A stretch of DNA of 52,585 nucleotides from contig JAZDEW010000023.1 of assembly GCA_043808425.1 (NCBI GenBank), positions 1 to 52,585 of the forward strand, in the 5' to 3' direction. The translations under genes were made by a program, and so were the position numbers. This stretch comes from Candidatus Omnitrophota bacterium (GTDB lineage Bacteria; Omnitrophota; Gorgyraeia; Gygaellales; Profunditerraquicolaceae). Positions 1-52,585 of this stretch are shown piece after piece. The notes beneath the pieces are model-generated. The model saw only the letters and a program-made list of their open reading frames with translations, was not told the DNA's origin and did no database searches. How positions within the stretch are numbered: the first letter of the stretch is position 1; each line of letters begins with the position of its first letter.

Positions 1-149
1 GCCAAACTCAAGGCCGCGGCAAACTCGGCCGTTTCAATAAATGCCCTCTTCCCATCAAAGATATCTTTGTCTACCCTCTCAACAAAAACTTCAGATATAT
101 CCTCTGTTCTGTTTAAAAAACGTGTTTACCGAATATTTACACTAAAACT

Positions 150-226
150 GTCATACCCGCGAAAGCGGGTATCTATAAGCCTATTGAAATCAATGGGTTT
201 TGGATTCCCGTTTTCACGGGAATGAC
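150..226. repeat. REP/dRS3-like palindromic element (GTCAT(T/A)CCCG...CGGGAATGAC family), copy 1
   Basis: GTCATACCCGCGAAAGCGGGTATC ... GGATTCCCGTTTTCACGGGAATGAC: two inverted hairpin units; near-identical units at 9497 and 17486. Confidence 0.85.
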
Positions 227-362
227 GAAAAATGGCATTTCGCAACAGTCCCATATTCTATAACAAACTTGCAATTAGTAAGTAATTTGGTAAGCGAATT
301 TAAAATTACAAAACCTGAGCTTTAAGCAACTCTCTAATAGGCGTAAAAAGTGAAAAAATTAT

Positions 363-418
363 AAAAATGGAACCGTTTCTATTTTTTCAAGCTTAAAAAT
401 AGAAACGGTCCCATTTTT
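363..418 (-). terminator. Long inverted repeat, probable terminator of the 929-aa gene
   Basis: AAAAATGGAACCGTTTCTATTTTT...AAAAATAGAAACGGTCCCATTTTT, 10 nt past the stop codon, with T-tails. Confidence 0.6.
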
Positions 419-427
419 CTCGCTGAA

Positions 428-3217
428 TTAGAACCTGCGGCGGTAATAAGCGCGGATGATATGCTGTGTATCTAAAGTAAGCATGCTGCCGCCATAGGGA
501 TCTAAATTCATACTGCCTATAGCGCTAGAGTTGCCTTCTCCATATTGTAGAATGATTTCGTCATCCTTGGAAGGAAGATACCTAAATTCACTATAAAAGT
601 TATGATGGCCCACAGGCTCCGTAATCCCCGCCACTAGCCGGCTAACATCCTGAGAACGTGAATAGACATATTTAAACATCATGCCAAATTTTGGAATAGG
701 CATATAAGTCAACTCCAGGCCTACGTGGTTTATATTATCTGAATTTAAACTTGCCGCCTGGAATTCGTTACGCGTATAATCTAAGTATATATCCATATTC
801 TCCAGAGGAGAAACCCTTAACCCCATTTTGAAAATATTATAAAATTCATAAGGCGCTTGAGGAAAATTCCCCTGGCTGTAGAGAAACGGATTAGTAAAGG
901 TATAATAAGAATCGGTACCCCACAGGTTGGTATCATTTCTTAAAACGTTGCGCGGAAAATTATCATAGCCTAAAGAATAATCATTGGTACGCTCATAAAC
1001 ACCATTTAAACTTAACCAGTCAAAGAAATCATAATTTAAGCCGAAAGATCCTGTCTTAAGCGTAGGATCTTCTCCATCGACAACAGCAGCATTATCAAAA
1101 AATTTACCGGTGCCATCATAAACAAAAGGGTCAACCCCGCCCACTGTCCTGGGAAGTTTATGATAAATACCTAAGATCTTAGCGGTTAATTTATCGGTGG
1201 CCCTTACCGAGAGCTCATCCCGTACTACATTTTCAATAAATTTTCCATTAACATTATGCACATTGCGCGTATCAAAGAGGTTATAGAATTTATCATCCAG
1301 GAATGTCTCAAAGCGGAAACCCAAAGTATCCCTTCCCGCATCAATACCATCGCCAATACGCGTGGCATTTAACCCACCCCAATTGTTTGCCGGCTTAGTT
1401 AAACCTTTAAAGAAATACTCCATGGGCCGGCGAAAATGAATATGCCTGCTCCAGCCGATATCCTGGCGGGTATTGTGAAAGTTAGATAAAGCCGAATCAA
1501 ACCCGCTATCCATACGGGAAAGATAAAATTTAGATTTTAAAAGATAGCTTTCTTCCTTGTCCAGAGTAATCTCATCATAACCATATTTTAAATCCATAAT
1601 ACTTTTCTGCGGGTAGCGCGATATAAAAGCAAAATAATAAGCATTCCCGCGGGATTTACTCTCATAAGTAGAATTATCCATATCGTAAAAAGATTGCGAG
1701 CTTAGAATTTCAGCCTGCGCCTTCATGCCCTCAATGACTTCATATCCTAAATCTACGCCTCCGACAAAGTTTTCACTATCTAACTTTTGCGGGTCAGTTT
1801 TAAATCCGGTGCGCGTAGTAAGTGTACCGCCGAGCATGAAACTGTCCGAAAAATAATGTTTCAGGCGGCTGGCAGAGATGACATTATCAACTACCTCGTA
1901 ATCCTGCCAAAGATGTTTAGGTGTGGCGACAGTAGTGTCAAAAGATGTCTGCTCTTGCGGCGAGAAGGAAAATGATGCGCCTCTTAATGCCGTAAGATAC
2001 TTACCGGTACTATCTTTAGATAAGAATGAGAGTGAATCATCCCAACGGCCTTTAGTAAAACTAGCAGAACGTTCTGTTCCCGGCAGATATCTGCGCAGCC
2101 AGGGGCTATCCTGCCACCAGATATGATGATTAGATATGCCCATCGGGTCATCTGAAGAATAAGCCTGGTCTTGATAACCTATAGGGAAAACCCGGAATTT
2201 AATTTGATCATTGGTATAATCCAGCCATAATTCACGCACCGGCTGGAATTCACGGTAGATCTTCATCTCCGGAATATCAAAAGCAGAAAAATCTCCAACG
2301 GGCACAGTAGTAGGAGGTGTCTTGCCATCTTCTACCTTTAATTCAGGTATATTAAAAGCATCGCCATCTACTAAACCATAAGCAGTCTTACTTAATGTGT
2401 ACTCGGAATTTGACAAATAATACAATTGCAAATCAGCAGAATCACCATCGGTATTAGTAATTGTAAACTTGCTGCTTTTTCCGGTAAAACTCCAGGGATC
2501 AACGGTAACATTAGTATGAAAGTTAAAGCCGCTTTCATTCTCCGTATCCACATTTACGCTTAAGGAATCATAGATTCTGGGGTCATAGGTATTAAAACCT
2601 TGATTCAACCCAGCATATGACCTTGTTCGCCAACTTTTATATTTTTCATTTAAATCAAAATTTGCTCTTTTCCAGATAAAATCATGAGGAGTAATTCCAA
2701 AACTAAGCCGCGTTTCTCCGGTTATTTTTAACGCGCCCACTTTTATTGCGCTATCTTTCTTTTCTTCTTCTGGCATTAAATCCGGGTAACCATAAAGATA
2801 AGCGACAGCGGCTTGAAGTTGTTTAATCTTGGCCAGCTCTTGATTCGCTATCTCTTCTTTCGCTTGTACCTCAGAATATTCAGGATATTCGAGATTCTCA
2901 GTATCTTGAATTACAGGAGTTTCTAAAACTACGGCTAGAGTTGTTACTGGACTGTAATCATCGGCAGGGCGGTTATCTTTGAAGATACTATTAATATAAT
3001 CTTTAGCCTCCACATTATCCGAATCAATCACCAGAACTTTATTAAATTCTGATAAAGCTTCTTCGGTTTTACCTTGAGCGTAAAAATTCCTGCCCAGCTC
3101 ACAAAGATAATCAACCGCTTGAGTTTGGCTGAAAGCTTCAACGTTAGGCAAAAACAAAAACACTAAGCAAATTAAAGCCAAAATTTTATATTTAGAATAC
3201 TGTTTAACCATAATCAT
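428..3217 (-). CDS. Exported protein with N-terminal TPR and large putative outer-membrane beta-barrel domain
   Basis: Signal peptide; TPR (YLCELGRNFYAQGKTEEALSEFNKVL); aromatic-rich alternating strands; C-terminal Phe (YYRRRF). Confidence 0.7.
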   Translation of the reverse strand: MIMVKQYSKYKILALICLVFLFLPNVEAFSQTQAVDYLCELGRNFYAQGKTEEALSEFNKVLVIDSDNVEAKDYINSIFKDNRPADDYSPVTTLAVVLETPVIQDTENLEYPEYSEVQAKEEIANQELAKIKQLQAAVAYLYGYPDLMPEEEKKDSAIKVGALKITGETRLSFGITPHDFIWKRANFDLNEKYKSWRTRSYAGLNQGFNTYDPRIYDSLSVNVDTENESGFNFHTNVTVDPWSFTGKSSKFTITNTDGDSADLQLYYLSNSEYTLSKTAYGLVDGDAFNIPELKVEDGKTPPTTVPVGDFSAFDIPEMKIYREFQPVRELWLDYTNDQIKFRVFPIGYQDQAYSSDDPMGISNHHIWWQDSPWLRRYLPGTERSASFTKGRWDDSLSFLSKDSTGKYLTALRGASFSFSPQEQTSFDTTVATPKHLWQDYEVVDNVISASRLKHYFSDSFMLGGTLTTRTGFKTDPQKLDSENFVGGVDLGYEVIEGMKAQAEILSSQSFYDMDNSTYESKSRGNAYYFAFISRYPQKSIMDLKYGYDEITLDKEESYLLKSKFYLSRMDSGFDSALSNFHNTRQDIGWSRHIHFRRPMEYFFKGLTKPANNWGGLNATRIGDGIDAGRDTLGFRFETFLDDKFYNLFDTRNVHNVNGKFIENVVRDELSVRATDKLTAKILGIYHKLPRTVGGVDPFVYDGTGKFFDNAAVVDGEDPTLKTGSFGLNYDFFDWLSLNGVYERTNDYSLGYDNFPRNVLRNDTNLWGTDSYYTFTNPFLYSQGNFPQAPYEFYNIFKMGLRVSPLENMDIYLDYTRNEFQAASLNSDNINHVGLELTYMPIPKFGMMFKYVYSRSQDVSRLVAGITEPVGHHNFYSEFRYLPSKDDEIILQYGEGNSSAIGSMNLDPYGGSMLTLDTQHIIRAYYRRRF

Positions 3218-3221
3218 ATTT

Positions 3222-3249
3222 ATTATATGGAATTTCTAAATAATGTCAA
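3222..3249 (-). promoter_or_regulatory. sigma70-type promoter of the 929-aa gene
   Basis: TTGACA-16 bp-TATAAT, perfect hexamers, immediately upstream of the ATG. Confidence 0.75.
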
Positions 3250-3290
3250 CATCAAATTAAATTAGTTACCACTGAAAAACCCTCATTTTC

Positions 3291-3343
3291 GTGTCATTCT
3301 TAAAATATAGATTGCTTCGCCCCTTCGGGGCTCGCAATGACAC
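3291..3343. repeat. REP-like palindrome (GTCATT...AGATTGCTTCG...CTCGCAATGAC type), one arm degenerate
   Basis: Terminal GTGTCATT/AATGACAC inverted repeat and internal GCCCCTTCGGGGC hairpin. Confidence 0.65.
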
Positions 3344-3617
3344 TTTTTCAGCGTTAACTAAATTATCAATTAGTTTATCAACCCTCAAGATTAAAACATT
3401 TAATCTACGAAAAACCTCGGGGTTAAAACACATCAAAGGCGCAGTCACGCTGAAGATACTTTTACTAACAGAACAAGCTTGTTTCAGGACTATTGCGAAA
3501 TATCATTTTCCGTGATCCTGGCGCAAACTGGGCATTTCACAATAGTTTTATCAGGCCAGATTAATGATGCGGCGCAATCACTTACATCCTTTTATATATA
3601 TGCGCCTAGGCGGGGTT

Positions 3618-3658
3618 GCCTGCCGCCTGCTTGACGACAGTCAGGGCAAGCAGGAGGC
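3618..3658. repeat. Palindromic repeat (CTGCCGCCTGCYTGACGRCAGTCAGG family), copy 1
   Basis: About 30 nt near-identical to 15041-15073. Confidence 0.7.
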
Positions 3659-3674
3659 CACTACTAATCTTTTT

Positions 3675-3748
3675 TGCGCCCAGCAGGAATCGAACCTGCA
3701 ACATCCAGCTCCGAAGGCTAGCGCTCTATCCAGTTGAGCTATGGGCGC
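3675..3748 (-). tRNA. tRNA-Arg(TCG)
   Basis: GCGCCCATAGCTCAACTGGATAGAGC...CTAGC-CT-TCG-GA-GCTGG...GGTTCGATTCC...GGGCGCA cloverleaf; CCA not encoded. Confidence 0.93.
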
Positions 3749-3749
3749 A

Positions 3750-4469
3750 TTAAATAATTTCAGCCTTATCCCCCAATATCTCTCTAATTTTCTCCAGCTT
3801 AGCTTTTTCCACGGGAAAAACATTTTCTTCCGCGGGCTTACGCGCAGGTGAATTAAGCTGAATTTTATCTGGATTTATATATTGAATCACTTTCTTTAAT
3901 TTCTCGATATGCTCCAAATCATCATTAACTCCGGCAATCAGCATGACCTCAAGCCAAATCTGGCCGCGAAATTCTTTTCTTAAAGCCACCAGGCCATCGA
4001 TAATTTCATTTAATTTTATGCCAATGTGCGGCCGATCGATGCGTTTAAAAATCTCTGCCTCCACCGCGTCTAAAGAAGGCACGATTAAATCCGCTTTCAA
4101 GAGCCCCTTGCGCACCACGGGGTCTCCTAAAAGCGTAGAATTTGTAATCACCGCTATTTTAAAACCATTTATATTTCTTACCCGATCAATTAACTCTCCT
4201 ATGCAAGTATTTAAAGTTGGTTCGCCCAGCCCGGAAAGAGTAATAAATTTTAGCTCCCGGGCTTCCTGAAGATGATTTTGCATCCAGGATTTTAATTCCC
4301 GGATAATCTCATCGGCTTTAACGTATTCTTTTCTGGCCAGGACTGTCTTGCCCACGCTGCCCCATTGGCAGTAAATGCAGTCTAGATCGCATACTTTATG
4401 CAAACTAAGGCTTAAGCCCAAGGAAAGCCCTAGCCGGCGTGATTTTATCGGTCCATAGATATATTTCAT
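3750..4469 (-). CDS. Radical SAM protein (short TYW1-like Fe-S oxidoreductase family)
   Basis: YGPIKSRRLGLSLG N-terminus, CDLDCIYC (CxxxCxxC), SGLGEPTL, ITNSTLL. Confidence 0.88.
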   Translation of the reverse strand: MKYIYGPIKSRRLGLSLGLSLSLHKVCDLDCIYCQWGSVGKTVLARKEYVKADEIIRELKSWMQNHLQEARELKFITLSGLGEPTLNTCIGELIDRVRNINGFKIAVITNSTLLGDPVVRKGLLKADLIVPSLDAVEAEIFKRIDRPHIGIKLNEIIDGLVALRKEFRGQIWLEVMLIAGVNDDLEHIEKLKKVIQYINPDKIQLNSPARKPAEENVFPVEKAKLEKIREILGDKAEII

Positions 4470-4492
4470 AGCAACGTTTGCGATATGATATT

Positions 4493-4535
4493 AAAACTTT
4501 AGGGCGCTACTTTTCCAGCAGCGCCCTAAAATTTT
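4493..4535. terminator. Intrinsic terminator downstream of the CBM48 gene
   Basis: TTTAGGGCGCT...AGCGCCCTAAA stem with T-runs on both strands. Confidence 0.7.
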
Positions 4536-4559
4536 CTCTATAATTATTAAGCGGGTAAA

Positions 4560-4835
4560 TTATTTAACCTCAACCACGCAATTATGCGAACCGACTGAGT
4601 TGGCTACACAAGTGGTACAGAGAGGGTCATTTATCCAGCTTCCGTCCACAATAAACTTATACTCATGTCTTCCCGGCTTAAGAACAACCTTGGCTGTCCA
4701 GCTGCCCTTGCTATTCTGCTTGGCGAGCAATTTTTTGCTATCCCATTTATTAAAGCTCCCGGCCACCACCACTTTCCTGGCCCCCGGGGCGTATAACTTA
4801 AACTCCGTTGGTTTTGCTTCAGCGATCCGTGGCAT
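4560..4835 (-). CDS. Stand-alone glycogen-binding (CBM48 / AMPK-beta-like) protein
   Basis: APGARKVVVAGSFNKW...LKPGRHEYKFIVDGSWINDP; GGAGG RBS. Confidence 0.9.
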   Translation of the reverse strand: MPRIAEAKPTEFKLYAPGARKVVVAGSFNKWDSKKLLAKQNSKGSWTAKVVLKPGRHEYKFIVDGSWINDPLCTTCVANSVGSHNCVVEVK

Positions 4836-4907
4836 ATTTCCTCCCTTTTTATGTATTCATTTTTACACTAGAAACTGCTGCTGTCAAGAGAAAAAACGCC
4901 TCCCTTT

Positions 4908-5723
4908 TTAAATGGCAACGATGGAAATTCCTCGGCGGTCTGCCAGCCGGGCGCTTTCTTTCTGGTCAATAAACAGTGTCTTACCAGCTTCAAAAGCCAG
5001 GCACCGGCATTTTGCCTTAACCAAATTCTTGATTGTATTTAATCCGATAACCGGAATATCAAAACGCATATCCTGATTAGGCTTGCTGGCCTTAACAATA
5101 ACCACCTTGCTCCGGCCAAGTTTGCCCGCCCGGCGAATTAAATTATCCGTTCCCTCAAAAGCCTCCACCGCCACGATGGCCTTACTTTTAACCGCCACCG
5201 TCTGGCCGATATCGAGATTGGCCACAGCTTTAGCCAAACTCAAACCAAAATAAACATCCTCCCAGGTATTAAAATCCGGCTCTAGTTTAGTGAGGGTGCC
5301 TTTTTTAGGCAGATATTCTTCGATAAAAGTAGTGGAGTCCAAAAGAGCCAAACCGGCTGCTTCTAACTTTTTAGCCACCGCCCCAAATAATGTATCCGCT
5401 TTTTTATCTTTAAGCGCATCCAGAATCTGCCTTAATTCCGGGCTGGACTGGGCCTCTTTGCTAAATAACCGGCGCGGGCTGATTTGTCCGGCCATCACCA
5501 CCGCCTCTACGGCTTCGGCTTTAAATATATCAATCATTTTCTGAAACTCAGAAAGTTTCAGCCAATAAATCTTATCGACAATTTTTTTTAATTTTGCCGA
5601 GGTATCGCCCTTAATGGCAATGGCGATAATTTTACAGCCTCCTTTCCTGGCGCTAGCCGCGAAAAGAAGCGGAAATTTTCTATTCCCGGCAATCAAACCG
5701 ATTTTTTTCATATTTATCGGCAT
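4908..5723 (-). CDS. lpxI: UDP-2,3-diacylglucosamine diphosphatase LpxI
   Basis: IGLIAGN, DIGQTV, VAVEAFEGTD, KPNQDMRFDIPVIG; follows lpxA. Confidence 0.93.
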   Translation of the reverse strand: MPINMKKIGLIAGNRKFPLLFAASARKGGCKIIAIAIKGDTSAKLKKIVDKIYWLKLSEFQKMIDIFKAEAVEAVVMAGQISPRRLFSKEAQSSPELRQILDALKDKKADTLFGAVAKKLEAAGLALLDSTTFIEEYLPKKGTLTKLEPDFNTWEDVYFGLSLAKAVANLDIGQTVAVKSKAIVAVEAFEGTDNLIRRAGKLGRSKVVIVKASKPNQDMRFDIPVIGLNTIKNLVKAKCRCLAFEAGKTLFIDQKESARLADRRGISIVAI

Positions 5724-6493
5724 GAGCGGGTTAATCCGCGCTCAGAACTTTTAACAAAATTAACCAGATAAGCCACCTCTTCGGTTTTTTCTATTTCTTT
5801 TTCCACTCTTTCTAAAGCATGTTTCGCGGATAACCCGGAATTAAATATCAATCTAAAAGCCTGATCAATTTTTTTAATCGCCTCCGGTAAAATGCCTTTG
5901 CGCCTTAAGCCGACAAGGTTTAAGCCGTAGACGCGCGCCGGATGGCCATCACAGGTAGAAAACGGGGGAATATCCTGAACCACCTTAGAACATCCTCCGA
6001 TAATCGCCAGCATGCCGATGCGCACAAACTGATGAATAGCCACGATGCCCCCGATAACCGCTTTATCTTCAATGCTCACATGGCCGGCCAAGGTGCTATT
6101 GTTAGCTAAAACACAGCCGTTTCCCACCCGGCAATCATGGGCAACATGTGAATAGGCCATCAACAAATTATCGTCGCCCATAACAGTTTTGGAGCCTTCG
6201 GTAGTCCCCGGATTAAGCGTGCAATACTCGCGGATAATATTATTATTGCCAATCTCTAAAAAAACTTTTTCACCTTTAAACTTACGGTCCTGCGGCCGGC
6301 TGCCGACTACGGCTCCGGTAAATATTTCACAATTTTTTCCAATAGCCGTATTGCCCTCAATAACGCAATGCGCGCCAATTTTAGTATCCGCCCCAATGCT
6401 TACCTGATCGCCGATTATACTAAACGGGCCAATGGAAACGCCTATTGCTAATTTTGCTTTTGAAGAAACGATTGCGGATGAATGTATTGACAT
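5714..6493 (-). CDS. lpxA: UDP-N-acetylglucosamine O-acyltransferase LpxA
   Basis: Hexapeptide repeats, PQD, IREY, HVAHDC, HQFVRIG, GLNLVGLRR. Confidence 0.96.
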   Translation of the reverse strand: MSIHSSAIVSSKAKLAIGVSIGPFSIIGDQVSIGADTKIGAHCVIEGNTAIGKNCEIFTGAVVGSRPQDRKFKGEKVFLEIGNNNIIREYCTLNPGTTEGSKTVMGDDNLLMAYSHVAHDCRVGNGCVLANNSTLAGHVSIEDKAVIGGIVAIHQFVRIGMLAIIGGCSKVVQDIPPFSTCDGHPARVYGLNLVGLRRKGILPEAIKKIDQAFRLIFNSGLSAKHALERVEKEIEKTEEVAYLVNFVKSSERGLTRSCR

Positions 6494-6531
6494 AACTAAT
6501 CTTTCAATTCGTTAAACTCACTAAAGATTAA

Positions 6532-6605
6532 TGGTGAGCGTCCTTCGACTATGCTCAGGATAACCCTGAGCGAACAAAGTGAACCGAATGGGCGCAGGCG
6601 AACCA
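6532..6605. repeat. Palindromic repeat (TTCGAC...GCTCAGG family), intergenic copy
   Basis: CCTTCGACTATGCTCAGGATAACCCTGAGCG; same core as the inserts at 34173 and 36695. Confidence 0.7.
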
Positions 6606-7901
6606 CTAATTCTCAACCAGAGCAAACATCAGATCTGCTTCCGCCACTATTTTCCCATCGACCAGGGCCTTACCATGCACCGAGCCCATCCGAGAGCGCA
6701 TTTTTCCGGCAACCACTTCAAAAACCAGTTGATCACCCGGAACGACTACCTTTCTAAATTTAGCCTTATCAATCGCTAAAAAAAACGCCAGCTTGCCCCG
6801 GTTTTCGTCGCGCTCCAACATCATCACTCCGCCCACCTGAGCCATCGCCTCAATAATCAACACTCCCGGCATAACCGGCCGTCCCGGAAAATGCCCTCTA
6901 AAAAAATAGTCATTTATCGTAACATTCTTAATCCCTACCGCGCATTTACCTTTTTCTAAATGAATTATACGATCCACGAACAAAAACGGCTCGCGGTGAG
7001 GCAAAATCCGCATAATCTGATTCACATCCATTGCTCCTTGCGCGTTATGCACGCCCTGCGCGGCGATTCTCTGTTCATAAACTTTCTGGGCGGCCTTTAA
7101 ATTTAAGGAATGCCCGCTTTTTAAAGCCACCACATGGCCGTTAATCGGACAGCCGGCTAGATAAAGATCCCCGATTAAATCCAAAATCTTGTGCCTGACG
7201 AATTCATCATTAAACCGGAGCTTGTTTTTAATTACGCCCGTTTTACCGACCACTAAAGTATTTTCATAATTAGCGCCTAGGCCTAAGCCTTGACTTTGTA
7301 ATTCGCTCGCTTCACTCTCCAGGCAAAAAGTACGCGCCGGAGAAAGAGCGGTTTTAAAAGATTCCGCGTTAATGGCTATCTCTAAAAATTGCGCCGCCAG
7401 CATGGGGTGATCATAGTTTAAGGTATAAGAAATCTTAAAATCTTTGGCCGGAAGAATAGTAATCGAACTTAAGCCTTCTTGAATGCAAATCGGCTCCTTG
7501 ACGGTATAAACATATCTTGGTTTATCTTGAGGCGCTATCCCGGCCTTTTCCAGCGCCTCGACAAAATTAATTGAGCTTCCGTCTAAGCCGGGAACCTCAT
7601 TATTATCTATTTGAATATCAATATTATCTATTCCCAAACAAGATAAAGCCGCCATCAGATGTTCAACCGTCTGCACCTCTGTCTGATCATGGCCGATCGA
7701 AGAACGCCGGCTGGATTTAGGCGTCAGCAATAAAGATCCCACATCCGCTTTAATTCTGGGAGCTCCCGGAATATCCGTACGAATAAAAGTTACTCCGGAA
7801 TCCGCCTCTGCCGGCTTAAAAGTCATATTGACATTATTGCCCGTATGGATACCCACGCCCTTAAGAGTAACCTGGTTAACAATCGTCCTTTGTTTATCCA
7901 T
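6606..7901 (-). CDS. lpxC/fabZ: Bifunctional LpxC/FabZ fusion
   Basis: QRTI..GVGIHTG, TVEHLMAAL, HKILDLIGDL (LpxC); LPHREPFLFVDRI, GHFPGRPVMPGVLIIEAMAQ (FabZ). Confidence 0.96.
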   Translation of the reverse strand: MDKQRTIVNQVTLKGVGIHTGNNVNMTFKPAEADSGVTFIRTDIPGAPRIKADVGSLLLTPKSSRRSSIGHDQTEVQTVEHLMAALSCLGIDNIDIQIDNNEVPGLDGSSINFVEALEKAGIAPQDKPRYVYTVKEPICIQEGLSSITILPAKDFKISYTLNYDHPMLAAQFLEIAINAESFKTALSPARTFCLESEASELQSQGLGLGANYENTLVVGKTGVIKNKLRFNDEFVRHKILDLIGDLYLAGCPINGHVVALKSGHSLNLKAAQKVYEQRIAAQGVHNAQGAMDVNQIMRILPHREPFLFVDRIIHLEKGKCAVGIKNVTINDYFFRGHFPGRPVMPGVLIIEAMAQVGGVMMLERDENRGKLAFFLAIDKAKFRKVVVPGDQLVFEVVAGKMRSRMGSVHGKALVDGKIVAEADLMFALVEN

Positions 7902-8939
7902 TTATTTATCCTTTAGCCTTGCTTCCAGCTCTTCAATCCTTCCCTTTAATTCCCTAACCAGGTTAAAGAGCTTAGGCAGATTTTGTAAGCTGGCATTAGC
8001 TCTCTGGGTGGCCATAAAAGGCCGAGCCGGATAACCCGAAACCATCGTATCCGCCGGAACAGACTTAGCCACTCCGGATTGACCCGTTACAATAACGTTG
8101 TCTCCCAAAGTAATATGTCCGGCTATTCCTGATTGGCCGCCTAAAGTTACGTTATTACCCATAATCACGCTGCCGGCAATACCCGCCTGAGCGACAACCA
8201 AAACATTCTCACCGATAACCACATTGTGGCCAATCTGCACCAGATTATCAATTTTAGTTCCGCGGCCAATCACCGTTTTATCAAAACGCGCCCGGTCAAC
8301 GGTAACATTCGCTCCGATTTCCACATCATCATGGATCTCAACTGTCCCCACCTGAGGAATTTTATAATGCACCCCTTTAACCGTAACAAATCCAAAACCA
8401 TCAGAACCAATCACTGCTCCGGAATGAATGATCACGCCTCTACCGATACTGATATGTTCACGTATTGAAACATGCGGATAAATTAATGTTCGGCTGCCAA
8501 TTTTTGTATGGTGGCCAACATAGCAACCGGCAAAAATTGTTACGTTATCTCCGAGCGTAACATTATCCCCAATAACGCAATAAGCTCCAATCGTTACGTC
8601 TTTACCCAAAGAGGCATTCTTACCGATAGTGGCAGTAAAATCTATGCCCCTGGGATGCCCGGCATCACTAGGCATAAACATAGAAACAATTTTAATAAAA
8701 GCCAAGGAAGGATTCTCGGTTAGAATAATCGGCTTAACCGTTTCTCGCGCATCAGCGGAAGTAATAATCGCTGCCGCGCGTGTTTTATCCATCATCGGGG
8801 TATACTTGGAATTAGCCAAAAAGGTAATGTCCCCCTCGACTGCCTCTCTGATTCCGGAAGCTCCGGTAATCAAGGTATCCCCGTTTCCGATAACCTGTCC
8901 GTCAATAAGCTTAGCTATCTCATTGAGTGTTTTTTGCAT
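7902..8939 (-). CDS. lpxD: UDP-3-O-acylglucosamine N-acyltransferase LpxD
   Basis: [35 protein letters not shown]. Confidence 0.96.
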
Positions 8940-8963
8940 TTGATAAACCCTTATTTACTTTAT

Positions 8964-9470
8964 TTATTTCTTCCCGCCATCATTTAAAATAGCGATAATC
9001 TGATTGGTAATTTCCATACTCTTGGCCTGATAAACCAATACCCGGTCGTTAAATACTAAGGTGTAACCTTCGGCTTCAGAATACTTCTTCACTGCCTCCT
9101 CAATTTCCTTAAGAATCTCTTTCATTTTCTCATCTTGCTCTTTACGTAAAACTTCCTGCTTCTGGCGGTCATAATCCTGGAAATCTTTTACCTTGGCTTG
9201 AAGTTCAGCGCCCCTGGCTTCTCTTTGTTTATCATTAAGCAAGCTCAATTTATCCTGAAAAGCTTTTAAATCCGCGACTTTTTTGTCACGCTCGGCAGTA
9301 TAATCCTTTTCTTTATCGCTTAAAGTCTTGTCATACCCCTTAGTCTTATTATATTCGCTAAAAGTACGGCTTAAATCAATATAGGCAAACTTATCCGCGG
9401 CCTGCGCGCTGCCCACAAATAAAACCAAACTAATGATCGCTATCCCCAAAACCATTACTTTCTTTTTCAT
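8964..9470 (-). CDS. skp: OmpH/Skp periplasmic chaperone
   Basis: Signal peptide, KFAYIDL, long coiled coil, GYTLVF; between bamA and lpxD; start set at the ATG after AAGGAGG. Confidence 0.92.
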   Translation of the reverse strand: MKKKVMVLGIAIISLVLFVGSAQAADKFAYIDLSRTFSEYNKTKGYDKTLSDKEKDYTAERDKKVADLKAFQDKLSLLNDKQREARGAELQAKVKDFQDYDRQKQEVLRKEQDEKMKEILKEIEEAVKKYSEAEGYTLVFNDRVLVYQAKSMEITNQIIAILNDGGKK

Positions 9471-9496
9471 TTTTACTTCCTCCTTGTTAATCATTC

Positions 9497-9564
9497 GTCA
9501 TTCCCGAATGTTTTAATCGGGAATCTTTGAATTCATTTAGGATTCCCGCTTTCGCGGGAATGAC
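9497..9564. repeat. REP/dRS3-like palindromic element, copy 2
   Basis: GTCATTCCCG...CGGGAATC...GGATTCCCGCTTTCGCGGGAATGAC. Confidence 0.85.
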
Positions 9565-9569
9565 TAAAC

Positions 9570-11969
9570 TTAGAACCCGTGACTGGCGCTGAAATGAAAC
9601 CGGCCGCTCTTTTTAGTATCCTCGCCAGCGGTTTTATCCATCGGTATACCGTAATCCAGCATGATCGGGCCGATGGGAGTATTAATACGCAAACCTAGGC
9701 CTATGCCGGATTTTAAGCCTCCGGTATTCAGAGGGCCAGTTGCATCTTCGGAAGAAAAAATATCCCCTAATTTGTTCCAAACATTACCGACATCATAAAA
9801 AGCCGCGACTTTTAAAAAACTAAATAAAGGATAGGTGTACTCAATATTACCCACGGCCATCGACGCGCCGCCCAAAGGAGCCGAGTCTGAACCAACCGGG
9901 CCCACGCTTCTTTCCTCGTAACCTCTAATCGTATAGGCGCCGCCGGCAAAAAATCTTTCAGAGATCGGTATTTTTTCTGTACTGCTATAAGGCTGCGCCA
10001 ACCCTAACCTGCCTCTTAGCTCAAGCACGGCACCACGGGGCATGGGAAAATAATGTGAAGCCCGTCCAAAAAGTTTCCAATAATTTTTATCTCCTCCGAG
10101 CGGGCCGCCGGCAAAATCAAACGCGCCGGTAAGCAAATTACCTTTCCGGGTGTTGAAAACATTATCTCTGGAATCATAAGTCAGGCTGGGAGTAATCACG
10201 CTAACCAAATAAGGGCTATCTCGCGCCTCATCATTTAAATCAGCAGAAGAACTATCCGCCAGATTACTAATATCTATTTGATCTAAACGATAGGCGAGAT
10301 CGCTTCTTAAATATTCAGATACCTCCTTGCCCAAACGTAAGTCACCTCCGGTCACCGTTTCATCATACCCATATCCTGAGCTGGTATCGCGCGTATGCGC
10401 GCGGCGGTATAAATCAAAACCGAAAGAAACCGGATAATTAAACATCCAGGGCTCGGTAAAACTTAATTCAAAACCATTGCTTAAATTACCAATGGAGGCG
10501 CGCACCTTTAGATTCTGCCCGGCGCCGGTAAAATAAGGCCAGTTCCTCCAATCAAAGTTCTTCTGCTCAACTTCTATAAAACCTACAAACTGATCAACGG
10601 TGCTATAGCCGCCGCCAAAGCTAAAAGCTCCGGTCTTAGTTTCTTTGACCTCCACCACTAAATTCTTTTTATCCGGCTGGGCCGTCTCCTCGGTATCATA
10701 ACTGATCTCTTCAAAATATCCTAAATTTGTCAGCCTTTCCTTGCTCCGGCGCAGCTTATCCCCATCAAACCTCTCCCCGGGGTGAATCCTCATTTCCCGG
10801 CGGATAACCACATCTTTAGTTTTAATATTGCCCCGGATCTTAAGCTTATCCACATAAACAACCTGATTTTCCGTAATTCCATAGGTTATATCTACGCGCC
10901 CGGTATCGGAGTTAACGATCATGGACTCCTGGATCCGCGCGGAAATATAACCCCGGTCAAAATATAAACCCTGAACGCTCATAATATCTTTCTTCATTGC
11001 CTCGCTGCTAAAAACCTTGCCCGGCAGGCAATCGCTTAAGCGGCTTAAGATTTCTTTTTCCGTAATATCCTTATTTCCGTTCACCATAACCGAGCCGACA
11101 AGATATTTCTTTCCCTCATCAACCTTGATCGTAATATACAACAAATATGACAGTTTAGCGTCCGGATTAACTTCATATGCTGCCACCACATCCGTATAGC
11201 CTTCGCGCTGATAAAATGATTTGACGCGCTCCATATCCTCTTTCAACACTTCATCCTTTAAGACCCCGGCGTTAAAAAACCAGCCGCGTTTAGTTTTAAG
11301 CAATTTCAAGATACGGCCCTTAGAAAAATTATTATTACCCTCAACCAGGATATCTTTAATGCGCACCTTCTTGCCCTCAACAACCGTAAAAACTATATTT
11401 GCTTTATTGGCCTGAGTATCCTGGTCGACTTTATAAGTAATCCGCGCCTGGCTATAACCTATTTTTTCATACATTTTTTTTAATGTCCGCGCGTCTTCGC
11501 TTAAAGACGGATAATCCAAATACTGAGTTTCTTTAGATTTTAGCTGCTGTTTCAATTTCTCATCCTTCATAGTGATAAGATTAATCCCCGAAAAATTAAT
11601 CTTGCCGATAATCGGCCTTTCCACGACGCTCAATATAATCTTTAAACCATCTTTATAATCCCGGGTATCGATTTTGATATCGCTGAAAAAACCCAATAGA
11701 TATAATCTTTTTAAATCGTCGCTAACAATATTTTCCTGATAAGCGCTGCCGATACGCGTCTTCATCTTAGAGACAATAACATTAGTACTAATGGATTTAT
11801 TACCCGTAACCTCTATGGCGGTAACATTTTTTAATACCGCGGGGAGATCTTCGGAGGCAACGGAAGCTTCTTGCTCAATCTGGTTCTGTGGATTTTCTTC
11901 CGCAAAAACAAAAAAGTGGCTATGCAAAAGAAACAGGGCCGCCAAAAGTGTAAGAATAGATTTACGCAT
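9570..11969 (-). CDS. bamA: Outer membrane protein assembly factor BamA
   Basis: Five POTRA-like repeats, ERFFAGGAYTIRGY, TPIGPIMLDYG, C-terminal Phe. Confidence 0.96.
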   Translation of the reverse strand: MRKSILTLLAALFLLHSHFFVFAEENPQNQIEQEASVASEDLPAVLKNVTAIEVTGNKSISTNVIVSKMKTRIGSAYQENIVSDDLKRLYLLGFFSDIKIDTRDYKDGLKIILSVVERPIIGKINFSGINLITMKDEKLKQQLKSKETQYLDYPSLSEDARTLKKMYEKIGYSQARITYKVDQDTQANKANIVFTVVEGKKVRIKDILVEGNNNFSKGRILKLLKTKRGWFFNAGVLKDEVLKEDMERVKSFYQREGYTDVVAAYEVNPDAKLSYLLYITIKVDEGKKYLVGSVMVNGNKDITEKEILSRLSDCLPGKVFSSEAMKKDIMSVQGLYFDRGYISARIQESMIVNSDTGRVDITYGITENQVVYVDKLKIRGNIKTKDVVIRREMRIHPGERFDGDKLRRSKERLTNLGYFEEISYDTEETAQPDKKNLVVEVKETKTGAFSFGGGYSTVDQFVGFIEVEQKNFDWRNWPYFTGAGQNLKVRASIGNLSNGFELSFTEPWMFNYPVSFGFDLYRRAHTRDTSSGYGYDETVTGGDLRLGKEVSEYLRSDLAYRLDQIDISNLADSSSADLNDEARDSPYLVSVITPSLTYDSRDNVFNTRKGNLLTGAFDFAGGPLGGDKNYWKLFGRASHYFPMPRGAVLELRGRLGLAQPYSSTEKIPISERFFAGGAYTIRGYEERSVGPVGSDSAPLGGASMAVGNIEYTYPLFSFLKVAAFYDVGNVWNKLGDIFSSEDATGPLNTGGLKSGIGLGLRINTPIGPIMLDYGIPMDKTAGEDTKKSGRFHFSASHGF

Positions 11970-11975
11970 TCAATT

Positions 11976-12004
11976 ATTATATAGGAACATATTCCGCAAA
12001 TCAA
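11976..12004 (-). promoter_or_regulatory. Putative bamA promoter, leaderless geometry
   Basis: TTGATT-17 bp-TATAAT-6 nt-ATG; no SD. Confidence 0.55.
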
Positions 12005-12033
12005 TGCAATTTATCCGCGGTATCAAAATAATT

Positions 12034-13374
12034 TTATTCAACCCGGGATAAATTATCAAACCTGGTAAACTCCTTAATAAAAGCCAGCTTCAAAGACCCC
12101 ACCGGGCCATTGCGCTGTTTAGCAATAATAGCTTCGGCGATGCCTTGATTATCCGGAGAAGGGTTGTAATACTCCTCCCTTAAAATCAGCACCACCACAT
12201 CCGCGTCCTGCTCGATTGCCCCGGACTCTCTTAAATCTGAAAGTTGCGGCCGATGGTCTGTACGCGACTCCACCGCCCGGGATAGCTGGCTAATCGCGAT
12301 CACCGGCACATTCAGCTCTCTGGCTAAAGCCTTCAACGAACGTGAAATTTCAGAAATCTCCTGCTGCCTGCTTTCCATGTTCATGCTTGAGCCGCGCATT
12401 AACTGCATGTAGTCTAAAATAATTAATTTTATACCATGGTGTGATTTTAAGCGCCGGGCTCTGGCGCGCAGCTCCATCACCGAGATCGCCGGAGTATCGT
12501 CAATAAATATCGGCGCCTCAGAAAGCTTTCCGGCCGCCGCGGTCAAACGCGGCCAATCACTAGTAGCCAAATACCCGGTTCTTACTTTGTGCGCGTCCAC
12601 CCGCGCGTGCGAACAAAGCATCCTTTGCACCAATTGCTCCTTAGACATCTCCAGGCTAAAAATCGCCATCGGCACCTTCTCAATTACTCCGGCATATTCG
12701 GCAATCCCTAAAGCAAAAGCGCTCTTACCCATCGAAGGCCTGCCGGCGATAATAATTAAATCTGAAGGCTGCATTCCGGCGGTTTTTATATCAAAATCTA
12801 TGTAACCGGTAGGTATTCCGGTAACGTGCGCCTTATTTTGATAAAGCCGGTCAATAGTTTCAATACTTTCCTTAACAATTTCTTTAAGCTGCAAATAGGT
12901 ACCTTGATTTTTACGGTCGCTGACCTCAAAAATAAGTTTCTCAGCGGTATCCACGACTTCATCCACATTTCCCTGGCTCTCATGACAAACAGTAATAATT
13001 TTAGTAGAATTATTGATTAAAGTTCTTAAAATATATTTTTCACGCACAATCCCGGCATAATGATTAATATTCGCCGCGGTGGGAACGGCATTGGCCAAAA
13101 AAGTTAAATAGCTTGCCCCGCCGATCTGGTCTAACGCGCCATCTCTCTTTAAAGCATCCGCCAGAGTGATTAGATCCACCGCTTTATTCGTATTATAAAG
13201 ATCGCTGATTGCCTGAAAAATCTTACGATGGGTATCTTTATAAAAGCAGGAGGCATCCAATTTCTCCGCGGAAATCGAAACTGCCTCTTCATCGAGCAGC
13301 ATGGATCCGAGTACCGCCATTTCCGCGTCTAAATTTTGAGGGGGGATTTTATCTAAAATTAAGTCTTTGGCCAT
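12034..13374 (-). CDS. dnaB: Replicative DNA helicase DnaB
   Basis: PPQNLDAEMAVLG, AGRPSMGKS, SLEMS, DYMQLM, DLRESGAIEQDAD, KQRNGP; no intein. Confidence 0.97.
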   Translation of the reverse strand: MAKDLILDKIPPQNLDAEMAVLGSMLLDEEAVSISAEKLDASCFYKDTHRKIFQAISDLYNTNKAVDLITLADALKRDGALDQIGGASYLTFLANAVPTAANINHYAGIVREKYILRTLINNSTKIITVCHESQGNVDEVVDTAEKLIFEVSDRKNQGTYLQLKEIVKESIETIDRLYQNKAHVTGIPTGYIDFDIKTAGMQPSDLIIIAGRPSMGKSAFALGIAEYAGVIEKVPMAIFSLEMSKEQLVQRMLCSHARVDAHKVRTGYLATSDWPRLTAAAGKLSEAPIFIDDTPAISVMELRARARRLKSHHGIKLIILDYMQLMRGSSMNMESRQQEISEISRSLKALARELNVPVIAISQLSRAVESRTDHRPQLSDLRESGAIEQDADVVVLILREEYYNPSPDNQGIAEAIIAKQRNGPVGSLKLAFIKEFTRFDNLSRVE

Positions 13375-13413
13375 ATATAATTTTACAACTTTCAACTTAC
13401 AACAGCTTCCAAA

Positions 13414-13857
13414 CTACTTTTTCACGACCCACAGTTTAATCTTGGCAATGACATCCGCCTGCAGCCTCACCGGTATCTCATAAATTCCTAAAGATTTTAT
13501 CGGTTCAGTCAGATCAATAATATTTTTATTAATCATAAACCCTTCTGCTTGCAGGGCCTCGGCTATTTCATGTACGTTAATACTGCCATACAGCTTTTCT
13601 TCACCTTGAGTTAACGCGGGAATAGTTAAAGTCAGCGTACTTAAGCGCTGCTTAACCAATTCGGACTCTGCTTTAATTTTAGCAGATTGCGCGAATTGAA
13701 TAAGCTGGCCTTGCTTTAATTTTTTAAGGCTGCCGGGCGTAGCCGGCTTAGCTAAGTTTTGCGGAAAAAGAAAATTCCTGGCAAACCCCTCTTTAACGCA
13801 AACCACTGTGCCTGCCCGGCCAATCTTTTCTACGTCTTGAATTAAGATTACTTCCAT
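13414..13857 (-). CDS. rplI: 50S ribosomal protein L9
   Basis: MEVILIQDV..GFARNFL, KLYGSI, PIKSLG. Confidence 0.96.
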   Translation of the reverse strand: MEVILIQDVEKIGRAGTVVCVKEGFARNFLFPQNLAKPATPGSLKKLKQGQLIQFAQSAKIKAESELVKQRLSTLTLTIPALTQGEEKLYGSINVHEIAEALQAEGFMINKNIIDLTEPIKSLGIYEIPVRLQADVIAKIKLWVVKK

Positions 13858-13863
13858 TTTAGC

Positions 13864-14139
13864 TTAGCGAACGTAAGGAAGCAGGGATAAAAATCTCGCC
13901 TTATTAATCAGCTCTTTAATTCTTCTCTGATGCTTAGCGCAATTACCGGAAAAACGGCTGGCGTTGATCTTGCCTTTCTCGGTCATAAAAACCTCCAGCC
14001 TCTTGATATCTTTATAATCAATGCTGCCTAGCTTATCCGCGCAAAACCGGCAAAATCTTTTCCTTACCGGGCCCAGCGCGTCCTTCTTCTTTTTAATAAT
14101 TTTTTTGTCCTTGCCAAAACCTCTGGTTTTAACCTTCAT
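13864..14139 (-). CDS. rpsR: 30S ribosomal protein S18 (Zn-binding type)
   Basis: CRFC, IDYKD, GNCAKHQR, ARFLSLLPY. Confidence 0.95.
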   Translation of the reverse strand: MKVKTRGFGKDKKIIKKKKDALGPVRKRFCRFCADKLGSIDYKDIKRLEVFMTEKGKINASRFSGNCAKHQRRIKELINKARFLSLLPYVR

Positions 14140-14578
14140 GTGTTTCATCCTCGCTTTCTGCTAACCATGTTGATTCACTGCTTGGTTCCTCGACTGATAC
14201 CTCAGGCTGCGCCGGGCTAGCCGGGATGGATGCCTTCGCTTGACCCCCCGGAGAACCCATAAATTGCACGCGTTCCGCCCGAACCTCAATCACCGAGCGC
14301 TTAGCCCCGGTATTGTCCTCCCAAGAACGCGATTGCAGCCGGCCCTCAACAAAAATACCGCTTCCTTTATGTAAATATTGATTGCATGTTTCTGCTTGTT
14401 TATTCCAAACAACGGCGGTGATAAAACAAACATCTTCTTTTAGCTCTTGATCTTTAGTGCGGTATTTACGATTTACCGCCAAACGTAAATTAGCCACCGC
14501 CATTCCGGCCGAAGTATAACGCAGCTCCGGGTCCTTAGTAAGATTGCCCATTAACAACACTTTATTATAACTAGCCAT
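14129..14578 (-). CDS. ssb: Single-stranded DNA-binding protein
   Basis: NKVLLMGNLTKDPELRYT, VEGRLQSRSWED; rpsF-ssb-rpsR synteny. Confidence 0.96.
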   Translation of the reverse strand: MASYNKVLLMGNLTKDPELRYTSAGMAVANLRLAVNRKYRTKDQELKEDVCFITAVVWNKQAETCNQYLHKGSGIFVEGRLQSRSWEDNTGAKRSVIEVRAERVQFMGSPGGQAKASIPASPAQPEVSVEEPSSESTWLAESEDETHEG

Positions 14579-14601
14579 ATTAACCTCCTATGTTAATTAT
14601 T

Positions 14602-14651
14602 AAATCCGAAATCCTAAACCCTAAATAAACCTGAAACCCTGAATCCGAAAC
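14602..14651. repeat. Degenerate heptamer tandem repeat
   Basis: AAATCCG AAATCCT AAACCCT AAAT AAACCTG AAACCCT GAATCCG. Confidence 0.65.
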
Positions 14652-14705
14652 AAAACTTTAATTCTAAGTTATATTCGAGTTTCCTGCTTTAAAATTTGTC
14701 TAGCC

Positions 14706-14996
14706 TTAAATATCCATCCGCGTAAATAAAACTCTTAGAATATTCTCATTAAGCTTATAAATGTTGCCTACTTCTTTAATTGCTCCGGCTGGAGCAACAA
14801 AAGCCGCCAAATAATAAATTCCTTCCATAAATTTTTTGATCGGAAAATATAATTTACGCCTCTCTGACCAAATTCCTGACTGAGAAATCTGCCCGCCATT
14901 CTTGATCACCGCGTCATCGATCTGCTTAAATAACGCTTTTTTATCCTCATCAGATAAATCCGGCTTGATAATTACCATCGCTTCATACTTATTCAT
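14706..14996 (-). CDS. rpsF: 30S ribosomal protein S6
   Basis: YEAMVIIKPDL, RKLYFPIKK..EGIYY, NENILR. Confidence 0.95.
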   Translation of the reverse strand: MNKYEAMVIIKPDLSDEDKKALFKQIDDAVIKNGGQISQSGIWSERRKLYFPIKKFMEGIYYLAAFVAPAGAIKEVGNIYKLNENILRVLFTRMDI

Positions 14997-15040
14997 CCCG
15001 CACCTTCTTTCTGTTAATTAGTTTTAATTCTACTTCCTGC

Positions 15041-15073
15041 ATCTGCCGCCTGCCTGACGGCAGTCAGGCAGAT
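15041..15073. repeat. Palindromic repeat (CTGCCGCCTGCYTGACGRCAGTCAGG family), copy 2
   Basis: ATCTGCCGCCTGCCTGACGGCAGTCAGGCAGAT hairpin; matches 3618-3658. Confidence 0.7.
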
Positions 15074-15634
15074 TTAATTAAATATGTTCATCGTTTGCGC
15101 AATGCCCTTCTCCACCCAGCTCATACAGCAGCTAGCCGCATCTTCTTCTATCCGCTTAACGGTTACTTTTTCCTTACGTAAAAAACCTGAGAGCACATAC
15201 TCCGCGGCATCTTGCGCGCTTTTCGGCCGTCCGATTCCAATACGCAAACGGCTAAAATTCTGTGTCCCCAAATGTTCAATAATCGATTTTAGTCCGCGCT
15301 GGCCGCCGCTTGAACCCTGCGGGCGAATCTTCATTTTACCCAGCTCTAAATCTAAATCATCGCAGACCACCAGGAGATCTTTTGAATCAACCTTAAATTT
15401 CTTAAGCAAAGCCTTGATGGGTATGCCGCTTAAATTCATATAACTTTGCGGTAAAGCTAAAACTACATTCTGCTGGAGCAATTTATCTTTAGCCACTAAC
15501 GAGGAAACCGAGCTATCTCTTTTAAAATTAATTTTTAAAGAGCTGGCTAAAGATTTCAAAACCGCAAAACCAATATTATGCCGGCTTCCGGCATAAATTA
15601 ATCCGGGATTCCCCAATCCTACAATTAGCTTCAT
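15074..15634 (-). CDS. pth: Peptidyl-tRNA hydrolase
   Basis: MKLIVGLGNPG, RHNIGF, YMNLSG, RLRIGIGRP. Confidence 0.96.
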   Translation of the reverse strand: MKLIVGLGNPGLIYAGSRHNIGFAVLKSLASSLKINFKRDSSVSSLVAKDKLLQQNVVLALPQSYMNLSGIPIKALLKKFKVDSKDLLVVCDDLDLELGKMKIRPQGSSGGQRGLKSIIEHLGTQNFSRLRIGIGRPKSAQDAAEYVLSGFLRKEKVTVKRIEEDAASCCMSWVEKGIAQTMNIFN

Positions 15635-15671
15635 TGACAAACAATATTTGTGTAATGTGTAACACAATAAT

Positions 15672-16406
15672 CTATTTTTTTTCTGTTTTTTCTTTTACCT
15701 CTTGCGCTGCTTCAGAAGGAATCTCCTTCTTTTCTTTAATTACCTCGGGCTCCTTCGCGTCCTCCCCTTCAACAGCCTCAGCCGGCGCCTCTTCCTTCAT
15801 CGGAGCAGCCACATGCAGAACAATCGAAGCCAAGTCATTTAAAGGCTTAACTCCCGATGGGAAAACTATATCCTTGATATGAATAGCCTCCCCCATTTTA
15901 AGCGCAGTAATATCTACCTGTATATCTTTGGGAATATTTGTAGGTAAACATTCTACTTCGATTTCCCAAAGCAAATGCTCTAAAGACCCACCCTCCTGTT
16001 TGACGCCAATCGCCTCACCCTTAACCTGAATAGGAACATTAACCTTAATTGCCTCGGTTAAAGAGATCTCATTAAAATCCACATGGATGATATCTTCACG
16101 CACCGGATCATACTGAATTTCTTTAACCAGGCAAGGCCGGCTTTGGGCCTTTTTATGGCTTTGGCTATTGGAAGCCAAACCATTGTCCTCTGACTTACCA
16201 TCTTTAATCTTTAAATTAATAATTACGCTTTCTAAACGATACTGATGCACTAATTTTAAAAGCGCGCTCCGGGAAATTTTTACCGATAAGGCATCTTGAC
16301 CGTGAAAATAAACCACTGCCGGCAAATAACCGCTCTCTCTTAAATCTTTAGTATTGGCCCTTCCTCTACCCTCTCTTAATTCTGCTTCCAAAACGATCTC
16401 TTCCAT
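15672..16406 (-). CDS. rplY: 50S ribosomal protein L25/Ctc
   Basis: LRESGYLPAVVY, KEIQYDPV..HVDF, GVKQEGG, EPEVIKEKK. Confidence 0.95.
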   Translation of the reverse strand: MEEIVLEAELREGRGRANTKDLRESGYLPAVVYFHGQDALSVKISRSALLKLVHQYRLESVIINLKIKDGKSEDNGLASNSQSHKKAQSRPCLVKEIQYDPVREDIIHVDFNEISLTEAIKVNVPIQVKGEAIGVKQEGGSLEHLLWEIEVECLPTNIPKDIQVDITALKMGEAIHIKDIVFPSGVKPLNDLASIVLHVAAPMKEEAPAEAVEGEDAKEPEVIKEKKEIPSEAAQEVKEKTEKK

Positions 16407-16512
16407 TTTAACCTTTCTTAATGAGCCCGCCTTCAATTTAGCGGCGGCAAATTAACCCCAGGCCCAGATAAAAATTAGGCACTAATGTTTTCTGGGTGCG
16501 GGGCTTTCTCTT

Positions 16513-17451
16513 TTAATCAAATAAACAGCTAACTGATTCTTCGTTATGTATTCTTTTTATTGCTTCCGCCAAAAGATTGCCCACCGAAAGCACCTGAATT
16601 TTTGGATTTTTATTTTGAGCCGATAAAGGCACACTATCGGAGATAAGCAGCTTCTCTAACCCCTTACACTGATCAATGCGCTCAATTGCCGGCCCCGATA
16701 AAACGCCATGAGCAATTGCCGCGTAAATAGTTTTAGCCTTGGCTTTCTTTAAGGCCTCCACCGCCTCAATCAACGAGCTGCCGGTAGCCACCATATCATC
16801 AACAATAATTACATTTTTATTCTCTACATCTCCCATGATATGTATCGCTTCGGCCTTCTCCGGAGAAACCCGGCGTTTATCAATAATCGCCAGGCCGGAG
16901 GAAACTCTTTTGGCATAAGCCCTGGCCATCTTAATACTTCCCACATCAGGAGAAACCGCCACCAGGTCTTTAAGATTCATTTTAGAGAAATAATCCACGA
17001 ATACCCCCACCGAAAATAGATGGTCCACGGGAATATCAAAAAAACCCTGAATTTGGCCGGCGTGTAAATCCATCGTCAAAATCCGATTTGCTCCGGCGAC
17101 CGTTAAAAGATTAGCCACTAATTTTGCCGTAATCGGCACGCGCGGCTGATCCTTCCGGTCCTGACGCGCGTAACCAAAATAAGGAATAACCGCGGTAATC
17201 CGGTGCGCGGAGGCGCGCCGCAACGCGTCAATCATAATTAATAGTTCCATAAGATTATCATTTGAAGGCGGGCAGGTCGGCTGAACAATAAAAACATCCT
17301 TACCGCGCACATTCTCATTAATCTTAACCCGAATCTCTCCTTCGCTAAATCTGCCCACCAGGGCATCCTGCAATTCTACCTTTAGATCTTTACAGATATT
17401 ATGCGCTAACTCCAAGTTTGCATTACCGCTAAAAACCGCTAGTTTATCCAT
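16513..17451 (-). CDS. prs: Ribose-phosphate pyrophosphokinase
   Basis: PYFGYARQDRK, DLHAGQIQGFF, IIVDDMVATG. Confidence 0.97.
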   Translation of the reverse strand: MDKLAVFSGNANLELAHNICKDLKVELQDALVGRFSEGEIRVKINENVRGKDVFIVQPTCPPSNDNLMELLIMIDALRRASAHRITAVIPYFGYARQDRKDQPRVPITAKLVANLLTVAGANRILTMDLHAGQIQGFFDIPVDHLFSVGVFVDYFSKMNLKDLVAVSPDVGSIKMARAYAKRVSSGLAIIDKRRVSPEKAEAIHIMGDVENKNVIIVDDMVATGSSLIEAVEALKKAKAKTIYAAIAHGVLSGPAIERIDQCKGLEKLLISDSVPLSAQNKNPKIQVLSVGNLLAEAIKRIHNEESVSCLFD

Positions 17452-17485
17452 AATTTACCCCGCTATTATTTCAAAAACCCTTACT

Positions 17486-17535
17486 GTCATTCCCGCAAAA
17501 GCGGGAATCTAGTTCCCCGTTTTCGCGGGGATGAC
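17486..17535. repeat. REP/dRS3-like palindromic element, copy 3
   Basis: GTCATTCCCGCAAAAGCGGGAATCTAGTTCCCCGTTTTCGCGGGGATGAC. Confidence 0.85.
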
Positions 17536-17547
17536 GCGCTTGGCGCG

Positions 17548-18810
17548 TCACTTTTTCTTCATAATTCTCGCCGGAACACCCACCACCACTGCCTTATCCG
17601 GAATATCTTTCGTTACCACCGAACCTGCCCCGGTAACGGCAAATTTACCAATGGTCACCGGAGCAACAATGATCGTATCCGAGCCGACTTTAACATTATC
17701 TTTGATCACCGTAAAGTTCTTATTTAAGCCGTCAAAATTAGCCGTAACCGTCCCTGCTCCGATATTCACGCTTGAGCCGACAGTGCTATCTCCGATATAA
17801 GAAAAATGTTTTACGAATGTTTTCGCGCCGATCTTGGCACGCACCATTTCAATGAAGTTGCCGGCGGTGACATTATCGCCTAGCTCGACACCTTCACGCA
17901 GGTGCGCAAAAGGGCCGACTGAACAACGTTTTCCAATTTTAACATCTCTTTCAATGACTGTAAAGGGATAAATTACCGTATCCCGGCCAATTTTAGTGCC
18001 GAAATTAATAAAAGCCGACCCCGTATCCACTAGCGTTACTCCCTCCTGCATCAATTTGTCATTAATTATTTTCTGCATAAGAACGTTGGCGCCGGTTAAC
18101 TCCACGCGCGTATTGATTCCTAACGCCTCCTGAGCATCCGGGGCCTTTACGCCATCAACTAAAAAACGCCTTTTAGCTAAAATCGCGATTAAATCCGTTA
18201 AATAATATTCTTTTTTGCGGTTATTCGGCCGGATATATTTTAAATTATTCTCCAGTACCGCTTTTTTAAAGGCCATAATCCCGGTATTAATTTCCTTAAT
18301 CTCCTTCTGCACCTCATCCGCGTCCTTCTCTTCAATGATACCGCAAATACTAGAATATTTATCGCGCATAATCCGGCCATAGCCAAAAGGTTTTTTCAGT
18401 TGCGCGGTCAACAAAGTGGCGTCGACATTATTAATTAAGTGATAATCTAGGAGTTTTTTAAGTGTATCTTTCTTTAAAAGAGGAGCATCTCCGTAAAGCA
18501 CCAGCACCATACCCTTAAAACCTTTTAAAGCCGATAAACCTGTTTTTACCGCATCCGCGGTTCCACTAAGTTTCTTTTGAACAGCCACCTTTACGCCTTT
18601 AGGAATAATTTTTCGCACCAGCTCCTGCTTATACCCTAAAACCGCAACCACCTGCTTAGGTTTTAAACCAGCTGCCAAATCCAAAACATAGCCTAAGATC
18701 GGCCGGCCGCAAAGCAAATGCAGCACTTTAGGGATGTCGGATTTCATGCGCGTACTTTTACCCGCGGCTAAAATTATTACCGCGATCTCTTTTTTTATGC
18801 TCTTGGCCAT
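17548..18810 (-). CDS. glmU: Bifunctional GlmU
   Basis: LAAGKSTRMKS..PKVLH, GYGRI, EYYLTD, C-terminal hexapeptide domain NIGAGTVTANFDG. Confidence 0.95.
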   Translation of the reverse strand: MAKSIKKEIAVIILAAGKSTRMKSDIPKVLHLLCGRPILGYVLDLAAGLKPKQVVAVLGYKQELVRKIIPKGVKVAVQKKLSGTADAVKTGLSALKGFKGMVLVLYGDAPLLKKDTLKKLLDYHLINNVDATLLTAQLKKPFGYGRIMRDKYSSICGIIEEKDADEVQKEIKEINTGIMAFKKAVLENNLKYIRPNNRKKEYYLTDLIAILAKRRFLVDGVKAPDAQEALGINTRVELTGANVLMQKIINDKLMQEGVTLVDTGSAFINFGTKIGRDTVIYPFTVIERDVKIGKRCSVGPFAHLREGVELGDNVTAGNFIEMVRAKIGAKTFVKHFSYIGDSTVGSSVNIGAGTVTANFDGLNKNFTVIKDNVKVGSDTIIVAPVTIGKFAVTGAGSVVTKDIPDKAVVVGVPARIMKKK

Positions 18811-18864
18811 TTTTTTTCTTTAGCCCTCCTAGCTACAGCAGGATCTTGCCACAATATGTTTTTA

Positions 18865-18935
18865 TTGGGACGCATGGATTCGAACCATGATAGCCAGACC
18901 CAAATTCTGGAGTCCTACCATTGGACGACGTCCCA
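18865..18935 (-). tRNA. tRNA-Gln(TTG)
   Basis: TGGGACGTCGTCCAATGGTAGGAC..CCAGA-AT-TTG-GG-TCTGG..GGTTCGAATCC..CGTCCCA; U1-A72 pair. Confidence 0.93.
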
Positions 18936-18939
18936 GTTC

Positions 18940-19341
18940 TTATCTTGCCAGAGGCGGCTGTGCCTTATCTTTTTCCTGGGCATAAGCTTCCAGAATTTTT
19001 TTCTGCAGGTGCTCTCTAAATAGCTGCGTTATCGGATGAGCAATATCTCGATGTTCAGCCTGGCTGCCAGATACCGCCTCGGCGCGTTGCGGATTAATAT
19101 CCGCCGGCAAGAGCCCGGCACATTGATTACAATATTTACTGCGCAATTCATTCTTAAAAGCACACTTAGGACAGGCATGCTTTACTTTACGCGAAGGCAT
19201 AGCAATAAATAAACCCGTACCCCCTTCGATTAACTTAATATCTCTAACCACAAAAACATTATCAAAGGTAACCGTAGCGTAGGCCTTTAACTTTTTATCT
19301 TGAGATTCTTTTAATATTACCCTAACTTCCGTTACCTCCAC
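18940..19341 (-). CDS. spoVG: SpoVG family protein with inserted zinc ribbon
   Basis: MEVTEVRV, KLKAYATVTFD, GLFIAMPSRK, CPKC...CNQC, DIAHPI; GTG start after GAGGAGG. Confidence 0.92.
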   Translation of the reverse strand: MEVTEVRVILKESQDKKLKAYATVTFDNVFVVRDIKLIEGGTGLFIAMPSRKVKHACPKCAFKNELRSKYCNQCAGLLPADINPQRAEAVSGSQAEHRDIAHPITQLFREHLQKKILEAYAQEKDKAQPPLAR

Positions 19342-19369
19342 CCCCGCCTCCTCTTACTACTGTTGATCA

Positions 19370-20341
19370 CTAAACCGTAGAAACTACAAAAACCTGCCAG
19401 GATTTATCTCTCTTCGCTAACTTATTCTTTAAATCCTGCGCCTGTTTGCGGTCAGCGCAAATCCCAAATACTGCCGGCCCGCTTCCGGACATCATTATTT
19501 TTTCTAAACCCATGCCGGAAAGGGCGTTTTTAACCTGGTTAACAACCGGATAAAGATTACGCGTGACAGCCTCCAGGCCATTAAAAAAACAATCTGCCTT
19601 GGCCGCCTTGCCCTTTTTCAAGAACTCAGAGACAAGTATTCTAACATTACACCTTAGCCTTGTCAACCCCACGCCTTGTTTTCTGTCCCGCTTTTTACTA
19701 GTTTGAGTTTGCTCAAGCGGCAAGCTTGCTCCAGAAAAAGCCTGGCCTGCCGGCAAACAAGTATCAAGTTTCCGGTAAATCATCGGGGTAGAAACCTTAA
19801 TCTTAGGGCAGACCAGTATAAACCAAAGCTTAAGCTTACTTAAAGAGGCTACGGGCTTAATCTTGTCTCCCCGGCCGCTTCCCAAAGCAAACTTTGTATT
19901 ATAGATAAAAAAAGGAACATCACTGCCTAATTTAGCCCCCAATTCTACTAACCTTGTAATAGGTAAATTTAGTTTCCAGAATTTATTTAATTCCAGCAAT
20001 ACGCTGGCCGCGTTAGCTGAGCCTCCGCCCAAACCCGCGCCCACAGGTATGCATTTCTTAATCTCTATCTCTATCCCCGAGCTTAATTTAAATTCCTGCT
20101 TTAATAAGGCCGCGGCTCGATAACAAAGATTAGTCTTGTCTTTAGGCACCTGCCGGCTAGCACACCTAATCTTGATTAAACTATCTTTACGCTGGCTAAA
20201 AATTATCGTATCCGCTAAATCAATACGCGCGAACAAAGTGCTTAAATTATGAAAATCATCTTTGCGTTTATTCAAAACCTGCAAATAAAGATTTAGCTTG
20301 GCGAAGGATTTAACAACCAACGGCAAAGAGGAGTCGCGCAT
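19370..20341 (-). CDS. ispE: 4-diphosphocytidyl-2-C-methyl-D-erythritol kinase
   Basis: AKLNLYL, IPVGAGLGGGSANAA, LGSDVPFF, MSGSGP. Confidence 0.95.
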   Translation of the reverse strand: MRDSSLPLVVKSFAKLNLYLQVLNKRKDDFHNLSTLFARIDLADTIIFSQRKDSLIKIRCASRQVPKDKTNLCYRAAALLKQEFKLSSGIEIEIKKCIPVGAGLGGGSANAASVLLELNKFWKLNLPITRLVELGAKLGSDVPFFIYNTKFALGSGRGDKIKPVASLSKLKLWFILVCPKIKVSTPMIYRKLDTCLPAGQAFSGASLPLEQTQTSKKRDRKQGVGLTRLRCNVRILVSEFLKKGKAAKADCFFNGLEAVTRNLYPVVNQVKNALSGMGLEKIMMSGSGPAVFGICADRKQAQDLKNKLAKRDKSWQVFVVSTV

Positions 20342-20345
20342 AAAC

Positions 20346-21281
20346 TTATTTTTTAGAGATATTTGATAAAACTGCTTTTTCAATATCCAAACTGCTTAAA
20401 TTATACTCCGCTAAAAGTTCTTCCGTCTGGCCTGACTGCCCAAAACGGTTACGCACGCCTATGCGGATCACCCTAACCGGAAAATTCTCGGCCACTACTT
20501 CATCAATGCTTGAGGCCAGGCCGCCGAAAATATTATGCTCCTCACAAGCAATAATCAATTTAGTTTCCCTGGCCGCCTTGAGGATAATCTCACGGTCAAT
20601 CGGCCGAATCGTATGCATATTAATCAGGCGCGCCTTTATACCTTTGGCCGCTAAACTTTTTACCGCTCCCAGTGCCTGGTCAACCATCATGCCGCAGGCA
20701 ACAATCGTCACATCATTGCCTTCGGCTAAAAGCTGGCCCTGGCCAAATTTAAAATCACCTTTATGCTCAATAGTAGGCGTTTTAGATCGACCTAAACGAA
20801 TATAAAAAGGCCCCGGATTATCCGCGGCCGCCATTATCGCCTCCTCTGTCTGCGGAGCGTCAGCGGGAACAATAATATTCATATTCGCCAATACGCGCAT
20901 CAGCGCGATATCCTCTAAGGCCTGATGGCTGGCTCCATCCGGTCCGACGGTAATACCGGCATGCGTAGCGACAATTTTAACATTAAAATTATTATAGCTT
21001 ATAGAAACCCTCACCTGGTCCCAGGCGCGGCCGGCGGCAAATACGGCAAAGGTAGAAAGAAAAACTGTCTTGCCGCAACTAGCCAAACCTGCGGCGGCAG
21101 CCATCATGTTCTGCTCGGCAACTCCAAAATTAAAAAATCTGTCCGGAAACTGTTTGGCAAAAAGATTAGTGCGGGTCGAGCTGGAAAGATCCGCATCCAA
21201 AACTACAATATTCTTATCCCTTGACCCCAGCCTTACTAAGGCCGCTCCATAAATATCTCTTTGATAAAGCTGCTGGGCCAT
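20346..21281 (-). CDS. Transketolase, C-terminal subunit
   Basis: LDADLSSST, GVAEQNM, GPDGASHQ, EEHNIFGGL. Confidence 0.93.
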   Translation of the reverse strand: MAQQLYQRDIYGAALVRLGSRDKNIVVLDADLSSSTRTNLFAKQFPDRFFNFGVAEQNMMAAAAGLASCGKTVFLSTFAVFAAGRAWDQVRVSISYNNFNVKIVATHAGITVGPDGASHQALEDIALMRVLANMNIIVPADAPQTEEAIMAAADNPGPFYIRLGRSKTPTIEHKGDFKFGQGQLLAEGNDVTIVACGMMVDQALGAVKSLAAKGIKARLINMHTIRPIDREIILKAARETKLIIACEEHNIFGGLASSIDEVVAENFPVRVIRIGVRNRFGQSGQTEELLAEYNLSSLDIEKAVLSNISKK

Positions 21282-22102
21282 TATACTAACTCCTCTAAAG
21301 CCTTCCGGGCCTCTTCCTCAGTAGGAGCCCGGCCATGAAAACTCACTACTTCCTCCATAAAAGATACGCCTTTGCCTTTTACGGTCCGGGCAATAATAAT
21401 GGCCGGTTTATTTTTAATTGTTTTAGCTTGATCATACGCCGCAAGAATCTGCTGCATATCATGCCCGTTAATCTCGATAACATGCCAACCAAAAGCCTGC
21501 CATTTGGCGGCCAGGGGTTCCAGCCCCATAATATCCTGGCATCTTCCGTCAATCTGACAACCATTAAAATCTAAAATAGCGCAAAGGTTGCTGCAGGAAA
21601 AATGAGCGCCAGCCATCGCCGCCTCCCAAATGCCGCCCTCTTGCACCTCTCCGTCACCCAATAAAACATAAACCCGATAATCTTTTTTATCTACTTTTGC
21701 CGCCAGGCTCATTCCCAAGGCAATGGAAAGCCCCTGGCCAAGTGAACCGGAGGCAGATTCAATACCCGGAGTTTTACGATCCGGATGCCCCTGAAGAATT
21801 GAACCAAATTTCCGTAAGGTAAATAATTTTTCTTTTGAAAAGTAGCCCGTCTGGGCTAATACCGCGTACCAAAGCGGACAACAGTGCCCCTTAGACATAT
21901 GAAAACGGTCTCTATCCGGCCACTGTGGATCGGCCGGATTAAAACGTAAAACATTAAAATATAACGCGGTAATTAGATCCGTGGCCGAAAGGCTTCCTCC
22001 GGGGTGGCCTGAACCGGCTTTCGCCAGCATCTGGATTATTAACCGTCGAATTTGAAGAGCCTGAGCGGCCAATTCCGCGGTAGTTAATTGCTTATTTGCC
22101 AT
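21281..22102 (-). CDS. Transketolase, N-terminal subunit
   Basis: SGHPGGSLS, DRFHMSKGH, GSLGQG, TPP motif GDGE...N. Confidence 0.94.
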   Translation of the reverse strand: MANKQLTTAELAAQALQIRRLIIQMLAKAGSGHPGGSLSATDLITALYFNVLRFNPADPQWPDRDRFHMSKGHCCPLWYAVLAQTGYFSKEKLFTLRKFGSILQGHPDRKTPGIESASGSLGQGLSIALGMSLAAKVDKKDYRVYVLLGDGEVQEGGIWEAAMAGAHFSCSNLCAILDFNGCQIDGRCQDIMGLEPLAAKWQAFGWHVIEINGHDMQQILAAYDQAKTIKNKPAIIIARTVKGKGVSFMEEVVSFHGRAPTEEEARKALEELV

Positions 22103-23069
22103 GGTTGGTGAGTTTTAACAGCTTTTCTTTTACCTTATCGCTTTGAGAATCTAATTTCAGGGATTTCTCCCAATTCAATTTTGCGCTATCGGAATTACCT
22201 AATTTTAAAAAAACATCCCCCAGATGATCATAAATTACCGGATCGCTAAAACATGATGCCGCTCTTTCCAGATAACTTAACGCCTCCTTAAACATCCCCT
22301 TTTTATAATAAAACCAGCCCAGGCTATCCAAATAAGCGCCATTTTCCGGCTCAAAAACTAAAGCCTGCTTAATCAATAAACCTGCCTGATCAATATTTTT
22401 ATCCTGCTCCAGATAAAAATATCCAAGAAAATTTAAAGCTTCATGATAATCGGATTTTAATTTTATTGCGCTGTTTAACTCTTTCTCTGCAGAAGAATAA
22501 TCCTTTAAATTATAATAAATATCCCCCAGATAAAAATGCGCCTGCGCGTCGGCCGGAGCCATTTTTACTATTAGTTTAAAAATACCCTCGGCTTGTTTTA
22601 ATTTTTTCTGCTGCAGATAAATAGCGCCGATGCTTTTATAAATATCGATATTCTCTGGCTGTGACTTTGCGGCATTTTCAAGGGCTAAGATATATTCCCC
22701 CGCCGCCAACTCTGATTTATTCTGAGAGGCGTAAATTAAAGCCAGTAACGCGTGCGGCTGCACGGCTTCCGGAGCAAGACTAATAGACTGTTTGAGTTCT
22801 TTAATCGCTAAAACCGGATCATCTTTTTGGATAAAAATTGATGCCAAATTTAAATGCACCAAAGAACTCTGAGGGCCAGTATCTAACGCCTTCTGATATT
22901 CCTGAATTGCTCCATCTAAATCCCCCAGACTTTCTGAATAAGCTCCGACAATATAGTGGCTTAAGCTTCTGGCATCTTCTTTAGAGGTATCTTTGGCCTG
23001 TGCGGGTAAAACACCTAAGGCCATTATAAGGCAAAGACAGAATAAACTGTTAAAATATTTCAATTTCAA
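22092..23069 (-). CDS. Exported tetratricopeptide repeat protein
   Basis: Signal peptide and multiple TPRs (ALNFLGY, YLDSLGWFYY, DHLGDV). Confidence 0.88.
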   Translation of the reverse strand: MKLKYFNSLFCLCLIMALGVLPAQAKDTSKEDARSLSHYIVGAYSESLGDLDGAIQEYQKALDTGPQSSLVHLNLASIFIQKDDPVLAIKELKQSISLAPEAVQPHALLALIYASQNKSELAAGEYILALENAAKSQPENIDIYKSIGAIYLQQKKLKQAEGIFKLIVKMAPADAQAHFYLGDIYYNLKDYSSAEKELNSAIKLKSDYHEALNFLGYFYLEQDKNIDQAGLLIKQALVFEPENGAYLDSLGWFYYKKGMFKEALSYLERAASCFSDPVIYDHLGDVFLKLGNSDSAKLNWEKSLKLDSQSDKVKEKLLKLTNHGK

Positions 23070-23089
23070 AAAAACCCTCTTAAAAAGCC

Positions 23090-23200
23090 TTAACCTTTAC
23101 CGCCCCAAGCTCTTTTCTTCAAGTGACGTAAACGACGGCGTAATTTTTTACGCTTATGGGTTTTAATTTTTTGTCTTTTTCTCTTCTTTCCGCAAGGCAT
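23090..23200 (-). CDS. 36-aa basic protein, bS22/mS38 (AURKAIP1/COX24-like) ribosomal protein; not in the ORF track
   Basis: MPCGKKRKRQKIKTHKRKKLRRRLRHLKKRAWGGKG after an AAGGAG RBS. Confidence 0.82.
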   Translation of the reverse strand: MPCGKKRKRQKIKTHKRKKLRRRLRHLKKRAWGGKG

Positions 23201-23226
23201 GCTTTACTCCTTATCTTAACATCTTC

Positions 23227-23335
23227 TGTGTAATGTTAAATGTGTAACGTGTAATAAATTTATTTTTTACATTACCCTTTGTTTTGCATTAAACTCACGT
23301 TTTCACATTACACATTACACATTACACATTACACA
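23227..23335. repeat. Inverted pair of heptamer tandem arrays
   Basis: TGTGTAA-like x4 at 23227-23254 facing CACATTA x4 at 23304-23335. Confidence 0.85.
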
Positions 23336-23345
23336 AAATCTAATC

Positions 23346-24230
23346 TTAATATATAACCTTATTCAGCGGATACTCAATAATTCCCTGTGCCCCCGCCGCC
23401 TTTAATTCAGGAATAAGTATTCTCACAACTTTCTCGTCTATAATCGTCTCAATCGCAAACCAGCCATCATCGCTCAAGCCGGAAATTGTAGGTTTTTTTA
23501 AGGCCGGTAATTTAGCGATAACTTTTTGAAGATTTTCTTTTTTTACATTCATCTTCAGGCCGACTTTTTCTTCCGCGGCTATTGCTCCTCTTAAAAGAAG
23601 AGCAATCTGTTCCATCTTAACTTTTTTCCAATTATCTTTACAAGAGTCCTTATTGGCAATAAACTGAGTAGTCGACTCGCAAAGAGTGGCAATTTCAACT
23701 AATTTATTCGCTCGCAAAGAACTTCCGGTTTCCGTCAGCTCCACAATCGCATCCACCAGGCCGCCCGAAACCTTAGCCTCAGTTGCCCCCCAGCTAAACT
23801 CTACCTCAACCTTAATCTTATTCTTTTTAAAATACTCTTTAGTCACGCCGACTAATTCGGTGGCAACCCGCCTGCCATTTAAATCTTTAACCTTTTTTAT
23901 TCCCGAATTCTGCGGAACAGCCAAAACCCACCTGACCTTGTTTAAGCTCTGCTTGGAATAAGTTAAATCCGTAATTCTCACGACATCAGATTTATTTTCT
24001 AAGATCCAATCATTGCCGGTTATCCCGCAATCAAGCGCCCCGTCTTGAACATAGCGCGACATCTCCTGCGCCCGTAAAAGAACCGGCTGAATCTGGGGGT
24101 CATCTATCGACGGAACATAGGAACGCGAGCTAGGCAGGTTTACGTTAAACCCCGCTTTTTTAAACATTTTAAAGGTAGACTCCTGGAGGCTCCCCTTAGG
24201 TAACCCTAATTTTAAAAACTTATCTTTCAT
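23346..24230 (-). CDS. hisG: ATP phosphoribosyltransferase (long form)
   Basis: LGLPKGSL, LDCGITGNDW, GATEAK, DAIVELTETGSSLRAN, C-terminal regulatory domain. Confidence 0.96.
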   Translation of the reverse strand: MKDKFLKLGLPKGSLQESTFKMFKKAGFNVNLPSSRSYVPSIDDPQIQPVLLRAQEMSRYVQDGALDCGITGNDWILENKSDVVRITDLTYSKQSLNKVRWVLAVPQNSGIKKVKDLNGRRVATELVGVTKEYFKKNKIKVEVEFSWGATEAKVSGGLVDAIVELTETGSSLRANKLVEIATLCESTTQFIANKDSCKDNWKKVKMEQIALLLRGAIAAEEKVGLKMNVKKENLQKVIAKLPALKKPTISGLSDDGWFAIETIIDEKVVRILIPELKAAGAQGIIEYPLNKVIY

Positions 24231-24325
24231 GTTAAATATTCCTCTTATTTATAACACCCCACGGGAAGTTATTATAGCCACAGATCAATATTTTGTAAAG
24301 CCCAAATATCAACCCCCAGCAAGCA

Positions 24326-27037
24326 TCAACTTAAATAGACTTCCAGTAAATTTAACTTATCCGCTGGCAAATCAATGATTACTTCTCTACGGATAACTAA
24401 ATAACGTAATTTATCCACGGGAAGATTTTTTGAATTAAGTAAAACTTTGAAAATCTTGTATTTACCAAAACCAAGCCTTTTGGGATTAATAAACTTTATT
24501 TTTATCCTTCTCTTGGCAAAAACCCGCTCAATGCTAATGCCGCTACTTTTACAAAAATGCTCTGCACTTAATTTTGGCTCAATTAACAAATCACCGTCTT
24601 GGCCTTTAACCCCAAAAACCTGAGTAAGCATGGTCAGAACAAACCAGCTGGCGGAACCGGTTAAATAGGGATACATCCCCCGGCCGCTAAGATCAAAATA
24701 TTCCGGCAGACAGGGATAAATTTTACTCTTTTGGGTATTCGCGGCCAGCTTATAGAGCGAACTTAAGGCTTCCCAGCCTTCTTGAGCATAGCCTTGTTTA
24801 TACAAAGCGTAAGCGAACATAACTACCATATGGCTAAATACCGCTCCGTTCTCCTTGTCTCCATAGGAAAATGAAAATGCCCGGCCTAAATTATACTGCT
24901 CTTTATTCTCCGCTTTTGGCGAAATCCGGAGCGCAGTTTTAAATGAACTGCGGGAAAAGTCAGTATTCAAACGGATGCCTCCAATAGATTTATCATATAA
25001 ATATCGACGGACATTTGATAATATCTTCTTGACTTGAACGGCACTGGCAAGCTGGCTCATCATCGGAAAAACTTGAGAAGCTAAGGTCATCCGCACAAAA
25101 TTACCTTTTACCCCGTCCACCCTCTGTTTACCATTATCATAATATCCGTTAAAAAACCCTGTTTTTAGCCATTCGCTCTTTTGAATATGCCCTTTCATCC
25201 AGAGAGCCTTCTTCCGCAAAGAATTAATCAAGCTTAACGCGTCTAGGCGAATTTTCTTACCCGAGAGATGTTCTTTGGTTTGAGAAAAGTACTTCTCTAA
25301 GATCCTGTGTTTTTGCGCGATATCCGCATAATTAAAATCAACCAGCAAAACTTTTAACTCTTGCGCCACTTCCAGGTCTTTGATGCCGGCCTTAAGCAAA
25401 AGCTGCGATAAAATAAGAATATTCTGCGCATACATCGCAGAAAAAGCCACACTCTCCCCATATTCTTTAGCCATATCCAGGCCATCATTCCAATCCGCGC
25501 CTTCCAAGCGCACATGATTATGCGGGCCGACATTATAAAATTGCACCAAATTTTGAACCAGTAAATGCTCTAATACCGTACCGGAATAAATTTTCCCGGA
25601 TTTTGTTTTCAGCCGGTTCCCGTATGCTGGGCTCCAGCGATAATCAATATCCCGGACGCGATTTACTTGGTGGTTCCTAAAATAAGTGGCCGGCGCGAAT
25701 AATATCTCCAAATCAGCAGTCTCATGAATATATAAATCCAGGGTAATCAAAGGCCAAACCCCATGGTCCATCCATACCCGGCTAATATTATTACGATCGG
25801 CAATAAACTCTCCCGATTTTTTGCCGATAATGGTGGCATTCGACCCATCGATTTTTACCCCACAAAAATTATTGATTAAAAGCATTCGCACTGCCTGCGG
25901 GTCACTTAAAATAATTCCCAGACAATCCTGCCAAAGATCACGCCATCCCCGGCCACCTTTGCCATAATCAAAATCCGGCAGAAATGAACAACCGAATATT
26001 TTTCTCAGCAATGGCTGGAGGCTGACCCAGCGGTGCCAATTATCAAAATGCTTATTGCCGCTAGTGACCTCGATAAGCTTTGATTTGGCTTGCCAAAACT
26101 TTTTGGTTTTTTCAAAATGCGCATTTACTTTCGCGGGATGATTAAATTTGCTAATTAAAGCGCCTAAATTACAATCCTCCTGAGCAATACCTAAAATAAT
26201 AGTATAAGTTATTTTGGCCTTCGCCGGCAGAGTAATTTTAGCAAAGCGCATTGCGCCCATCGACTCCTTGCCTTGAATAAATGTTTTCCGGGGAAGCTTA
26301 TTTTCAAAAACAGCTTCCGGAGCCTCTAAATCTCCTGAATCTCCGCAAAAAATTTCTTGGGTAGGATAAATATACTGCGGCCCTTTGCCTTTATTATCAC
26401 AGGCAGCGCAATAATAAACCGTATTATTCGGCCGATGTCCTGATTCATCAAAAACCAATGTCGGCTTAATCTTAACTCCATATTTTTCCTCTTTAATCCG
26501 CGTTAAAAGAGAGGTCACATGGCGATGATCGCGTAAATTATCGGCGCTACGGGCGTATAAAGGTACTGCCACATAAGAAATAAAGCTTATCTTCCTTTGG
26601 CTAATATTAGTAATTTCAACTTGCATAACCTCCAATGCTTCCGGGCCAATAGGAATAAAAGATAAAATTTCCGACTTTAAGCCTATTTTATTATTTTTAC
26701 GGCTAATCCGCTGCCAAAGCTGCCCGGCTTCTAGAACAAATTTATCCTGACGAATCTGCTTAAGATCTTTAGAAACTCCTGTTGCCGACCAAACTTTATT
26801 TTTATTTACGTAAATCCAAAAATTTCTTGAGCCCCGGGAAAGAGAAAGATTAGCTCTACTGGAAGGCTCCATTAAAAAACTATTCTGCCCGCTTTTTATA
26901 TCCCCATGTAAATCCGCGGTTACAGAAGACATCAGCAGCTCATTACAAAGCGGTAAATACAGGGTTTTTATCTTTTGGGCAGAAGAAGAGCTAAAGCTCC
27001 CCGAGTCATCCGTAAAATTATATAAATTATTTTCCAT
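24326..27037 (-). CDS. GH94 glycoside phosphorylase, laminaribiose phosphorylase-like
   Basis: RSADNLRDHRHVTSLL, DYGKGGRGWRDLWQD, LEGADWNDGLD, KENGAVFSHM, YLTGSASW resemble characterised laminaribiose phosphorylases as recalled. Confidence 0.87.
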   Translation of the reverse strand: MENNLYNFTDDSGSFSSSSAQKIKTLYLPLCNELLMSSVTADLHGDIKSGQNSFLMEPSSRANLSLSRGSRNFWIYVNKNKVWSATGVSKDLKQIRQDKFVLEAGQLWQRISRKNNKIGLKSEILSFIPIGPEALEVMQVEITNISQRKISFISYVAVPLYARSADNLRDHRHVTSLLTRIKEEKYGVKIKPTLVFDESGHRPNNTVYYCAACDNKGKGPQYIYPTQEIFCGDSGDLEAPEAVFENKLPRKTFIQGKESMGAMRFAKITLPAKAKITYTIILGIAQEDCNLGALISKFNHPAKVNAHFEKTKKFWQAKSKLIEVTSGNKHFDNWHRWVSLQPLLRKIFGCSFLPDFDYGKGGRGWRDLWQDCLGIILSDPQAVRMLLINNFCGVKIDGSNATIIGKKSGEFIADRNNISRVWMDHGVWPLITLDLYIHETADLEILFAPATYFRNHQVNRVRDIDYRWSPAYGNRLKTKSGKIYSGTVLEHLLVQNLVQFYNVGPHNHVRLEGADWNDGLDMAKEYGESVAFSAMYAQNILILSQLLLKAGIKDLEVAQELKVLLVDFNYADIAQKHRILEKYFSQTKEHLSGKKIRLDALSLINSLRKKALWMKGHIQKSEWLKTGFFNGYYDNGKQRVDGVKGNFVRMTLASQVFPMMSQLASAVQVKKILSNVRRYLYDKSIGGIRLNTDFSRSSFKTALRISPKAENKEQYNLGRAFSFSYGDKENGAVFSHMVVMFAYALYKQGYAQEGWEALSSLYKLAANTQKSKIYPCLPEYFDLSGRGMYPYLTGSASWFVLTMLTQVFGVKGQDGDLLIEPKLSAEHFCKSSGISIERVFAKRRIKIKFINPKRLGFGKYKIFKVLLNSKNLPVDKLRYLVIRREVIIDLPADKLNLLEVYLS

Positions 27038-27110
27038 CGGAATCTAAATCAATATCAACCCTATAATTTTGAGTTTTCTTGGTGGGTAATTAATAAAGGC
27101 GGTAAAAAAC

Positions 27111-27260
27111 TTAAACCCCATCCTGGTTAATCGCCGGCTCCGAACTTTCTTTTAATTTGGCCATTTTTTTATTAAGCTTTAGCAATCTCTTTGCCTCTTG
27201 TTTCTTTTTTCTTGCCTGTTCTTTAAGGTTCTTTTGAAAAGAATAGTTAACTACTGCCAT
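27111..27260 (-). CDS. 49-aa basic hypothetical protein; not in the ORF track
   Basis: MAVVNYSFQKNLKEQARKKKQEAKRLLKLNKKMAKLKESSEPAINQDGV with AAGGAGG RBS and an upstream TATAAT. Confidence 0.7.
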   Translation of the reverse strand: MAVVNYSFQKNLKEQARKKKQEAKRLLKLNKKMAKLKESSEPAINQDGV

Positions 27261-27405
27261 AATTTTCCCCTCCTTTTTAATTATACCCTAACATTTAAAA
27301 ATTAATTTTGATTACCAATATATTAGTTTTTCCTGCCCAGCCTACCGTTACACTTTGTTTGACTTTAAAAAACAATATATAATTACTATAATGAAGATAG
27401 AATAT

Positions 27406-27729
27406 CTACTTCTCCCGATGAGAGGCCTTCTTCAACGATTCCATAAAATCAGCGCTAAACCTGCTCCCCAAAGACTCGGCTTTGTGCACATCCTGCCAGC
27501 ATTGCGCATAATTTTTTTTATAAAAATAAGCAACCGCTCTGTTATAATAGGCTCCGCCATAATTAGGGGCCTTTTTTATGGCCTCGCTAAATACGGAAAT
27601 AATACTGTTTATTTCTGTTTCGTCAACTAACGCGGGTTTTTCTATAATTACAGGCGAAGTTTTATTTTCTTTGCCTGCCGTGGCGCAGCCCAATAATCCT
27701 AAACACAATAATACAATGATTTTTTTCAT
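27406..27729 (-). CDS. Small TPR lipoprotein
   Basis: Lipobox LLGC; TPR (AYYNRAVAYFYKKNY). Confidence 0.82.
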   Translation of the reverse strand: MKKIIVLLCLGLLGCATAGKENKTSPVIIEKPALVDETEINSIISVFSEAIKKAPNYGGAYYNRAVAYFYKKNYAQCWQDVHKAESLGSRFSADFMESLKKASHREK

Positions 27730-27863
27730 TTTACCCCCCATATTTTTATTGTACCTCGAATTAAATATTAAAACAACAGAAAAGCCAACCGCCTAAACTA
27801 GTCCCAGGCTCTTAGATGCCGGCAGAAGCTTTAAAGAACCAGGCCCAGGCGGATATTAATAAG

Positions 27864-28232
27864 TTACCTATTTCCCACATTAAGATCGGTAATGCTTATA
27901 GCCTTAAGCCCGCTTAATCCGTCATCATAATAAGTAACGGTAACCGAATCAAACTGCTCGATATCAGAAAGGGATTTTGTTACCGTGCCATTCATAATCT
28001 TAGTTTCTCCAGAGACAATAATATTAATTTCATCTATATTTCCTGAAATAAAATGAGAATAGCGTATGGTAATTATTGATTTTACCCAATCCACATCAGA
28101 CACCTTTCCAGAAATAGTTTTATTAACCTGGTTATCATCAAATGTCCAGCCATAACCTATGGTTATAAAAAGTAGAGCAAAAATGCTCATGACCCAGAGC
28201 ATATGCTTACCTAAAGCTTTTTGATAGCCCAT
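27864..28232 (-). CDS. Exported hypothetical protein, small OB-fold-like
   Basis: Hydrophobic N-terminus; GKVSDVD...TKI..LSDI..VTVTY pattern. Confidence 0.7.
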   Translation of the reverse strand: MGYQKALGKHMLWVMSIFALLFITIGYGWTFDDNQVNKTISGKVSDVDWVKSIITIRYSHFISGNIDEINIIVSGETKIMNGTVTKSLSDIEQFDSVTVTYYDDGLSGLKAISITDLNVGNR

Positions 28233-28290
28233 TTTAGCTTTCCCCCCCCATTCTCCTAACCAGCCTAATCAATATTAATTTCCCTCTAAA

Positions 28291-28869
28291 TTAAAATGAT
28301 ACAAATTCAAATTTTGAAATCTTTCGTCTGTCGGCCTCATTAATATCTATAAATTCAATACCTAGGCCCCAACGGGTCCGGGTATCTTTAACATCGGTAG
28401 CCCAAACAAAAGCTCTCCAGCGCACTACTCCTTTTACCTGAATGGGACAGTCATCTTCCGGCAATTTGATTACTAAAGATAAAACGTCGCCTAATTCTAT
28501 TTGTTCATCAACAATAAGATGGATACCTGCTGGACTTATATTTTTCGAACGGCCCTGACTTTCTAAAAGCAATTCTCTCCCGACAACAGAATACTTAATA
28601 TCCACCGATAATTCCAAGCGTGAAAATTTCCTTCTTTCTGAAAAAGAAGTTGCTTCTTTATCTTTATTACCGAGTGGATACGCCTCTAATCCCGCGGATT
28701 TATCAGATATTTGTCCCTTAAAATTATTAATTTCCTTTTGCAGCTTGAGCTTTTCCTCTGCTTGTTTAGAAATCTTTTGCTCAAGCTCTAAATTCTTCTC
28801 TTTTAGCTCTTGGACAATCACTTTAGCAAAAAATAAATTTTTTAACCACAAAAACGAATTTTTAATCAT
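28291..28869 (-). CDS. Coiled-coil plus PilZ domain protein
   Basis: ERRKFSR (RxxxR) and NISPAG motifs; GIEF. Confidence 0.87.
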   Translation of the reverse strand: MIKNSFLWLKNLFFAKVIVQELKEKNLELEQKISKQAEEKLKLQKEINNFKGQISDKSAGLEAYPLGNKDKEATSFSERRKFSRLELSVDIKYSVVGRELLLESQGRSKNISPAGIHLIVDEQIELGDVLSLVIKLPEDDCPIQVKGVVRWRAFVWATDVKDTRTRWGLGIEFIDINEADRRKISKFEFVSF

Positions 28870-28940
28870 TTAATTTATAAAAAATATGTACTTGTTCTTC
28901 TTCTCGCTCTAATTATACCCTGGAAAAGCCATAAAGCAAC

Positions 28941-28976
28941 AAAAAAACCCGCAACTTATTAAGTTACGGGTTTTTA
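28941..28976. terminator. Intrinsic terminator after tRNA-fMet
   Basis: AAAAAAACCCGCAAC...GTTACGGGTTTTT. Confidence 0.78.
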
Positions 28977-28978
28977 TA

Positions 28979-29055
28979 TGGTTGCGGGGGCCCGATTTGA
29001 ACGGACGACCTCAAGGTTATGAGCCTTGCGAGCTACCAGGCTGCTCCACCCCGCG
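28979..29055 (-). tRNA. tRNA-fMet(CAT), initiator
   Basis: CGCGGGGTGGAGCAGCCTGGTAGCTCG..CT-CAT-AA..CCCGCAACCA; C1:A72 mismatch, encoded CCA. Confidence 0.95.
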
Positions 29056-29112
29056 AAACTTTTTAAAGAACAAATATATTATACCACTTATGAATAAAAA
29101 CTATTAATTCAT

Positions 29113-29409
29113 TTACCAAAACCGATTTTCCTGCTTCTTACCAGAAAAAATCTTAACGGGAATTTCGCCTTTTCTTACCACTCCCATCTTATCCCGCGCG
29201 ATCTTTTCTTGATAAAACGGGTCATTTTGAACCCGCTTAAGTTCTTCCTGAAGAAGGGAATTTTCAATCGCTATCCGACGAAACCTCTCTTCTAATTGGC
29301 GGTTCTTAACCCTTGATTCCTGCAGCTTAGTATAGCCTGGCAGAAATAAAATTAAAAGCAAAACCGCAAAACTAAAAAGCCACAATGACTTTCTTAACGT
29401 GGAAAGCAT
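29113..29409 (-). CDS. ftsB: Septum formation initiator (FtsB/DivIC family)
   Basis: One TM helix, coiled coil, EKIARDKMGVVRKGE; follows eno. Confidence 0.85.
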   Translation of the reverse strand: MLSTLRKSLWLFSFAVLLLILFLPGYTKLQESRVKNRQLEERFRRIAIENSLLQEELKRVQNDPFYQEKIARDKMGVVRKGEIPVKIFSGKKQENRFW

Positions 29410-30675
29410 TTACCTCTTCCAGTTCTTACCCGCGTAAATTGCCTTCTTGCCTAATTCCTCTTGAATCCTGAGCAGCTCGTTATATTTACAAACTCTATCC
29501 GTACGCGACAAGGACCCGCTCTTAATCTGTCCTACTCCGGTAGCCACCGCTAAATGCGCAATGGTCGTATCTTCAGTTTCCCCGGAACGATGCGAAATTA
29601 TAGCCCTATATTTACTCTTTTTAGCTATCGCAATCGCTTCCAGCGTCTCCGATAACGTACCGATCTGATTAACCTTAATTAGTATAGCATTGCCTATTTT
29701 TTCTGCAATCCCTTTTTTAAATATCTTAGGATTAGTCACAAAAATATCATCTCCCACTAACTGCACTTTTCCACCGATCTTGCTGGTCATCTGGCGCCAG
29801 CCCTCCCAATCATGCTCAGACAGCCCATCTTCAATAGATAGAATCGGATAACACTCAAGCCACCCTTCATAAATTGCGATTAAATCCGCAGAAGTTTTGA
29901 CTGATCCTTCAAAAGTATATTTACCATCCTGGCAAAAAGAGCTAGCCGCGCAATCCAGGGCCAAAGAAATATCTTGGCCCGGAATATATCCAGCGGCCTT
30001 AATTGCTTCAATGATTAAGCCCAGGGCCTCCTCATTAGAGTTCAGATTAGGAGCAAAGCCGCCTTCATCGCCCACCGAGGTAGAAAGTTTCTTAGATTTA
30101 AGAATAGATTTTAATTTATGAAAAACCTCGGTAGACATACGCAGGGCATCGGAAAAAGACGCCGCGCCTTGCGGCATAATCATAAACTCCTGAATATCTA
30201 AATTGTTATCCGCATGCATGCCGCCGTTTAAAATATTCATTAACGGAATAGGCAAAATCCTGGCTTTATCTTTTCCTAAAAATTTATAAAACGGCTGCTT
30301 CTGAGAAAGCGCCCCGGCTTTAGCCACCGCCAAAGAAACCCCCAAAATAGCGTTTGCTCCCAGCTTAGACTTAAACTCCGTACCGTCGAGCTTAATTAAA
30401 ATCTTATCAATTTTAGCAAAATCAGAGATTTGTCCTTTAATGGCGGAGTTAATTAAAGTATTAACATTATCTACTGCTTTTAGTACCCCTTTGCCGGAAT
30501 ATCTACCCGGGTCATTGTCTCTTAATTCCAAAGCCTCTTTATCTCCGGTAGAAGCCCCCGAAGGAACCGCGGCTCGCCCGAGAATACCATTAGTCAGAAA
30601 ACAATCCACCTCAATTGTGGGATTGCCCCGTGAATCTAGGATCTCTCGTGCAATAACTCGCTTGATTTTAGCCAC
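29410..30675 (-). CDS. eno: Enolase
   Basis: [37 protein letters not shown]; GTG start after AAGGAG. Confidence 0.97.
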
Positions 30676-30715
30676 ATTAAACTCCTTTTTTAACATATTT
30701 TTAAACAACTTCATA

Positions 30716-30743
30716 ATTATACACAAAAAAAATCCTAAGTCAA
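30716..30743 (-). promoter_or_regulatory. sigma70-type promoter of eno
   Basis: TTGACT-16 bp-TATAAT with TG extension; back-to-back with a weaker TTGACT-17-TATTTT on + for the FtsH-like gene. Confidence 0.7.
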
Positions 30744-30884
30744 GGAAGAAAAGAATTGACTTAAGATTACGAATATGTTATTTTCTATGTATTCGAATTA
30801 AAAAAATGCTGGCCAGCCGGCAGACAAGACACCCCGCGCCTATTGGAATTGCGCGGGTGTTGTCTAGGTAGACAAGGAACATCA

Positions 30885-32537
30885 ATGAATTGGAAAAAAA
30901 TTAAATTTTACGCGAAACTACACTGGATAAAAGGAGTGCTATTTATTTTCCTGGGAAGCCTAGCCGTCTCTCTGGTATTTTTCGTAATTATTGGCCTGCG
31001 CGCCTGGAATGATTCTGAATCCTACCTCAGACAATCACAGCTCGCCATGATCCCTCTCCAGCTGTATTTACAAATAATCTTAGGATTAATTATGGCGGCC
31101 ACCTACTCTTATATGATGTACTGGCTCTATTTTAAACGCGGGGCTTCATCATTTTCCCAAACAAATAAAAAAGCCGTTTCCGGAGGAGAGATCGGAATTA
31201 CCTGGGCGGATGTTATCGGCATGGACGAAGCCAAGCAGGAAGCCCTGGAAATTGTTAAATTAATTACCGATCGGGCGAGCCTGCAACGTATCGGCGGAAA
31301 AATCCTAAAAGGTATTCTAATGCTGGGCCCTCCGGGCTGCGGAAAAACTTATTTGGCTAAAGCCATCGCTACCGAAGCAAAAATTCCTTTTATTTCCATG
31401 TCCGGTTCTGAATTTGTAGAAATGTTTGTCGGTGTCGGTGCCGGACGCGTACGCTCCCTTTTTAAAAGGGCCCAACAACTGGCCGAGCTGGAAGGCGGAT
31501 GCATTATTTTTATTGATGAAATTGATGCGATCGGCGCACAGCGTTCTATGGGTAAGGGTTTTGGCAGCGGCACCACCGAACACAATACCACCTTAAATCA
31601 GCTTCTGGTTGAAATGGATGGCCTAAAAGATAAAGACCATAATATTATTTTAATCGGTGCCACTAATGCCCTAGAATCTTACCTGGACCCAGCGCTGCTG
31701 CGGCCGGGAAGATTTGACCGTAAGATAATTGTAGATAAACCTAACCTGGAAGACCGTCAAAAACTTTTTGCCTATTATCTCAAACAGGTTAAATATGATC
31801 AGGTAAATGTCAAAATTGACCGACTGGCCAGAATTACCGTCGGGCAGAACCCGGCGGATATTGCTAATATCGTGCGCGAAGCTGCGCTAATTACTGTGCG
31901 TAATCAAAGTGCGCTGATTTCCATGAAAGAAATCGATGAGGCGCGGGAAAGAATTGCTCTGGGCATCAAACGCCGGGTTAAATTAAGCGAGAAGGAAAAA
32001 TGGCAAACCGCCTATCACGAAAGCGGACACGCTATCATCACCTATCTACTTGCCCCTTCCAAAGATGTCTTTAAAATAACGATTACCCCGCGTGGCCCAA
32101 CCGGCGGAGCAACCTGGATTCCCGAAAGAGAAGATACTTTTATCGAAGATTCTAACAATTTGCTCAGCAAAATTAAAATCAGCCTAGGTTCGTATGCCGC
32201 CGAAAAAATAAAATACAACGCTACCACTACCGGGGTATACGGAGATTTTTCCAGCGCCATGCACTACGCCCATAATATGGTCTGGATTTGCGGTATGGGC
32301 AAAAGCGGTTTTTTAGGCAACTGGGAAATTGTGGATAAAATCTCAGAAGAGGTCAAAGCAAAACTTGACTACGATGTTCAGGATATCTTAAACTCTTGCC
32401 TGATAGAAGTAACCGGACTATTAAAAAAAGAAGAAGCTCTCATGGATCGGCTGGCCAAAGAGCTAGTGACCAAAGATGAACTTAACTATGATGAAATCGA
32501 AGCCATCTTCAAAGAGTTTGGTAAAAGCCGGCCTTAA
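30885..32537 (+). CDS. FtsH-like ATP-dependent zinc metalloprotease (AAA + M41)
   Basis: Two TM helices, GPPGCGKT, IFIDEIDA, DPALLRPGRFDR, HESGH. Confidence 0.93.
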   Translation: MNWKKIKFYAKLHWIKGVLFIFLGSLAVSLVFFVIIGLRAWNDSESYLRQSQLAMIPLQLYLQIILGLIMAATYSYMMYWLYFKRGASSFSQTNKKAVSGGEIGITWADVIGMDEAKQEALEIVKLITDRASLQRIGGKILKGILMLGPPGCGKTYLAKAIATEAKIPFISMSGSEFVEMFVGVGAGRVRSLFKRAQQLAELEGGCIIFIDEIDAIGAQRSMGKGFGSGTTEHNTTLNQLLVEMDGLKDKDHNIILIGATNALESYLDPALLRPGRFDRKIIVDKPNLEDRQKLFAYYLKQVKYDQVNVKIDRLARITVGQNPADIANIVREAALITVRNQSALISMKEIDEARERIALGIKRRVKLSEKEKWQTAYHESGHAIITYLLAPSKDVFKITITPRGPTGGATWIPEREDTFIEDSNNLLSKIKISLGSYAAEKIKYNATTTGVYGDFSSAMHYAHNMVWICGMGKSGFLGNWEIVDKISEEVKAKLDYDVQDILNSCLIEVTGLLKKEEALMDRLAKELVTKDELNYDEIEAIFKEFGKSRP

Positions 32538-33375
32538 GGTTCTTCCCTTCATTTTATTCTTTTCCGCTTGCAGCTCCTCTATTAGCCCATCATTTTCAAA
32601 AGAAAATATCACCCAAGCCGTTAAAGATATCTGCAAAAAAGAGTACGACCTCAGTATCTTTACTAAACTTTCAGGCAAAACCCTTTGGGTCTATATGCCA
32701 CTGGAAAACATCATCATCAAGCCCGACCGGCCGGAAAAATACATAGAGAGATTCTTATTAGAAGACACCCGAAACACTTTAGAAGAAAACATTTTAAAAG
32801 TTAACTACCTTATCCGGCCAACCACGGAAAATGAAAAACAGCAGGAAATGGTTCTGGATAAATCCGTTAACGAAAAGATTTTTAACGTGTTGCAGGTTAT
32901 TCGCCGAGTGCTTTTTAGCCTGAGTAACTCTAAACAAGATGCTCCCCATTTTTTCTGCATTGTTACCGCCGATATAAAAAATGGGTTTGAAATAAAGCAA
33001 ATTTTTTATTTTCTCGACTTAAAGAAGCTCTCTTATAGTTTTATTTCTCAGACCGAGTATCAGCATCGCATTATTCAAGATACAATAATTTCCGCGGAAA
33101 TCATCGGCGATGAAACGGGCAACCACTTAAATTACCAAGATATAACTTTTGAAGAATTCCTGGCGAGCCAGATTCAAAGCCGCATAAAATTAAAATTCCA
33201 AAAACCGGAAGTCGAGGTAAATGCCGATATCGATAAGGAAGTCTTAAAAATAGTAACTTACACTTTAAATACCTACAAATTTAAGGATTTTACTCTAGTA
33301 GAACTAGCCAACCTGGCCAGCGGAAAAAAAATAATCCTTAACCAAACCGCAATTCTGACTAATCCTAAAGAATAA
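32476..33375 (+). CDS. Hypothetical lipoprotein (start uncertain)
   Basis: Long ORF overlapping the protease stop; lipobox-like FSAC. Confidence 0.75.
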   Translation: MNLTMMKSKPSSKSLVKAGLKVLPFILFFSACSSSISPSFSKENITQAVKDICKKEYDLSIFTKLSGKTLWVYMPLENIIIKPDRPEKYIERFLLEDTRNTLEENILKVNYLIRPTTENEKQQEMVLDKSVNEKIFNVLQVIRRVLFSLSNSKQDAPHFFCIVTADIKNGFEIKQIFYFLDLKKLSYSFISQTEYQHRIIQDTIISAEIIGDETGNHLNYQDITFEEFLASQIQSRIKLKFQKPEVEVNADIDKEVLKIVTYTLNTYKFKDFTLVELANLASGKKIILNQTAILTNPKE

Positions 33376-33380
33376 AATTT

Positions 33381-33410
33381 AAGCCCCCCTTAGCCTTGGG
33401 GGGGCAAAAA
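33381..33410. terminator. Hairpin between convergent genes
   Basis: GCCCCCC...GGGGGGGC stem. Confidence 0.55.
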
Positions 33411-33411
33411 C

Positions 33412-34008
33412 CTAAAGAACCTTTGTCCTGCGGAAGGATTTTATCTTACCGCTTAAAAATAATTTAATCGCCTGAGGATAAAGCTTATGCTCTAAAAGAT
33501 GGATTCTCTTCTCCAAAGACACTAAAGTATCCTTTTCTCTAATTTTTATCTTCTGCTGCAGAATGATCGGCCCGTGATCAACTTCTTCATCGACAAAATG
33601 CACCGTAACTCCCGTAGCATCCAAGCCGGCATCAAAGGCATCTCTGATGGCCTGAGCGCCTTTAAACGCGGGAAGCAGAGAAGGATGGATATTCATAATC
33701 CGATTCCCATACCGCTTAACAAAATTCGGGCTCAGTAAACGCATAAAGCCCGCTAAAACAATCAAATCTATTTTGTAGTTTTTTAATCTCTGAATGATTG
33801 CTGCTTCAAAATCAAGCCGATGGGCGAAATCTTCACGCTTAACTAAAACCACCCGCACACCGGCAATTTGCGCGCGCTTAATCACCAAGGCCTGCGGTTG
33901 ATCACAAACTAAAATCCGCAACTTTGCCTTAAGCTTATTCTGCTTTATGGCTTTAACAATAGCCGAAAAGTTACTACCTCGGCCGGAGGCAAATATAGCT
34001 AAATTCAC
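33412..34008 (-). CDS. purN: Phosphoribosylglycinamide formyltransferase
   Basis: ASGRGSN, LAGFMRLL, NIHPSLLP, GVTVHFVDEEVDHGPII. Confidence 0.96.
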   Translation of the reverse strand: MNLAIFASGRGSNFSAIVKAIKQNKLKAKLRILVCDQPQALVIKRAQIAGVRVVLVKREDFAHRLDFEAAIIQRLKNYKIDLIVLAGFMRLLSPNFVKRYGNRIMNIHPSLLPAFKGAQAIRDAFDAGLDATGVTVHFVDEEVDHGPIILQQKIKIREKDTLVSLEKRIHLLEHKLYPQAIKLFLSGKIKSFRRTKVL

Positions 34009-34082
34009 CCCGCACCTTCTTTCCTAATCAATTCTATAAACCGTGTGACTTTAATATTCGAATATTTAGAAGATACGGGGTT
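34006..34082. repeat. Inverted repeat element ACCCCGCACCTTCT...AGAAGATACGGGGT
   Basis: 14-bp imperfect terminal IR; one arm also at 14991-15011, variant at 16455-16504. Confidence 0.65.
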
Positions 34083-34918
34083 CAAGCTCTCACCCTGATA
34101 GTTTTAGCCGGACAAACTTTTACGCATTCTTGACAAGAAGTACACTTATGATAATCAATTGCGGCCAGATTATCAACCCCTCGACTCTGCTCGGGGTTGA
34201 CCCTGAGCGTAGTCGAAGGGTCAGCTACATGTATAGCATTAAATTTACAAGCCTTTTCACACAATTTACAGGCAATACAACCTACCGGACAGACGCTCTT
34301 AACATCTTTACCTAAATCATCTGAACTACAGGCGACATAAACAGTATTCGTTACAGAAATAAGCGAAAATAATTTCTTCGGACAAGCCAAAACACATTTA
34401 TTGCACGCACGGCATTTGTTTCTATCCACTACCGGTAAGGCTTCCACAGACATGCTGATGGCGCCAAACGGGCAAACTTTTACGCAAGTGCCAAAACCCA
34501 AACAAGCAAAAACGCAACTCTTCTGCCCTCCTAAAACTAAATTCGCGGCAATACAATCATTAACTCCATCATATAAATATTTATCCTTAACTCTTAAACC
34601 GCCATTACAATGTAAAGTCGCAATCTTCTTAATCTGCTTCGTCAACGCTAAACCTAGAACCTCGGCAATCTTCTCTCTAGATTCATCGCTACAGACCCGA
34701 CAGCCTTCTACTACGCTCTTTCCACCGAACAAGCTCTCGGCGAAACTAAAACAGCCAGGATTACCGCATGCCCCGCAATTTGATCCGGGAAGCAAATGCT
34801 GCACCTGCTCTAATTTCGGATTAATCTGAACCGCTAATTTATTTGAAGCAACAGCTAAGCCTATGCCAAAGATTGCGCCTAAAACTCCTACAACTAAAAT
34901 CGCAACTAAGATTTCCAT
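34082..34918 (-). CDS. rnfB: Rnf complex subunit B
   Basis: N-terminal TM, LPGSNCGACGNPGC, several CxxCxxCxxxCP motifs. Confidence 0.94.
   Translation of the reverse strand: MEILVAILVVGVLGAIFGIGLAVASNKLAVQINPKLEQVQHLLPGSNCGACGNPGCFSFAESLFGGKSVVEGCRVCSDESREKIAEVLGLALTKQIKKIATLHCNGGLRVKDKYLYDGVNDCIAANLVLGGQKSCVFACLGFGTCVKVCPFGAISMSVEALPVVDRNKCRACNKCVLACPKKLFSLISVTNTVYVACSSDDLGKDVKSVCPVGCIACKLCEKACKFNAIHVADPSTTLRVNPEQSRGVDNLAAIDYHKCTSCQECVKVCPAKTIRVRA
34173..34222. repeat. TTCGAC...GCTCAGG family palindrome inserted in frame in rnfB
   Basis: TCAACCCCTCGACTCTGCTCGGGGTTGACCCTGAGCGTAGTCGAAGGGTCA, encoding DPSTTLRVNPEQSRGV. Confidence 0.8.
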
Positions 34919-34992
34919 AATTTACTTTAACAAAATTAACTTCTCCACAATTTTTCCTGCCAAATTATTTCCTATAAGAACAAACGCCTAAT

Positions 34993-35088
34993 TTATAAAA
35001 ATAAATTAGCGGGAAATCCGCTAAATTCCACAAAGCTTAAGCTTAAAATTGAGGCAACAATAAATACCAGAATAAAATTATTGAATGT
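34993..35088 (-). pseudogene. Decayed 3' remnant of rnfA
   Basis: Translates TFNNFILVFIVASILSLSFVEFSGF versus intact RnfA C-terminus TFKDLPLAFIIASMMCLAFMGFNGL; canonical position between rnfE and rnfB. Confidence 0.7.
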
Positions 35089-35682
35089 TCACGCTCTTTT
35101 ATCCTTGAGAAAATTAAATAATCCTAATAACAGGCCAATAACTAACAGAGCACCTGAGGGCATGCCAAAAACAAAAATCGGCTCAAACCCCTTAATCAAG
35201 ACATGCCCTAAGATCTGGCCGGAACCCAAAAATTCCCTGATCGCCGAAATTAGAATCAGCGCCAAGGTAAAACCTACACCCATACCTAAACCATCAAAAA
35301 ATGAACGCGCTAAATTATTCTTGCAAGCGAATGCTTCCGCGCGGCCCAAAACTATGCAATTAACCACAATTAAAGGAACATAAATACCTAAAGAACGGTC
35401 TAGCTGCGGGCTATAAGCCTTCATACACAACTCAATGATCGTAACAAAAGTAGCAATAATGACAATGTAGCAAGGTATACGAATTTTATCAGGGATTAAC
35501 TCTCTAACTAATGAAATAATTAAGCTAGATCCCAATAACACAAAGGTTGCCGCCACCCCCATGCCAATGGCATTAGAGACCGAGGTAGAAACTGCCAGTG
35601 TCGGACATAGCCCTAAAGCCAGAACAAATGTCGGATTTTCTTTAATGATACCCTTTGTAAATTCTTTTACTAGATTCTTCAT
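35089..35682 (-). CDS. rnfE: Rnf complex subunit E
   Basis: ENPTFVLALGLCPTLAV, IRIP, PLIVVNCIVLGRAEAFA. Confidence 0.95.
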   Translation of the reverse strand: MKNLVKEFTKGIIKENPTFVLALGLCPTLAVSTSVSNAIGMGVAATFVLLGSSLIISLVRELIPDKIRIPCYIVIIATFVTIIELCMKAYSPQLDRSLGIYVPLIVVNCIVLGRAEAFACKNNLARSFFDGLGMGVGFTLALILISAIREFLGSGQILGHVLIKGFEPIFVFGMPSGALLVIGLLLGLFNFLKDKRA

Positions 35683-35686
35683 TAAG

Positions 35687-35742
35687 CAGTTTTTCAGTTT
35701 TTTAATTTTTCGGTTTTTCAGTTTTTCGGTTTTTCAGTTTTC
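35687..35742. repeat. Octamer tandem repeat x7 spanning the rnfD stop
   Basis: CAGTTTTT CAGTTTTT TAATTTTT CGGTTTTT CAGTTTTT CGGTTTTT CAGTTTTC. Confidence 0.85.
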
Positions 35743-36682
35743 CAACAACCCCGTATATTCTATTCCTAGTATACCTGTCAATAAATGGTGTCGCCGCATT
35801 CATCATCAATATGGCATAAGATACGCCCTCCGGATAGCCTCCCCAAATCCGGATCACTGCCGTAAGCAAACCACAGCCCAGGCCAAAAATTAACTGCCCT
35901 TTAGCCGTTAAGGGAGTGGCCACATAATCCGTAGCCATAAAAAATGCTCCCAGAATCAGTCCGCCGCTGAGGATATGAAACAGCCAGTCTCCGCTAAAAA
36001 GCTGCGAGGCTCCAAAAACATAAGTTAAAACTGCCGTGGTACAAATATAAGTTACCGGAATATGCCAGGAAATATAACCTTTAATTAAAAGTAACGCTGC
36101 GCCGATTAATAACGCCAAGATACAAACTTCACCAATGCATCCGCCATGCTTACCCAAAAATAAATCCAAATAAGAAATATGCTCTAAAACCTTGCCTTCT
36201 TTAAGTATGGTCAAAGGAGTTGCGCTAGCGATGGCATCAAAACTAAACGGGGGGGTAAAGGTTGTCATATATTTTGGCCAGGAAGCCATCAAAAAAACTC
36301 TACCCACCAGCGCCGGGTTAAAAATATTTTGCCCTAAACCGCCAAAAACCTGCTTGCCCACCGCGATAGAAAACACTGCCCCCACCACCGGTAACCACAA
36401 CGGTACTCCGGGAGGAAGATTAAAAGCCAACAATATACCGGTAATTACCGCTGAGCCATCCAAAACCGTAATCTTTTTCTTCGTCCATATTCCAAAGACC
36501 AGCTCCGTTAATACTGCAGCCGTTACCGCGACTAAAGTTACCCATAAAGCGTCCAGTCCAAATATAATTACACCCGCAATCCCGGCAGGAACAAGGCTGA
36601 TAACCACCGTCCACATAATCCGGGCAATGGATTCTTGTTTATGAATATGTGGCGAACCTGAAACAATAAAATTATTTATCAT
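35702..36682 (-). CDS. rnfD: Rnf complex subunit D
   Basis: SPHIH, KQVFGGLGQNIFNPAL, FMN-site SATPL, GAFFMATD, GGYPEG. Confidence 0.95.
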   Translation of the reverse strand: MINNFIVSGSPHIHKQESIARIMWTVVISLVPAGIAGVIIFGLDALWVTLVAVTAAVLTELVFGIWTKKKITVLDGSAVITGILLAFNLPPGVPLWLPVVGAVFSIAVGKQVFGGLGQNIFNPALVGRVFLMASWPKYMTTFTPPFSFDAIASATPLTILKEGKVLEHISYLDLFLGKHGGCIGEVCILALLIGAALLLIKGYISWHIPVTYICTTAVLTYVFGASQLFSGDWLFHILSGGLILGAFFMATDYVATPLTAKGQLIFGLGCGLLTAVIRIWGGYPEGVSYAILMMNAATPFIDRYTRNRIYGVVGKLKNRKTEKPKN

Positions 36683-37307
36683 GCTTCAACTTTCTTTCGG
36701 TTCGCTCAACATGACCCTGAGCGAAGTCGACACTTCGACCCTGCTCAGTGTCAATGGTGAGCTTAGTCGAACCATCGAATGGGTCATTTTTTATCAATTC
36801 TTTTACCTCTTGCGCCTTTTTTATTACTGAATCCATTACCGCGCGGCTAGAAATTGTCGCACCGGCAATTGCCTGTACTCCGGATAGATCCAGGCTATTC
36901 TGTTGATTAAACTGCGCCGTAAATTTATCTTCCGTTATCCGCATGCCTAAACCCGGAGTCTCATTTAAAGAAAGAACTTTGATCGCGCTGATTTTTCCAT
37001 CCAGAAATATTCCGGCTAAAGTTTTAATTACGCTAGAATATCCTTTACCGCTGGCTTTAAAAACAAACCCGACCAGCTTATCCTGGCCATCAAATGCTTT
37101 ATAATATAATATCTCCTTAGCCGCAAGCGGCCCAACTGAAATAAATTTAACGGCCAGAGGCATAACTTCTTTGAGCGCTGCCTGTTCCTCAGCTAAAGCT
37201 CCGGCAAGAATTTTAGGGCTGGTGAGCATATTAACCGTGGCCAGCAACCCCGCGGCCACGACGCAAATAAGCCCCAAAATAAAACCGTACCGCATCATCT
37301 CTTTCAC
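36672..37307 (-). CDS. rnfG: Rnf complex subunit G with repeat-derived C-terminal extension
   Basis: N-terminal TM, ETPGLG, FMN-site AGATISS. Confidence 0.93.
   Translation of the reverse strand: MKEMMRYGFILGLICVVAAGLLATVNMLTSPKILAGALAEEQAALKEVMPLAVKFISVGPLAAKEILYYKAFDGQDKLVGFVFKASGKGYSSVIKTLAGIFLDGKISAIKVLSLNETPGLGMRITEDKFTAQFNQQNSLDLSGVQAIAGATISSRAVMDSVIKKAQEVKELIKNDPFDGSTKLTIDTEQGRSVDFAQGHVERTERKLKHDK
36695..36787. repeat. Nested TTCGAC...GCTCA family palindromes within the rnfG 3' end
   Basis: GACCCTGAGCGAAGTCGA / CTTCGACCCTGCTCAGTG / GGTGAGCTTAGTCGAACC units. Confidence 0.78.
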
Positions 37308-38572
37308 TTAGCTACCTCTAACTTTGCCCTTCTAATCGTCTGCACCAATCTGCGGCGGGAAGGGCAAACATAATTACATATGCCGCACTCAATGCAATCG
37401 CTCGCTCCATACTCTTTAGCTAAATTCCAAAGCGATCTTTCCGAAGCTAAATTAATCTGACAGGGTAAAAGGCCCACCGGACAGCCGCGCACGCAGGCCG
37501 CACAACGTATACAAGGATTTTCATCTAAAACTTTCACCTCATTTTTATTCATCAATAATAAACCGCTGCTGGATTTTATTATCGGCACCTGGTCCGTATA
37601 CTGAGCAATCCCCATCATTGGCCCACCGATAATAATTTTTGCCGGCTGCTCTTTAAGCGGTCCGCAAAATTCCACCAAATTCTTTATCGGAGTGCCAATA
37701 CGCACGCGTAAATTCTTAGGATTCTCCAGGCAACTGCCCGTAACCGTAACGATCCGTTCAATCAAGGGCTTACTATTATAAACCGCCTCATAAATCGCAT
37801 ACACCGTTGCTACATTTTGCACCAAAACACCGATATCAAAAGGCAGTTTGCCGCGGGGAATCTCTTTACCCAACAGATTCTGAATTAATTGTTTTTCCCC
37901 GCCCTGTGGATACTCCGATGGTAAAACCTTAACTTTGATATTAGAAACATCAGAAAAAGCTTTTATGGCTTCGGGTTTATTTTTCTCTATTCCTATATAA
38001 ATATCCTTTAGGCCTAAACATCTGGCAATTAGCGTGATCGCTGTGGATATCTGAGCTGTCTTCTCCACCATTAACCGCGCATCCGCCGTTAAAAATGGCT
38101 CACACTCTGCACCATTAATAATTAAAGTATCTAGCGGCTTAATCGGATTAAGTTTTATATGCGTAGGAAAGCTTGCCCCGCCCAGGCCCACTATTCCGGC
38201 ATCTAAAACAATTTTTCTCAAATCTGGCAACGTTAGCTTATCTATTTCTTGCGGATCTCGCGCGTGAAATTCTGCCGGATTATCCTGGCCGTCACCTTCG
38301 ATAACCACGGCTTTAGCCCGGCCTAAAACAGGGTGCGGCCAATTCTGAATAGCCACTACTTTGCCCGATATCGAGGCATGGATCGGCGCATATACATGAG
38401 CCGTAGCGCTGGCAATCTTCTGGCCCAGGCCAACCGTATCGCCAACTTTTACCTCCGGAATACATATCTTTCCTAAATGTTGAATTAAAGGAATATAAAC
38501 TTTCAAAGGAAGCGGCAAATTCTGCGTCACCTTATTTTCTGAATAATGTTTATTTTCCGCTAATCTAACCAT
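37304..38572 (-). CDS. rnfC: Rnf complex subunit C
   Basis: GIVGLGGASFPTHIK, NGAECEP, YPQGGEKQL, GGPMMG, two ferredoxin motifs. Confidence 0.95.
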   Translation of the reverse strand: MVRLAENKHYSENKVTQNLPLPLKVYIPLIQHLGKICIPEVKVGDTVGLGQKIASATAHVYAPIHASISGKVVAIQNWPHPVLGRAKAVVIEGDGQDNPAEFHARDPQEIDKLTLPDLRKIVLDAGIVGLGGASFPTHIKLNPIKPLDTLIINGAECEPFLTADARLMVEKTAQISTAITLIARCLGLKDIYIGIEKNKPEAIKAFSDVSNIKVKVLPSEYPQGGEKQLIQNLLGKEIPRGKLPFDIGVLVQNVATVYAIYEAVYNSKPLIERIVTVTGSCLENPKNLRVRIGTPIKNLVEFCGPLKEQPAKIIIGGPMMGIAQYTDQVPIIKSSSGLLLMNKNEVKVLDENPCIRCAACVRGCPVGLLPCQINLASERSLWNLAKEYGASDCIECGICNYVCPSRRRLVQTIRRAKLEVAK

Positions 38573-39813
38573 GCCACCTTCCGATTAAAAATCAAATTAA
38601 CTAGGCCCAGCACGCTTAATAAACATCCCACGCTAACCAAAATTAAGACATGAGAAAATCTTTCCGCAAGCATGCTGCTAATAAACATAAATAAAAGAAA
38701 ACCTAAGTGCATAACAATTTCTAAGGAACTAAAAATCTTACCCAGCATCTCATTATCACTAACATTATGAATAATCGTATTGGATGCGATCATGATCGGG
38801 GCAACAATCAAACCTAAACATAAAGCCAAAAATGCCGCGACAATAAAATTAGGATAGTAATGTATCCCTAAAGCAAAGAAAATCAGCATTATCCCGCTAA
38901 CAACTAGACAGGCAAATATAAGCTTATAAGGAGAAACGCGCTGGCCGAACTTGCCATAAATTAAAGAACCTAAAAATAAACCGATTCCTAAAAACATCAC
39001 CAAAAGCCCCAAATCCTTAGTTGCCGAATGCAGCGCCTTTTGCACAAAAACAATAACAACAACATAAACCGCTCCTAAAGCCGACCAAAGCGCAAAAATA
39101 AGCCCCGCGGTAAAACGGATATCTTTTTTTCGAATAAAATAAAAAAATCCTCCCTTGATCTCTTGAAATACCGATTTTCTAATTACCTCCACGGTTTCCT
39201 TGCTTACCTTTTTTAAATTCATCGCGGTCATAAACCGCCTAGAGATCAGGAAAATAAATGTCCCGGAAATTAAAAAACTTAAAGAATCTAAATAAAAACC
39301 ACTTTTAGCCCCGAGCTTCTCTACTAACACGCCACTTATCCCAAAACCCAGGATTGCCGCGATCATCCCGGAGGTATTAATTAAAGAGTTGGCAACCAGC
39401 AGGTCCTTTTTATCCACCAAGTCCGGTATAATGGAAAGTTTAGCCGGAACAAAAAACCTACCGATAGAAAAAGCAATAAAAATAATCAAATAAACCGGGC
39501 CCAAGCTTTTAGTATAAAATAAAAACAAGGGAATAGAAAAAACTAGTAAACTGCGCAAAAAATCACAGATATACATCGTGCGCCGCCTATCCCAACGATC
39601 CACATAAACCCCGGCTAAGGGGCCAATTAGAAATACCGGAATAATCGTAAAAGAAAGGATCTTGGCAATTTGCAACGTTGAACCCGGGGCACGTAAGTAG
39701 ACAAAGGCAATCAGGGCCATCTGGCCTAATCTATCCCCGAACTGAGAGATAATCTGACCACACCATAATAAAAAAAAGTTACGATTTTTTAAAACTTTAC
39801 GTAATCTGGCCAT
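38560..39813 (-). CDS. MFS transporter (DHA3/macrolide-efflux-like family)
   Basis: NFFLLWCGQIISQFGD, GVYVDRWDRR motif A, about 12 TM helices. Confidence 0.9.
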   Translation of the reverse strand: MARLRKVLKNRNFFLLWCGQIISQFGDRLGQMALIAFVYLRAPGSTLQIAKILSFTIIPVFLIGPLAGVYVDRWDRRRTMYICDFLRSLLVFSIPLFLFYTKSLGPVYLIIFIAFSIGRFFVPAKLSIIPDLVDKKDLLVANSLINTSGMIAAILGFGISGVLVEKLGAKSGFYLDSLSFLISGTFIFLISRRFMTAMNLKKVSKETVEVIRKSVFQEIKGGFFYFIRKKDIRFTAGLIFALWSALGAVYVVVIVFVQKALHSATKDLGLLVMFLGIGLFLGSLIYGKFGQRVSPYKLIFACLVVSGIMLIFFALGIHYYPNFIVAAFLALCLGLIVAPIMIASNTIIHNVSDNEMLGKIFSSLEIVMHLGFLLFMFISSMLAERFSHVLILVSVGCLLSVLGLVNLIFNRKVAWLD

Positions 39814-39901
39814 AGGTTAGAAAACTACTGTTAAGTCGATGAATGAAATCTCCCGCCTCAGACAAATTATCCGCTGTTTGCGGGAGAACCACTTAATACA
39901 A

Positions 39902-39974
39902 AGCCGATGGGGGGATTCGAACCCTCGACCTAATGTTTACGAAACATTTGCTCTACCAACTGAGCTACATCGGC
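39902..39974 (-). tRNA. tRNA-Thr(CGT)
   Basis: GCCGATGTAGCTCAGTTGGTAGAGC..AATGT-TT-CGT-AA-ACATT..GGTTCGAATCC..CATCGGC. Confidence 0.94.
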
Positions 39975-39986
39975 AATTTTTCCAAC

Positions 39987-40014
39987 ATTATACCAATTCC
40001 TGGATAATAGTCAA
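39987..40014 (-). promoter_or_regulatory. sigma70-type promoter of tRNA-Thr (possibly also MFS-rnf)
   Basis: TTGACT-16 bp-TATAAT with TG extension. Confidence 0.75.
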
Positions 40015-40048
40015 TTACTCGCTTAAAATTTAAAATTTAGGAAAAAGG

Positions 40049-40076
40049 TTGACAAATTCCTAATTCATGATATAAT
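40049..40076 (+). promoter_or_regulatory. sigma70-type promoter of the csp gene
   Basis: TTGACA-16 bp-TATAAT with TG extension. Confidence 0.8.
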
Positions 40077-40131
40077 TATTATGTAAGGATAGATTAGAGG
40101 AGAAACAAAGAAATTGATTAGTAACATGTAC

Positions 40132-40180
40132 ATGCCGCAAAGCAGTAACAAAAAATAACCATGCTTTGCGGCATTTTTTT
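40132..40180 (+). terminator. Terminator-like hairpin within the csp leader
   Basis: 13-bp perfect stem ATGCCGCAAAGCA/TGCTTTGCGGCAT followed by T6. Confidence 0.7.
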
Positions 40181-40277
40181 ATACACATAGATCCTTAAAT
40201 CCGCCGCTGAATTAATGGTGAAATTGAGGATCAATTTTCCGAACATTAAGTCGGGAAAATTGAGGAGGAGAAACAAA

Positions 40278-40478
40278 ATGGCAAAAGGTAAGGTAAAATG
40301 GTTCAGTAATCAAAAGGGTTACGGATTTGTTACTTCTGAAGATGGTAAAGATGTTTTCATTCACTTCAGTGCTATCACTGGAGAAGGATATAAATCTTTA
40401 GCAGAAGGCGATGAAGTTGAGTTCGAGGTTACGCAAGGCCCCAAAGGCGATCAAGCAACAAACGTAAAAAAAATATAA
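40278..40478 (+). CDS. Cold-shock protein (CspA family)
   Basis: GKVKWF, KGYGFV (RNP1), DVFIHFSAI (RNP2); GAGGAGG RBS. Confidence 0.97.
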
Positions 40479-40490
40479 ATTCCTAACCAA

Positions 40491-40530
40491 TAAAAAAGGC
40501 TGTTTTTTTAAGAAACAGCCTTTTTTATTT
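40491..40530. terminator. Bidirectional intrinsic terminator
   Basis: AAAAAAGGCTGTTT...AAACAGCCTTTTTT between convergent genes. Confidence 0.85.
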
Positions 40531-40593
40531 ATTTTTTTAGAAAAAATAAAACAGCCCGCCTTAAAATCTAAAATAAATGAAAGGATTATAAAA

Positions 40594-41865
40594 TCATGGT
40601 TTCCAAACGAACCAAACAAATAAATAAGAAGCAACCACTGCCGCAAAAGTAAAAGGAAGTCCGATTTTCATAAAATCTATAAACTTAACTTTATACCCCT
40701 CTTTTTTAAGCAAACCGCAAGAAACAATATTTGCAGAGGCTCCTATTGGGGTAATATTGCCTCCCAAACTTGCGCCAATCAGTAAACCAAAAAGAAACAA
40801 CGAAGGGTTTACGTCCAACTTATAAGCCATCTGGCCAACGACAGGAAGCATGGCGGCTAAAAAAGGAACATTATCTACGAACGCGGAAATAATAACAGAA
40901 ATAAATACGAGTAGCGTGTAACCAAAGAAAATATTTCCGCCGATTACATTTGATAAAGATTGCGCAATGTTACCTGTCCATCCGGTTAAGGTAAGGCTTC
41001 CAACTAAGATAAATATACCGACCAGGAATAACGCCGTATCCCAATCCAGCGATTTAATCAGCTCAGATACCCTTCCCCTGTTCGATACTTTCTCCCACGC
41101 TACTGAAATAATCCCCATAATCATGCAAATAATCCCCGCAGCAGAAGTAAACCCCGTATCAAAAAAAGATGAGGCTGCGAGTAAAACTATCAGCGCTACG
41201 AGGAAAATAGTAGGAACCCATGAATGGACCTTTTCAACAGGTATGACTTCAACTTTATGCTTCTCTTTGCGAAACAAAAACATCAAAACAAAAAACGAAA
41301 CAAAAGCGCCCAACTCAACCGCAAAAAATATACTCGGCTTGCCTCTATAAAGAAAAAAATCGCCAAAATTCATTTTCGTAAAGCCGGCCAAAAGCATGCT
41401 CGGAGGATCCCCAATCAATGTTGCCGCGCCTTGCAGGTTGCTCGATATCGCAATTGCAATCATCATCTTTATCGGGTTAAGATTAATTTTACGGGCAAGC
41501 GTCAAAGCAATAGGAGCAATAATCAGAACCGTTGCCACATTCTCTACAAATGCAGAAATAAAACCAGCCAGGACGCACATAAGCAGAATCGCCCAAGCAG
41601 TATTTCTTGATTTATCCACAATAATCTCAGCAATAACGGCAGGCACCCGGCTTTTCATAAAAACATCCGCTACGGCTAATGTCCCCACAAAAATACCCAT
41701 AACATTCCAATTTACAGAACCAAAAGCTTCAGGGAATGATAGCACTCGGGTTACTAAGAGTAAACCGGCTGCGCTTATCGCAACCAAAGGCCTTCTTCCG
41801 GGAAATACCACGAATAAAATATAGGCCAAAACAAAAAGAATGAGTGAAATAGCGCTTCTCTCCAT
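40594..41865 (-). CDS. ArsB/NhaD/CitMHS-superfamily (IT) ion transporter
   Basis: SAFVENVATV, SNLQGAATLIGDPP, SAFVDNVPF, GGNITPIGASAN. Confidence 0.9.
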   Translation of the reverse strand: MERSAISLILFVLAYILFVVFPGRRPLVAISAAGLLLVTRVLSFPEAFGSVNWNVMGIFVGTLAVADVFMKSRVPAVIAEIIVDKSRNTAWAILLMCVLAGFISAFVENVATVLIIAPIALTLARKINLNPIKMMIAIAISSNLQGAATLIGDPPSMLLAGFTKMNFGDFFLYRGKPSIFFAVELGAFVSFFVLMFLFRKEKHKVEVIPVEKVHSWVPTIFLVALIVLLAASSFFDTGFTSAAGIICMIMGIISVAWEKVSNRGRVSELIKSLDWDTALFLVGIFILVGSLTLTGWTGNIAQSLSNVIGGNIFFGYTLLVFISVIISAFVDNVPFLAAMLPVVGQMAYKLDVNPSLFLFGLLIGASLGGNITPIGASANIVSCGLLKKEGYKVKFIDFMKIGLPFTFAAVVASYLFVWFVWKP

Positions 41866-41867
41866 TC

Positions 41868-42011
41868 TTATTTATTAAACTTATCTGACGATTGGGCCTT
41901 CTTTTTGCCCTTTTCGCCTTGGTTACTTTTGATAATCAAATAAATATAAAAAAGCGCTACTACTCCTCCAAGAACATACACCGGCCAATCCTGCCATAAA
42001 TTTCCAGTCAT
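41868..42011 (-). CDS. 47-aa single-pass membrane protein; not in the ORF track
   Basis: MTGNLWQDWPVYVLGGVVALFYIYLIIKSNQGEKGKKKAQSSDKFNK; GAGAGG RBS; stop 2 nt before the transporter ATG. Confidence 0.72.
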   Translation of the reverse strand: MTGNLWQDWPVYVLGGVVALFYIYLIIKSNQGEKGKKKAQSSDKFNK

Positions 42012-42045
42012 GCTTAACCTCTCTATTAGTTTAAATTCGTTTTAA

Positions 42046-42654
42046 CTAAAATTTTAAACCGTTAAATCCCATAAATGCAAGACACATCATAGAAGCAATG
42101 ATAAATGCCAAAGGTAAATCCTTGAATGTCTTGGGTACATTACAAAGCTCAAGCCGCTCACGAATACCTGACATTAAAAGCATGGCCAAGGTATAGCCAA
42201 TTCCAACACATAGCCCATGAAATATCGAAAATATTAAACTTCCGGATACTGCCTTATTGTTTACAAAGAACATATCAATATTTAAAACCGCTACGCCTAA
42301 TACGGCGCAATTTGTAGTAATCAAAACAAGATAAATACCAAAGGCGCGATAAAGAGTGGGGCTCGTTTTTCTGATCACCATTTCCACTAACTGTACAAAA
42401 GCAGCAATGATTAAGATAAAAACTAAGGTGCGTAAATATGTTAAGTTAAAAGGAGCCAAAATAAATCTATAGACTAACCATGTGATAACAGATGATACTG
42501 TGGTTACAAACGTAACAGCCATGCTCATGGCAAACGCCTGCCTTGTGTTTTTAGATACAGCGACAAAAGGACACAGCCCCAAAAAACGCGACAAAATAAC
42601 ATTGTTAACAAAAACTGCCGAAATAAAAATCGCTAAAAACTGTCCAAAATTCAT
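42046..42654 (-). CDS. rnfA: Rnf complex subunit A, displaced from the rnf operon
   Basis: VNNVILSRFLGLCPF, LRTLVFILIIAAFVQLVE, LITTNCAVLG, GIRERL. Confidence 0.94.
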   Translation of the reverse strand: MNFGQFLAIFISAVFVNNVILSRFLGLCPFVAVSKNTRQAFAMSMAVTFVTTVSSVITWLVYRFILAPFNLTYLRTLVFILIIAAFVQLVEMVIRKTSPTLYRAFGIYLVLITTNCAVLGVAVLNIDMFFVNNKAVSGSLIFSIFHGLCVGIGYTLAMLLMSGIRERLELCNVPKTFKDLPLAFIIASMMCLAFMGFNGLKF

Positions 42655-42658
42655 TTTT

Positions 42659-42787
42659 TTACTCCTTCATGCTATTTAATCGTATTTTTTTATTTCTTAC
42701 TTTTCTATTATTCGCAGAATAAAATAGAACTGAGAACAAAATCGCTAACATAATAATTTCAAACGTCTGTAGTATTTCTGCTGACAC
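42659..42787 (-). CDS. 42-aa single-pass membrane protein; not in the ORF track
   Basis: GTG after AGGGGG; MSAEILQTFEIIMLAILFSVLFYSANNRKVRNKKIRLNSMKE; its 3' end carries the rnfA RBS (AAGGAG TAA). Confidence 0.62.
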   Translation of the reverse strand: MSAEILQTFEIIMLAILFSVLFYSANNRKVRNKKIRLNSMKE

Positions 42788-42826
42788 GATATCCCCCTAC
42801 AATTTTAGTTTTTTATTTATTTTAAT

Positions 42827-42903
42827 AAAAGCTATCATGCATGCACACGCAAGATGCGTCCGGCCACCTAAAACCTCCGGAAGCAAGAAGATTCCGGACA
42901 CTT
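42827..42903 (-). ncRNA. Candidate cation-riboswitch-like element, variant copy upstream of rnfA
   Basis: Same architecture as 52459-52545: 5' tail, hairpin, GGAGG linker, hairpin with 8-nt loop complementary to the tail, weak terminator with U4. Confidence 0.55.
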
Positions 42904-42917
42904 GTACAACAAATTAA

Positions 42918-44129
42918 CTAAAGATTAACAATATCTTCGGGATGATACAACGAAAGAAACAATAACATATAATTCCTTAAATGGCGCGTAATTAAAAAAT
43001 TGTTTTTTATATGCTCCCTCCCATTTTCTCCTAATTTCTTGGCGTACGCCGGACTGCTTAAAAGTTGTTTTATTGCAAAACTCGCTCCCTCAACAGAATG
43101 ACATAATAATCCTGAATATTTATGTTTTATCTGCAAAGGGATGTCGCCGACATTTGAAGCTACAACGGGTTTTGCCTTCCATAATGCCTCGGCAACTGTT
43201 AAGCCAAATCCCTCCCTGATAGACTTCTGGATAATTACATCTGAGGCCCTTTGCAGCGCATTAACCTCTATATCATTTTGAGGTAATAGTAAGATATGAA
43301 TATCCGGGTCTTTCTTAGCTTTTTCTTTAACCTCTTCAAGAACCCTGAATCCTTCCGGATCATCTTCTGCTGTCCCACCAGCCAACACCAGCTGGCAATC
43401 TGTATATTTTTTTACCTGCAAATATGCCTCAATTACGCCTATGGGATCTTTCAGGCGGTCAAAGCGGGATATCTGAGTAATGATTGGCTTATCTTTTTTG
43501 ATATCGTATTTTTTCAATACTAAATCAATTATTTCTTGTGGCAATTCCTTATTTTTATCACTTAACGGATCGATAGAAGGAGGAATTAAGAATTGCCTAA
43601 TGGGTAACTTCCTTGAAAAAGTCGGAGCGGAAAACACTGCTGAGTCGTATCGAATAATAAAATCCATAAGAAATCCCCAAACTTTTTCATCGGGATTAGA
43701 AACATCAATATGGCAACGCCAAAGCCACTTATTAACGGCTTTCTTTTTTATTAAGGCTATTGGTTGCGGGTCATGAATGAAAATAATGTCCCCGTAGGTA
43801 TCAACGCTTTCGATATTCTGCTGGCTAGTCTCCATGAATACTTCAAAATCTCTTTTAGTTATCTCCTCGGCTCTGCCATGCAAAGCGTTGTGAAACTTTT
43901 TTGTCACTGCAAAAAACTGCTCTCCACCCTTTATCACGTCCCATTTGGTATCTACCTCCAATTCCCTCAACAGCGGGACCATCCGGTTTAATATCTCCGC
44001 CACTCCCCCACCCACAGGAGTAGAATTTATATGCTGAATAACCTTGCCTTTTAACCGTTCACCAAGCAACCTTAAATCATCAATAATCGCTTGCCCCACT
44101 AAAGAAATATACTTTTCTATTTTTGCCAT
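42918..44129 (-). CDS. treT: Trehalose glycosyl-transferring synthase TreT-like (GT4)
   Basis: HINSTPVGGGVAEIL, TKKFHNALHG, HDPQP, WRCHID, SRFDRLKDP, QKSIREGFGLTVAEALWK. Confidence 0.88.
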   Translation of the reverse strand: MAKIEKYISLVGQAIIDDLRLLGERLKGKVIQHINSTPVGGGVAEILNRMVPLLRELEVDTKWDVIKGGEQFFAVTKKFHNALHGRAEEITKRDFEVFMETSQQNIESVDTYGDIIFIHDPQPIALIKKKAVNKWLWRCHIDVSNPDEKVWGFLMDFIIRYDSAVFSAPTFSRKLPIRQFLIPPSIDPLSDKNKELPQEIIDLVLKKYDIKKDKPIITQISRFDRLKDPIGVIEAYLQVKKYTDCQLVLAGGTAEDDPEGFRVLEEVKEKAKKDPDIHILLLPQNDIEVNALQRASDVIIQKSIREGFGLTVAEALWKAKPVVASNVGDIPLQIKHKYSGLLCHSVEGASFAIKQLLSSPAYAKKLGENGREHIKNNFLITRHLRNYMLLFLSLYHPEDIVNL

Positions 44130-44801
44130 TTAATTAACTATCTTTCTTTCAACAATTTGTATAATCTTATTCCTTAAATCCTCTAAAGTACTCGTGTAGG
44201 GATCAAAACTTGAAATATTATCTGCTAATTTCTTATCTCCCAGGGAATTTTCTATCCAAAACGCGAAATCATTAGTTGGCTTTTCAAGCCTAAGCCGCGC
44301 TTCAAAAATATGAAAATAAATAGAATCAATGGTAATTTTCTTTAAAACCTCTACGAATTCATTCAGATCATACGCGATATAGTTTGTCGGCAGAATAAAA
44401 CTGACGGATTTAATAAAATGAAATTCTTCTTCAGATCTGGCAAATTTCAACTTGGCCAGCGGATTATCCTTTAAATAGATCTCAATGGTTGAGGCGATCT
44501 TTTCCCGCAAATCCCGGATAGTTGAGTATTGTATGGTGTCAATACTCACCAGCCTTTCTCCAAGCTCATCTTCTCCAAGAATATCCGTTACCCAATAAGC
44601 AAAATCGTTAGGAGGCTCGGGAGAAAGATACTGATGCTGCTGTAAAAATCTATGGGTGTGGTGATAAATACATGAGCCAGATACTTGTTTAATAAGGGCC
44701 AAAAACTGGCCTAAGGTGGTCGCTCGCAAGCCGGTCAGCTCCGACAAATGCAATCTCGTGCAAAACCTAAATGGCTCTTTTGCTTTTATTAATTCTTCCA
44801 T
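44130..44801 (-). CDS. DUF5752 / OrfY-like protein (TreT partner)
   Basis: Internal two-fold repeat (PFRF..L.QF..IK.V...CIYHH..NDFAYW / FHF..L.EF..LK.I...SIYFH..NDFAFW); abuts treT. Confidence 0.75.
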   Translation of the reverse strand: MEELIKAKEPFRFCTRLHLSELTGLRATTLGQFLALIKQVSGSCIYHHTHRFLQQHQYLSPEPPNDFAYWVTDILGEDELGERLVSIDTIQYSTIRDLREKIASTIEIYLKDNPLAKLKFARSEEEFHFIKSVSFILPTNYIAYDLNEFVEVLKKITIDSIYFHIFEARLRLEKPTNDFAFWIENSLGDKKLADNISSFDPYTSTLEDLRNKIIQIVERKIVN

Positions 44802-44803
44802 AA

Positions 44804-45601
44804 TTAGCTATACTGTAAGGCTAGTATCGAACGTAAAAATTTAGCTACTTCTTCTGTATTCTTTAAATAATAATCAGCTTTGGAACTCCCGGATTTTCCC
44901 ACGAATACCGTTAACCCTTTTCTTTTTAAAGCCTTAAAAGCGTCCTCATCAGTTATATCATCTCCGATATAAACGGGCAAGGCATTCTTAACTCCTAAAA
45001 TAAATTGCTGTCTTGCTAGAAACCACAAGGCTGCCTTGCCTTTATCCCACTTAACCGGCGGCTTTATCTCATAAACTTTTTTACCGGCATTAACCTTTAT
45101 TTTATTACGCGCTATATAAGGACTGGTAACTTCAGAAATAATCTTCTCAAATACAGGCATATCTTTTTTGTCAACTAAGCGGTAGTGAATACTCAGTGTC
45201 AAGCCTTTATCCTCAACCAGCGCGCCCTTAATGCCAGAGAGCCGCTTCTGCATATCTTTAGCGATATTTCGTATAATTGATTTTAATCGCGATGTAACCT
45301 GGCTTTTAAATTTAATCTTCGCCCCTTCGATCTCCAAACCGTGGTTACCAGCGTAGACGATACCGCCTATCCCGACTATATTTTTTATATCCTCCAGCTT
45401 CCTTCCGCTGAGAATACCTATTTTACAATAAAAACTTCTGGATAATTTCTGTAATAATTCTTTTGTATTCTTATGGATAACTGCCTTACTCGGAGTCTTG
45501 ACAATAGGCGTTAATGTCCCATCATAATCCAATAAAAGTAAAATAAATTTATTTCTTAACAGCTCTTTTATCTTACTAAATTGCGAAAATAAATATTCCA
45601 T
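44804..45601 (-). CDS. otsB: Trehalose-6-phosphate phosphatase
   Basis: HAD motifs LDYDGTLTPI, SGR, GNHGLE, WDKG, YIGDDITDEDAF. Confidence 0.94.
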   Translation of the reverse strand: MEYLFSQFSKIKELLRNKFILLLLDYDGTLTPIVKTPSKAVIHKNTKELLQKLSRSFYCKIGILSGRKLEDIKNIVGIGGIVYAGNHGLEIEGAKIKFKSQVTSRLKSIIRNIAKDMQKRLSGIKGALVEDKGLTLSIHYRLVDKKDMPVFEKIISEVTSPYIARNKIKVNAGKKVYEIKPPVKWDKGKAALWFLARQQFILGVKNALPVYIGDDITDEDAFKALKRKGLTVFVGKSGSSKADYYLKNTEEVAKFLRSILALQYS

Positions 45602-45662
45602 GCCTAAATCTTGCCCAATGATATCAATTCCGTAATAATATTCCCTCACCCGGCGATAAACG

Positions 45663-45775
45663 TTATTTTCCAAAATAACTTTTCGCGTTTATTCCGTTAT
45701 AATCTAAAAACAACATTACATATTTATTGCTCAATTTTTCTTTTAGCTTACCCCAAGCGTTAAGATATTTTTCAT
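45663..45775 (-). pseudogene. Frameshifted, truncated N-terminal remnant of a second otsB
   Basis: ATG out of frame with YLNAWGKLKEKLSNKYVMLFLDYNG; compare OtsB YLFSQFSKIKELLRNKFILLLLDYDG. Confidence 0.65.
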
Positions 45776-45779
45776 ATTC

Positions 45780-46964
45780 CTAATGATGCTCAATAGTTAT
45801 TTCGCCCGCCTTTTGCAAAGCGTATTTAGTACATAAAGGGCCAAATAATTCATAGATAACGGTAGTGGCGACAATCGTAGTAAAAATCATGCCGCCAACA
45901 TTTGGAAAATCGTTTTTAGCGACTAAGGCGCAGCCTAAAGCAACGCCTGCTTGTGGCACTAAGCCTAAGCCCAAATATTTTTTTATGCTATTAGAAGCGC
46001 CAGAAATATGCGCGCCTAATTTCGCCCCAGCTACCTTACCAATCACACGGAATATTAAATATGCCAAACCAATTAATCCTAATTTAGACAAAAGCCCTAT
46101 TTCTAAATTTGCCCCGGCCAAAACAAAAAAAAGTAAAAATAGCGGAGAATCTACTGTTTTTAAAACCTCAAAAGGATTGGAGGAGGATTTGTTGACATTA
46201 ACTAAAACTGCCCCTAAAAACATACTTGCTAAGAGTACGGACAAGTGAAGCCAAGTAGCTATTCCTATAGTTGAAAAAATAAATCCAAGAGTAAAAATCA
46301 GAAGCTCTGCTTGCGTACGAATAAAACGAGAAAAATAAGACAATAGCATAGCCATGGCGCCCCCTAAAATAAAAGCGCCCAATATGCTCAAGATAGAGTT
46401 AAAAATTACCTTAATCAAAAAAAATGTATCTACCATGTGGCTATGAATAGCCTGGGATATGGCCAAAGAAATAGCAAAAATAATAAGGCACCAGGCATCA
46501 TCAATAGCAACGACCCCTAAAAGCGTATCCGTAAAATTGCCTTTAGCGCGATATTCTCTTATCACCATTACCGTAGCCGCAGGTGCAGTAGCAGAAGCAA
46601 TCGCCCCAAAAAGAAGAGCAATATAAAAAGGTTGCCTTAGAATAAACAAAAATATTAATGTGACTAAAAACCATGCCCCACATGCCTCTAAAACCGAAAT
46701 CCAGACTACTGACTTACCAATCTTACGAAAGCTATCACGAGAAAAATTTTGACCGATACTAAAGGCAATTATTCCTAAAACTATTTTTGAAATTAAACCT
46801 GACATATTAAGAATTGCTACAGGAATAAGATTTAACAATGAAGATCCGATGAGTATCCCTACCATAAGATAAGCGGTTACTGCTGGAAACTTAATTTTAC
46901 TTATCAACCTGGCAGAAAATAAACCTGCAAGCAGAATAAAACCAAATCCTAATATAGTATTCAC
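45780..46964 (-). CDS. Cation:proton antiporter (Na+/H+ exchanger family)
   Basis: PAVTAYLMVGILIG, ASATAPAAT, VAIDDA, FFVLAGA, PQAGVALG. Confidence 0.9.
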   Translation of the reverse strand: MNTILGFGFILLAGLFSARLISKIKFPAVTAYLMVGILIGSSLLNLIPVAILNMSGLISKIVLGIIAFSIGQNFSRDSFRKIGKSVVWISVLEACGAWFLVTLIFLFILRQPFYIALLFGAIASATAPAATVMVIREYRAKGNFTDTLLGVVAIDDAWCLIIFAISLAISQAIHSHMVDTFFLIKVIFNSILSILGAFILGGAMAMLLSYFSRFIRTQAELLIFTLGFIFSTIGIATWLHLSVLLASMFLGAVLVNVNKSSSNPFEVLKTVDSPLFLLFFVLAGANLEIGLLSKLGLIGLAYLIFRVIGKVAGAKLGAHISGASNSIKKYLGLGLVPQAGVALGCALVAKNDFPNVGGMIFTTIVATTVIYELFGPLCTKYALQKAGEITIEHH

Positions 46965-47435
46965 TTAAACGACACCTTTTCCCGAAAAGACTTGCCGGAT
47001 TATATCAAATATACCAATCTTTCCGACTAGTTCTCCTTTTTTATCTACTACGGGAAATTCTTCTTTAAGCTGTAGCTTCATAAGCCTAAAAGCCTCCTCT
47101 AGAGTAGTATCTTCCCGTAAAGAAACGAATTTTGTTTCCATTATATCATCCGCAATCACCAAGTCTCCGATATCATCAGTCAATTCTACCTTAAAAATAT
47201 CTTCTTCCTGGTCATCCAGAAAAGGGACCGCGTTCAATATTTCCGGCCGATATGGGCTAAACACGCCAATTAAACTACGAAAAGAAATAACCCCCACTAA
47301 ACGGCTTCCCTCTTCAACTACAGGCACCAACGGAAAAAGATGAAATTTACTAAACAACCCTAACAATTCTTTTAATTTTGTGGATCGCCTTACCGTTATT
47401 ACTTCCTTTGACATTATTTCTTTTACTTGCATCAA
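46965..47435 (-). CDS. Tandem CBS-domain protein
   Basis: VKEIMS..VPVV..LVGVIS; DIME..FPVVD..LVGKI. Confidence 0.9.
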   Translation of the reverse strand: MMQVKEIMSKEVITVRRSTKLKELLGLFSKFHLFPLVPVVEEGSRLVGVISFRSLIGVFSPYRPEILNAVPFLDDQEEDIFKVELTDDIGDLVIADDIMETKFVSLREDTTLEEAFRLMKLQLKEEFPVVDKKGELVGKIGIFDIIRQVFSGKGVV

Positions 47436-47448
47436 TTAGCTCCTTAAT

Positions 47449-48501
47449 TTAGCTTTTTTCCTGTTCATAGTTTATCGCCCTAATCGGATAAGGAATATTA
47501 ATCCCTTCTTGAATATAGCGTTTATGCAATCTCTTAATAAACTCATGTTTTATCAAATACTGATCAACAAATTCCTTAGCCCTTAATATAACCGTGAATT
47601 TTATGCTAGAATCGCCAAAAGTCTTATAACGAATAAATGGCTCAAAATAAGCAACCCCACCGTTTATTTCTGTCATCACTAACTTTGCCACTTCACAAGT
47701 AATCTTCTCAACTTTTTCCAAATCACTTTTATAATGCACTCCCAAATCCACTAAAACTGCCATCTCCTTATCCGGTAAACAATAGTTCGTAACAATAGCT
47801 TTATTTAATTTATCATTTGGAATAAGAACAATATTGTTAGGCAACATTTTGATCTTAGTTGAACGCCAGTTAATATCCACCACATAGCCTTCTTCTTGCG
47901 TTTCCAGTTTGATATAATCACCAACTCTTATCTGCTTAGCCACAGTAATATGAAAACCGGCAAAAAGATTTGACAAAGTATCCTGAAGCGCCAAAGCAAC
48001 GGCCAAGCCACTCACGCCTAAAGTTGCTAATATCGGTGTTATCGATATTCCTAGGCTATTAAGAATTATTAACGCGCCAATCGAGAAAACAAAAATCCTG
48101 GCAATATTCTGAGTGAGGCTGGTAACAGGCAAGGCAGAATCAATTCTAGAAGCATAAAATTTTATTACCCCGGATAATAAATTCGCCAATGCCAACACTA
48201 CAGAAATTATGCCTAAGATAAGAGTACTTTTACTCATAACGTGCACAATATTTTCTGGAAGCTTTGAAAATTGCAACGCAAAATATAAAGCCAGCATCAA
48301 ACATAAAACCATAAATGGGCTTTTAGCTACTTGCACGACAATATCATCCAGCTGCGTAGATGTTTTTTTAGCCCAATGTGAAAGGCGGCTAAAAATTATC
48401 TTCTTAACAATGAGCCCAATAAACAAAACTACCAGAAAAATAATCAATGGCATAAACATTTCCGCTAAACTAGCGAATCTTAAAAGCAGATCTTTATTCA
48501 T
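47449..48501 (-). CDS. Small-conductance mechanosensitive channel (MscS family)
   Basis: LGVSGLAVALALQDTLSNLFAG, RVGDYI, GINIPYP. Confidence 0.93.
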   Translation of the reverse strand: MNKDLLLRFASLAEMFMPLIIFLVVLFIGLIVKKIIFSRLSHWAKKTSTQLDDIVVQVAKSPFMVLCLMLALYFALQFSKLPENIVHVMSKSTLILGIISVVLALANLLSGVIKFYASRIDSALPVTSLTQNIARIFVFSIGALIILNSLGISITPILATLGVSGLAVALALQDTLSNLFAGFHITVAKQIRVGDYIKLETQEEGYVVDINWRSTKIKMLPNNIVLIPNDKLNKAIVTNYCLPDKEMAVLVDLGVHYKSDLEKVEKITCEVAKLVMTEINGGVAYFEPFIRYKTFGDSSIKFTVILRAKEFVDQYLIKHEFIKRLHKRYIQEGINIPYPIRAINYEQEKS

Positions 48502-48516
48502 CTACACCTCAATAAG

Positions 48517-50754
48517 TTATATTTTATTTAAAGCAACCAGCTCAGTAATAATATTTGCTGCCCAGCGGTAAATATTATTTTCGGCTATCACCTTGCGCAT
48601 ATTTTCCATACGTCTTTGTTTCTCTTCCTTGGGCATCTGGATTGCCAGTTTTATGCTATCCGCAAACTCTTCAATCGAGTACGGATTAACTAGAATAGCA
48701 TCGGTGAGCTCGCGCGATGCTCCTGTAAATTGACTTAAGATTAAAGCCCCGGATAAATCATCTCTCTCCGCCACATACTCTTTAGCCACCAAATTCATCC
48801 CGTCATGCAGTGAGCTAACGATACAAATATCACCAAGTTTATAGTAAGGCTGAATATCATCCTGAGAGAAATGCTTTTTAAGATAGATTATCGGTTTCCA
48901 ATTCCCATCTATGTGTTTCCAGTTAATTTTTTCAACCAATTCATCAATTTCGCCAATTAAGTCGTGATAACGCTTAATATGCGTACGGCTTGGGGCAGCC
49001 AATTGGATAAAAATAAATTTCTTCTTATACTCAGGATACTTCTCTAAAAATCTATCTATCGCTAAGATTCTCTCAACTATGCCTTTAGTATAGTCAATTC
49101 TATCCACGCCCACCGCGACAATTTTATTCTCAAGCTCAAACTCTTTTTTTAGCTTTTCTACATCCCTTATCGGTTCAACTTTAAATGAGCCATCGCCGAT
49201 ACGCGCATTAATACTTATGGGAAAAGCCCTTATAAAAGTCTCTTTTCCCGAACGCACAACACTAAATTTTTCCGTATCCACGCGTGACTCCAGCAGGCGA
49301 TTAGCGGTATCGAGAAAATTATTACAATGATTCTGAACATGAAAACCAATCAAATCCGATCCTAACATTCCTTCTAAAATTTCATTCTGAAAAGGACAAA
49401 TCATAAAGGCTTCTGGGGTAGGCCAGGGGATATGCCAGAATAAGGCTATTTTCGCATCCGGCCGCTTATCTTTTATCATTTTTGGCAAAAGCGTAAAATG
49501 ATAATCCTGTATAAATATGAACGGACTTTTAGCGGGCAACTCACTCAAAACGCTATCCGCAAACTTTTGATTTACTTCTTTATACATGCGCCAGTCAGAT
49601 TCTTTAAAAATCGGACGCGTATGTGTATTATGGCATAATGGCCACAACCCTTCGTTTGAAAAACCATAATAATAACCTTGCTCCTCATCCTTGTTAAGCC
49701 AAATTCTTTTAAGAATATACCGGTTATCATCGGGGGGGACACCAAGTTTATCTTTAGAGTTAACGAATTTCCTATCCGAATTACCGCTGCCATGAGCAAT
49801 CCAAGTCCCGCCACAAGCAGAAAGTATGGGGTGAATTGCAGTAACAACACCGCTTGCCGGCCTTATACATATCGCCTTACCAATGCCATCATCGAAAACA
49901 TGCATATAAGGCTCCCTATTAGAAACCACAAACAATGAATTATCGCCTAATTTTGCATGAATAAGGTCTCTCAGCTTAGCTTCAGTCCAAAGCTCTTCTT
50001 TTTGCAATCGGACATGCGCTTCATCTGATAGGGTGCGCCGAGCTACTCTGATGCTTAAAGCAACCTGCTCTACTTCGCTGGCAAGCTTACCAAGATCACC
50101 TTTTTCTTTTATAGGATGCGCTTTATCAATTTCTCCTCTCTGAAAATACTTAAACCAATCTGTTAGGCGCTGTATGGGTAGAGCAAAAATCTGCCTATGA
50201 AGAATAATGGAAATAAGAAAAATCACTACAACTAAAATTATTAACGTTGAACTAATATGTTTCCAAAGCTCAACTAACCTCGCAAAGACATAGGAAGTAT
50301 CGTGAATAACCTCAACCATTCCCAGAAACTGCCCCTCGTCATCAACTATGGGGAGAATATAGCTATAAACCTGATAATCTTTAAATTGCTCTAATTCTCC
50401 CCGCGGAGCCAGATTAGCTATAATATCTTTAATATAAGGCTTATCTTTTTCTTTCCAATCGAGGAACCTTTTAGTAAGCGCGATTATATTCCCGTCTTTA
50501 TCGTAAATAGCGCAGCCCTGCAATCTTTCCCGGGTCTCAAATTTTTCCGCAAGGTAATTTGCGGTCTTTAAATCATTGACTAAAAGCACATGCTTCACCG
50601 ATAATTCCATGCTTTCGGCAATGCTTCTGGCTTTTCGCTTTAAGTCATCAATAAGCTTCTCTTCTTCTAAGCGCACCTGAAAAAAACCAAAAAGCGTAAA
50701 GGCCACGGAAACAATAATTAGAATCGGTAGAATAAATAAAAATACTCTTCTCAT
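48517..50754 (-). CDS. otsA: Trehalose-6-phosphate synthase (GT20) fused to an N-terminal TM-sensor-TM-HAMP module
   Basis: VVSNREPY, YYYGFSNEGLWP, QDYH, GVDRIDYTKG, DGMNLVAKEY; two TM helices and HAMP-like PIQRL...DLGKLA. Confidence 0.92.
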   Translation of the reverse strand: MRRVFLFILPILIIVSVAFTLFGFFQVRLEEEKLIDDLKRKARSIAESMELSVKHVLLVNDLKTANYLAEKFETRERLQGCAIYDKDGNIIALTKRFLDWKEKDKPYIKDIIANLAPRGELEQFKDYQVYSYILPIVDDEGQFLGMVEVIHDTSYVFARLVELWKHISSTLIILVVVIFLISIILHRQIFALPIQRLTDWFKYFQRGEIDKAHPIKEKGDLGKLASEVEQVALSIRVARRTLSDEAHVRLQKEELWTEAKLRDLIHAKLGDNSLFVVSNREPYMHVFDDGIGKAICIRPASGVVTAIHPILSACGGTWIAHGSGNSDRKFVNSKDKLGVPPDDNRYILKRIWLNKDEEQGYYYGFSNEGLWPLCHNTHTRPIFKESDWRMYKEVNQKFADSVLSELPAKSPFIFIQDYHFTLLPKMIKDKRPDAKIALFWHIPWPTPEAFMICPFQNEILEGMLGSDLIGFHVQNHCNNFLDTANRLLESRVDTEKFSVVRSGKETFIRAFPISINARIGDGSFKVEPIRDVEKLKKEFELENKIVAVGVDRIDYTKGIVERILAIDRFLEKYPEYKKKFIFIQLAAPSRTHIKRYHDLIGEIDELVEKINWKHIDGNWKPIIYLKKHFSQDDIQPYYKLGDICIVSSLHDGMNLVAKEYVAERDDLSGALILSQFTGASRELTDAILVNPYSIEEFADSIKLAIQMPKEEKQRRMENMRKVIAENNIYRWAANIITELVALNKI

Positions 50755-50772
50755 AAATAATAACCTCTAATT

Positions 50773-51444
50773 TTACTGCGATTTTACCTTACTTAATTTA
50801 GAAGGTAAAATAACGATTTCCACTCTCCTATTTTTCTGCTTATTCCGCACTATGTCATTCGGCGCTACCGGATGAAATTCTCCGTATCCGTTTGCAGAAA
50901 GGCGCTGCGGTTTAATCTTTCCTTCGCCGATAAGATCGTGTAATACTGCCAATGCCCTAGCCGAAGAAAGCTCCCAATTTGAATTCCATCCTGAATATTT
51001 AATCGGATCGTTATCCGTATGGCCTTCAATAGCTATATTTGATCCAGGAACATCCCTATTTAAAACTTCAGCAACCTTATTAAGCGTAATCTTACCGTCT
51101 TTTTTTACCTTGTCTTTCCCCGAATCAAAGAATATCTCGGAAACAAAAGTAATCACCAGGCCACGTTCAGTCATTTGCAGCTTGGCCTTATATTCTCCAA
51201 TTTCTTTTTTAAGCGATTCTTCAAGCTCCCGTTTAGCCTGTTCCAGGTCAGAAAGCTCTTTATCTTTCTCTTGATATACCTGTCGAACTTCTTTTGTTTT
51301 CTCCTTCTGAAGCTGAGCGGCCATATTTCTTAAGCTGGCATTCTCTATCTCTAGCTCGTCGGCTCTTCTCGCTTTCTGGATATAGGCGCATCCGGATAAC
51401 ATAGAAACCATCAAAATCATAATAATCATTAATTTAGCCTGCAT
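50773..51444 (-). CDS. OmpA/MotB-domain lipoprotein with coiled coil
   Basis: Lipobox LSGC; FDSGK, EGHTD, NWELSSARA, KNRRVEI. Confidence 0.9.
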   Translation of the reverse strand: MQAKLMIIMILMVSMLSGCAYIQKARRADELEIENASLRNMAAQLQKEKTKEVRQVYQEKDKELSDLEQAKRELEESLKKEIGEYKAKLQMTERGLVITFVSEIFFDSGKDKVKKDGKITLNKVAEVLNRDVPGSNIAIEGHTDNDPIKYSGWNSNWELSSARALAVLHDLIGEGKIKPQRLSANGYGEFHPVAPNDIVRNKQKNRRVEIVILPSKLSKVKSQ

Positions 51445-51690
51445 TAGCAAATCTCCGTTTTTACAATCCCTTAAAAGCATTTATACGCGCTCAACGCAAC
51501 CTTAACGATAAGCTCTTCCAGAGGCAAAGCTATTAAGATTCGCGCGCTTAGTTAATACGCAAATAATAAAATTACTTTACAAGTAAACACTACGCCCGCA
51601 TCACGACAAACACCATTCCCAGGGCTGGCCTTATAAGCAATCGTCATATCAACCGATAAATATGCTAAGAGAATATTTTCTTCATTTCCA

Positions 51691-52068
51691 TTATTCAGAC
51701 AAATATTTATTCAGCTCCACGGATGTTTTCTTGCCTACAATGCCATCTGCCTTAAGATTATGTGCCTTTTGAAATTTTATAATAGCACCTTTGGTCTTAG
51801 AACCAATTTTGCCATCAACCGCACCTTGATAAAAACCGGAACTCTTTAATGCCTTTTGAATTTGCCTCACACTTAAGTTAACCAAGACAGAATATGTTGT
51901 TGTTTTGGCTGGCTGAACGTTTTCATAATCCCAAGAAGAAGTATTTTGCTGGTATGTTTGCGAAGGCCCCTGGTAGCCTGATGGCTGCGTTGTTTGTTTC
52001 TTTACGCCAGTCGTACAGCCTCCTATAATTAAAGTAAATAAAATAAACCCCATCATTTTAATTAACAT
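51691..52068 (-). CDS. Peptidoglycan-binding domain lipoprotein
   Basis: Lipobox IGGC; IQKALK..GFY.GAVDG.IG..T..AI.KFQ..L.ADGIVG. Confidence 0.9.
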   Translation of the reverse strand: MLIKMMGFILFTLIIGGCTTGVKKQTTQPSGYQGPSQTYQQNTSSWDYENVQPAKTTTYSVLVNLSVRQIQKALKSSGFYQGAVDGKIGSKTKGAIIKFQKAHNLKADGIVGKKTSVELNKYLSE

Positions 52069-52123
52069 AATCTTCTCCTTTTCAATAAAAAACCATCACT
52101 AGAAATACCATTAAACGGTAAAA

Positions 52124-52414
52124 TTAAATAACTTGCTCCAGGGGCATAACAAAAGCCTTAACTCCTTCTTTACCAAGAGTTTTACGCAGATTCGTTATGC
52201 CAAGAACCACCTGATTTGCCTGTGTATCATCGCAGGCTACATATGAAATATAATTTAGGCCTGGCCAGACTTGATCACCTAAGTGAGTTCCGGAAGCCGT
52301 CCCTTTCCCATATACACGGGTTATCTTTGTGTAGTTGACGAGGCCGCATCCATCTAAAACTTCCATTACCTCAACGTCTATAGCTTCATTATATGTTAGC
52401 ATGATCATTTTCAT
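52124..52414 (-). CDS. P-II-like protein (PG0541 transporter-associated family)
   Basis: 96 aa; YTK..VYGKG..SGTHLG..VWPG.N; start at MKMIML after AGGAG (ORF-track extension overlaps the riboswitch). Confidence 0.8.
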   Translation of the reverse strand: MKMIMLTYNEAIDVEVMEVLDGCGLVNYTKITRVYGKGTASGTHLGDQVWPGLNYISYVACDDTQANQVVLGITNLRKTLGKEGVKAFVMPLEQVI

Positions 52415-52458
52415 CTTAACTCCTATAAAGCTATGGCTAAAATTTATCTTTATAAAAT

Positions 52459-52545
52459 AAAAAAGCCATCCTACACTCGCGTGCAAGATGGCGGCCCGAC
52501 CATCTAATGATCCTCCAGGAATACTTATTTATTCCCAGACCGCTT
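52459..52545 (-). ncRNA. Candidate Na+/Li+ riboswitch (nhaA-I / DUF1646-like) with overlapping terminator
   Basis: GCGGUC-[UGGGAAUA..UAUUCCUG]-GAGG..AGAUGG-UCGGGCCG-CCAUCU, overlapped by terminator GCCAUCUUGCAC-GCGA-GUGUAGGAUGGC-U6. Confidence 0.72.
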
Positions 52546-52556
52546 ATCCATCCACT

Positions 52557-52562
52557 ATTATA
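52557..52562 (-). promoter_or_regulatory. -10 box of the salt-stress cluster promoter
   Basis: TATAAT about 12 nt upstream of the riboswitch candidate; -35 would fall at the window edge. Confidence 0.5.
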
Positions 52563-52585
52563 TTGAAGTTATTATAACATACACA

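Follow-up and report, generated by a model that had tools for sequence, protein, structure and literature searches.

We found that the rnf operon of this Omnitrophota genome (hereafter G000) has lost its own rnfA gene, of which a scar persists between rnfE and rnfB, and that a distal paralog, here called A2, is the sole intact rnfA in the genome; it is likely that A2 has displaced the operonic copy of this core subunit and now serves Rnf. All positions refer to the window, i.e., the whole stretch of 52,585 nucleotides that was analysed. The homologous proteins RnfA and RnfE, with six helices each, associate as an obligate heterodimer in which two conserved cysteines per partner jointly bind a membrane [2Fe-2S] cluster; in the Rnf and NQR pumps, it is this pair that carries the electron through the membrane, by an alternating-access mechanism (PMC12174285).

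The rnf genes of G000 lie on the minus strand in the order rnfC, rnfG, rnfD, rnfE, a gap of 170 nt (35088-34919), and rnfB. The original prediction of an rnfC-G-D-E-gap-B operon was thus borne out by the gene order and by the NCBIfam subunit models, which match rnfC, rnfG, rnfD, rnfE, and rnfB alike. Intact genes were recovered for rnfC (37304..38572, 422 aa; TIGR01945, 509 bits), rnfD (35702..36682, 326 aa; TIGR01946, 343 bits), rnfE (35089..35682, 197 aa, stop codon TGA; TIGR01948, 249 bits for a cut-off of 213, and a match to PF02508), and rnfB (34082..34918, 278 aa; NCBIfam rnfB models, E-values from 2.7e-67 to 5.9e-26; 82% identity to the RnfB of G017). The rnfG gene (36672..37307, 211 aa) matched rnfG models with E-values of 3.5e-29 and 5.8e-27; it is the exception among the six Rnf genes (A2 included), five of which pass their NCBIfam subfamily cut-offs, its score with TIGR01947 (95 bits) being slightly below the cut-off of 102. 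These five operonic genes are full-length, with 77-93% identity to those of relatives. The rnfC start is overlapped by the 3' end of an MFS transporter gene (38560..39813, minus strand) that is kept upstream of rnfC in relatives. Beyond it lie a tRNA-Thr (CGT) gene (39902..39974, minus strand; Rfam, 71 bits, and ARAGORN) with a strong promoter-like site (40014-39987; 11/12 in the promoter scan) and, on the plus strand, opposite to rnf, the cold-shock protein gene csp (40215..40478; Pfam CSD, E-value 2.5e-28). This csp-tRNA-MFS-rnf synteny is common to G000, G017, and G012, and the csp region matched L040 and L035 at 82-88% in blastn searches.

Canonical rnf operons are contiguous, with the order rnfCDGEAB in Clostridia and Acetobacterium and rnfABCDGE (or rsxABCDGE) in Proteobacteria. 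G000 has the same six subunits, whereas the order in its family, MFS-rnfC-G-D-E-A-B, departs from the C-D-G-E-A-B of Clostridia and Acetobacterium. As had been assumed, rnfA normally sits between rnfE and rnfB: this was the case in 34 of the 36 relatives with a match, the remaining two being cut by contig ends, and no genome devoid of both A2 and operonic rnfA was seen among them. At the level of the genus, an operonic-type rnfA was present in 42 of 48 genomes. An rnfA fragment in G036 (contig C27) was rejected as a scar, the gene being cut by the contig end, and an apparent 100% RnfE match in L061 turned out to be a small fragment from a record resembling G012.

What lies between rnfE and rnfB is a genuine scar left by the operonic rnfA. 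Judging from the alignment offset, 87 nt of the gene survive (35092-35006) and 521 nt are missing. The scar comprises, on the minus strand, a 5' remnant with the deletion junction (35079..35092; alignment with G017 and G012), a 3' remnant (35006..35087) equivalent to rnfA nt 526-609, or codons 176-202, and a spacer before rnfB (34919..35005) that a local DNA alignment identified as homologous to the rnfA-rnfB spacer of G017, the final 26 nt ahead of the rnfB ATG being identical in both genomes. The gap DNA aligned with the G017 rnfA plus spacer with a score of 103, which none of 300 shuffles reached (mean 21.6, maximum 30). Read straight past the rnfE TGA, the gap gives a 31-residue peptide (stop at 34995-34993), whose first 25 residues, aligned without gaps, are identical at 16 positions to the operonic RnfA of G017 and G012 and at 11 positions to the distal RnfA (residues 176-200). 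With 2000 shuffles of the scar peptide itself as the null, its best ungapped BLOSUM62 score was 76 against the G017 RnfA (shuffle maximum 47) and 59 against the distal RnfA (shuffle mean 27.5, maximum 50), and no shuffle scored as high in either comparison, so that the remnant clearly exceeds shuffled hydrophobic sequence. The predicted ungapped alignment of the gap to the C-terminus of the distal RnfA therefore stands, except for its first two residues (TF), which cannot be counted as C-terminal homology because they fall within the deletion junction, whose sequence matches the rnfA 5' end as well. DNA identities were 56/75 nt to the operonic rnfA of G017, 58/75 to that of G012, and 49/75 to the A2 of G000. 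The scar thus carries operonic-type residues and is nearer to operonic RnfA than to A2.

As in a pseudogene, significant homology at the syntenic position is combined in the gap with a destroyed reading frame and a loss of constraint. The start codon, overlapping the rnfE stop, has changed from ATG to GTG, codon 5 is a stop (TAA), the 3' piece no longer shares the frame of the old start and misses one base near the former stop, and the FMGF motif, invariant in the family, reads FVEF in the protein alignment. The old rnfA end also contains a terminator-like hairpin (35006..35024, minus strand; 7-bp stem and T-rich run in the consensus scan), which G017 carries as well. The position that this hairpin now occupies, between rnfE and rnfB, counts against displacement. 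An Rfam scan gave no match in the scar or beside A2.

The junction lies within a direct repeat with imperfect copies (rnfA nt 5-18 and 525-538). A 521-nt deletion between these two copies, one located where rnfA begins and the other at codons 175-180, removed the operonic gene and left behind the mutated start, the early stop, and the final 27 codons, plus the hairpin and the spacer preceding rnfB. It is very improbable that the gap is instead an assembly artefact, the real genome having an intact operonic rnfA and the strains having been collapsed or mis-joined. The G000 assembly is a MAG of 78 contigs built from short reads, and no contig crossing 34948-35109 was found in four read runs, whose contigs were short and of low depth (the best run contained 0.46 of the sampled words and the others at most 0.15), so that the deletion rests on this assembly; moreover, one run contains a relative with the G012-type spacer, and related strains thus co-occur. 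However, the retained pieces have changes of their own (start codon, codon-5 stop, invariant residues, and 1-nt loss) that argue against a mis-join of two intact copies, which would not create them. The junction sits in a short direct repeat, like those of real deletions, and the separately assembled G056 is also without operonic rnfA. It is hardly credible either that the remnant still has a use, with translation continuing past the rnfE TGA and adding the 31-residue hydrophobic tail as a seventh RnfE helix. The reading frame of the remnant does continue that of rnfE straight after the TGA, but this is a consequence of the way the deletion fell, with a chance of 1 in 3, the repeat at rnfA nt 5 being in the rnfE frame because of the ATGA overlap. 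Furthermore, RnfA-invariant residues are changed in the remnant, long ORFs are normal under table 11, hence TGA is a stop in G000, and the site is without a recoding signal.

The distal gene, A2 (42046..42654, minus strand, 202 aa), scored best with the RnfA model (TIGR01943, 247.6 bits for a cut-off of 229.3), ahead of the models for nqrE (156), rnfE (90), and nqrD, and matched PF02508 with 190 bits. Only two PF02508 matches, rnfE and A2, were obtained in G000, in agreement with the expectation that no second full rnfA or rnf operon exists elsewhere; no other rnfA and no rnf/nqr operon was found in the assembly, which is 92.8% complete, an additional rnfA in unassembled DNA being possible. 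The set of six Rnf genes (A, B, C, D, E, and G) is thus complete and intact in G000, RnfA being provided via A2 only. A2 shares its strand and contig with the rnf operon, at 6.4 kb from rnfE and 3.5 kb upstream of rnfC, which confirms the intact rnfA announced about 7 kb from the gap. Unlike in canonical operons, it lies outside the rnf operon, from which it is separated by the MFS gene, the tRNA gene, the divergent csp gene, and a bidirectional terminator-like hairpin (40489..40529, no strand assigned; 19-bp palindrome in the terminator scan).

Rather than adjoining rnfE, A2 is flanked by treT and by a gene for a CitMHS/ion-transporter-superfamily permease of 423 aa (40594..41865, minus strand; PF03600, E-value 9.5e-59), the hairpin being between this permease and csp. 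Gene position does not define the RnfA family; the location of A2 is the unusual point. The trehalose cluster (42918..45673, minus strand) consists of treT (42918-44129; NCBIfam TreT, E-value 4.7e-112), a DUF5752 gene (44130-44801; Pfam DUF5752, E-value 3.8e-67), and otsB (44804-45673; NCBIfam T6PP, E-value 7.6e-51), and upstream of it lies a gene of the Na+/H+ exchanger family (CPA; 45780..46964, minus strand; PF00999, E-value 6.3e-35). The salt-type surroundings suspected for the distal rnfA were therefore recovered in the form of trehalose genes and ion transporters. The usual setting of A2 in other genomes is after otsB-DUF5752-treT and before the CitMHS permease; its pairing with the permease also occurs in G012, G061, and G166 and is broken in G055. 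Of the 234 order genomes, 154 contain treT, at widely varying identities; the trehalose cluster is therefore common, whereas A2, whose clade is present in 8 of the 234, is a rare addition to it.

In the RnfA tree, the A2 clade was well supported (97/94) and included the G000 distal gene, which grouped with the stand-alone copies and not with the operonic ones; the operonic copies of the family formed their own clade (support 94). The RnfE+RnfB tree united the five A2 carriers of the genus and the operon-only G017 and G023 in one clade (99/98). The comparison of RnfA and RnfE trees called for at the outset thus identified the distal copy as a member of a separate paralog clade, and A2 is, on this topology, an old paralog. 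That the distal gene is simply the operonic one moved 7 kb upstream, with neither duplication nor loss, is extremely improbable: a single intact copy on the same strand and contig would be expected from such a move, but it is contradicted by the grouping with stand-alone copies of other genomes, by 11 fixed differences from the operonic copies of the genus, by the operonic-type residues of the scar, and by the 6-8 relatives that carry both copies.

Six of the eight A2 carriers retain both copies (G012, G055, G061, G157, G166, and G039); together with G234 and G235, these are the relatives in which we found a second copy in addition to an intact operonic rnfA. In one small clade, all three states were observed, i.e., both copies (G012, G055, and G061), the operonic copy only (the sister genomes G017 and G023), and A2 only (G000 and G056). 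The scar, the paralog clade, and the two-copy relatives agree with the original prediction that two rnfA copies coexisted, as they would have done in the G000 lineage, before the operonic one was deleted. In G056, rnfE and rnfB are separated by a 69-nt gap and A2, located elsewhere, is the sole rnfA. The idea that this gap is another scar, sharing the rnfE frame, was dropped, as no remnant was detectable on alignment with four operonic rnfA genes (local score 22 for a shuffle mean of about 18.7, with 35-43 of 300 shuffles as high). The losses of the operonic copy in G000 and G056 were probably independent, although the AU test was marginal (p = 0.044). Horizontal exchange of the A2 cassette is hinted at by the TreT of G000, which is 90% identical to that of G166, from another genus, versus 76-78% to those of G055 and G056, and by the dS values of the G000 A2 (0.47 to G166; 0.68 and 2.06 to G055 and G056).

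The dN/dS values of A2 (0.04-0.17, versus 0.03-0.08 for pairs of operonic rnfA) indicate purifying selection, and the gene looks functional. Cys28 and Cys116, assigned as cluster ligands by their position rather than from a structure, are invariant in 27 operonic RnfA and present in all seven A2 sequences, which retain 65-68 of the 69 invariant positions; the identity of A2 to operonic RnfA is 72-78%. Private residue changes numbered 11 each in the sole-copy A2 of G000 and G056 and 2, 5, 6, and 8 in four two-copy carriers of the family (two genomes against four); in both sole copies, 3 of the 11 are toward the operonic state. At 75 sites diagnostic of A2 versus operonic copies, the G000 A2 has the operonic state at seven, four of them at nt 468-556 and interleaved with A2-state sites. 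This pattern is only suggestive of gene conversion between the lost operonic copy and A2, the interval having been picked after viewing the data.

Given that the RnfA-RnfE heterodimer is obligate and that none of the remaining five rnf genes is damaged, A2 would now be the completing subunit of the Rnf complex, supplied from a transcription unit other than rnfCGDE-B. We infer from its identity to operonic RnfA and from the intact partner genes that A2 pairs with RnfE and serves Rnf, and its separation from the operon suggests that it is regulated separately from rnfCGDE-B. A rather unlikely alternative is that Rnf is simply broken, the rnfA deletion being a recent inactivating lesion and A2 acting outside Rnf, in a separate task linked to the trehalose and permease genes. 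The purifying selection on A2 in two-copy genomes, which gives it some role of its own, and the terminator-like hairpin now following rnfE would both fit such a state. It is opposed by the full-length and conserved rnfC, G, D, E, and B of G000 and by the finding of the same state in a second genome, G056, whose other rnf genes on that contig (rnfE, rnfB, and an rnfD truncated by the end of the contig) match over almost their full length. In addition, every loss of operonic rnfA that we observed is in an A2 carrier, and A2 has kept both cluster cysteines and its high identity to operonic RnfA. The deletion is possibly recent and Rnf possibly already dead in the G000 strain, which counts against displacement.

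A2 could tentatively be a condition-specific RnfA isoform, maintained next to the compatible-solute (trehalose) and ion-transporter genes and, on their induction, for example by osmotic or salt stress, swapped into the RnfA-RnfE core, where it would alter gating or ion coupling; this isoform would have taken over fully in G000 and G056. We consider this possible but doubtful. The observation that bears on it is the gene neighbourhood, with the trehalose genes, the CitMHS permease, and the CPA exchanger.

Genomes with more than one rnfA gene are known from Azotobacter vinelandii, which has two whole, differently regulated rnf operons (rnf1 and rnf2), whereas A2 is a single-subunit duplicate, alone beside trehalose and transporter genes and the sole copy in two genomes. 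Differential (reciprocal) paralog loss after duplication and paralogous gene displacement are known general concepts, and the small clade of G000 shows all three states. Displacement by a paralog is not new in principle; the interest lies in its concerning a core subunit of a respiratory pump, with the survivor in another transcription unit. According to the part of PMC12174285 dealing with its origin, NQR arose from a duplicated rnf operon in which rnfB was lost and NqrF took its place. In both cases a lost subunit gene was made good by another gene within the same enzyme family, but the replacement was non-homologous and produced a new enzyme in NQR, whereas in G000 it is a paralog with 72-78% identity and the enzyme is presumably still Rnf. 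Literature searches, judged by their listings, some of them poorly ranked, returned nothing that deals with DUF5752 or with an rnfA paralog standing alone, and the relevant passages of a work on Omnitrophota mention Rnf and trehalose synthesis without an rnfA paralog (PMC8542988).

A2 can apparently replace the operonic RnfA, and G000 would offer a clean case of a core respiratory-complex subunit passing to a paralog in another transcription unit. The family also provides a natural experiment, as one RnfCDGEB set could be combined with either of two RnfA forms, between which there are 11 fixed differences. For annotation, an rnf operon without rnfA in such genomes is not necessarily defective. 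If A2 is indeed a condition-specific isoform, the membrane subunits of the Rnf pump would be exchangeable, and the two-copy genomes G012, G055, and G166 would allow a direct comparison of both forms.

The rnf operon lies on the minus strand, where rnfC (38572-37304), rnfG (37307-36672), rnfD (36682-35702), rnfE (35682-35089) and rnfB (34918-34082) were all recognized by their NCBIfam Rnf subunit scores, rnfG with 95 bits, slightly below the subfamily cut-off of 102. The start of rnfC is overlapped by an MFS transporter gene (39813-38560, minus strand), an arrangement kept across genera. The operon order in this family is MFS-rnfC-G-D-E-A-B (window 34082-39813 and loci L035, L040, L044, and L050-L070 of relatives), with rnfG ahead of rnfD, in contrast to the usual order C-D-G-E-A-B. 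In the genome under study (G000), a gap of 170 nt (35088-34919, minus strand) separates rnfE from rnfB, and an intact rnfA, hereafter A2, is found upstream of the operon on the same strand (42654-42046; TIGR01943, 247.6 bits for a cut-off of 229.3). A Pfam Rnf-Nqr search of the whole assembly (1.27 Mb, 78 contigs, 92.8% complete; the window is contig C23) retrieved rnfE and A2 and no third Rnf-Nqr gene, so that A2 is the only intact rnfA in this assembly.

The gap is a true scar of the operonic rnfA. The peptide quoted in the original prediction is obtained by reading on directly past the TGA of rnfE, and it is identical to the operonic RnfA of the relatives G017 and G012 at 16 of 25 positions and to the distal RnfA at 11 of 25. 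Its alignment scores (59 with the distal RnfA, 76 with the operonic RnfA of G017) were reached by none of 2000 shuffled peptides (maxima 50 and 47, respectively). At the DNA level, the gap aligned to the 3′ end of G017 rnfA and the rnfA-rnfB spacer with a score of 103, which none of 300 shuffles attained (mean 21.6, maximum 30). The peptide and DNA shuffles, together with the alignments to G017 and G012, confirmed the observation that the operonic gene was lost and left a scar.

Nucleotide alignments showed that the former rnfA start is a GTG overlapping the rnfE stop, where relatives have ATGA. Of the 5′ end, roughly a dozen bases are left, with a TAA at codon 5, followed by the final 27 codons of the gene. 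Relative to G017, 521 nt were deleted and one further base is gone near the old stop, leaving 87 nt (35092-35006). The deletion junction falls within an imperfect direct repeat (rnfA nt 5-18 and 525-538 in intact relatives), so the deletion resembles the product of slippage, or of illegitimate recombination, at short repeats. Such a repeat-mediated deletion would account for the 3′ piece sharing the frame of rnfE and not that of its own start. Because the junction lies in the repeat, neither end of rnfA can be credited with the first two peptide residues. The FMGF motif, invariant across all full RnfA aligned, reads FVEF in the scar. The end of the old rnfA forms a terminator-like hairpin (35024-35006) also present in G017, and the 26 nt preceding the rnfB start are identical in both genomes. 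No contig bridging the scar was found among the contigs of public runs. The rnfA-rnfB spacers of relatives (L004, L007, L011) contain differing small palindromic inserts of 0 to 62 nt, the spacer hairpins being GC-rich in G012 and G023 and terminator-like in G017 and G000.

Among 40 relatives, 36 had a match and 34 of these carried rnfA directly after rnfE on the same contig, the rnfE-rnfA region being interrupted by contig ends in the other two. Contig-end cases aside, operonic rnfA was missing from none of the matching genomes that are without A2. Operonic-type rnfA (72-78% identical to A2) was recovered in 42 of the 48 genus genomes, and the distal type (85-90% identical) in five (G000, G012, G055, G056, and G061). 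A2 was also present in G157 and G166, from two other genera of the family, and a more distantly related copy in G039, from another family, bringing the total to 8 of 234 genomes of the order. The predicted coexistence of two copies was observed in G012, G055, G061, G157, G166, and G039, which combine A2 with an intact rnfE-rnfA-rnfB. G056 resembles G000, with rnfD, rnfE, a 69-nt gap and rnfB, and A2 as sole rnfA; no rnfA remnant was detectable by alignment in its gap. A second kind of stand-alone rnfA accompanies the operonic copy in G234 and G235. Some relatives (G004:C1:50654-51825, G030:C19, G037:C63, and G042:C45) contain a second, divergent Rnf-Nqr gene pair, about 39-41% identical to A2, which might represent either an nqr operon or another operon of the rnf type. 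The inverted rnfE piece joined to the rnfE end at the start of one public record (L061, 1-335) is probably an assembly artefact.

When 34 RnfA sequences were placed in a tree, the A2 copies formed one clade (97/94), whose sister group comprised the operonic copies from the genus and from G039, both together being well apart from other families (100/99). In a tree of 54 sequences obtained with a quick method, the family operonic copies formed a clade (support 94), with two groups outside it, A2 (90) and the pair of second-type stand-alone copies (99). A2 is therefore an old paralog and not a relocated operonic rnfA. Fixed differences set A2 apart from the operonic copies of the genus at 11 positions; Cys28 and Cys116 are retained, as are 65-68 of the 69 positions that are otherwise invariant. 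Pairwise dN/dS (own Nei-Gojobori script) was 0.04-0.17 for A2 genes and 0.03-0.08 for operonic pairs. Faster change in the sole-copy A2 and gene conversion are both hinted at, not established.

In a RnfE+RnfB tree of G000 and 23 relatives, the five A2 carriers of the genus grouped with the operonic-only G017 and G023 in a seven-genome clade (99/98) containing all three states (both copies, operonic only, A2 only). Constraining G000 and G056 together was 7.2 log-likelihood units worse (AU p = 0.044), and the G000 scar and the intact G017 gene have the same derived 3′ end and spacer. Together, these results make separate losses of the operonic rnfA in G000 and G056 likely, although not proven.

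Upstream of A2 in G000 are treT (42918-44129), a DUF5752 gene (44130-44801), otsB, and a Na+/H+ exchanger gene. The otsB-DUF5752-treT cluster also precedes A2 in G055, G056, G166, and G039, as well as the second stand-alone rnfA type (L058). Since treT occurs in 154 of 234 order genomes and A2 in few, A2 is an uncommon extra in a cluster that is itself widespread. In all of these clusters the DUF5752 gene is flanked by otsB and treT, and no mention of DUF5752 was found in the literature searched. TreT identity across the order does not track relatedness: the G000 protein is 94% identical to that of G010 and 90-92% to those of other-genus genomes, but only 76-78% to those of G055 and G056, though the Rnf tree places both nearby. 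The pattern points to two lineages of treT or to exchange inside the family; that the cassette was exchanged horizontally is a hint, not established.

A CitMHS-type permease gene (41865-40594, minus strand in G000) follows A2 in G000, G012, G061, and G166; in G055 it is fragmented and lacks a large internal portion (L038 6871-7468), and it is absent after A2 in G056 and G039. Four other carriers (L038, L039, L041, L042) share 39-146 nt of the 180-nt A2-permease spacer (41866-42045) at 72-95% conservation; the spacer matches no Rfam family and could be a leader or have a regulatory role.

The A2 block adjoins the rnf operon in G000 only, and the csp-tRNA-MFS-rnf arrangement is common to G000, G017, and G012. 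Between the two blocks stand a terminator-like hairpin with a 19-bp palindrome (40489-40529), a cold-shock gene (csp, 40215-40478) on the opposite strand and a tRNA-Thr gene (39974-39902) with a near-consensus promoter. Judging solely from consensus scans, A2 is likely transcribed apart from the rnf operon.

In a 2025 review (PMC12174285, section 14), RnfA and RnfE are described as a compact heterodimer in which four cysteines, two from each subunit, hold a mid-membrane [2Fe-2S] cluster and which passes the electron across the membrane by alternating access.

An Rnf complex devoid of RnfA cannot work. With the remaining five rnf genes intact and conserved, it is most parsimonious to assume that A2 has taken over the position of RnfA in the G000 complex. 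The interpretation in the original prediction, that the operonic rnfA was lost and a distal copy may now stand in for it, is supported by the presence of both copies in relatives, the clade of its own formed by A2 and the lack of any other rnfA in the assembly. The portions of the literature searched yielded no account of an rnfA paralog standing alone. The possible link of A2 to osmoprotection genes, suggested by gene order, is intriguing. G000 offers a well-documented case of paralog displacement, which here touches a subunit of a core bioenergetic complex.

Follow-up and report, generated by a model that had tools for sequence, protein, structure and literature searches.

A trehalose and ion-transport island with serial nhaA-I riboswitches and a paralogous rnfA in Candidatus Omnitrophota

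Gene content and organization of the island

The window analyzed here covers positions 1 to 52,585 of contig JAZDEW010000023.1 of assembly GCA_043808425.1, from a Candidatus Omnitrophota bacterium. It harbors a cluster of 14 ORFs, all on the minus strand, across about 12 kb (40594-52562). Intergenic gaps span 0-55 nt, except between the peptidoglycan-binding and OmpA genes (210 nt), between the antiporter and otsB genes (106 nt), and between the TreT gene and the 42-aa ORF (130 nt). A bidirectional terminator with a 19-bp stem (40489..40529), common to a convergent cspA-like gene, closes the cluster. Promoter scanning returned 38 sites, compared with 36.8 +/- 5.9 in shuffled sequences, which is no more than chance and favors neither outcome. 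The whole 12 kb may be co-transcribed. Gene families were assigned by Pfam and NCBIfam profile matches, which bore out the gene list of an earlier sequence-only reading, as each family was matched and all 14 ORFs lie at the places given there.

The first gene encodes a P-II-like, PG0541-family transporter-associated protein of 96 aa, starting from the ATG at 52414 (52124..52414; NCBIfam NF045581, 86.3 bits, cut-off 45; Pfam P-II, 27.9 bits), and is followed by genes for a peptidoglycan-binding protein (51691..52068; PG_binding_1, E 3.9e-17) and an OmpA-domain protein (50773..51480; OmpA, E 3.8e-17). The next gene (48517..50754) encodes a GT20 trehalose-6-phosphate synthase (OtsA; Glyco_transf_20, 415.9 bits) fused to a sensor-like N-terminus, whose translation is membrane-anchored, with a transmembrane segment, about 140 aa outside, a second transmembrane segment and a HAMP-like region, and which matches sCache weakly in Pfam and the WalK N-terminal region in NCBIfam (E 1.9e-10). 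Downstream lie genes for an MscS mechanosensitive channel (47449..48501; three MscS Pfam domains), a CBS-pair protein (46965..47435; CBS, E 1.1e-24) and a CPA-type cation/H+ antiporter (45780..46964; Na_H_Exchanger, 121.2 bits). Among the loci examined for synteny, the antiporter gene lies inside the cluster only in this genome and in G027.

The trehalose genes continue with a trehalose-6-phosphate phosphatase (OtsB, 44804..45673; Trehalose_PPase, 157.2 bits; TIGR00685, 173.4 bits, cut-off 68), a DUF5752 protein (44130..44801; PF19027, 226.1 bits), whose gene adjoins TreT in every relative examined, and a TreT-type trehalose synthase (42918..44129; TreT_GT1, 182.1 bits, plus Glycos_transf_1). 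The GT20, Trehalose_PPase and TreT_GT1 domains all score above their cut-offs, as expected for the OtsA/OtsB and TreT trehalose routes. The tail of the cluster comprises a 42-aa membrane micro-protein (mp42, 42659..42787; tblastn matches in relatives, E to 1.5e-12) without a match in the Pfam search, a paralogous RnfA (rnfA2, 42046..42654), a 47-aa membrane micro-protein (mp47, 41868..42011; tblastn in relatives, E to 7.8e-19), and an IT-superfamily permease resembling CitMHS, ArsB and NhaD (40594..41865; CitMHS, 199.6 bits), for which no NCBIfam model exceeded its cut-off. Both micro-proteins show protein-level conservation among relatives, with tblastn E values as low as 1e-19, and mp47 always lies just 5' of the permease gene there, with rnfA2 present or absent.

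An intact nhaA-I riboswitch heads the cluster

An intact aptamer of the nhaA-I (Li+-I / Na+-II) class precedes the first gene (52486..52542, minus strand). The sequence-only reading had taken the head RNA for a candidate cation riboswitch, and the Rfam model search assigned it to nhaA-I (RF03057, 48.7 bits, E 1.1e-6, above the gathering cut-off of 37); a genus model built from 40 intact copies (R1), which themselves score 58.6-80.4 bits, gave 74.6 bits. The aptamer consists of P1, an AGG linker and P2 with its invariant loop. It overlaps an intrinsic terminator (52455..52492, minus strand) with a 12-bp stem followed by U6, in agreement with the MFE fold (hairpin -19.5 kcal/mol). The segment GCCAUCU serves both as the 5' arm of this terminator and as the 3' arm of P2, so that P2 and the terminator are mutually exclusive, an arrangement that marks the head element as a predicted transcriptional ON switch. 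It would be expected to act as such in vivo, with Li+ or Na+ as its likely ligand.

Serial nhaA-I switches recur across the genus

Of the 48 genus genomes, 33 carry RF03057, with at most seven copies in any one of them; neighboring copies often share a strand and are separated by 5-7 kb. Across the phylum, 39 of 151 sampled Omnitrophota genomes have the motif. In the alignment of the 40 intact genus copies, 21 columns are invariant, loop included. P1 covaries in these copies: both sides changed in 9 of 15 pairs, 95.6% of cells pair, and the observed covariation score was reached by none of 500 shuffles. Downstream of every copy (40/40) lies a hairpin with a median energy of -16.45 kcal/mol, and its tail is rich in U, with a median of 8 in 9 positions. 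A synteny survey, suggested by the sequence-only reading, showed that the arrangement, an island with nhaA-I switches in series, recurs throughout this Omnitrophota genus. At the junction behind TreT, examined in 17 related genomes, an intact switch is present in 12, a relic in two (G000, which is this genome, and G008), and no switch in three (G034, G073 and G074).

The second RNA element is a decayed switch

The element between TreT and mp42 (42849..42907, minus strand) is orthologous to the nhaA-I riboswitch that follows TreT in relatives, but has decayed; it aligns base for base with the one in G026. It scores 30.8 bits with R1 (E 3.9e-7), below the 58.6-80.4 bits of intact copies, yet this is the second-best match in the whole window (both strands, filters off), the next reaching 10.6 bits. 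When aligned with the head element, terminator included, the mean column identity is 74%. These results indicate that the two elements are related beyond chance and that the second is degenerate. The claim of two related structured RNAs therefore stands as to their relatedness and is not supported as to a second working copy, and the Rfam comparison intended for both elements yielded no match for this one at E<=10 with permissive filters, the nhaA-I gathering score not being reached.

The element retains P1 (6-7 bp) and a P2 of 5 bp, and its AGG linker is intact. Of the 21 invariant columns it breaks six (G8, U50, G54, C56, G57 and C58): its 5' end has changed from GGGU to GUGU, its P2 loop from GGUCGGGCCGCC to GGCCGGAC--GC, and the 3' arm of P2 carries a 2-nt deletion. 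Its terminator relic (42827..42857, minus strand) is an interrupted hairpin with a 4-U tract and, relative to G026, a 7-nt deletion in the U-run, and it is absent from the terminator-like list of the terminator scan. The relic hairpin has a folding energy of -7.4 kcal/mol, weak against the median of the 40 intact copies, but within the weak tail of that set (-2.9, -6.7 and -7.6 occur), so some termination may persist.

The second element could nevertheless be a working variant, represented by a single sequence. Both RNAs would then be functional cation riboswitches, the second perhaps with altered specificity, and one signal would govern trehalose synthesis, channels, antiporters and the subunit that completes Rnf. 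The retained P1, AGG linker and P2 and the significant R1 score fit this idea, as do the intact switches directly before rnfA2 at orthologous sites in G026, G051, G072 and G075. In addition, the U of the family's GGUCGGG is replaced by C in this element; passages of White et al. (PMC9646797) report that Li+ and Na+ responders are told apart by U or C at a single site, their position 54, which may or may not be the one changed here. We consider such a function quite unlikely, however, given the lack of an Rfam match, the six broken invariant positions, one of them a loop G, the deletion in P2 and the degraded terminator partner. M1 mutants with G-to-A changes at two loop G's had a weakened Li+ response, according to the same passages (PMC9646797). 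Moreover, no further copy of the variant was present in the 48 genus genomes or in 7 close metagenome rnfA2 loci (80-90% identical).

A paralogous rnfA has displaced the canonical gene

The rnfA gene of the island matches RnfA above the family cut-off (TIGR01943, 247.6 bits, cut-off 229.3). It represents a separate paralogue, which has taken the place of the canonical gene, a point overlooked in the first reading. In a tree of 44 RnfA sequences the rnfA2 clade has support of 99/95, and a FastTree phylogeny of 69 sequences recovered rnfA2 as one clade of 10 (support 0.876). The clade is tied to the island in 10 genomes, with an intact switch directly upstream in four of them (those named above). 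Five positions are fixed in all seven rnfA2 sequences compared and absent from 44 canonical ones, one of the five substitutions lying beside the Rnf Na+ site. Pairwise dN/dS among rnfA2 genes is 0.04-0.17. C28 and C116 align with the [2Fe-2S] ligands C25 and C113 of Acetobacterium woodii RnfA, which were taken from its structure study (PMC11889175), and the TTNC motif is kept.

The remaining Rnf genes lie 7 kb further downstream, in an operon with the same orientation (rnfC-rnfG-rnfD-rnfE-(relic)-rnfB, 34082..38572, minus strand; Pfam), so RnfA is not encoded next to rnfE. The 170-nt gap between rnfE and rnfB holds a 73-nt relic of canonical rnfA, its last ~70 nt (35015..35087, minus strand), with 79% nucleotide identity over 73 nt to the canonical rnfA of G012 (E 9e-15) and a tblastn match to residues 178-200 (E 9e-7). 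The earlier proposal that the operon lacks a single Rnf subunit, RnfA, is thereby confirmed. With only two Rnf-Nqr genes in the assembly, the deletion of canonical rnfA leaves rnfA2 as the only rnfA found; at 92.8% completeness a further copy might lie on missing DNA, though the canonical site is empty. G034, like this genome (G000), combines a complete rnfC-G-D-E-B operon with no other rnfA found, which counts against rnfA2 forming a separate ion-handling device together with both micro-proteins and the IT permease rather than belonging to Rnf. Such a role might be read from its constant position between mp42 and mp47, beside the permease gene, and from its clade-specific substitutions. It is nonetheless highly improbable in view of the RnfA family score, the retained [2Fe-2S] cysteines and TTNC Na+-site motif, and the fact that most genomes of the genus have mp42, mp47 and the permease side by side but lack rnfA2 among them.

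Proposed history and regulation

Collectively, the locus is probably best explained as one version of a genus-wide salt- and osmotic-stress island, in which the head switch would be the sole sensor and the tail would be expressed by read-through and/or from an internal promoter. The ancestral order may have been switch 1, peptidoglycan-binding/OmpA, (switch), sensor-OtsA, MscS, OtsB, DUF5752, TreT, switch 3, (P-II-like), mp42, mp47 and IT permease, with several nhaA-I-class switches following one another on a single strand, every one of them bearing an intrinsic terminator. The bound cation, Li+ or Na+, would stabilize P2 and tie up the 5' arm of the terminator, allowing transcription to continue. 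A duplicate rnfA would then have been inserted between mp42 and mp47 of the last module in one subclade. Three further changes mark this genome: the P-II gene and the 3' half of a post-TreT-type switch may have moved behind the head aptamer; the post-TreT switch has lost the core of the aptamer together with most of the terminator; and the rnf operon has lost canonical rnfA by deletion, so that no RnfA other than rnfA2 was found. Cation sensing would now be left to the head switch, and the tail module (mp42, rnfA2, mp47 and permease) would most likely be read through from the trehalose genes past the weak relic hairpin, and/or served by an internal promoter. A single cation signal may govern the entire 12 kb, and with it the expression of rnfA2 in this genome. 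It is conceivable that the switch decayed after rnfA2 became the sole copy, as an adjacent switch is present in none of two sole-copy genomes and in four of seven two-copy genomes, a difference that is not significant; the similar relic in G008, which lacks rnfA2, counts against this idea.

Alternatively, the tail module may be a separate constitutive unit whose position downstream of the trehalose genes reflects inherited gene order and has no bearing on its regulation here. A sole RnfA should be required whenever Rnf is, and the former switch has decayed in both aptamer and terminator. The module also appears portable, since it lies behind other genes in G012 and L155 and has its own promoter-like region in G075. 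We regard this scenario as unlikely, however, because the gap between TreT and mp42 is so short, with promoter matches no better than chance, and because rnfA2 follows TreT without a terminator-bearing element in G034, G073 and G074, which suggests that co-transcription with the trehalose genes is tolerated.

A tentative and rather doubtful extension is that RnfA2 acts as a cation-riboswitch-induced alternative subunit. Relatives would swap it into Rnf beside RnfE when cytoplasmic Na+ or Li+ rises, retuning the Na+ path through the change from Pro/Thr to Val by the gate and TTNC, and here and in G034, where the standard subunit is gone, assembly of the principal energy-conserving pump would hang on a gene of a riboswitch-headed osmotic-stress operon. 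If true, this would close a feedback loop, the Na+ content of the cell determining how much Na+ pump is made.

Li+ and Na+ riboswitches were validated only in 2022, and their known targets are mainly transporters, along with some osmoprotectant enzymes and Na+-ATP synthase genes; to our knowledge, Omnitrophota has no cultured members. The present results point to phylum-level use of the nhaA-I class in Omnitrophota, to terminator platforms beyond Deltaproteobacteria, to serial switches that split a trehalose and ion-transport island into modules, and to a tie between this class and a dedicated RnfA paralogue. A natural RnfA pair in which a residue adjoining the Na+ site differs offers a direct handle on the pumping model and lets subunit exchange under salt stress be tested, and the decayed switch with the deleted canonical rnfA would provide a dated example of regulatory RNA loss following paralogue takeover.

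Comparison with known systems

Like the Li+-I riboswitch (RF03057), the head element has P1, P2 with the conserved loop, and the AGG linker between them. Its gene neighborhood is similar as well: portions of White et al. 2022 (PMC9646797) place nhaA-I RNAs before trehalose-6-phosphate synthase, cation-transport and osmotic-stress genes and nhaD, and in series in an environmental sequence, and portions of Weinberg et al. 2017 (PMC5737381) mention peptidoglycan-related genes, matching the cation antiporters, NhaD-like permease, trehalose-6-phosphate synthase and peptidoglycan-related genes seen here. The earlier statement that the combination is undescribed thus holds only in part, and the link of rnfA to the island is the component without an earlier report. 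Most published Li+-I members control translation, as stated in excerpts of PMC9646797, whereas all 40 genus copies here have a hairpin and U-rich tail and the host phylum is Omnitrophota. In this respect they resemble the Na+-II riboswitch of Desulfobulbus propionicus, described in the same excerpts (PMC9646797) as having an nhaA-I fold, a terminator overlapping P2, transcriptional ON control and genes outside the nhaA set. Terminator-bearing Na+-II variants are reported there only from Deltaproteobacteria, with C instead of U at position 54; the head element has the intrinsic terminator, and the majority loop sequence GGUCGGGCC is common to 40/40 Omnitrophota copies. The Na+-I riboswitch (DUF1646 motif; White et al. 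2022, PMC9337991) is likewise associated with genes for Na+ transport, for making osmoprotectants and for energy conversion based on Na+, but its aptamer consensus differs from nhaA-I, and 'Rnf', 'NQR', 'ferredoxin' and 'trehalose' have 0 occurrences in the main text.

Among Na+-pumping Rnf complexes (A. woodii 9eri, C. tetanomorphum 7zc6), RnfA has been placed at the Na+ path by a structural and simulation study (Kumar et al. 2025, PMC11889175). RnfA2 matches chain A of 9eri with E 6e-58 and shares with A. woodii RnfA the cluster cysteines, gate leucines and TTNC Na+ motif. It differs from A. woodii in that its gene lies apart from rnfE and belongs to a separate paralogue clade, and in an 8-residue insertion, a stretch also present in the two canonical Omnitrophota sequences compared. 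At the site of A. woodii P107, RnfA2 has Val, whereas canonical Omnitrophota copies have Pro or Thr.

Gene content and common order of the island

All genes of the salt/osmotic-stress island (40594-52562) are carried on the minus strand of the window, and Pfam and NCBIfam confirmed each of the gene names proposed in the sequence-only reading. The gene for a P-II-like protein (PG0541 transporter-associated family, 86.3 bits against a cut-off of 45) is followed on its 3' side by genes encoding a PG_binding_1 and an OmpA-domain protein. The next gene (48517-50754) encodes the 745-aa sensor-OtsA, in which an N-terminal region is joined to a GT20 trehalose-6-phosphate synthase (415.9 bits). Residues 1-270 have a TM / about 140-aa / TM / HAMP-like layout with a Cache-like periplasmic part, and give a weak sCache match and a match to the WalK N-terminal region. 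This N-terminus is kept genus-wide (whole-protein identity 69-91%), and it suggests that a membrane signal controls OtsA directly. MscS, a CBS pair, a Na_H_Exchanger antiporter, OtsB (above the cut-off of TIGR00685), DUF5752 and TreT follow in that order; for 'OrfY', a tentative label of DUF5752, no paper joining orfY with TreT and trehalose was found. The final genes are a 42-aa ORF (mp42), rnfA (TIGR01943, 247.6 bits versus a cut-off of 229.3), a 47-aa ORF (mp47) and a CitMHS/ArsB-like permease, over which no NCBIfam model exceeded its cut-off. A bidirectional terminator with a 19-bp stem (40489-40529) ends the cluster. The promoter and terminator scan of the window returned as many sites as expected from shuffled sequence, and was relied on for two obvious terminators only. 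In addition, a sub-threshold Rfam cspA-thermoregulator match (40117-40527 (+), 41 bits versus a cut-off of 78) covers a cold-shock-domain gene convergent with the cluster, and is mainly due to the coding sequence and the shared terminator.

The Rfam nhaA-I family (RF03057) was detected in 33 of 48 genus genomes, with up to 7 copies per genome, often several on one strand and a few kb apart. Across the phylum, 39 of 151 sampled genomes carried it. When the window proteins were mapped onto 18 fetched loci and six loci around paralogous rnfA copies, a common switch-headed order was recovered over the fetched loci. This order runs switch, PG-binding/OmpA, (switch), sensor-OtsA, (MscS), OtsB, DUF5752, TreT, and then switch, (P-II-like), mp42, mp47, permease. 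The window's island is rearranged relative to it, and the CBS-antiporter pair was present only in the window and one relative (G027) among the loci mapped. The 3' junction of TreT, compared in 17 genomes, bears an intact switch in 12, a relic in two (the window's own assembly, G000, and G008) and none in three (G034, G073, G074). Variation was also seen among the small genes: a 6S RNA gene (L037 4423-4580, G051, 70.5 bits) lies directly 3' of mp47, at the position of the permease in other loci, and two metagenome contigs (L154 1043-1499 and L158 760-1216) have three tandem mp47-like micro-ORFs between the paralogous rnfA and the permease.

A paralogous rnfA in place of the canonical gene

The Rnf operon lies 7 kb downstream of the island's rnfA on the same strand and comprises rnfC-G-D-E-B, then purN, without rnfA, which bears out the claim that the island holds the Rnf subunit absent from the operon. 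The assembly (1.27 Mb, 92.8% complete) contains only two Rnf-Nqr family genes, namely rnfE and this rnfA. Within the rnfE-rnfB gap (35015-35087 (-)), the last ~70 nt of a canonical rnfA were identified directly past the rnfE stop codon (79% identity over 73 nt; residues 178-200), and this remnant marks a deletion of about 530 nt within the operon. The usual rnf order is C-D-G-E-A-B, and that of the window is C-G-D-E-(A)-B. In this region (34082-39813 (-)), an MFS transporter gene overlaps the start of rnfC by 13 nt, and purN stands 3' of rnfB in those relatives' loci that reach that far.

A strong rnfA match was obtained in 44 genomes of the genus, of which 39 have as their sole such copy a canonical gene, 72-78% identical to that of the window, and the canonical gene adjoins rnfE in the genomes checked for rnfA position. 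The other five (G000, G012, G026, G033, G034) harbor a copy that is 85-100% identical to the window's and located away from rnfE. In an IQ-TREE phylogeny of 44 sequences, these copies and that of G051 form one clade, hereafter rnfA2 (support 99/95), nested within the genus group and apart from other families. A FastTree phylogeny of 69 sequences recovered a single clade of ten (support 0.876), gaining four copies from other Omnitrophota MAGs (L075, L084, L085, L105). G051 is assigned to another family, yet both of its rnfA copies nest in the genus clade, and it may be a mixed bin (5% contamination, 83% completeness), for which reason its data were weighed cautiously.

Purifying selection acts on rnfA2, with dN/dS of 0.04-0.17 in comparisons of unsaturated dS, and its product retains both cysteines of the cluster as well as TTNC. 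Five residues (M45, V78, V110, F142 and L180) are fixed in 7/7 rnfA2 and absent from 44 canonical sequences. Of these, V110 aligns with P107 of A. woodii, which adjoins the gate residue L108 and T110, T111, N112 and C113. According to Kumar et al. 2025 (PMC11889175), these residues are situated at the Na+ path that RnfA and RnfE form together.

The rnfA2 gene always lay within the island or next to it, most often in the order mp42 - rnfA2 - mp47 - (permease). Both kinds of rnfA, with an intact switch directly 5' of rnfA2, are present in G026, G051, G072 (L075) and G075 (L084); both kinds, with no switch in the fetched upstream sequence of rnfA2, in G012, G073 and G074. In G012, a possible counter-example, rnfA2 is preceded by an additional micro-ORF and lies behind a transporter gene, and the 1.1 kb up to the contig end contains no switch; the same arrangement, with a P-II gene farther upstream, occurs on metagenome contig L155. 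Other metagenome contigs carry an intact switch 1.9 kb upstream of rnfA2 (L198) or a variant switch with a long P1 insert (L156 and L157, identical matches, 39.7 bits). G033 falls outside these classes because its contig is cut. In G000 (relic switch) and G034 (no switch), rnfA2 is the only rnfA found. These two genomes sit on separate branches of the rnfA2 clade, and no canonical remnant is left in G034; the canonical gene was lost in different ways in the two.

The head riboswitch

The RNA noticed at the head of the island (52486-52542 (-)) belongs to the known nhaA-I class, and its 48.7 bits exceed the gathering score (37). Its GCCAUCU segment serves as the P2 3' arm and also as the 5' strand of a terminator (12-bp stem, then U6), so that a ligand-stabilised P2 should prevent termination. 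White et al. 2022 (PMC9646797) showed that Li+ is the signal for nhaA-I RNAs, and that rare terminator-bearing variants, seen there only in Deltaproteobacteria, respond to Na+ (Na+-II), the selectivity being altered by one C/U difference at position 54 in their numbering. The head switch would thus sense either Li+ or Na+.

The 3' flank of this switch (52400-52500 (-)) is of the post-TreT type and runs into the P-II gene, and the spacer behind P-II (52050-52135 (-)) contains the 3' half of a head-type terminator together with the PG-binding leader. This fits a transplantation of the P-II gene into the head riboswitch via recombination between switch copies. The only other nhaA-I of the assembly (G000:C52:11331-11380 (+), locus L045 2332-2381, 52.2 bits) precedes two SPFH/band-7 (HflK/HflC-like) genes, recognized by visual inspection of their translations, an association that the published passages compared here do not mention.

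A decayed switch before rnfA2

The second, related RNA that the sequence-only reading noted before rnfA lies between TreT and mp42 (42849-42907 (-)). This element has no Rfam match at the gathering score, and its membership in nhaA-I, nhaA-II or DUF1646 was ruled out, as no match was obtained in 42800-42930 even at E<=10. Its homology was then judged with our own covariance model, built on 40 intact copies drawn from the genus and from two other loci. These copies share 21 invariant columns, and P1 shows strong covariation: both partners vary in 9 of 15 pairs and 95.6% of cells pair, a level reached by 0/500 shuffles, with slid controls 40-63% paired. Under the model, the intact copies score 58.6-80.4 bits and the second element reaches 30.8 bits (E 3.9e-7); the hit ranked below it in the window has 10.6 bits. 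In addition, the element aligns with the head element across aptamer and terminator, and base for base with a copy in G026. At the corresponding position of G026 and G051, behind TreT and ahead of the micro-ORF preceding rnfA, full nhaA-I RNAs are present (49 and 48.2 bits). Relatedness was thus upheld.

Six invariant positions are broken in the second element (G8, U50, G54, C56, G57, C58), the P2 3' arm has a 2-nt deletion, and of the terminator an interrupted hairpin (-7.4 kcal/mol) and four U's are left; the medians of the intact copies are -16.45 kcal/mol and 8 U in 9. Given these lesions and the low model score, the element is, as judged from its sequence, a homolog decayed in both halves rather than a working second member. 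Another decayed nhaA-I relic (L065 13538-13597, G008, 23 bits) was found right behind TreT, and the 4.4 kb of downstream sequence fetched for this locus contained no mp47/permease module.

Decay of the switch may have followed once rnfA2 could no longer be dispensed with, an attractive idea that is retained as a hypothesis only. An intact switch adjoins rnfA2 in 0/2 sole-copy versus 4/7 two-copy genomes, a comparison that proves nothing, and the G008 relic occurs without rnfA2.

Proposed regulation

In the favored reading, cation binding at the head switch would admit RNA polymerase to the P-II, envelope, trehalose, channel and antiporter genes. The former internal switch would no longer sense anything, and rnfA2 and the permease would be reached by read-through past the weak hairpin or via a putative other promoter. 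If read-through dominates, the originally proposed single cation signal survives in modified form, and the sole RnfA would be made in proportion to that signal, a sensible feedback if Rnf exports Na+.

Comparison with described nhaA-I systems

Among the matches listed, judged from titles and the beginnings of abstracts, no paper linking rnfA to a riboswitch was found; nor, among the matches listed, which included ComFB work, was one on Omnitrophota riboswitches. 'Rnf' occurs 0 times in the main texts of both White 2022 papers (PMC9646797, PMC9337991), and Supplementary Table I of PMC9646797, a list of gene associations, may include rnf genes. As far as main texts show, a paralogous rnfA tied to an nhaA-I island in Omnitrophota is unreported, and so is its apparent takeover of the canonical gene's role in the window genome.

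Collectively, the observation made in the window is real and the head switch is a genuine class member, whereas the element before rnfA is a relic and some of the regulon has been described before. The claim of an undescribed combination holds for the rnfA link, but the trehalose and ion-transport part is known in outline from the associations in White et al. 2022 and Weinberg et al. 2017. Passages of the former (PMC9646797) mention trehalose-6-phosphate synthase behind nhaA-I RNAs and describe, in environmental sequences, nhaA-I switches arranged in series ahead of genes for cation transport and osmotic stress, including a triple nhaA-I arrangement with terminators preceding nhaD, and a passage of the latter (PMC5737381) describes peptidoglycan-related genes and neighbouring nhaA-I copies.

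Follow-up and report, generated by a model that had tools for sequence, protein, structure and literature searches.

The nhaA-I motif (Rfam RF03057) corresponds to the Li+-I riboswitch (White et al., 2022; PMC9646797). Rare terminator-bearing variants of the motif in Deltaproteobacteria respond to Na+ and are known as Na+-II riboswitches, and ion specificity depends on one position at which a C stands where U is usual (PMC9646797). The same source mentions environmental sequences with several Li+-I riboswitches, some of them in tandem, and associations with otsA, mscS and citrate-transporter genes. The Na+-I riboswitch (DUF1646 motif, PMC9337991), going by its description in PMC9646797, resembles the element studied here in its two-hairpin architecture and sodium-related gene context and differs from it by another consensus in the lower part of P1 and in the P2 loop; an Rfam search of the window (the whole stretch of DNA that was analysed, 52,585 nt) gave no match to this motif. 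No solved Na+ or Li+ riboswitch structure was among the matches listed in a full-text literature search, and the word 'pseudoknot' does not occur in the available text of PMC9646797.

The window is contig JAZDEW010000023.1 of a Candidatus Omnitrophota bacterium, whose genome (92.8% complete) is referred to here as G000. A canonical nhaA-I riboswitch with its terminator (copy 1) is located on the minus strand at 52465..52546, with the Rfam match at 52486-52542. Copy 1 heads a row of genes encoding a PG0541-type P-II-like protein, a peptidoglycan-binding protein, an OmpA/MotB-like protein, a long OtsA, MscS, a CBS protein, a Na+/H+ exchanger, OtsB, a DUF5752 protein and TreT. The contig stops 43 nt upstream of copy 1 (52543-52585), and repeated riboswitch copies may break assemblies there. 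The OtsA protein (48517-50754, minus strand) is 745 amino acids long and has its glycosyltransferase-20 domain at residues 274-739; its first ~250 residues are weakly similar to the N-terminal membrane/sensor part of histidine kinases, WalK among them (E = 1.9e-10, far under the cut-off of that model). This osmotic-stress gene row ends with treT, encoding trehalose synthase (42918..44129 including the stop codon, minus strand), which was recognized by both Pfam TreT_GT1 and NCBIfam TreT.

Directly downstream of treT, the initial annotation had described a second variant of the RNA element (copy 2). The letters it quoted (AAGUGUCCGGAA...UUCCGGAGG...AGGUGGCCGGACGCAUCUUGC) were confirmed on the minus strand at 42827-42903, and its placement just after treT holds, except that copy 2, which starts at 42903, is separated from the treT stop (42918) by 14 nt and not by 15 nt. 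The next gene of known family is a paralog of rnfA (42046..42654, minus strand; TIGR01943, 247.6 bits), about 195 nt beyond copy 2. Between them lies a small ORF of 42 amino acids (42659..42787, minus strand), read from the sequence, with a GTG start after GGGGGA. Its product is predicted to be a small membrane peptide, the ribosome-binding site of rnfA falls within its 3' end, and an NCBIfam search with this ORF found no family above cut-off. A promoter scan around copy 2 gave three promoter-like sites where 5.0 were expected, none of them between copy 2 and the small ORF; the sole minus-strand call in the scanned region falls inside the small ORF. In public sequencing runs, no RNA run was listed as holding copy 2. 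DNA contigs from two runs of one study contain it with 0-1 differences, but as these contigs may derive from the source population they give no independent support for copy 2.

Copy 1 is a clear member of the family, scoring 48.7 bits in RF03057 (gathering cut-off 37 bits), and the consensus scan finds a 12-bp terminator. Copy 2 reaches 13.8 bits in the same Rfam model (E = 3 in a 501-nt search), which is under the gathering cut-off, and its P2 is left unaligned. The 69 sequences that reach the Rfam cut-off in 61 genomes of this bacterial order were taken as canonical copies and used to build a covariance model (R1). With R1 and the alignment of orthologs, a degenerate nhaA-I-type aptamer was delimited at 42849..42905 (minus strand), scoring 29.0 bits with a rough E of about 1e-6 in 176 kb. 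Canonical copies score 50.4-76.5 bits (copy 1 73.3 bits), values that are high partly by construction, as R1 was built from such copies. Applied to the 48 genomes of the genus, R1 gave 91 matches at E <= 0.05, of which 69 score at least 53 bits, five 37-49 bits, five 22-30 bits including copy 2, and the other 12 at most 20.6 bits. An R1 match within rnfD (35806-35860, 14.9 bits) was taken as chance. For copy 2, chance resemblance to nhaA-I was rejected on the grounds of synteny and the R1 score, and common descent with canonical nhaA-I elements is supported by the same site after treT, a common flank and the 29.0 bits in R1. Judged by these sequence comparisons, copy 2 is homologous to the nhaA-I family. 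It shares with nhaA-I/Li+-I riboswitches the P1 hairpin, the AGG linker and a second hairpin which overlaps the terminator by its 3' strand; it stands ahead of cation/osmotic-stress genes, and its orthologs at the same site are canonical members. It differs from them in its Rfam score (13.8 versus 37 bits), in changes at G2 and G46 and in two loop/stem bases that are changed or missing, leaving a P2 of 5 bp with an 8-nt loop. The arrangement in G000 recalls the tandem Li+-I riboswitches mentioned in the sections of PMC9646797 cited above in that several copies, each with its own terminator, are found along one cation-transport/osmotic-stress row. In contrast to these tandems, the G000 copies are 5-10 kb apart and between cistrons, and copy 2 is degenerate.

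Orthologs of TreT are present in 33 of the 48 genus genomes, including G000, and in 32 the region downstream of treT could be examined. A canonical riboswitch with terminator is found 15-20 nt after the treT stop in 10 of these 32 genomes (R1 57.6-68.6 bits). Other relics scored by R1 after treT are those of G008 (22.8 bits), G021 (19.7 bits) and G066 (7.4 bits, E about 4). R1 has no match after treT in 18 of the 32, three of which show fragments by eye: a terminator only (G065), scraps (G031) or a 5' stub (G004). A scan of metagenomes for TreT yielded 80 loci, some duplicating each other or genus genomes, and 72 of the 80 include the end of treT, one of them with only 27 nt beyond it. Canonical-scoring copies follow treT in 25 metagenome loci (R1 50.4-69.0 bits), and four loci carry relics (29.8, 27.7, 21.0 and 13.9 bits) whose lesions are unlike copy 2 and unlike one another. 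The lesions of the other relics after treT likewise differ, with P1 deleted, one half of P2 deleted, or the terminator alone left. The flanks of copy 2 are collinear with those of canonical copies at the same site in relatives, and the loci nearest to G000 (TreT 93-94% identical: G010, L135-L138 and L189) are all canonical and have the flank TTGTACAAG in common with copy 2. The copy 2 variant itself was found in no second genome among the 48 genus genomes and the 80 metagenome loci. A variant class shared with G008 and L140, which both also read AGGUGGC at P2, was considered and rejected, as their loops are of the CGGGUU type and the other lesions differ. In addition, the TreT of G000 is nearer to that of the canonical-bearing G010 (94%) than to that of G008 (90%).

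In six loci treT is followed by the same rnfA paralog, and the leader of the paralog is canonical in four of them (G026, L146, L153 and L190), lacks a riboswitch in G034 and is degenerate only in G000. Small ORFs homologous to that of G000 precede the paralog in G026, L146 and L153. Between riboswitch and paralog, the relatives G026 (L088 2866-3359), L146, L153 and L190 have three to four conserved hydrophobic tiny ORFs (32-45 amino acids), and G000 keeps just the last of them (42659-42787) ahead of its rnfA paralog. The initial annotation had named absence or random decay of the element in orthologous rnfA leaders, with no ligand response, as an outcome that would refute its proposal. The observations go largely in that direction: after treT, other lineages show loss or varied decay that looks random, while four of the six rnfA leaders have the canonical form.

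The degeneration of copy 2 concerns positions that hardly vary in the family. Across the 69 canonical copies (61 genomes), no variation is seen at positions 2, 4, 37, 39-41 and 44-53 (69/69), and U42 is present in 68. Copy 2 carries the changes G2U, U42C and G46A and lacks two bases within positions 47-51; its A38G is also present in four of the 69 canonical copies. In the tail AAGUGU, model position 2 (42900, minus strand) is changed from G to U, and the conserved 5' GGU before P1 is replaced by GUGU (G at position 2 in 69/69 canonical copies, U in none). P1 is kept as a 7-bp hairpin, in which UCCGGAA (42898-42892) pairs with UUCCGGA (42882-42876), and is followed, as in nhaA-I, by an intact AGG linker (42876-42874), both on the minus strand. 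In place of a 7-bp P2 closing a CGGGCC loop, copy 2 has a region that is two bases shorter, with a residual P2 of 5 bp (42869-42865 paired with 42856-42852, minus strand) closing an 8-nt loop (42864-42857). Compared with its seven closest canonical orthologs, copy 2 shows 9-13 differences in 56 aptamer columns, against 0-6 in 56 among those seven. Divergence at four-fold sites of treT is 0.28-0.42 between G000 and the seven orthologs and 0-0.39 among the seven. The comparison of aptamer and four-fold-site divergence suggests that the copy 2 aptamer has changed at near the neutral rate, with changes striking otherwise frozen positions. As the aptamer divergence (0.16-0.23) is somewhat lower than that at the four-fold sites (0.28-0.42), constraint may persist in part.

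Some features of copy 2 resemble those of the Na+-II construct in the supplement of PMC9646797, namely an expression platform that appears to be of the terminator type, a P1 with pyrimidines at its base and a C just 5' of the P2 loop. Equating position 54 of that paper with model position 42 was deduced from the construct sequence given there. The construct retains the GGU tail and the CGGGCC loop, whereas copy 2 does not, and the canonical copies in this genus have U42 in 68/69, as in most Li+-I RNAs according to the same source. As to the Na+-II trait that the 5' strand of the terminator is the 3' strand of P2, copy 2 has a hairpin that is weak (-8.6 kcal/mol, with a bulge and a mismatch) and is not called in the scan. 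On the sequence level, the likeness of copy 2 to Na+-II is a lead and not membership.

Folding of the 69 canonical aptamers alone gave P2 in the minimum-energy fold of 61 and an alternative helix in four, and the terminator was formed in 64 of the 69 when they were folded together with the expression platform. For copy 2, with or without downstream sequence, the minimum-energy fold is an 8-bp long-range helix GUGUCCGG:CCGGACGC (within 42856..42901, minus strand; 42901-42894 paired with 42863-42856). With this helix in place, neither P1 nor P2 can form, and the residual terminator stem loses its two basal bases to it. The competing states were calculated at -25.0 kcal/mol (alternative helix), -22.2 kcal/mol (P1 and terminator) and -17.9 kcal/mol (P1 and P2), and in this model the aptamer is not the predicted fold of copy 2. 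The residual terminator (42824..42857, minus strand) consists of a hairpin (42857-42831), which contains a bulge and a U-U mismatch, and the tail UUUUAUU (42830-42824). Its hairpin of -8.6 kcal/mol compares with -15.6 to -25.6 kcal/mol in nine orthologs downstream of treT, and the consensus terminator scan did not call it, which agrees with the imperfect terminator described in the initial annotation. Over all 69 canonical copies the terminator energy has a median of -15.8 kcal/mol and a range of -22.8 to -1.9 kcal/mol. Given this wide range, the copy 2 terminator is weak and not unprecedented, and since its energy lies within the canonical range and its tail has 6 U in 9, some termination may persist.

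A pairing between tail and loop, retained through changes on both sides, had been taken as a sign of selection on structure. The complementarities themselves can be read from the sequence in both copies (GCGGUC:GGCCGC in copy 1 and GUGUCC:GGACGC in copy 2). The label of covariation is unjustified, because the two copies are of different subtypes (AAG(U/C)GGUCUGG versus ACAAGGGUCCGG) and non-orthologous, the register of the helix is shifted by a deletion in copy 2, and the 3' partner positions 44-48 are invariant in 69/69 canonical copies. In the canonical family, positions 2-8 can pair with positions 42-48, and all seven pairs are possible in 52 of the 69 copies. On the 5' side, variation is limited to one-sided exchanges between C and U (positions 5 and 6), which are also demanded by P1, and 14 of the 69 have an A-C mismatch at pair 7:43. 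No two-sided change in the tail-loop helix was found across the 69 canonical copies. In copy 2, this latent helix is made longer and stronger by U42C, by G46A and by G2U combined with a deletion. Random decay was simulated from two canonical orthologs with 7 or 11 substitutions and two deletions (3000 replicates each). At least eight long-range pairs arose in 20-21% of the replicates, and at least eight such pairs together with an energy of -19 kcal/mol or lower in 2.7-4.0%. A helix of at least eight pairs is frequent in random decay because the canonical sequence already contains the complementarity in latent form. The figure of 2.7-4.0% is mildly unusual, but the test was picked after the helix was seen and is weak evidence at most.

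The usual order of the rnf genes is C-D-G-E-A-B. In the rnf operon of G000 (35702-37307, minus strand, for the part with the deviating order), the order appears instead to be rnfC, rnfG-like (product of 211 amino acids), rnfD, rnfE and rnfB. At its start, rnfC shares 13 nt with an MFS transporter gene. In the 170-nt gap (34919-35088) between rnfE (35089-35682) and rnfB (34082-34918), the last 23 codons of a canonical rnfA remain (35014..35082, minus strand). In a tblastn search with the canonical RnfA of G010, this remnant matches residues 178-200 with 69.6% identity (E = 5e-6 in a 450-nt subject). A search of the G000 genome itself found one rnfE and, apart from the paralog at 42046-42654, no intact rnfA. 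In G034, the canonical rnfA is also gone from between rnfE and rnfB, and no riboswitch precedes the paralog. G026 and G072 have kept both the canonical rnfA and the canonical riboswitch. The correlation between loss of rnfA and the state of the riboswitch in these four related genomes is suggestive only, and loss of the canonical rnfA may explain relaxed or reversed selection on copy 2.

In our view copy 2 is probably (probability about 0.7) a decaying, ligand-blind relic of an nhaA-I-type riboswitch. In this reading it is the eroded ortholog of a transcription-attenuating riboswitch of nhaA-I type (Li+-I/Na+-II-like), which in related Omnitrophota is present in canonical form directly after treT and is proposed to gate the next transcription unit. 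In G000 the putative cation-binding core is broken, with the 5' GGU and the loop and stem of P2 mutated and shortened; the RNA is predicted to take the long-range helix in place of the P1 and P2 aptamer, and the terminator appears weakened. With a broken core, an alternative fold and a weak terminator, copy 2 most likely senses no ion. The sequence comparisons show the homology, the lesions and the lack of conservation of the variant, and from these we infer that ligand response has been lost and that read-through occurs. Transcription from treT would then run into the small ORF and rnfA largely unregulated. A plausible cause is deletion of the canonical rnfA from the rnf operon: with the paralog left as the only rnfA, conditional termination ahead of it would be useless or harmful, and would be either unmaintained or selected against. 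The initial annotation had offered a decaying copy as its second option, and it is this option that the lesions, the synteny with canonical orthologs and the idiosyncratic decay elsewhere favour. Its other option was an intercistronic second checkpoint, possibly with altered ion specificity. The notion of such a checkpoint fits the canonical orthologs of relatives, which lie directly after treT with a full terminator. For copy 2 that option and the proposed selection on structure are not supported, given the changed core invariants, the predicted non-aptamer fold and the uniqueness of the variant among the genomes and contigs searched.

Re-purposing of the leader in G000, either into an attenuator made permanently open by the strengthened tail-to-loop helix or, less likely, into a sensor of new specificity relying on C42, is unlikely overall; if true, it would be a natural case of a riboswitch rewired by few substitutions. 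For the permanently open form, also unlikely, mutations following the loss of canonical rnfA would have been selected to lock the former riboswitch in read-through, with GUGUCCGG:CCGGACGC as a constitutive anti-terminator. It would act in that way because its formation uses up the two G-C pairs at the base of the terminator, beside the U tract, and leaves a truncated hairpin apart from that tract; it is also the minimum-energy fold. All three core changes (U42C, G46A and G2U with the deletion) improve the helix, its combination with such stability arose in just 2.7-4.0% of simulated decays, and G000 has a sole rnfA. On the other hand, a helix of at least eight pairs appears in 20-21% of random decays and 52 of 69 canonical copies can already form all seven pairs, while the simulation test was post hoc and co-transcriptional folding would form P1 first. 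Furthermore, G034, in the same situation, simply lost the element, and no second lineage has such a solution.

Still more doubtful is a second checkpoint ahead of rnfA in the form of a working riboswitch variant of changed specificity (Na+-II-like or for another cation). Copy 2 retains P1 and AGG, and its C42 and UUUU linker resemble the D. propionicus Na+-II construct in the supplement of PMC9646797. That paper reports altered ion specificity after exchange of one base at the site equated here with position 42, and G at position 38 is found in four of 69 canonical copies. Against this reading, copy 2 has an altered and shorter loop, whereas the Na+-II construct has CGGGCC unchanged and the 69 canonical copies show no variation at positions 44-48; G2 is changed to a U that none of the 69 canonical copies has, the aptamer state lies 7 kcal/mol above the minimum, and the variant is unique to G000 among the 48 genus genomes and 80 metagenome loci. 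PMC9646797 also reports that altering strictly conserved G nucleotides greatly weakens the response (in that paper's own numbering, including G56 and G57). A plain leaky intrinsic terminator or attenuator that closes the treT gene row, and in which the aptamer portion plays no role, appears marginally less probable again. It is consistent with the terminator alone retained at this site in G065, and the copy 2 hairpin (-8.6 kcal/mol) with UUUUAUU falls within the weak end of canonical terminators. However, the one intact rnfA of G000 follows downstream in the same orientation, the scan called no promoter-like site from the element to the small ORF, and the base of the stem is contested by the alternative helix. 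The decaying relic is retained as the preferred reading.

As a broken copy of a described riboswitch class, copy 2 itself matters little; its value is that of a dated case of a decaying riboswitch for which intact orthologs allow comparison. The lineage is of wider interest, as terminator-bearing nhaA-I-type switches are very abundant in these Omnitrophota and lie between cistrons of osmotic-stress rows. One such row includes a second rnfA, an association that is unnamed in the nhaA-I table of PMC9646797. In terminator-type copies, the latent helix that joins the tail/P1 to the P2 loop could be part of the OFF state.

In the genus (G000 and 47 further genomes), nhaA-I-type riboswitches with intrinsic terminators are very common, with up to seven per genome; a further copy in G000 is located at G000:C52:11331-11380. 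Often two to three copies are found per contig, 5-10 kb apart and between cistrons (OtsA/OtsB/TreT, MscS and Na+/H+ exchangers). The copies of this genus share with the Na+-II construct of the PMC9646797 supplement a P1 base made of pyrimidines, and with Li+-I the U at position 42. Only one of the 69 canonical copies, at G043:C1:492927-492985 (L028), has C42 with an intact loop; it scores 47.4 bits in Rfam and is, by its sequence, a natural candidate for a Na+-II-type signature in this order.

Follow-up and report, generated by a model that had tools for sequence, protein, structure and literature searches.

A terminator-coupled nhaA-I riboswitch as the probable ON switch of a salt-stress gene cluster in an uncultured Omnitrophota bacterium

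A short segment at the end of a contig from a Candidatus Omnitrophota MAG, located ahead of a long cluster of co-oriented genes, resembles a riboswitch that overlaps with a transcription terminator. This raises the questions of which RNA class it belongs to, how it would act on the genes behind it and which ligand it would sense. We have analyzed the whole of contig C23, hereafter referred to as the window (52,585 nucleotides), from this genome, which has a size of 1.27 Mb and is 92.8% complete.

RNAs of the nhaA-I motif are Li+-I riboswitches; they are usually located before nhaA, and their probable target is the ribosome binding site (PMC9646797). Rare nhaA-I variants carry an intrinsic terminator. 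Deltaproteobacteria were the only source of these variants in the data set of the authors, and the genes behind them are of unknown function; the terminator-bearing variants that sense Na+ were named Na+-II (White et al., 2022, Sci Rep, PMC9646797). In single-round transcription in vitro, with no ribosomes present, the terminator-bearing variant from Desulfobulbus propionicus was activated by Na+ and weakly by Li+ (PMC9646797). The 2017 discovery paper described rare associations with signalling, peptidoglycan-related and DUF1646 genes (Weinberg et al., 2017, PMC5737381). Both the RNA class and its mechanism are already described, and the element studied here is new as a member with regard to its phylum and its first gene.

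The element and its RNA class

A preliminary description, made from the sequence alone, had reported a TATAAT, a 5' tail, the hairpins P1 and P2 with a linker between them and a terminator on the minus strand, and direct reading found every one of these features in place:

52562-52557, minus strand: TATAAT, a possible -10 box (direct reading), separated by about 11 nt from the conserved AAG-CGGU tail downstream; it would serve as part of the promoter
52545-52539, minus strand: 5' tail AAGCGGU, with GCGGUC at 52543-52538 (direct reading); the GGU is near-invariant in relatives
52538-52515, minus strand: P1 hairpin of 8 bp with an 8-nt loop, CUGGGAAU-AAAUAAGU-AUUCCUGG (Rfam alignment and covariation)
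52514-52506, minus strand: AGG (52514-52512), present in 73/73 copies of alignment A1 (see below), together with the linker AUCAUU
52505-52486, minus strand: P2 hairpin AGAUGGU-CGGGCC-GCCAUCU, the conserved ligand-sensing core, in which GAUGGUCGGGCCGCCAUC is identical to the Rfam consensus
52492-52465, minus strand: intrinsic terminator GCCAUCUUGCAC-GCGA-GUGUAGGAUGGC, followed by U6 at 52464-52459 (terminator scan and fold energies)

A covariance-model search, which had been proposed together with the preliminary description, matched the nhaA-I model (RF03057) to positions 52486-52542 on the minus strand over its full length (1-55), with a score of 48.7 bits as compared to a gathering score of 37, and with E = 1.1e-6 for the whole window. 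This was the sole riboswitch match when Rfam 15 was searched over the entire window, and the covariance model for the DUF1646 (Na+-I) RNA gave no match at E <= 10 within positions 42000-52585. The earlier assignment to an nhaA-I/DUF1646-type aptamer could thus be narrowed down to nhaA-I specifically. Judged from its sequence, the element at 52545-52459 (minus strand) genuinely belongs to the nhaA-I class of riboswitches (RF03057; the Li+-I / Na+-II RNAs of White et al., 2022). For the 121-nt region, the fold has a z-score of -3.63, and one of 200 shuffles folded as well.

The part of the terminator that extends beyond P2 consists of UGCAC-GCGA-GUGUAGGAUGGC followed by U6, and ends at position 52459 on the minus strand. 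At the other side of the element, the contig ends (52585) only 23 nt upstream of the TATAAT and 40 nt upstream of the tail and the aptamer. A consensus scan called no minus-strand promoter at the TATAAT region, where the sequence stops at the contig end and the -35 region is cut.

Competition between the aptamer and the terminator

The preliminary description had further proposed a 12-bp terminator with U6 that makes use of the 3' arm of P2, and both the terminator scan and the fold energies confirm it. The terminator called at 52492-52465 (minus strand) has 12 pairs, of which 6 are G-C, a loop of 4 and TTTTTTATTT thereafter, and all seven bases of the 3' arm of P2 (52492-52486) are located inside its 5' arm. 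Nearest-neighbour energies, computed on the 87-nt element, were as follows:

P1 alone: -7.9 kcal/mol
P2 alone: -8.2 kcal/mol
Terminator alone: -20.9 kcal/mol
Aptamer fold (P1 and P2), ON: -16.1 kcal/mol
Terminator fold (P1 and terminator), OFF: -28.8 kcal/mol

In the equilibrium ensemble, the mean pair probability was 0.98 for the terminator and 0.0 for P2. Since the terminator is favoured at equilibrium and shares the 3' arm of P2, termination would be the default outcome, and the polymerase would pass only if P2 is kinetically held.

The same arrangement was searched for in related copies of the element, the criterion being a hairpin with an energy of -6 kcal/mol or lower whose end is no more than 3 nt away from a T-run. 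Such a hairpin and T-run were identified in 69 of the 73 copies from the genus and the order, always starting 6-10 nt into the core, inside CCGCCAUC. The four misses were inspected by eye: L007 and L081 have an interrupted T-run after such a stem, while L044 and L031 have no such stem. In a set collected from the phylum, 41 of 43 copies were located by pattern and the other two were confirmed with the model; the terminator was present in 36 of the 41 pattern-located copies. The mutually exclusive folds and the ON-switch logic that had been claimed for the locus are hence supported by the shared arm here and in the related copies, with the D. propionicus RNA as a precedent.

We consider it very likely that a transcriptional ON switch, in which an nhaA-I aptamer gates a shared-arm terminator ahead of a PII-like gene, is the full, best explanation of this element. 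According to the mechanism that we propose, the two-hairpin aptamer would be transcribed first, with the GGU tail, P1, the AGG linker and P2 with its invariant GGUCGGGCC loop region. If the ligand is absent, the next 27 nt would invade P2 to form the far more stable 12-bp terminator followed by U6, so that transcription would stop ahead of the first gene. If a small alkali cation is bound, P2 would be held long enough for the polymerase to clear the U-tract and enter the PII-like (PG0541-family) gene, and the transcript would probably run on into the cluster of envelope, trehalose, MscS and antiporter genes.

Conservation, covariation and decay among the Omnitrophota copies

The closest relatives of the first downstream protein are encoded on Candidatus Omnitrophota MAG contigs. 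The host genome contains a second intact nhaA-I copy on contig C52 at 11331-11380 on the plus strand (L001, 1501-1550), which scored 52.2 bits, has an overlapping terminator and is located directly upstream of hflK and a second SPFH-type gene (hflK-hflC). Matches to nhaA-I were also obtained in 26 of 36 other genomes of the genus, many of which have 2-7 matches, and in 34 of 61 genomes overall, the own genome included. In an even draw from the phylum, matches were recovered from 39 of 151 genomes and 31 of 111 genera, again with the own genome included. Our literature search identified no paper describing nhaA-I RNAs in Omnitrophota; environmental examples may be included in the supplements of PMC9646797.

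Conservation of the aptamer in relatives, on which the preliminary description had made its reading depend, was evident from a covarying P1 and a near-invariant core in 73 copies. These 73 distinct copies (alignment A1) comprise that of the window, the other copy of the same genome, those of relatives in the genus and the order and four named loci, with three exact duplicates dropped. All eight pairs of P1 change on both sides, and 95.4% of the cells in P1 are paired. For the whole structure, 95.7% of the cells pair, as compared to 40-61% with the partners slid, and the covariation score was reached by none of 500 shuffles. Most positions of P2 do not vary, and a single pair changes on both sides in A1; the covariation of P2 is therefore little informative alone. 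In the phylum set, copy L083 shows a compensatory change from U-A to C-G in P2 and L094 a change from G-C to G-U.

The conserved columns are located in the tail, where columns 21-23 are G, G and U in 72, 70 and 73 of the 73 copies while columns 19-20 are variable, and in the core of P2, where the columns vary little or not at all. AGG is followed by A in the window copy and by U in the Rfam consensus; in A1 this base is A in 33 copies, U in 30, C in 3, G in 3 and a gap in 4. The lowest pair of P1 is CG in 43, UA in 17 and UG in 12 of the 73 copies, i.e., Y-R, as opposed to G-C in the Rfam consensus. The U of the GGU in P2 is retained in 71 of the 73 copies, with C in one and A in one, and the phylum set has U in 39/41 and C in 2/41. 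In the window copy, the P2 arm and loop equal the Rfam consensus, with no C-for-U at any consensus U of P2. The rare copies with C in this GGU (L026, L113, L124) precede an MscS gene, a trehalose-6-phosphate synthase gene and an unnamed 284-aa ORF.

The proposal of a six-pair pseudoknot between the tail and the P2 loop is not supported. The complementarity exists in the window copy (6 pairs, one of them G-U), but its conservation is no better than chance. The pairing of GCGGUC with GGCCGC was therefore not accepted as conserved: no more than 36/73 and 31/73 copies form the two outer pairs, and the innermost column (24) is occupied by the first, covarying pair of P1. The three middle pairs, GGU with GCC, never vary and can for this reason not be judged by covariation; a short tertiary contact is possible but unsupported. 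The two ion-riboswitch papers make no mention of a pseudoknot for the nhaA-I motif (PMC9646797, PMC9337991).

The set of 114 copies also bears on an explanation of another kind, a leader-peptide attenuator in which a ribosome that stalls on Pro-Pro would block the terminator. A GGAGG is located 8 nt upstream of AUG-GUC-GGG-CCG-CCA-UCU (MVGPPS...), and a start-type triplet is present in 113 of the 114 copies with a spacing of 5-15 nt from AGG to the start. However, codons 3 and 4 (GGG and CCG) are without synonymous change in the 114 copies, a count to be read with the qualification that the extraction patterns required parts of the core and that Rfam matches are biased towards the consensus. 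Furthermore, the ORF has between 6 and 672 codons and is not conserved beyond codon 6. The change in L083 removes the AUG while keeping the P2 pair, and the change in L094 breaks Pro-Pro and keeps a G-U pair. Finally, the class works in vitro without ribosomes (PMC9646797). Taken together, the missing synonymous changes, the variable ORF length, the two deviating copies and the ribosome-free function led us to reject the attenuator, which we hold to be extremely improbable, and the ion-responsive aptamer is retained as the explanation.

A second, decayed copy of the riboswitch was identified in the window with a lineage model, R1, built from the 73 copies:

42912-42850, minus strand: decayed riboswitch copy, directly after treT (R1, 30.1 bits, E about 2.5e-7)

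This copy was not matched by Rfam at E <= 10. P1, AGG and the outer part of P2 are preserved intact in it; in place of the invariant core it has GGCCGGACGC, which is two bases shorter. We rejected the idea that it represents a variant class and read it as a remnant, because the altered core is not conserved in the genus and the fold is no better than that of shuffles (z = -1.08). At 3 mismatches, the altered core was recovered from the own genome and from 1 of 47 other genomes, as compared to 3 hits for a reversed-pattern control; the pattern had one N too many, so that the site in the window itself scored 3 mismatches. A further, weak match to R1 at 35807-35867 (minus strand; 12.9 bits, E = 0.037), which has a P1-like hairpin and AGG but no core, is probably due to chance.

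Inspection by eye of the region behind the decayed copy revealed an ORF of 42 codons at 42655-42786 (minus strand) with a Shine-Dalgarno-like word, GGGGGA, upstream, one hydrophobic stretch and a basic tail. It is located between the decayed riboswitch and a gene that we take to be rnfA-like, and tiny single-helix peptides (28-49 aa) are frequent first genes after intact copies in the relatives.

We compared the region 52440-52560 (minus strand) to the loci L004, L013, L032 and L045 (alignment A3). In its tail and P1, the intact copy is similar to copies that precede OtsA and PG-lipoprotein genes, and in its terminator and 3' flank to copies that precede PII-like genes. The 5' half of the decayed copy matches copies before PII-like genes in relatives. 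The alignment suggests that the intact copy may be chimeric, and that recombination across the invariant core may have rearranged the cluster.

Genes behind the switch and the probable ligand

The genes that follow the intact copy in the window are the following:

52414-52124, minus strand: first gene, a 96-aa PII-fold, transporter-associated protein of the PG0541 family (NCBIfam NF045581, 86.3 bits, cut-off 45; Pfam P-II, 29 bits, cut-off 25)
52068-42918, minus strand: co-oriented cluster after the PII-like gene (ORFs and Pfam), presumably an operon over this extent, with genes 2 to 10:
Gene 2, minus strand: PG_binding_1 lipoprotein
Gene 3, minus strand: OmpA/MotB-like protein
Gene 4, 50754-48517, minus strand: 745-aa membrane-sensor-fused GT20 trehalose-6-phosphate synthase
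Gene 5, minus strand: MscS
Gene 6, minus strand: CBS protein
Gene 7, minus strand: Na_H_Exchanger-family antiporter
Gene 8, minus strand: trehalose phosphatase
Gene 9, minus strand: DUF5752
Gene 10, minus strand: TreT

The intergenic gaps are, in order, 55, 210, 18, 15, 13, 0, 106, 2 and 0 nt. Between the genes of the cluster, the scan called no terminator on the minus strand, and terminator-like sites are not enriched (7 found versus 8.1 +/- 3.0 expected in shuffles). We infer that transcription reads through beyond the first gene, across the gaps of 55 nt and 210 nt. In relatives, the genes for the PG-lipoprotein, OtsA and MscS each carry a riboswitch copy of their own. At its N-terminus, the trehalose-6-phosphate synthase (48517-50754, minus strand) is extended by about 270 aa, which contain a membrane anchor and are weakly similar to the input regions of sensor kinases. 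In the phylum, sensor-fused OtsA follows the riboswitch more often than any other gene, and eight homologous first genes match dCache_1.

The 114 copies yielded 104 distinct first ORFs, some of which are cut by locus ends, and the Pfam families among them were tallied:

Glyco_transf_20 (GT20 trehalose-6-phosphate synthase): 26/104
Band_7 (HflK), second most frequent: 15/104
MS_channel (MscS): 11/104
dCache_1: 8/104
PG_binding_1: 5/104
P-II: 4/104
Response regulator: 3/104
Pyruvate kinase: 2/104
DapB: 2/104
Na_H_Exchanger: 1/104

Many of the remaining first ORFs encode single-helix peptides of 28-49 aa, of at least three sequence types. NhaA is absent from the 24 families listed for the 104 first ORFs, and PF06965 (NhaA) gave no match in the host genome at its 92.8% completeness.

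Among 12 loci homologous to that of the PII-like gene, the four closest have a riboswitch located about 70 nt ahead of this gene. The locus with the closest ortholog (L032, 89% identity) has two tandem aptamers about 135 nt apart, each with its own terminator (3737-3931, plus strand), and environmental tandem copies have been reported near genes for cation transport and osmotic stress (PMC9646797). A tandem partner upstream of the window aptamer, beyond the contig end 40 nt away, is possible. The gene order in L033 and L035 is treT, riboswitch, PII-like gene and a permease of the CitMHS/ArsB superfamily. In the more distant locus L039, which is without riboswitch, the PII-like gene follows an AcrB-type pump.

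The sole published sequence discriminator for Na+ selectivity is position 54, which is C in the D. propionicus RNA and U in most nhaA-I RNAs (PMC9646797). The C54U mutant of that RNA (M4) responds to Li+, Na+ and NH4+, and in two tested representatives the response to Li+ becomes weaker if two Gs of the loop are changed to A (PMC9646797). According to the same study, related ion classes are distinguished by two regions, one of which is the lower part of P1, and an occasional association with trehalose-6-phosphate synthase is reported, for which the authors suggest that trehalose-associated copies may sense Na+ (PMC9646797). Going by the numbering of other constructs, position 54 would lie in the 5' arm or the loop of P2, where the window copy has the common U.

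We favour Na+ as the physiological ligand, signalling salt or osmotic stress, and consider this moderately probable. The preference is based on the regulon for trehalose synthesis, MscS and HflKC, the absence of nhaA, the presence of several copies per genome and the Na+ preference of the assayed terminator-type variant. The consensus-like P2 arm and loop with the common U in GGU speak against a simple assignment to Na+-II: by the published U/C54 criterion, and with position 54 placed as above, a P2 core of this type would look Li+-I-like or C54U-mutant-like.

The P2 core would agree with a canonical, Li+-selective Li+-I riboswitch, for which the cluster would be a lithium-toxicity response that uses a terminator instead of occlusion of the ribosome binding site. 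The score for RF03057 is above the gathering threshold, every consensus U in the P2 arm and loop is kept, and the window copy shares with Li+-I RNAs the GGU tail, the AGG linker and a GAUGGUCGGGCCGCCAUC equal to the consensus (RF03057; PMC5737381; White et al., 2022). Typical Li+-I members are, however, located before nhaA and thought to act on the ribosome binding site, whereas the window copy uses a terminator, and NhaA was found neither in the genome nor among the tallied families. The consensus has G-C and C-G in the lower P1 and U after AGG, as opposed to Y-R pairs and A in the window copy, and the lowest pair falls in a region that separates the ion classes (PMC9646797). Moreover, trehalose synthase, MscS and HflK genes recur as a set across the phylum, and many genomes of the genus have 2-7 matches, which is easier to reconcile with a frequent stress, for instance salt, than with an ion that is rare. 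In addition, the sole terminator-bearing variant that has been assayed prefers Na+ (PMC9646797). We therefore regard selectivity for Li+ as unlikely.

The U-type core is also compatible with a broad sensor of monovalent cations (Na+, Li+, NH4+), which would report the general ionic load of the cytoplasm in the manner of M4, the mutant with the common U (PMC9646797). The rare C variants L026, L113 and L124 precede MscS and trehalose-6-phosphate synthase genes as U copies do, in addition to the 284-aa ORF, which suggests that U or C is of little physiological effect here. M4 was, however, tested in one foreign sequence background only (PMC9646797), and cells keep Li+ and free NH4+ low, so that such a sensor would in practice still report Na+. 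We judge a broad sensor to be quite improbable, and Na+ remains the ligand that we prefer.

Compared with known systems, the window copy is similar to Na+-II of D. propionicus in its two-hairpin nhaA-I fold, in a terminator whose 5' arm is taken from the aptamer, in its ON logic and in the lack of nhaA (PMC9646797). It differs in that the published variants are from Deltaproteobacteria, precede genes of unknown function, with C54 in the tested one, whereas the window copy is from Omnitrophota, is followed by osmostress genes and has a U-type P2 core, given the inferred site of position 54. The Na+-I (DUF1646) RNAs are of similar architecture according to their authors, use terminator platforms and control Na+ and osmotic-stress regulons that include dapB (White et al., 2022, Nat Chem Biol, PMC9337991), which is also located behind 2 Omnitrophota copies. 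They have other conserved bases in the lower P1 and the P2 loop according to that paper, and their model did not match here at E <= 10.

The Omnitrophota copies could, as a tentative proposal, constitute a functionally distinct, phylum-wide subclass of nhaA-I, with the P2 core of Li+-I, a Y-R lower P1, near-constant coupling to a terminator and a multi-copy osmostress regulon that lacks nhaA and comprises sensor-fused trehalose-6-phosphate synthase, MscS, HflKC, PII-like PG0541 proteins and tiny membrane peptides. If they turn out to be Na+-selective, specificity would be set by something other than the published U/C54 rule, and the lower P1 would be the likelier determinant. The combination of a Li+-I-type core with a Na+-type context makes them good test cases for Li+/Na+ selectivity in the nhaA-I fold.

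Terminator-coupled nhaA-I RNAs are thus not confined to Deltaproteobacteria, as in the data set of the 2022 paper, but common in Omnitrophota. They provide a functional hint for the PG0541-type PII-like protein and for several families of tiny membrane proteins. In the uncultured bacterium studied here, the switch most likely turns on a salt-stress gene cluster, and the copies define a coherent salt and osmotic-stress regulon in a phylum with almost no experimental genetics.
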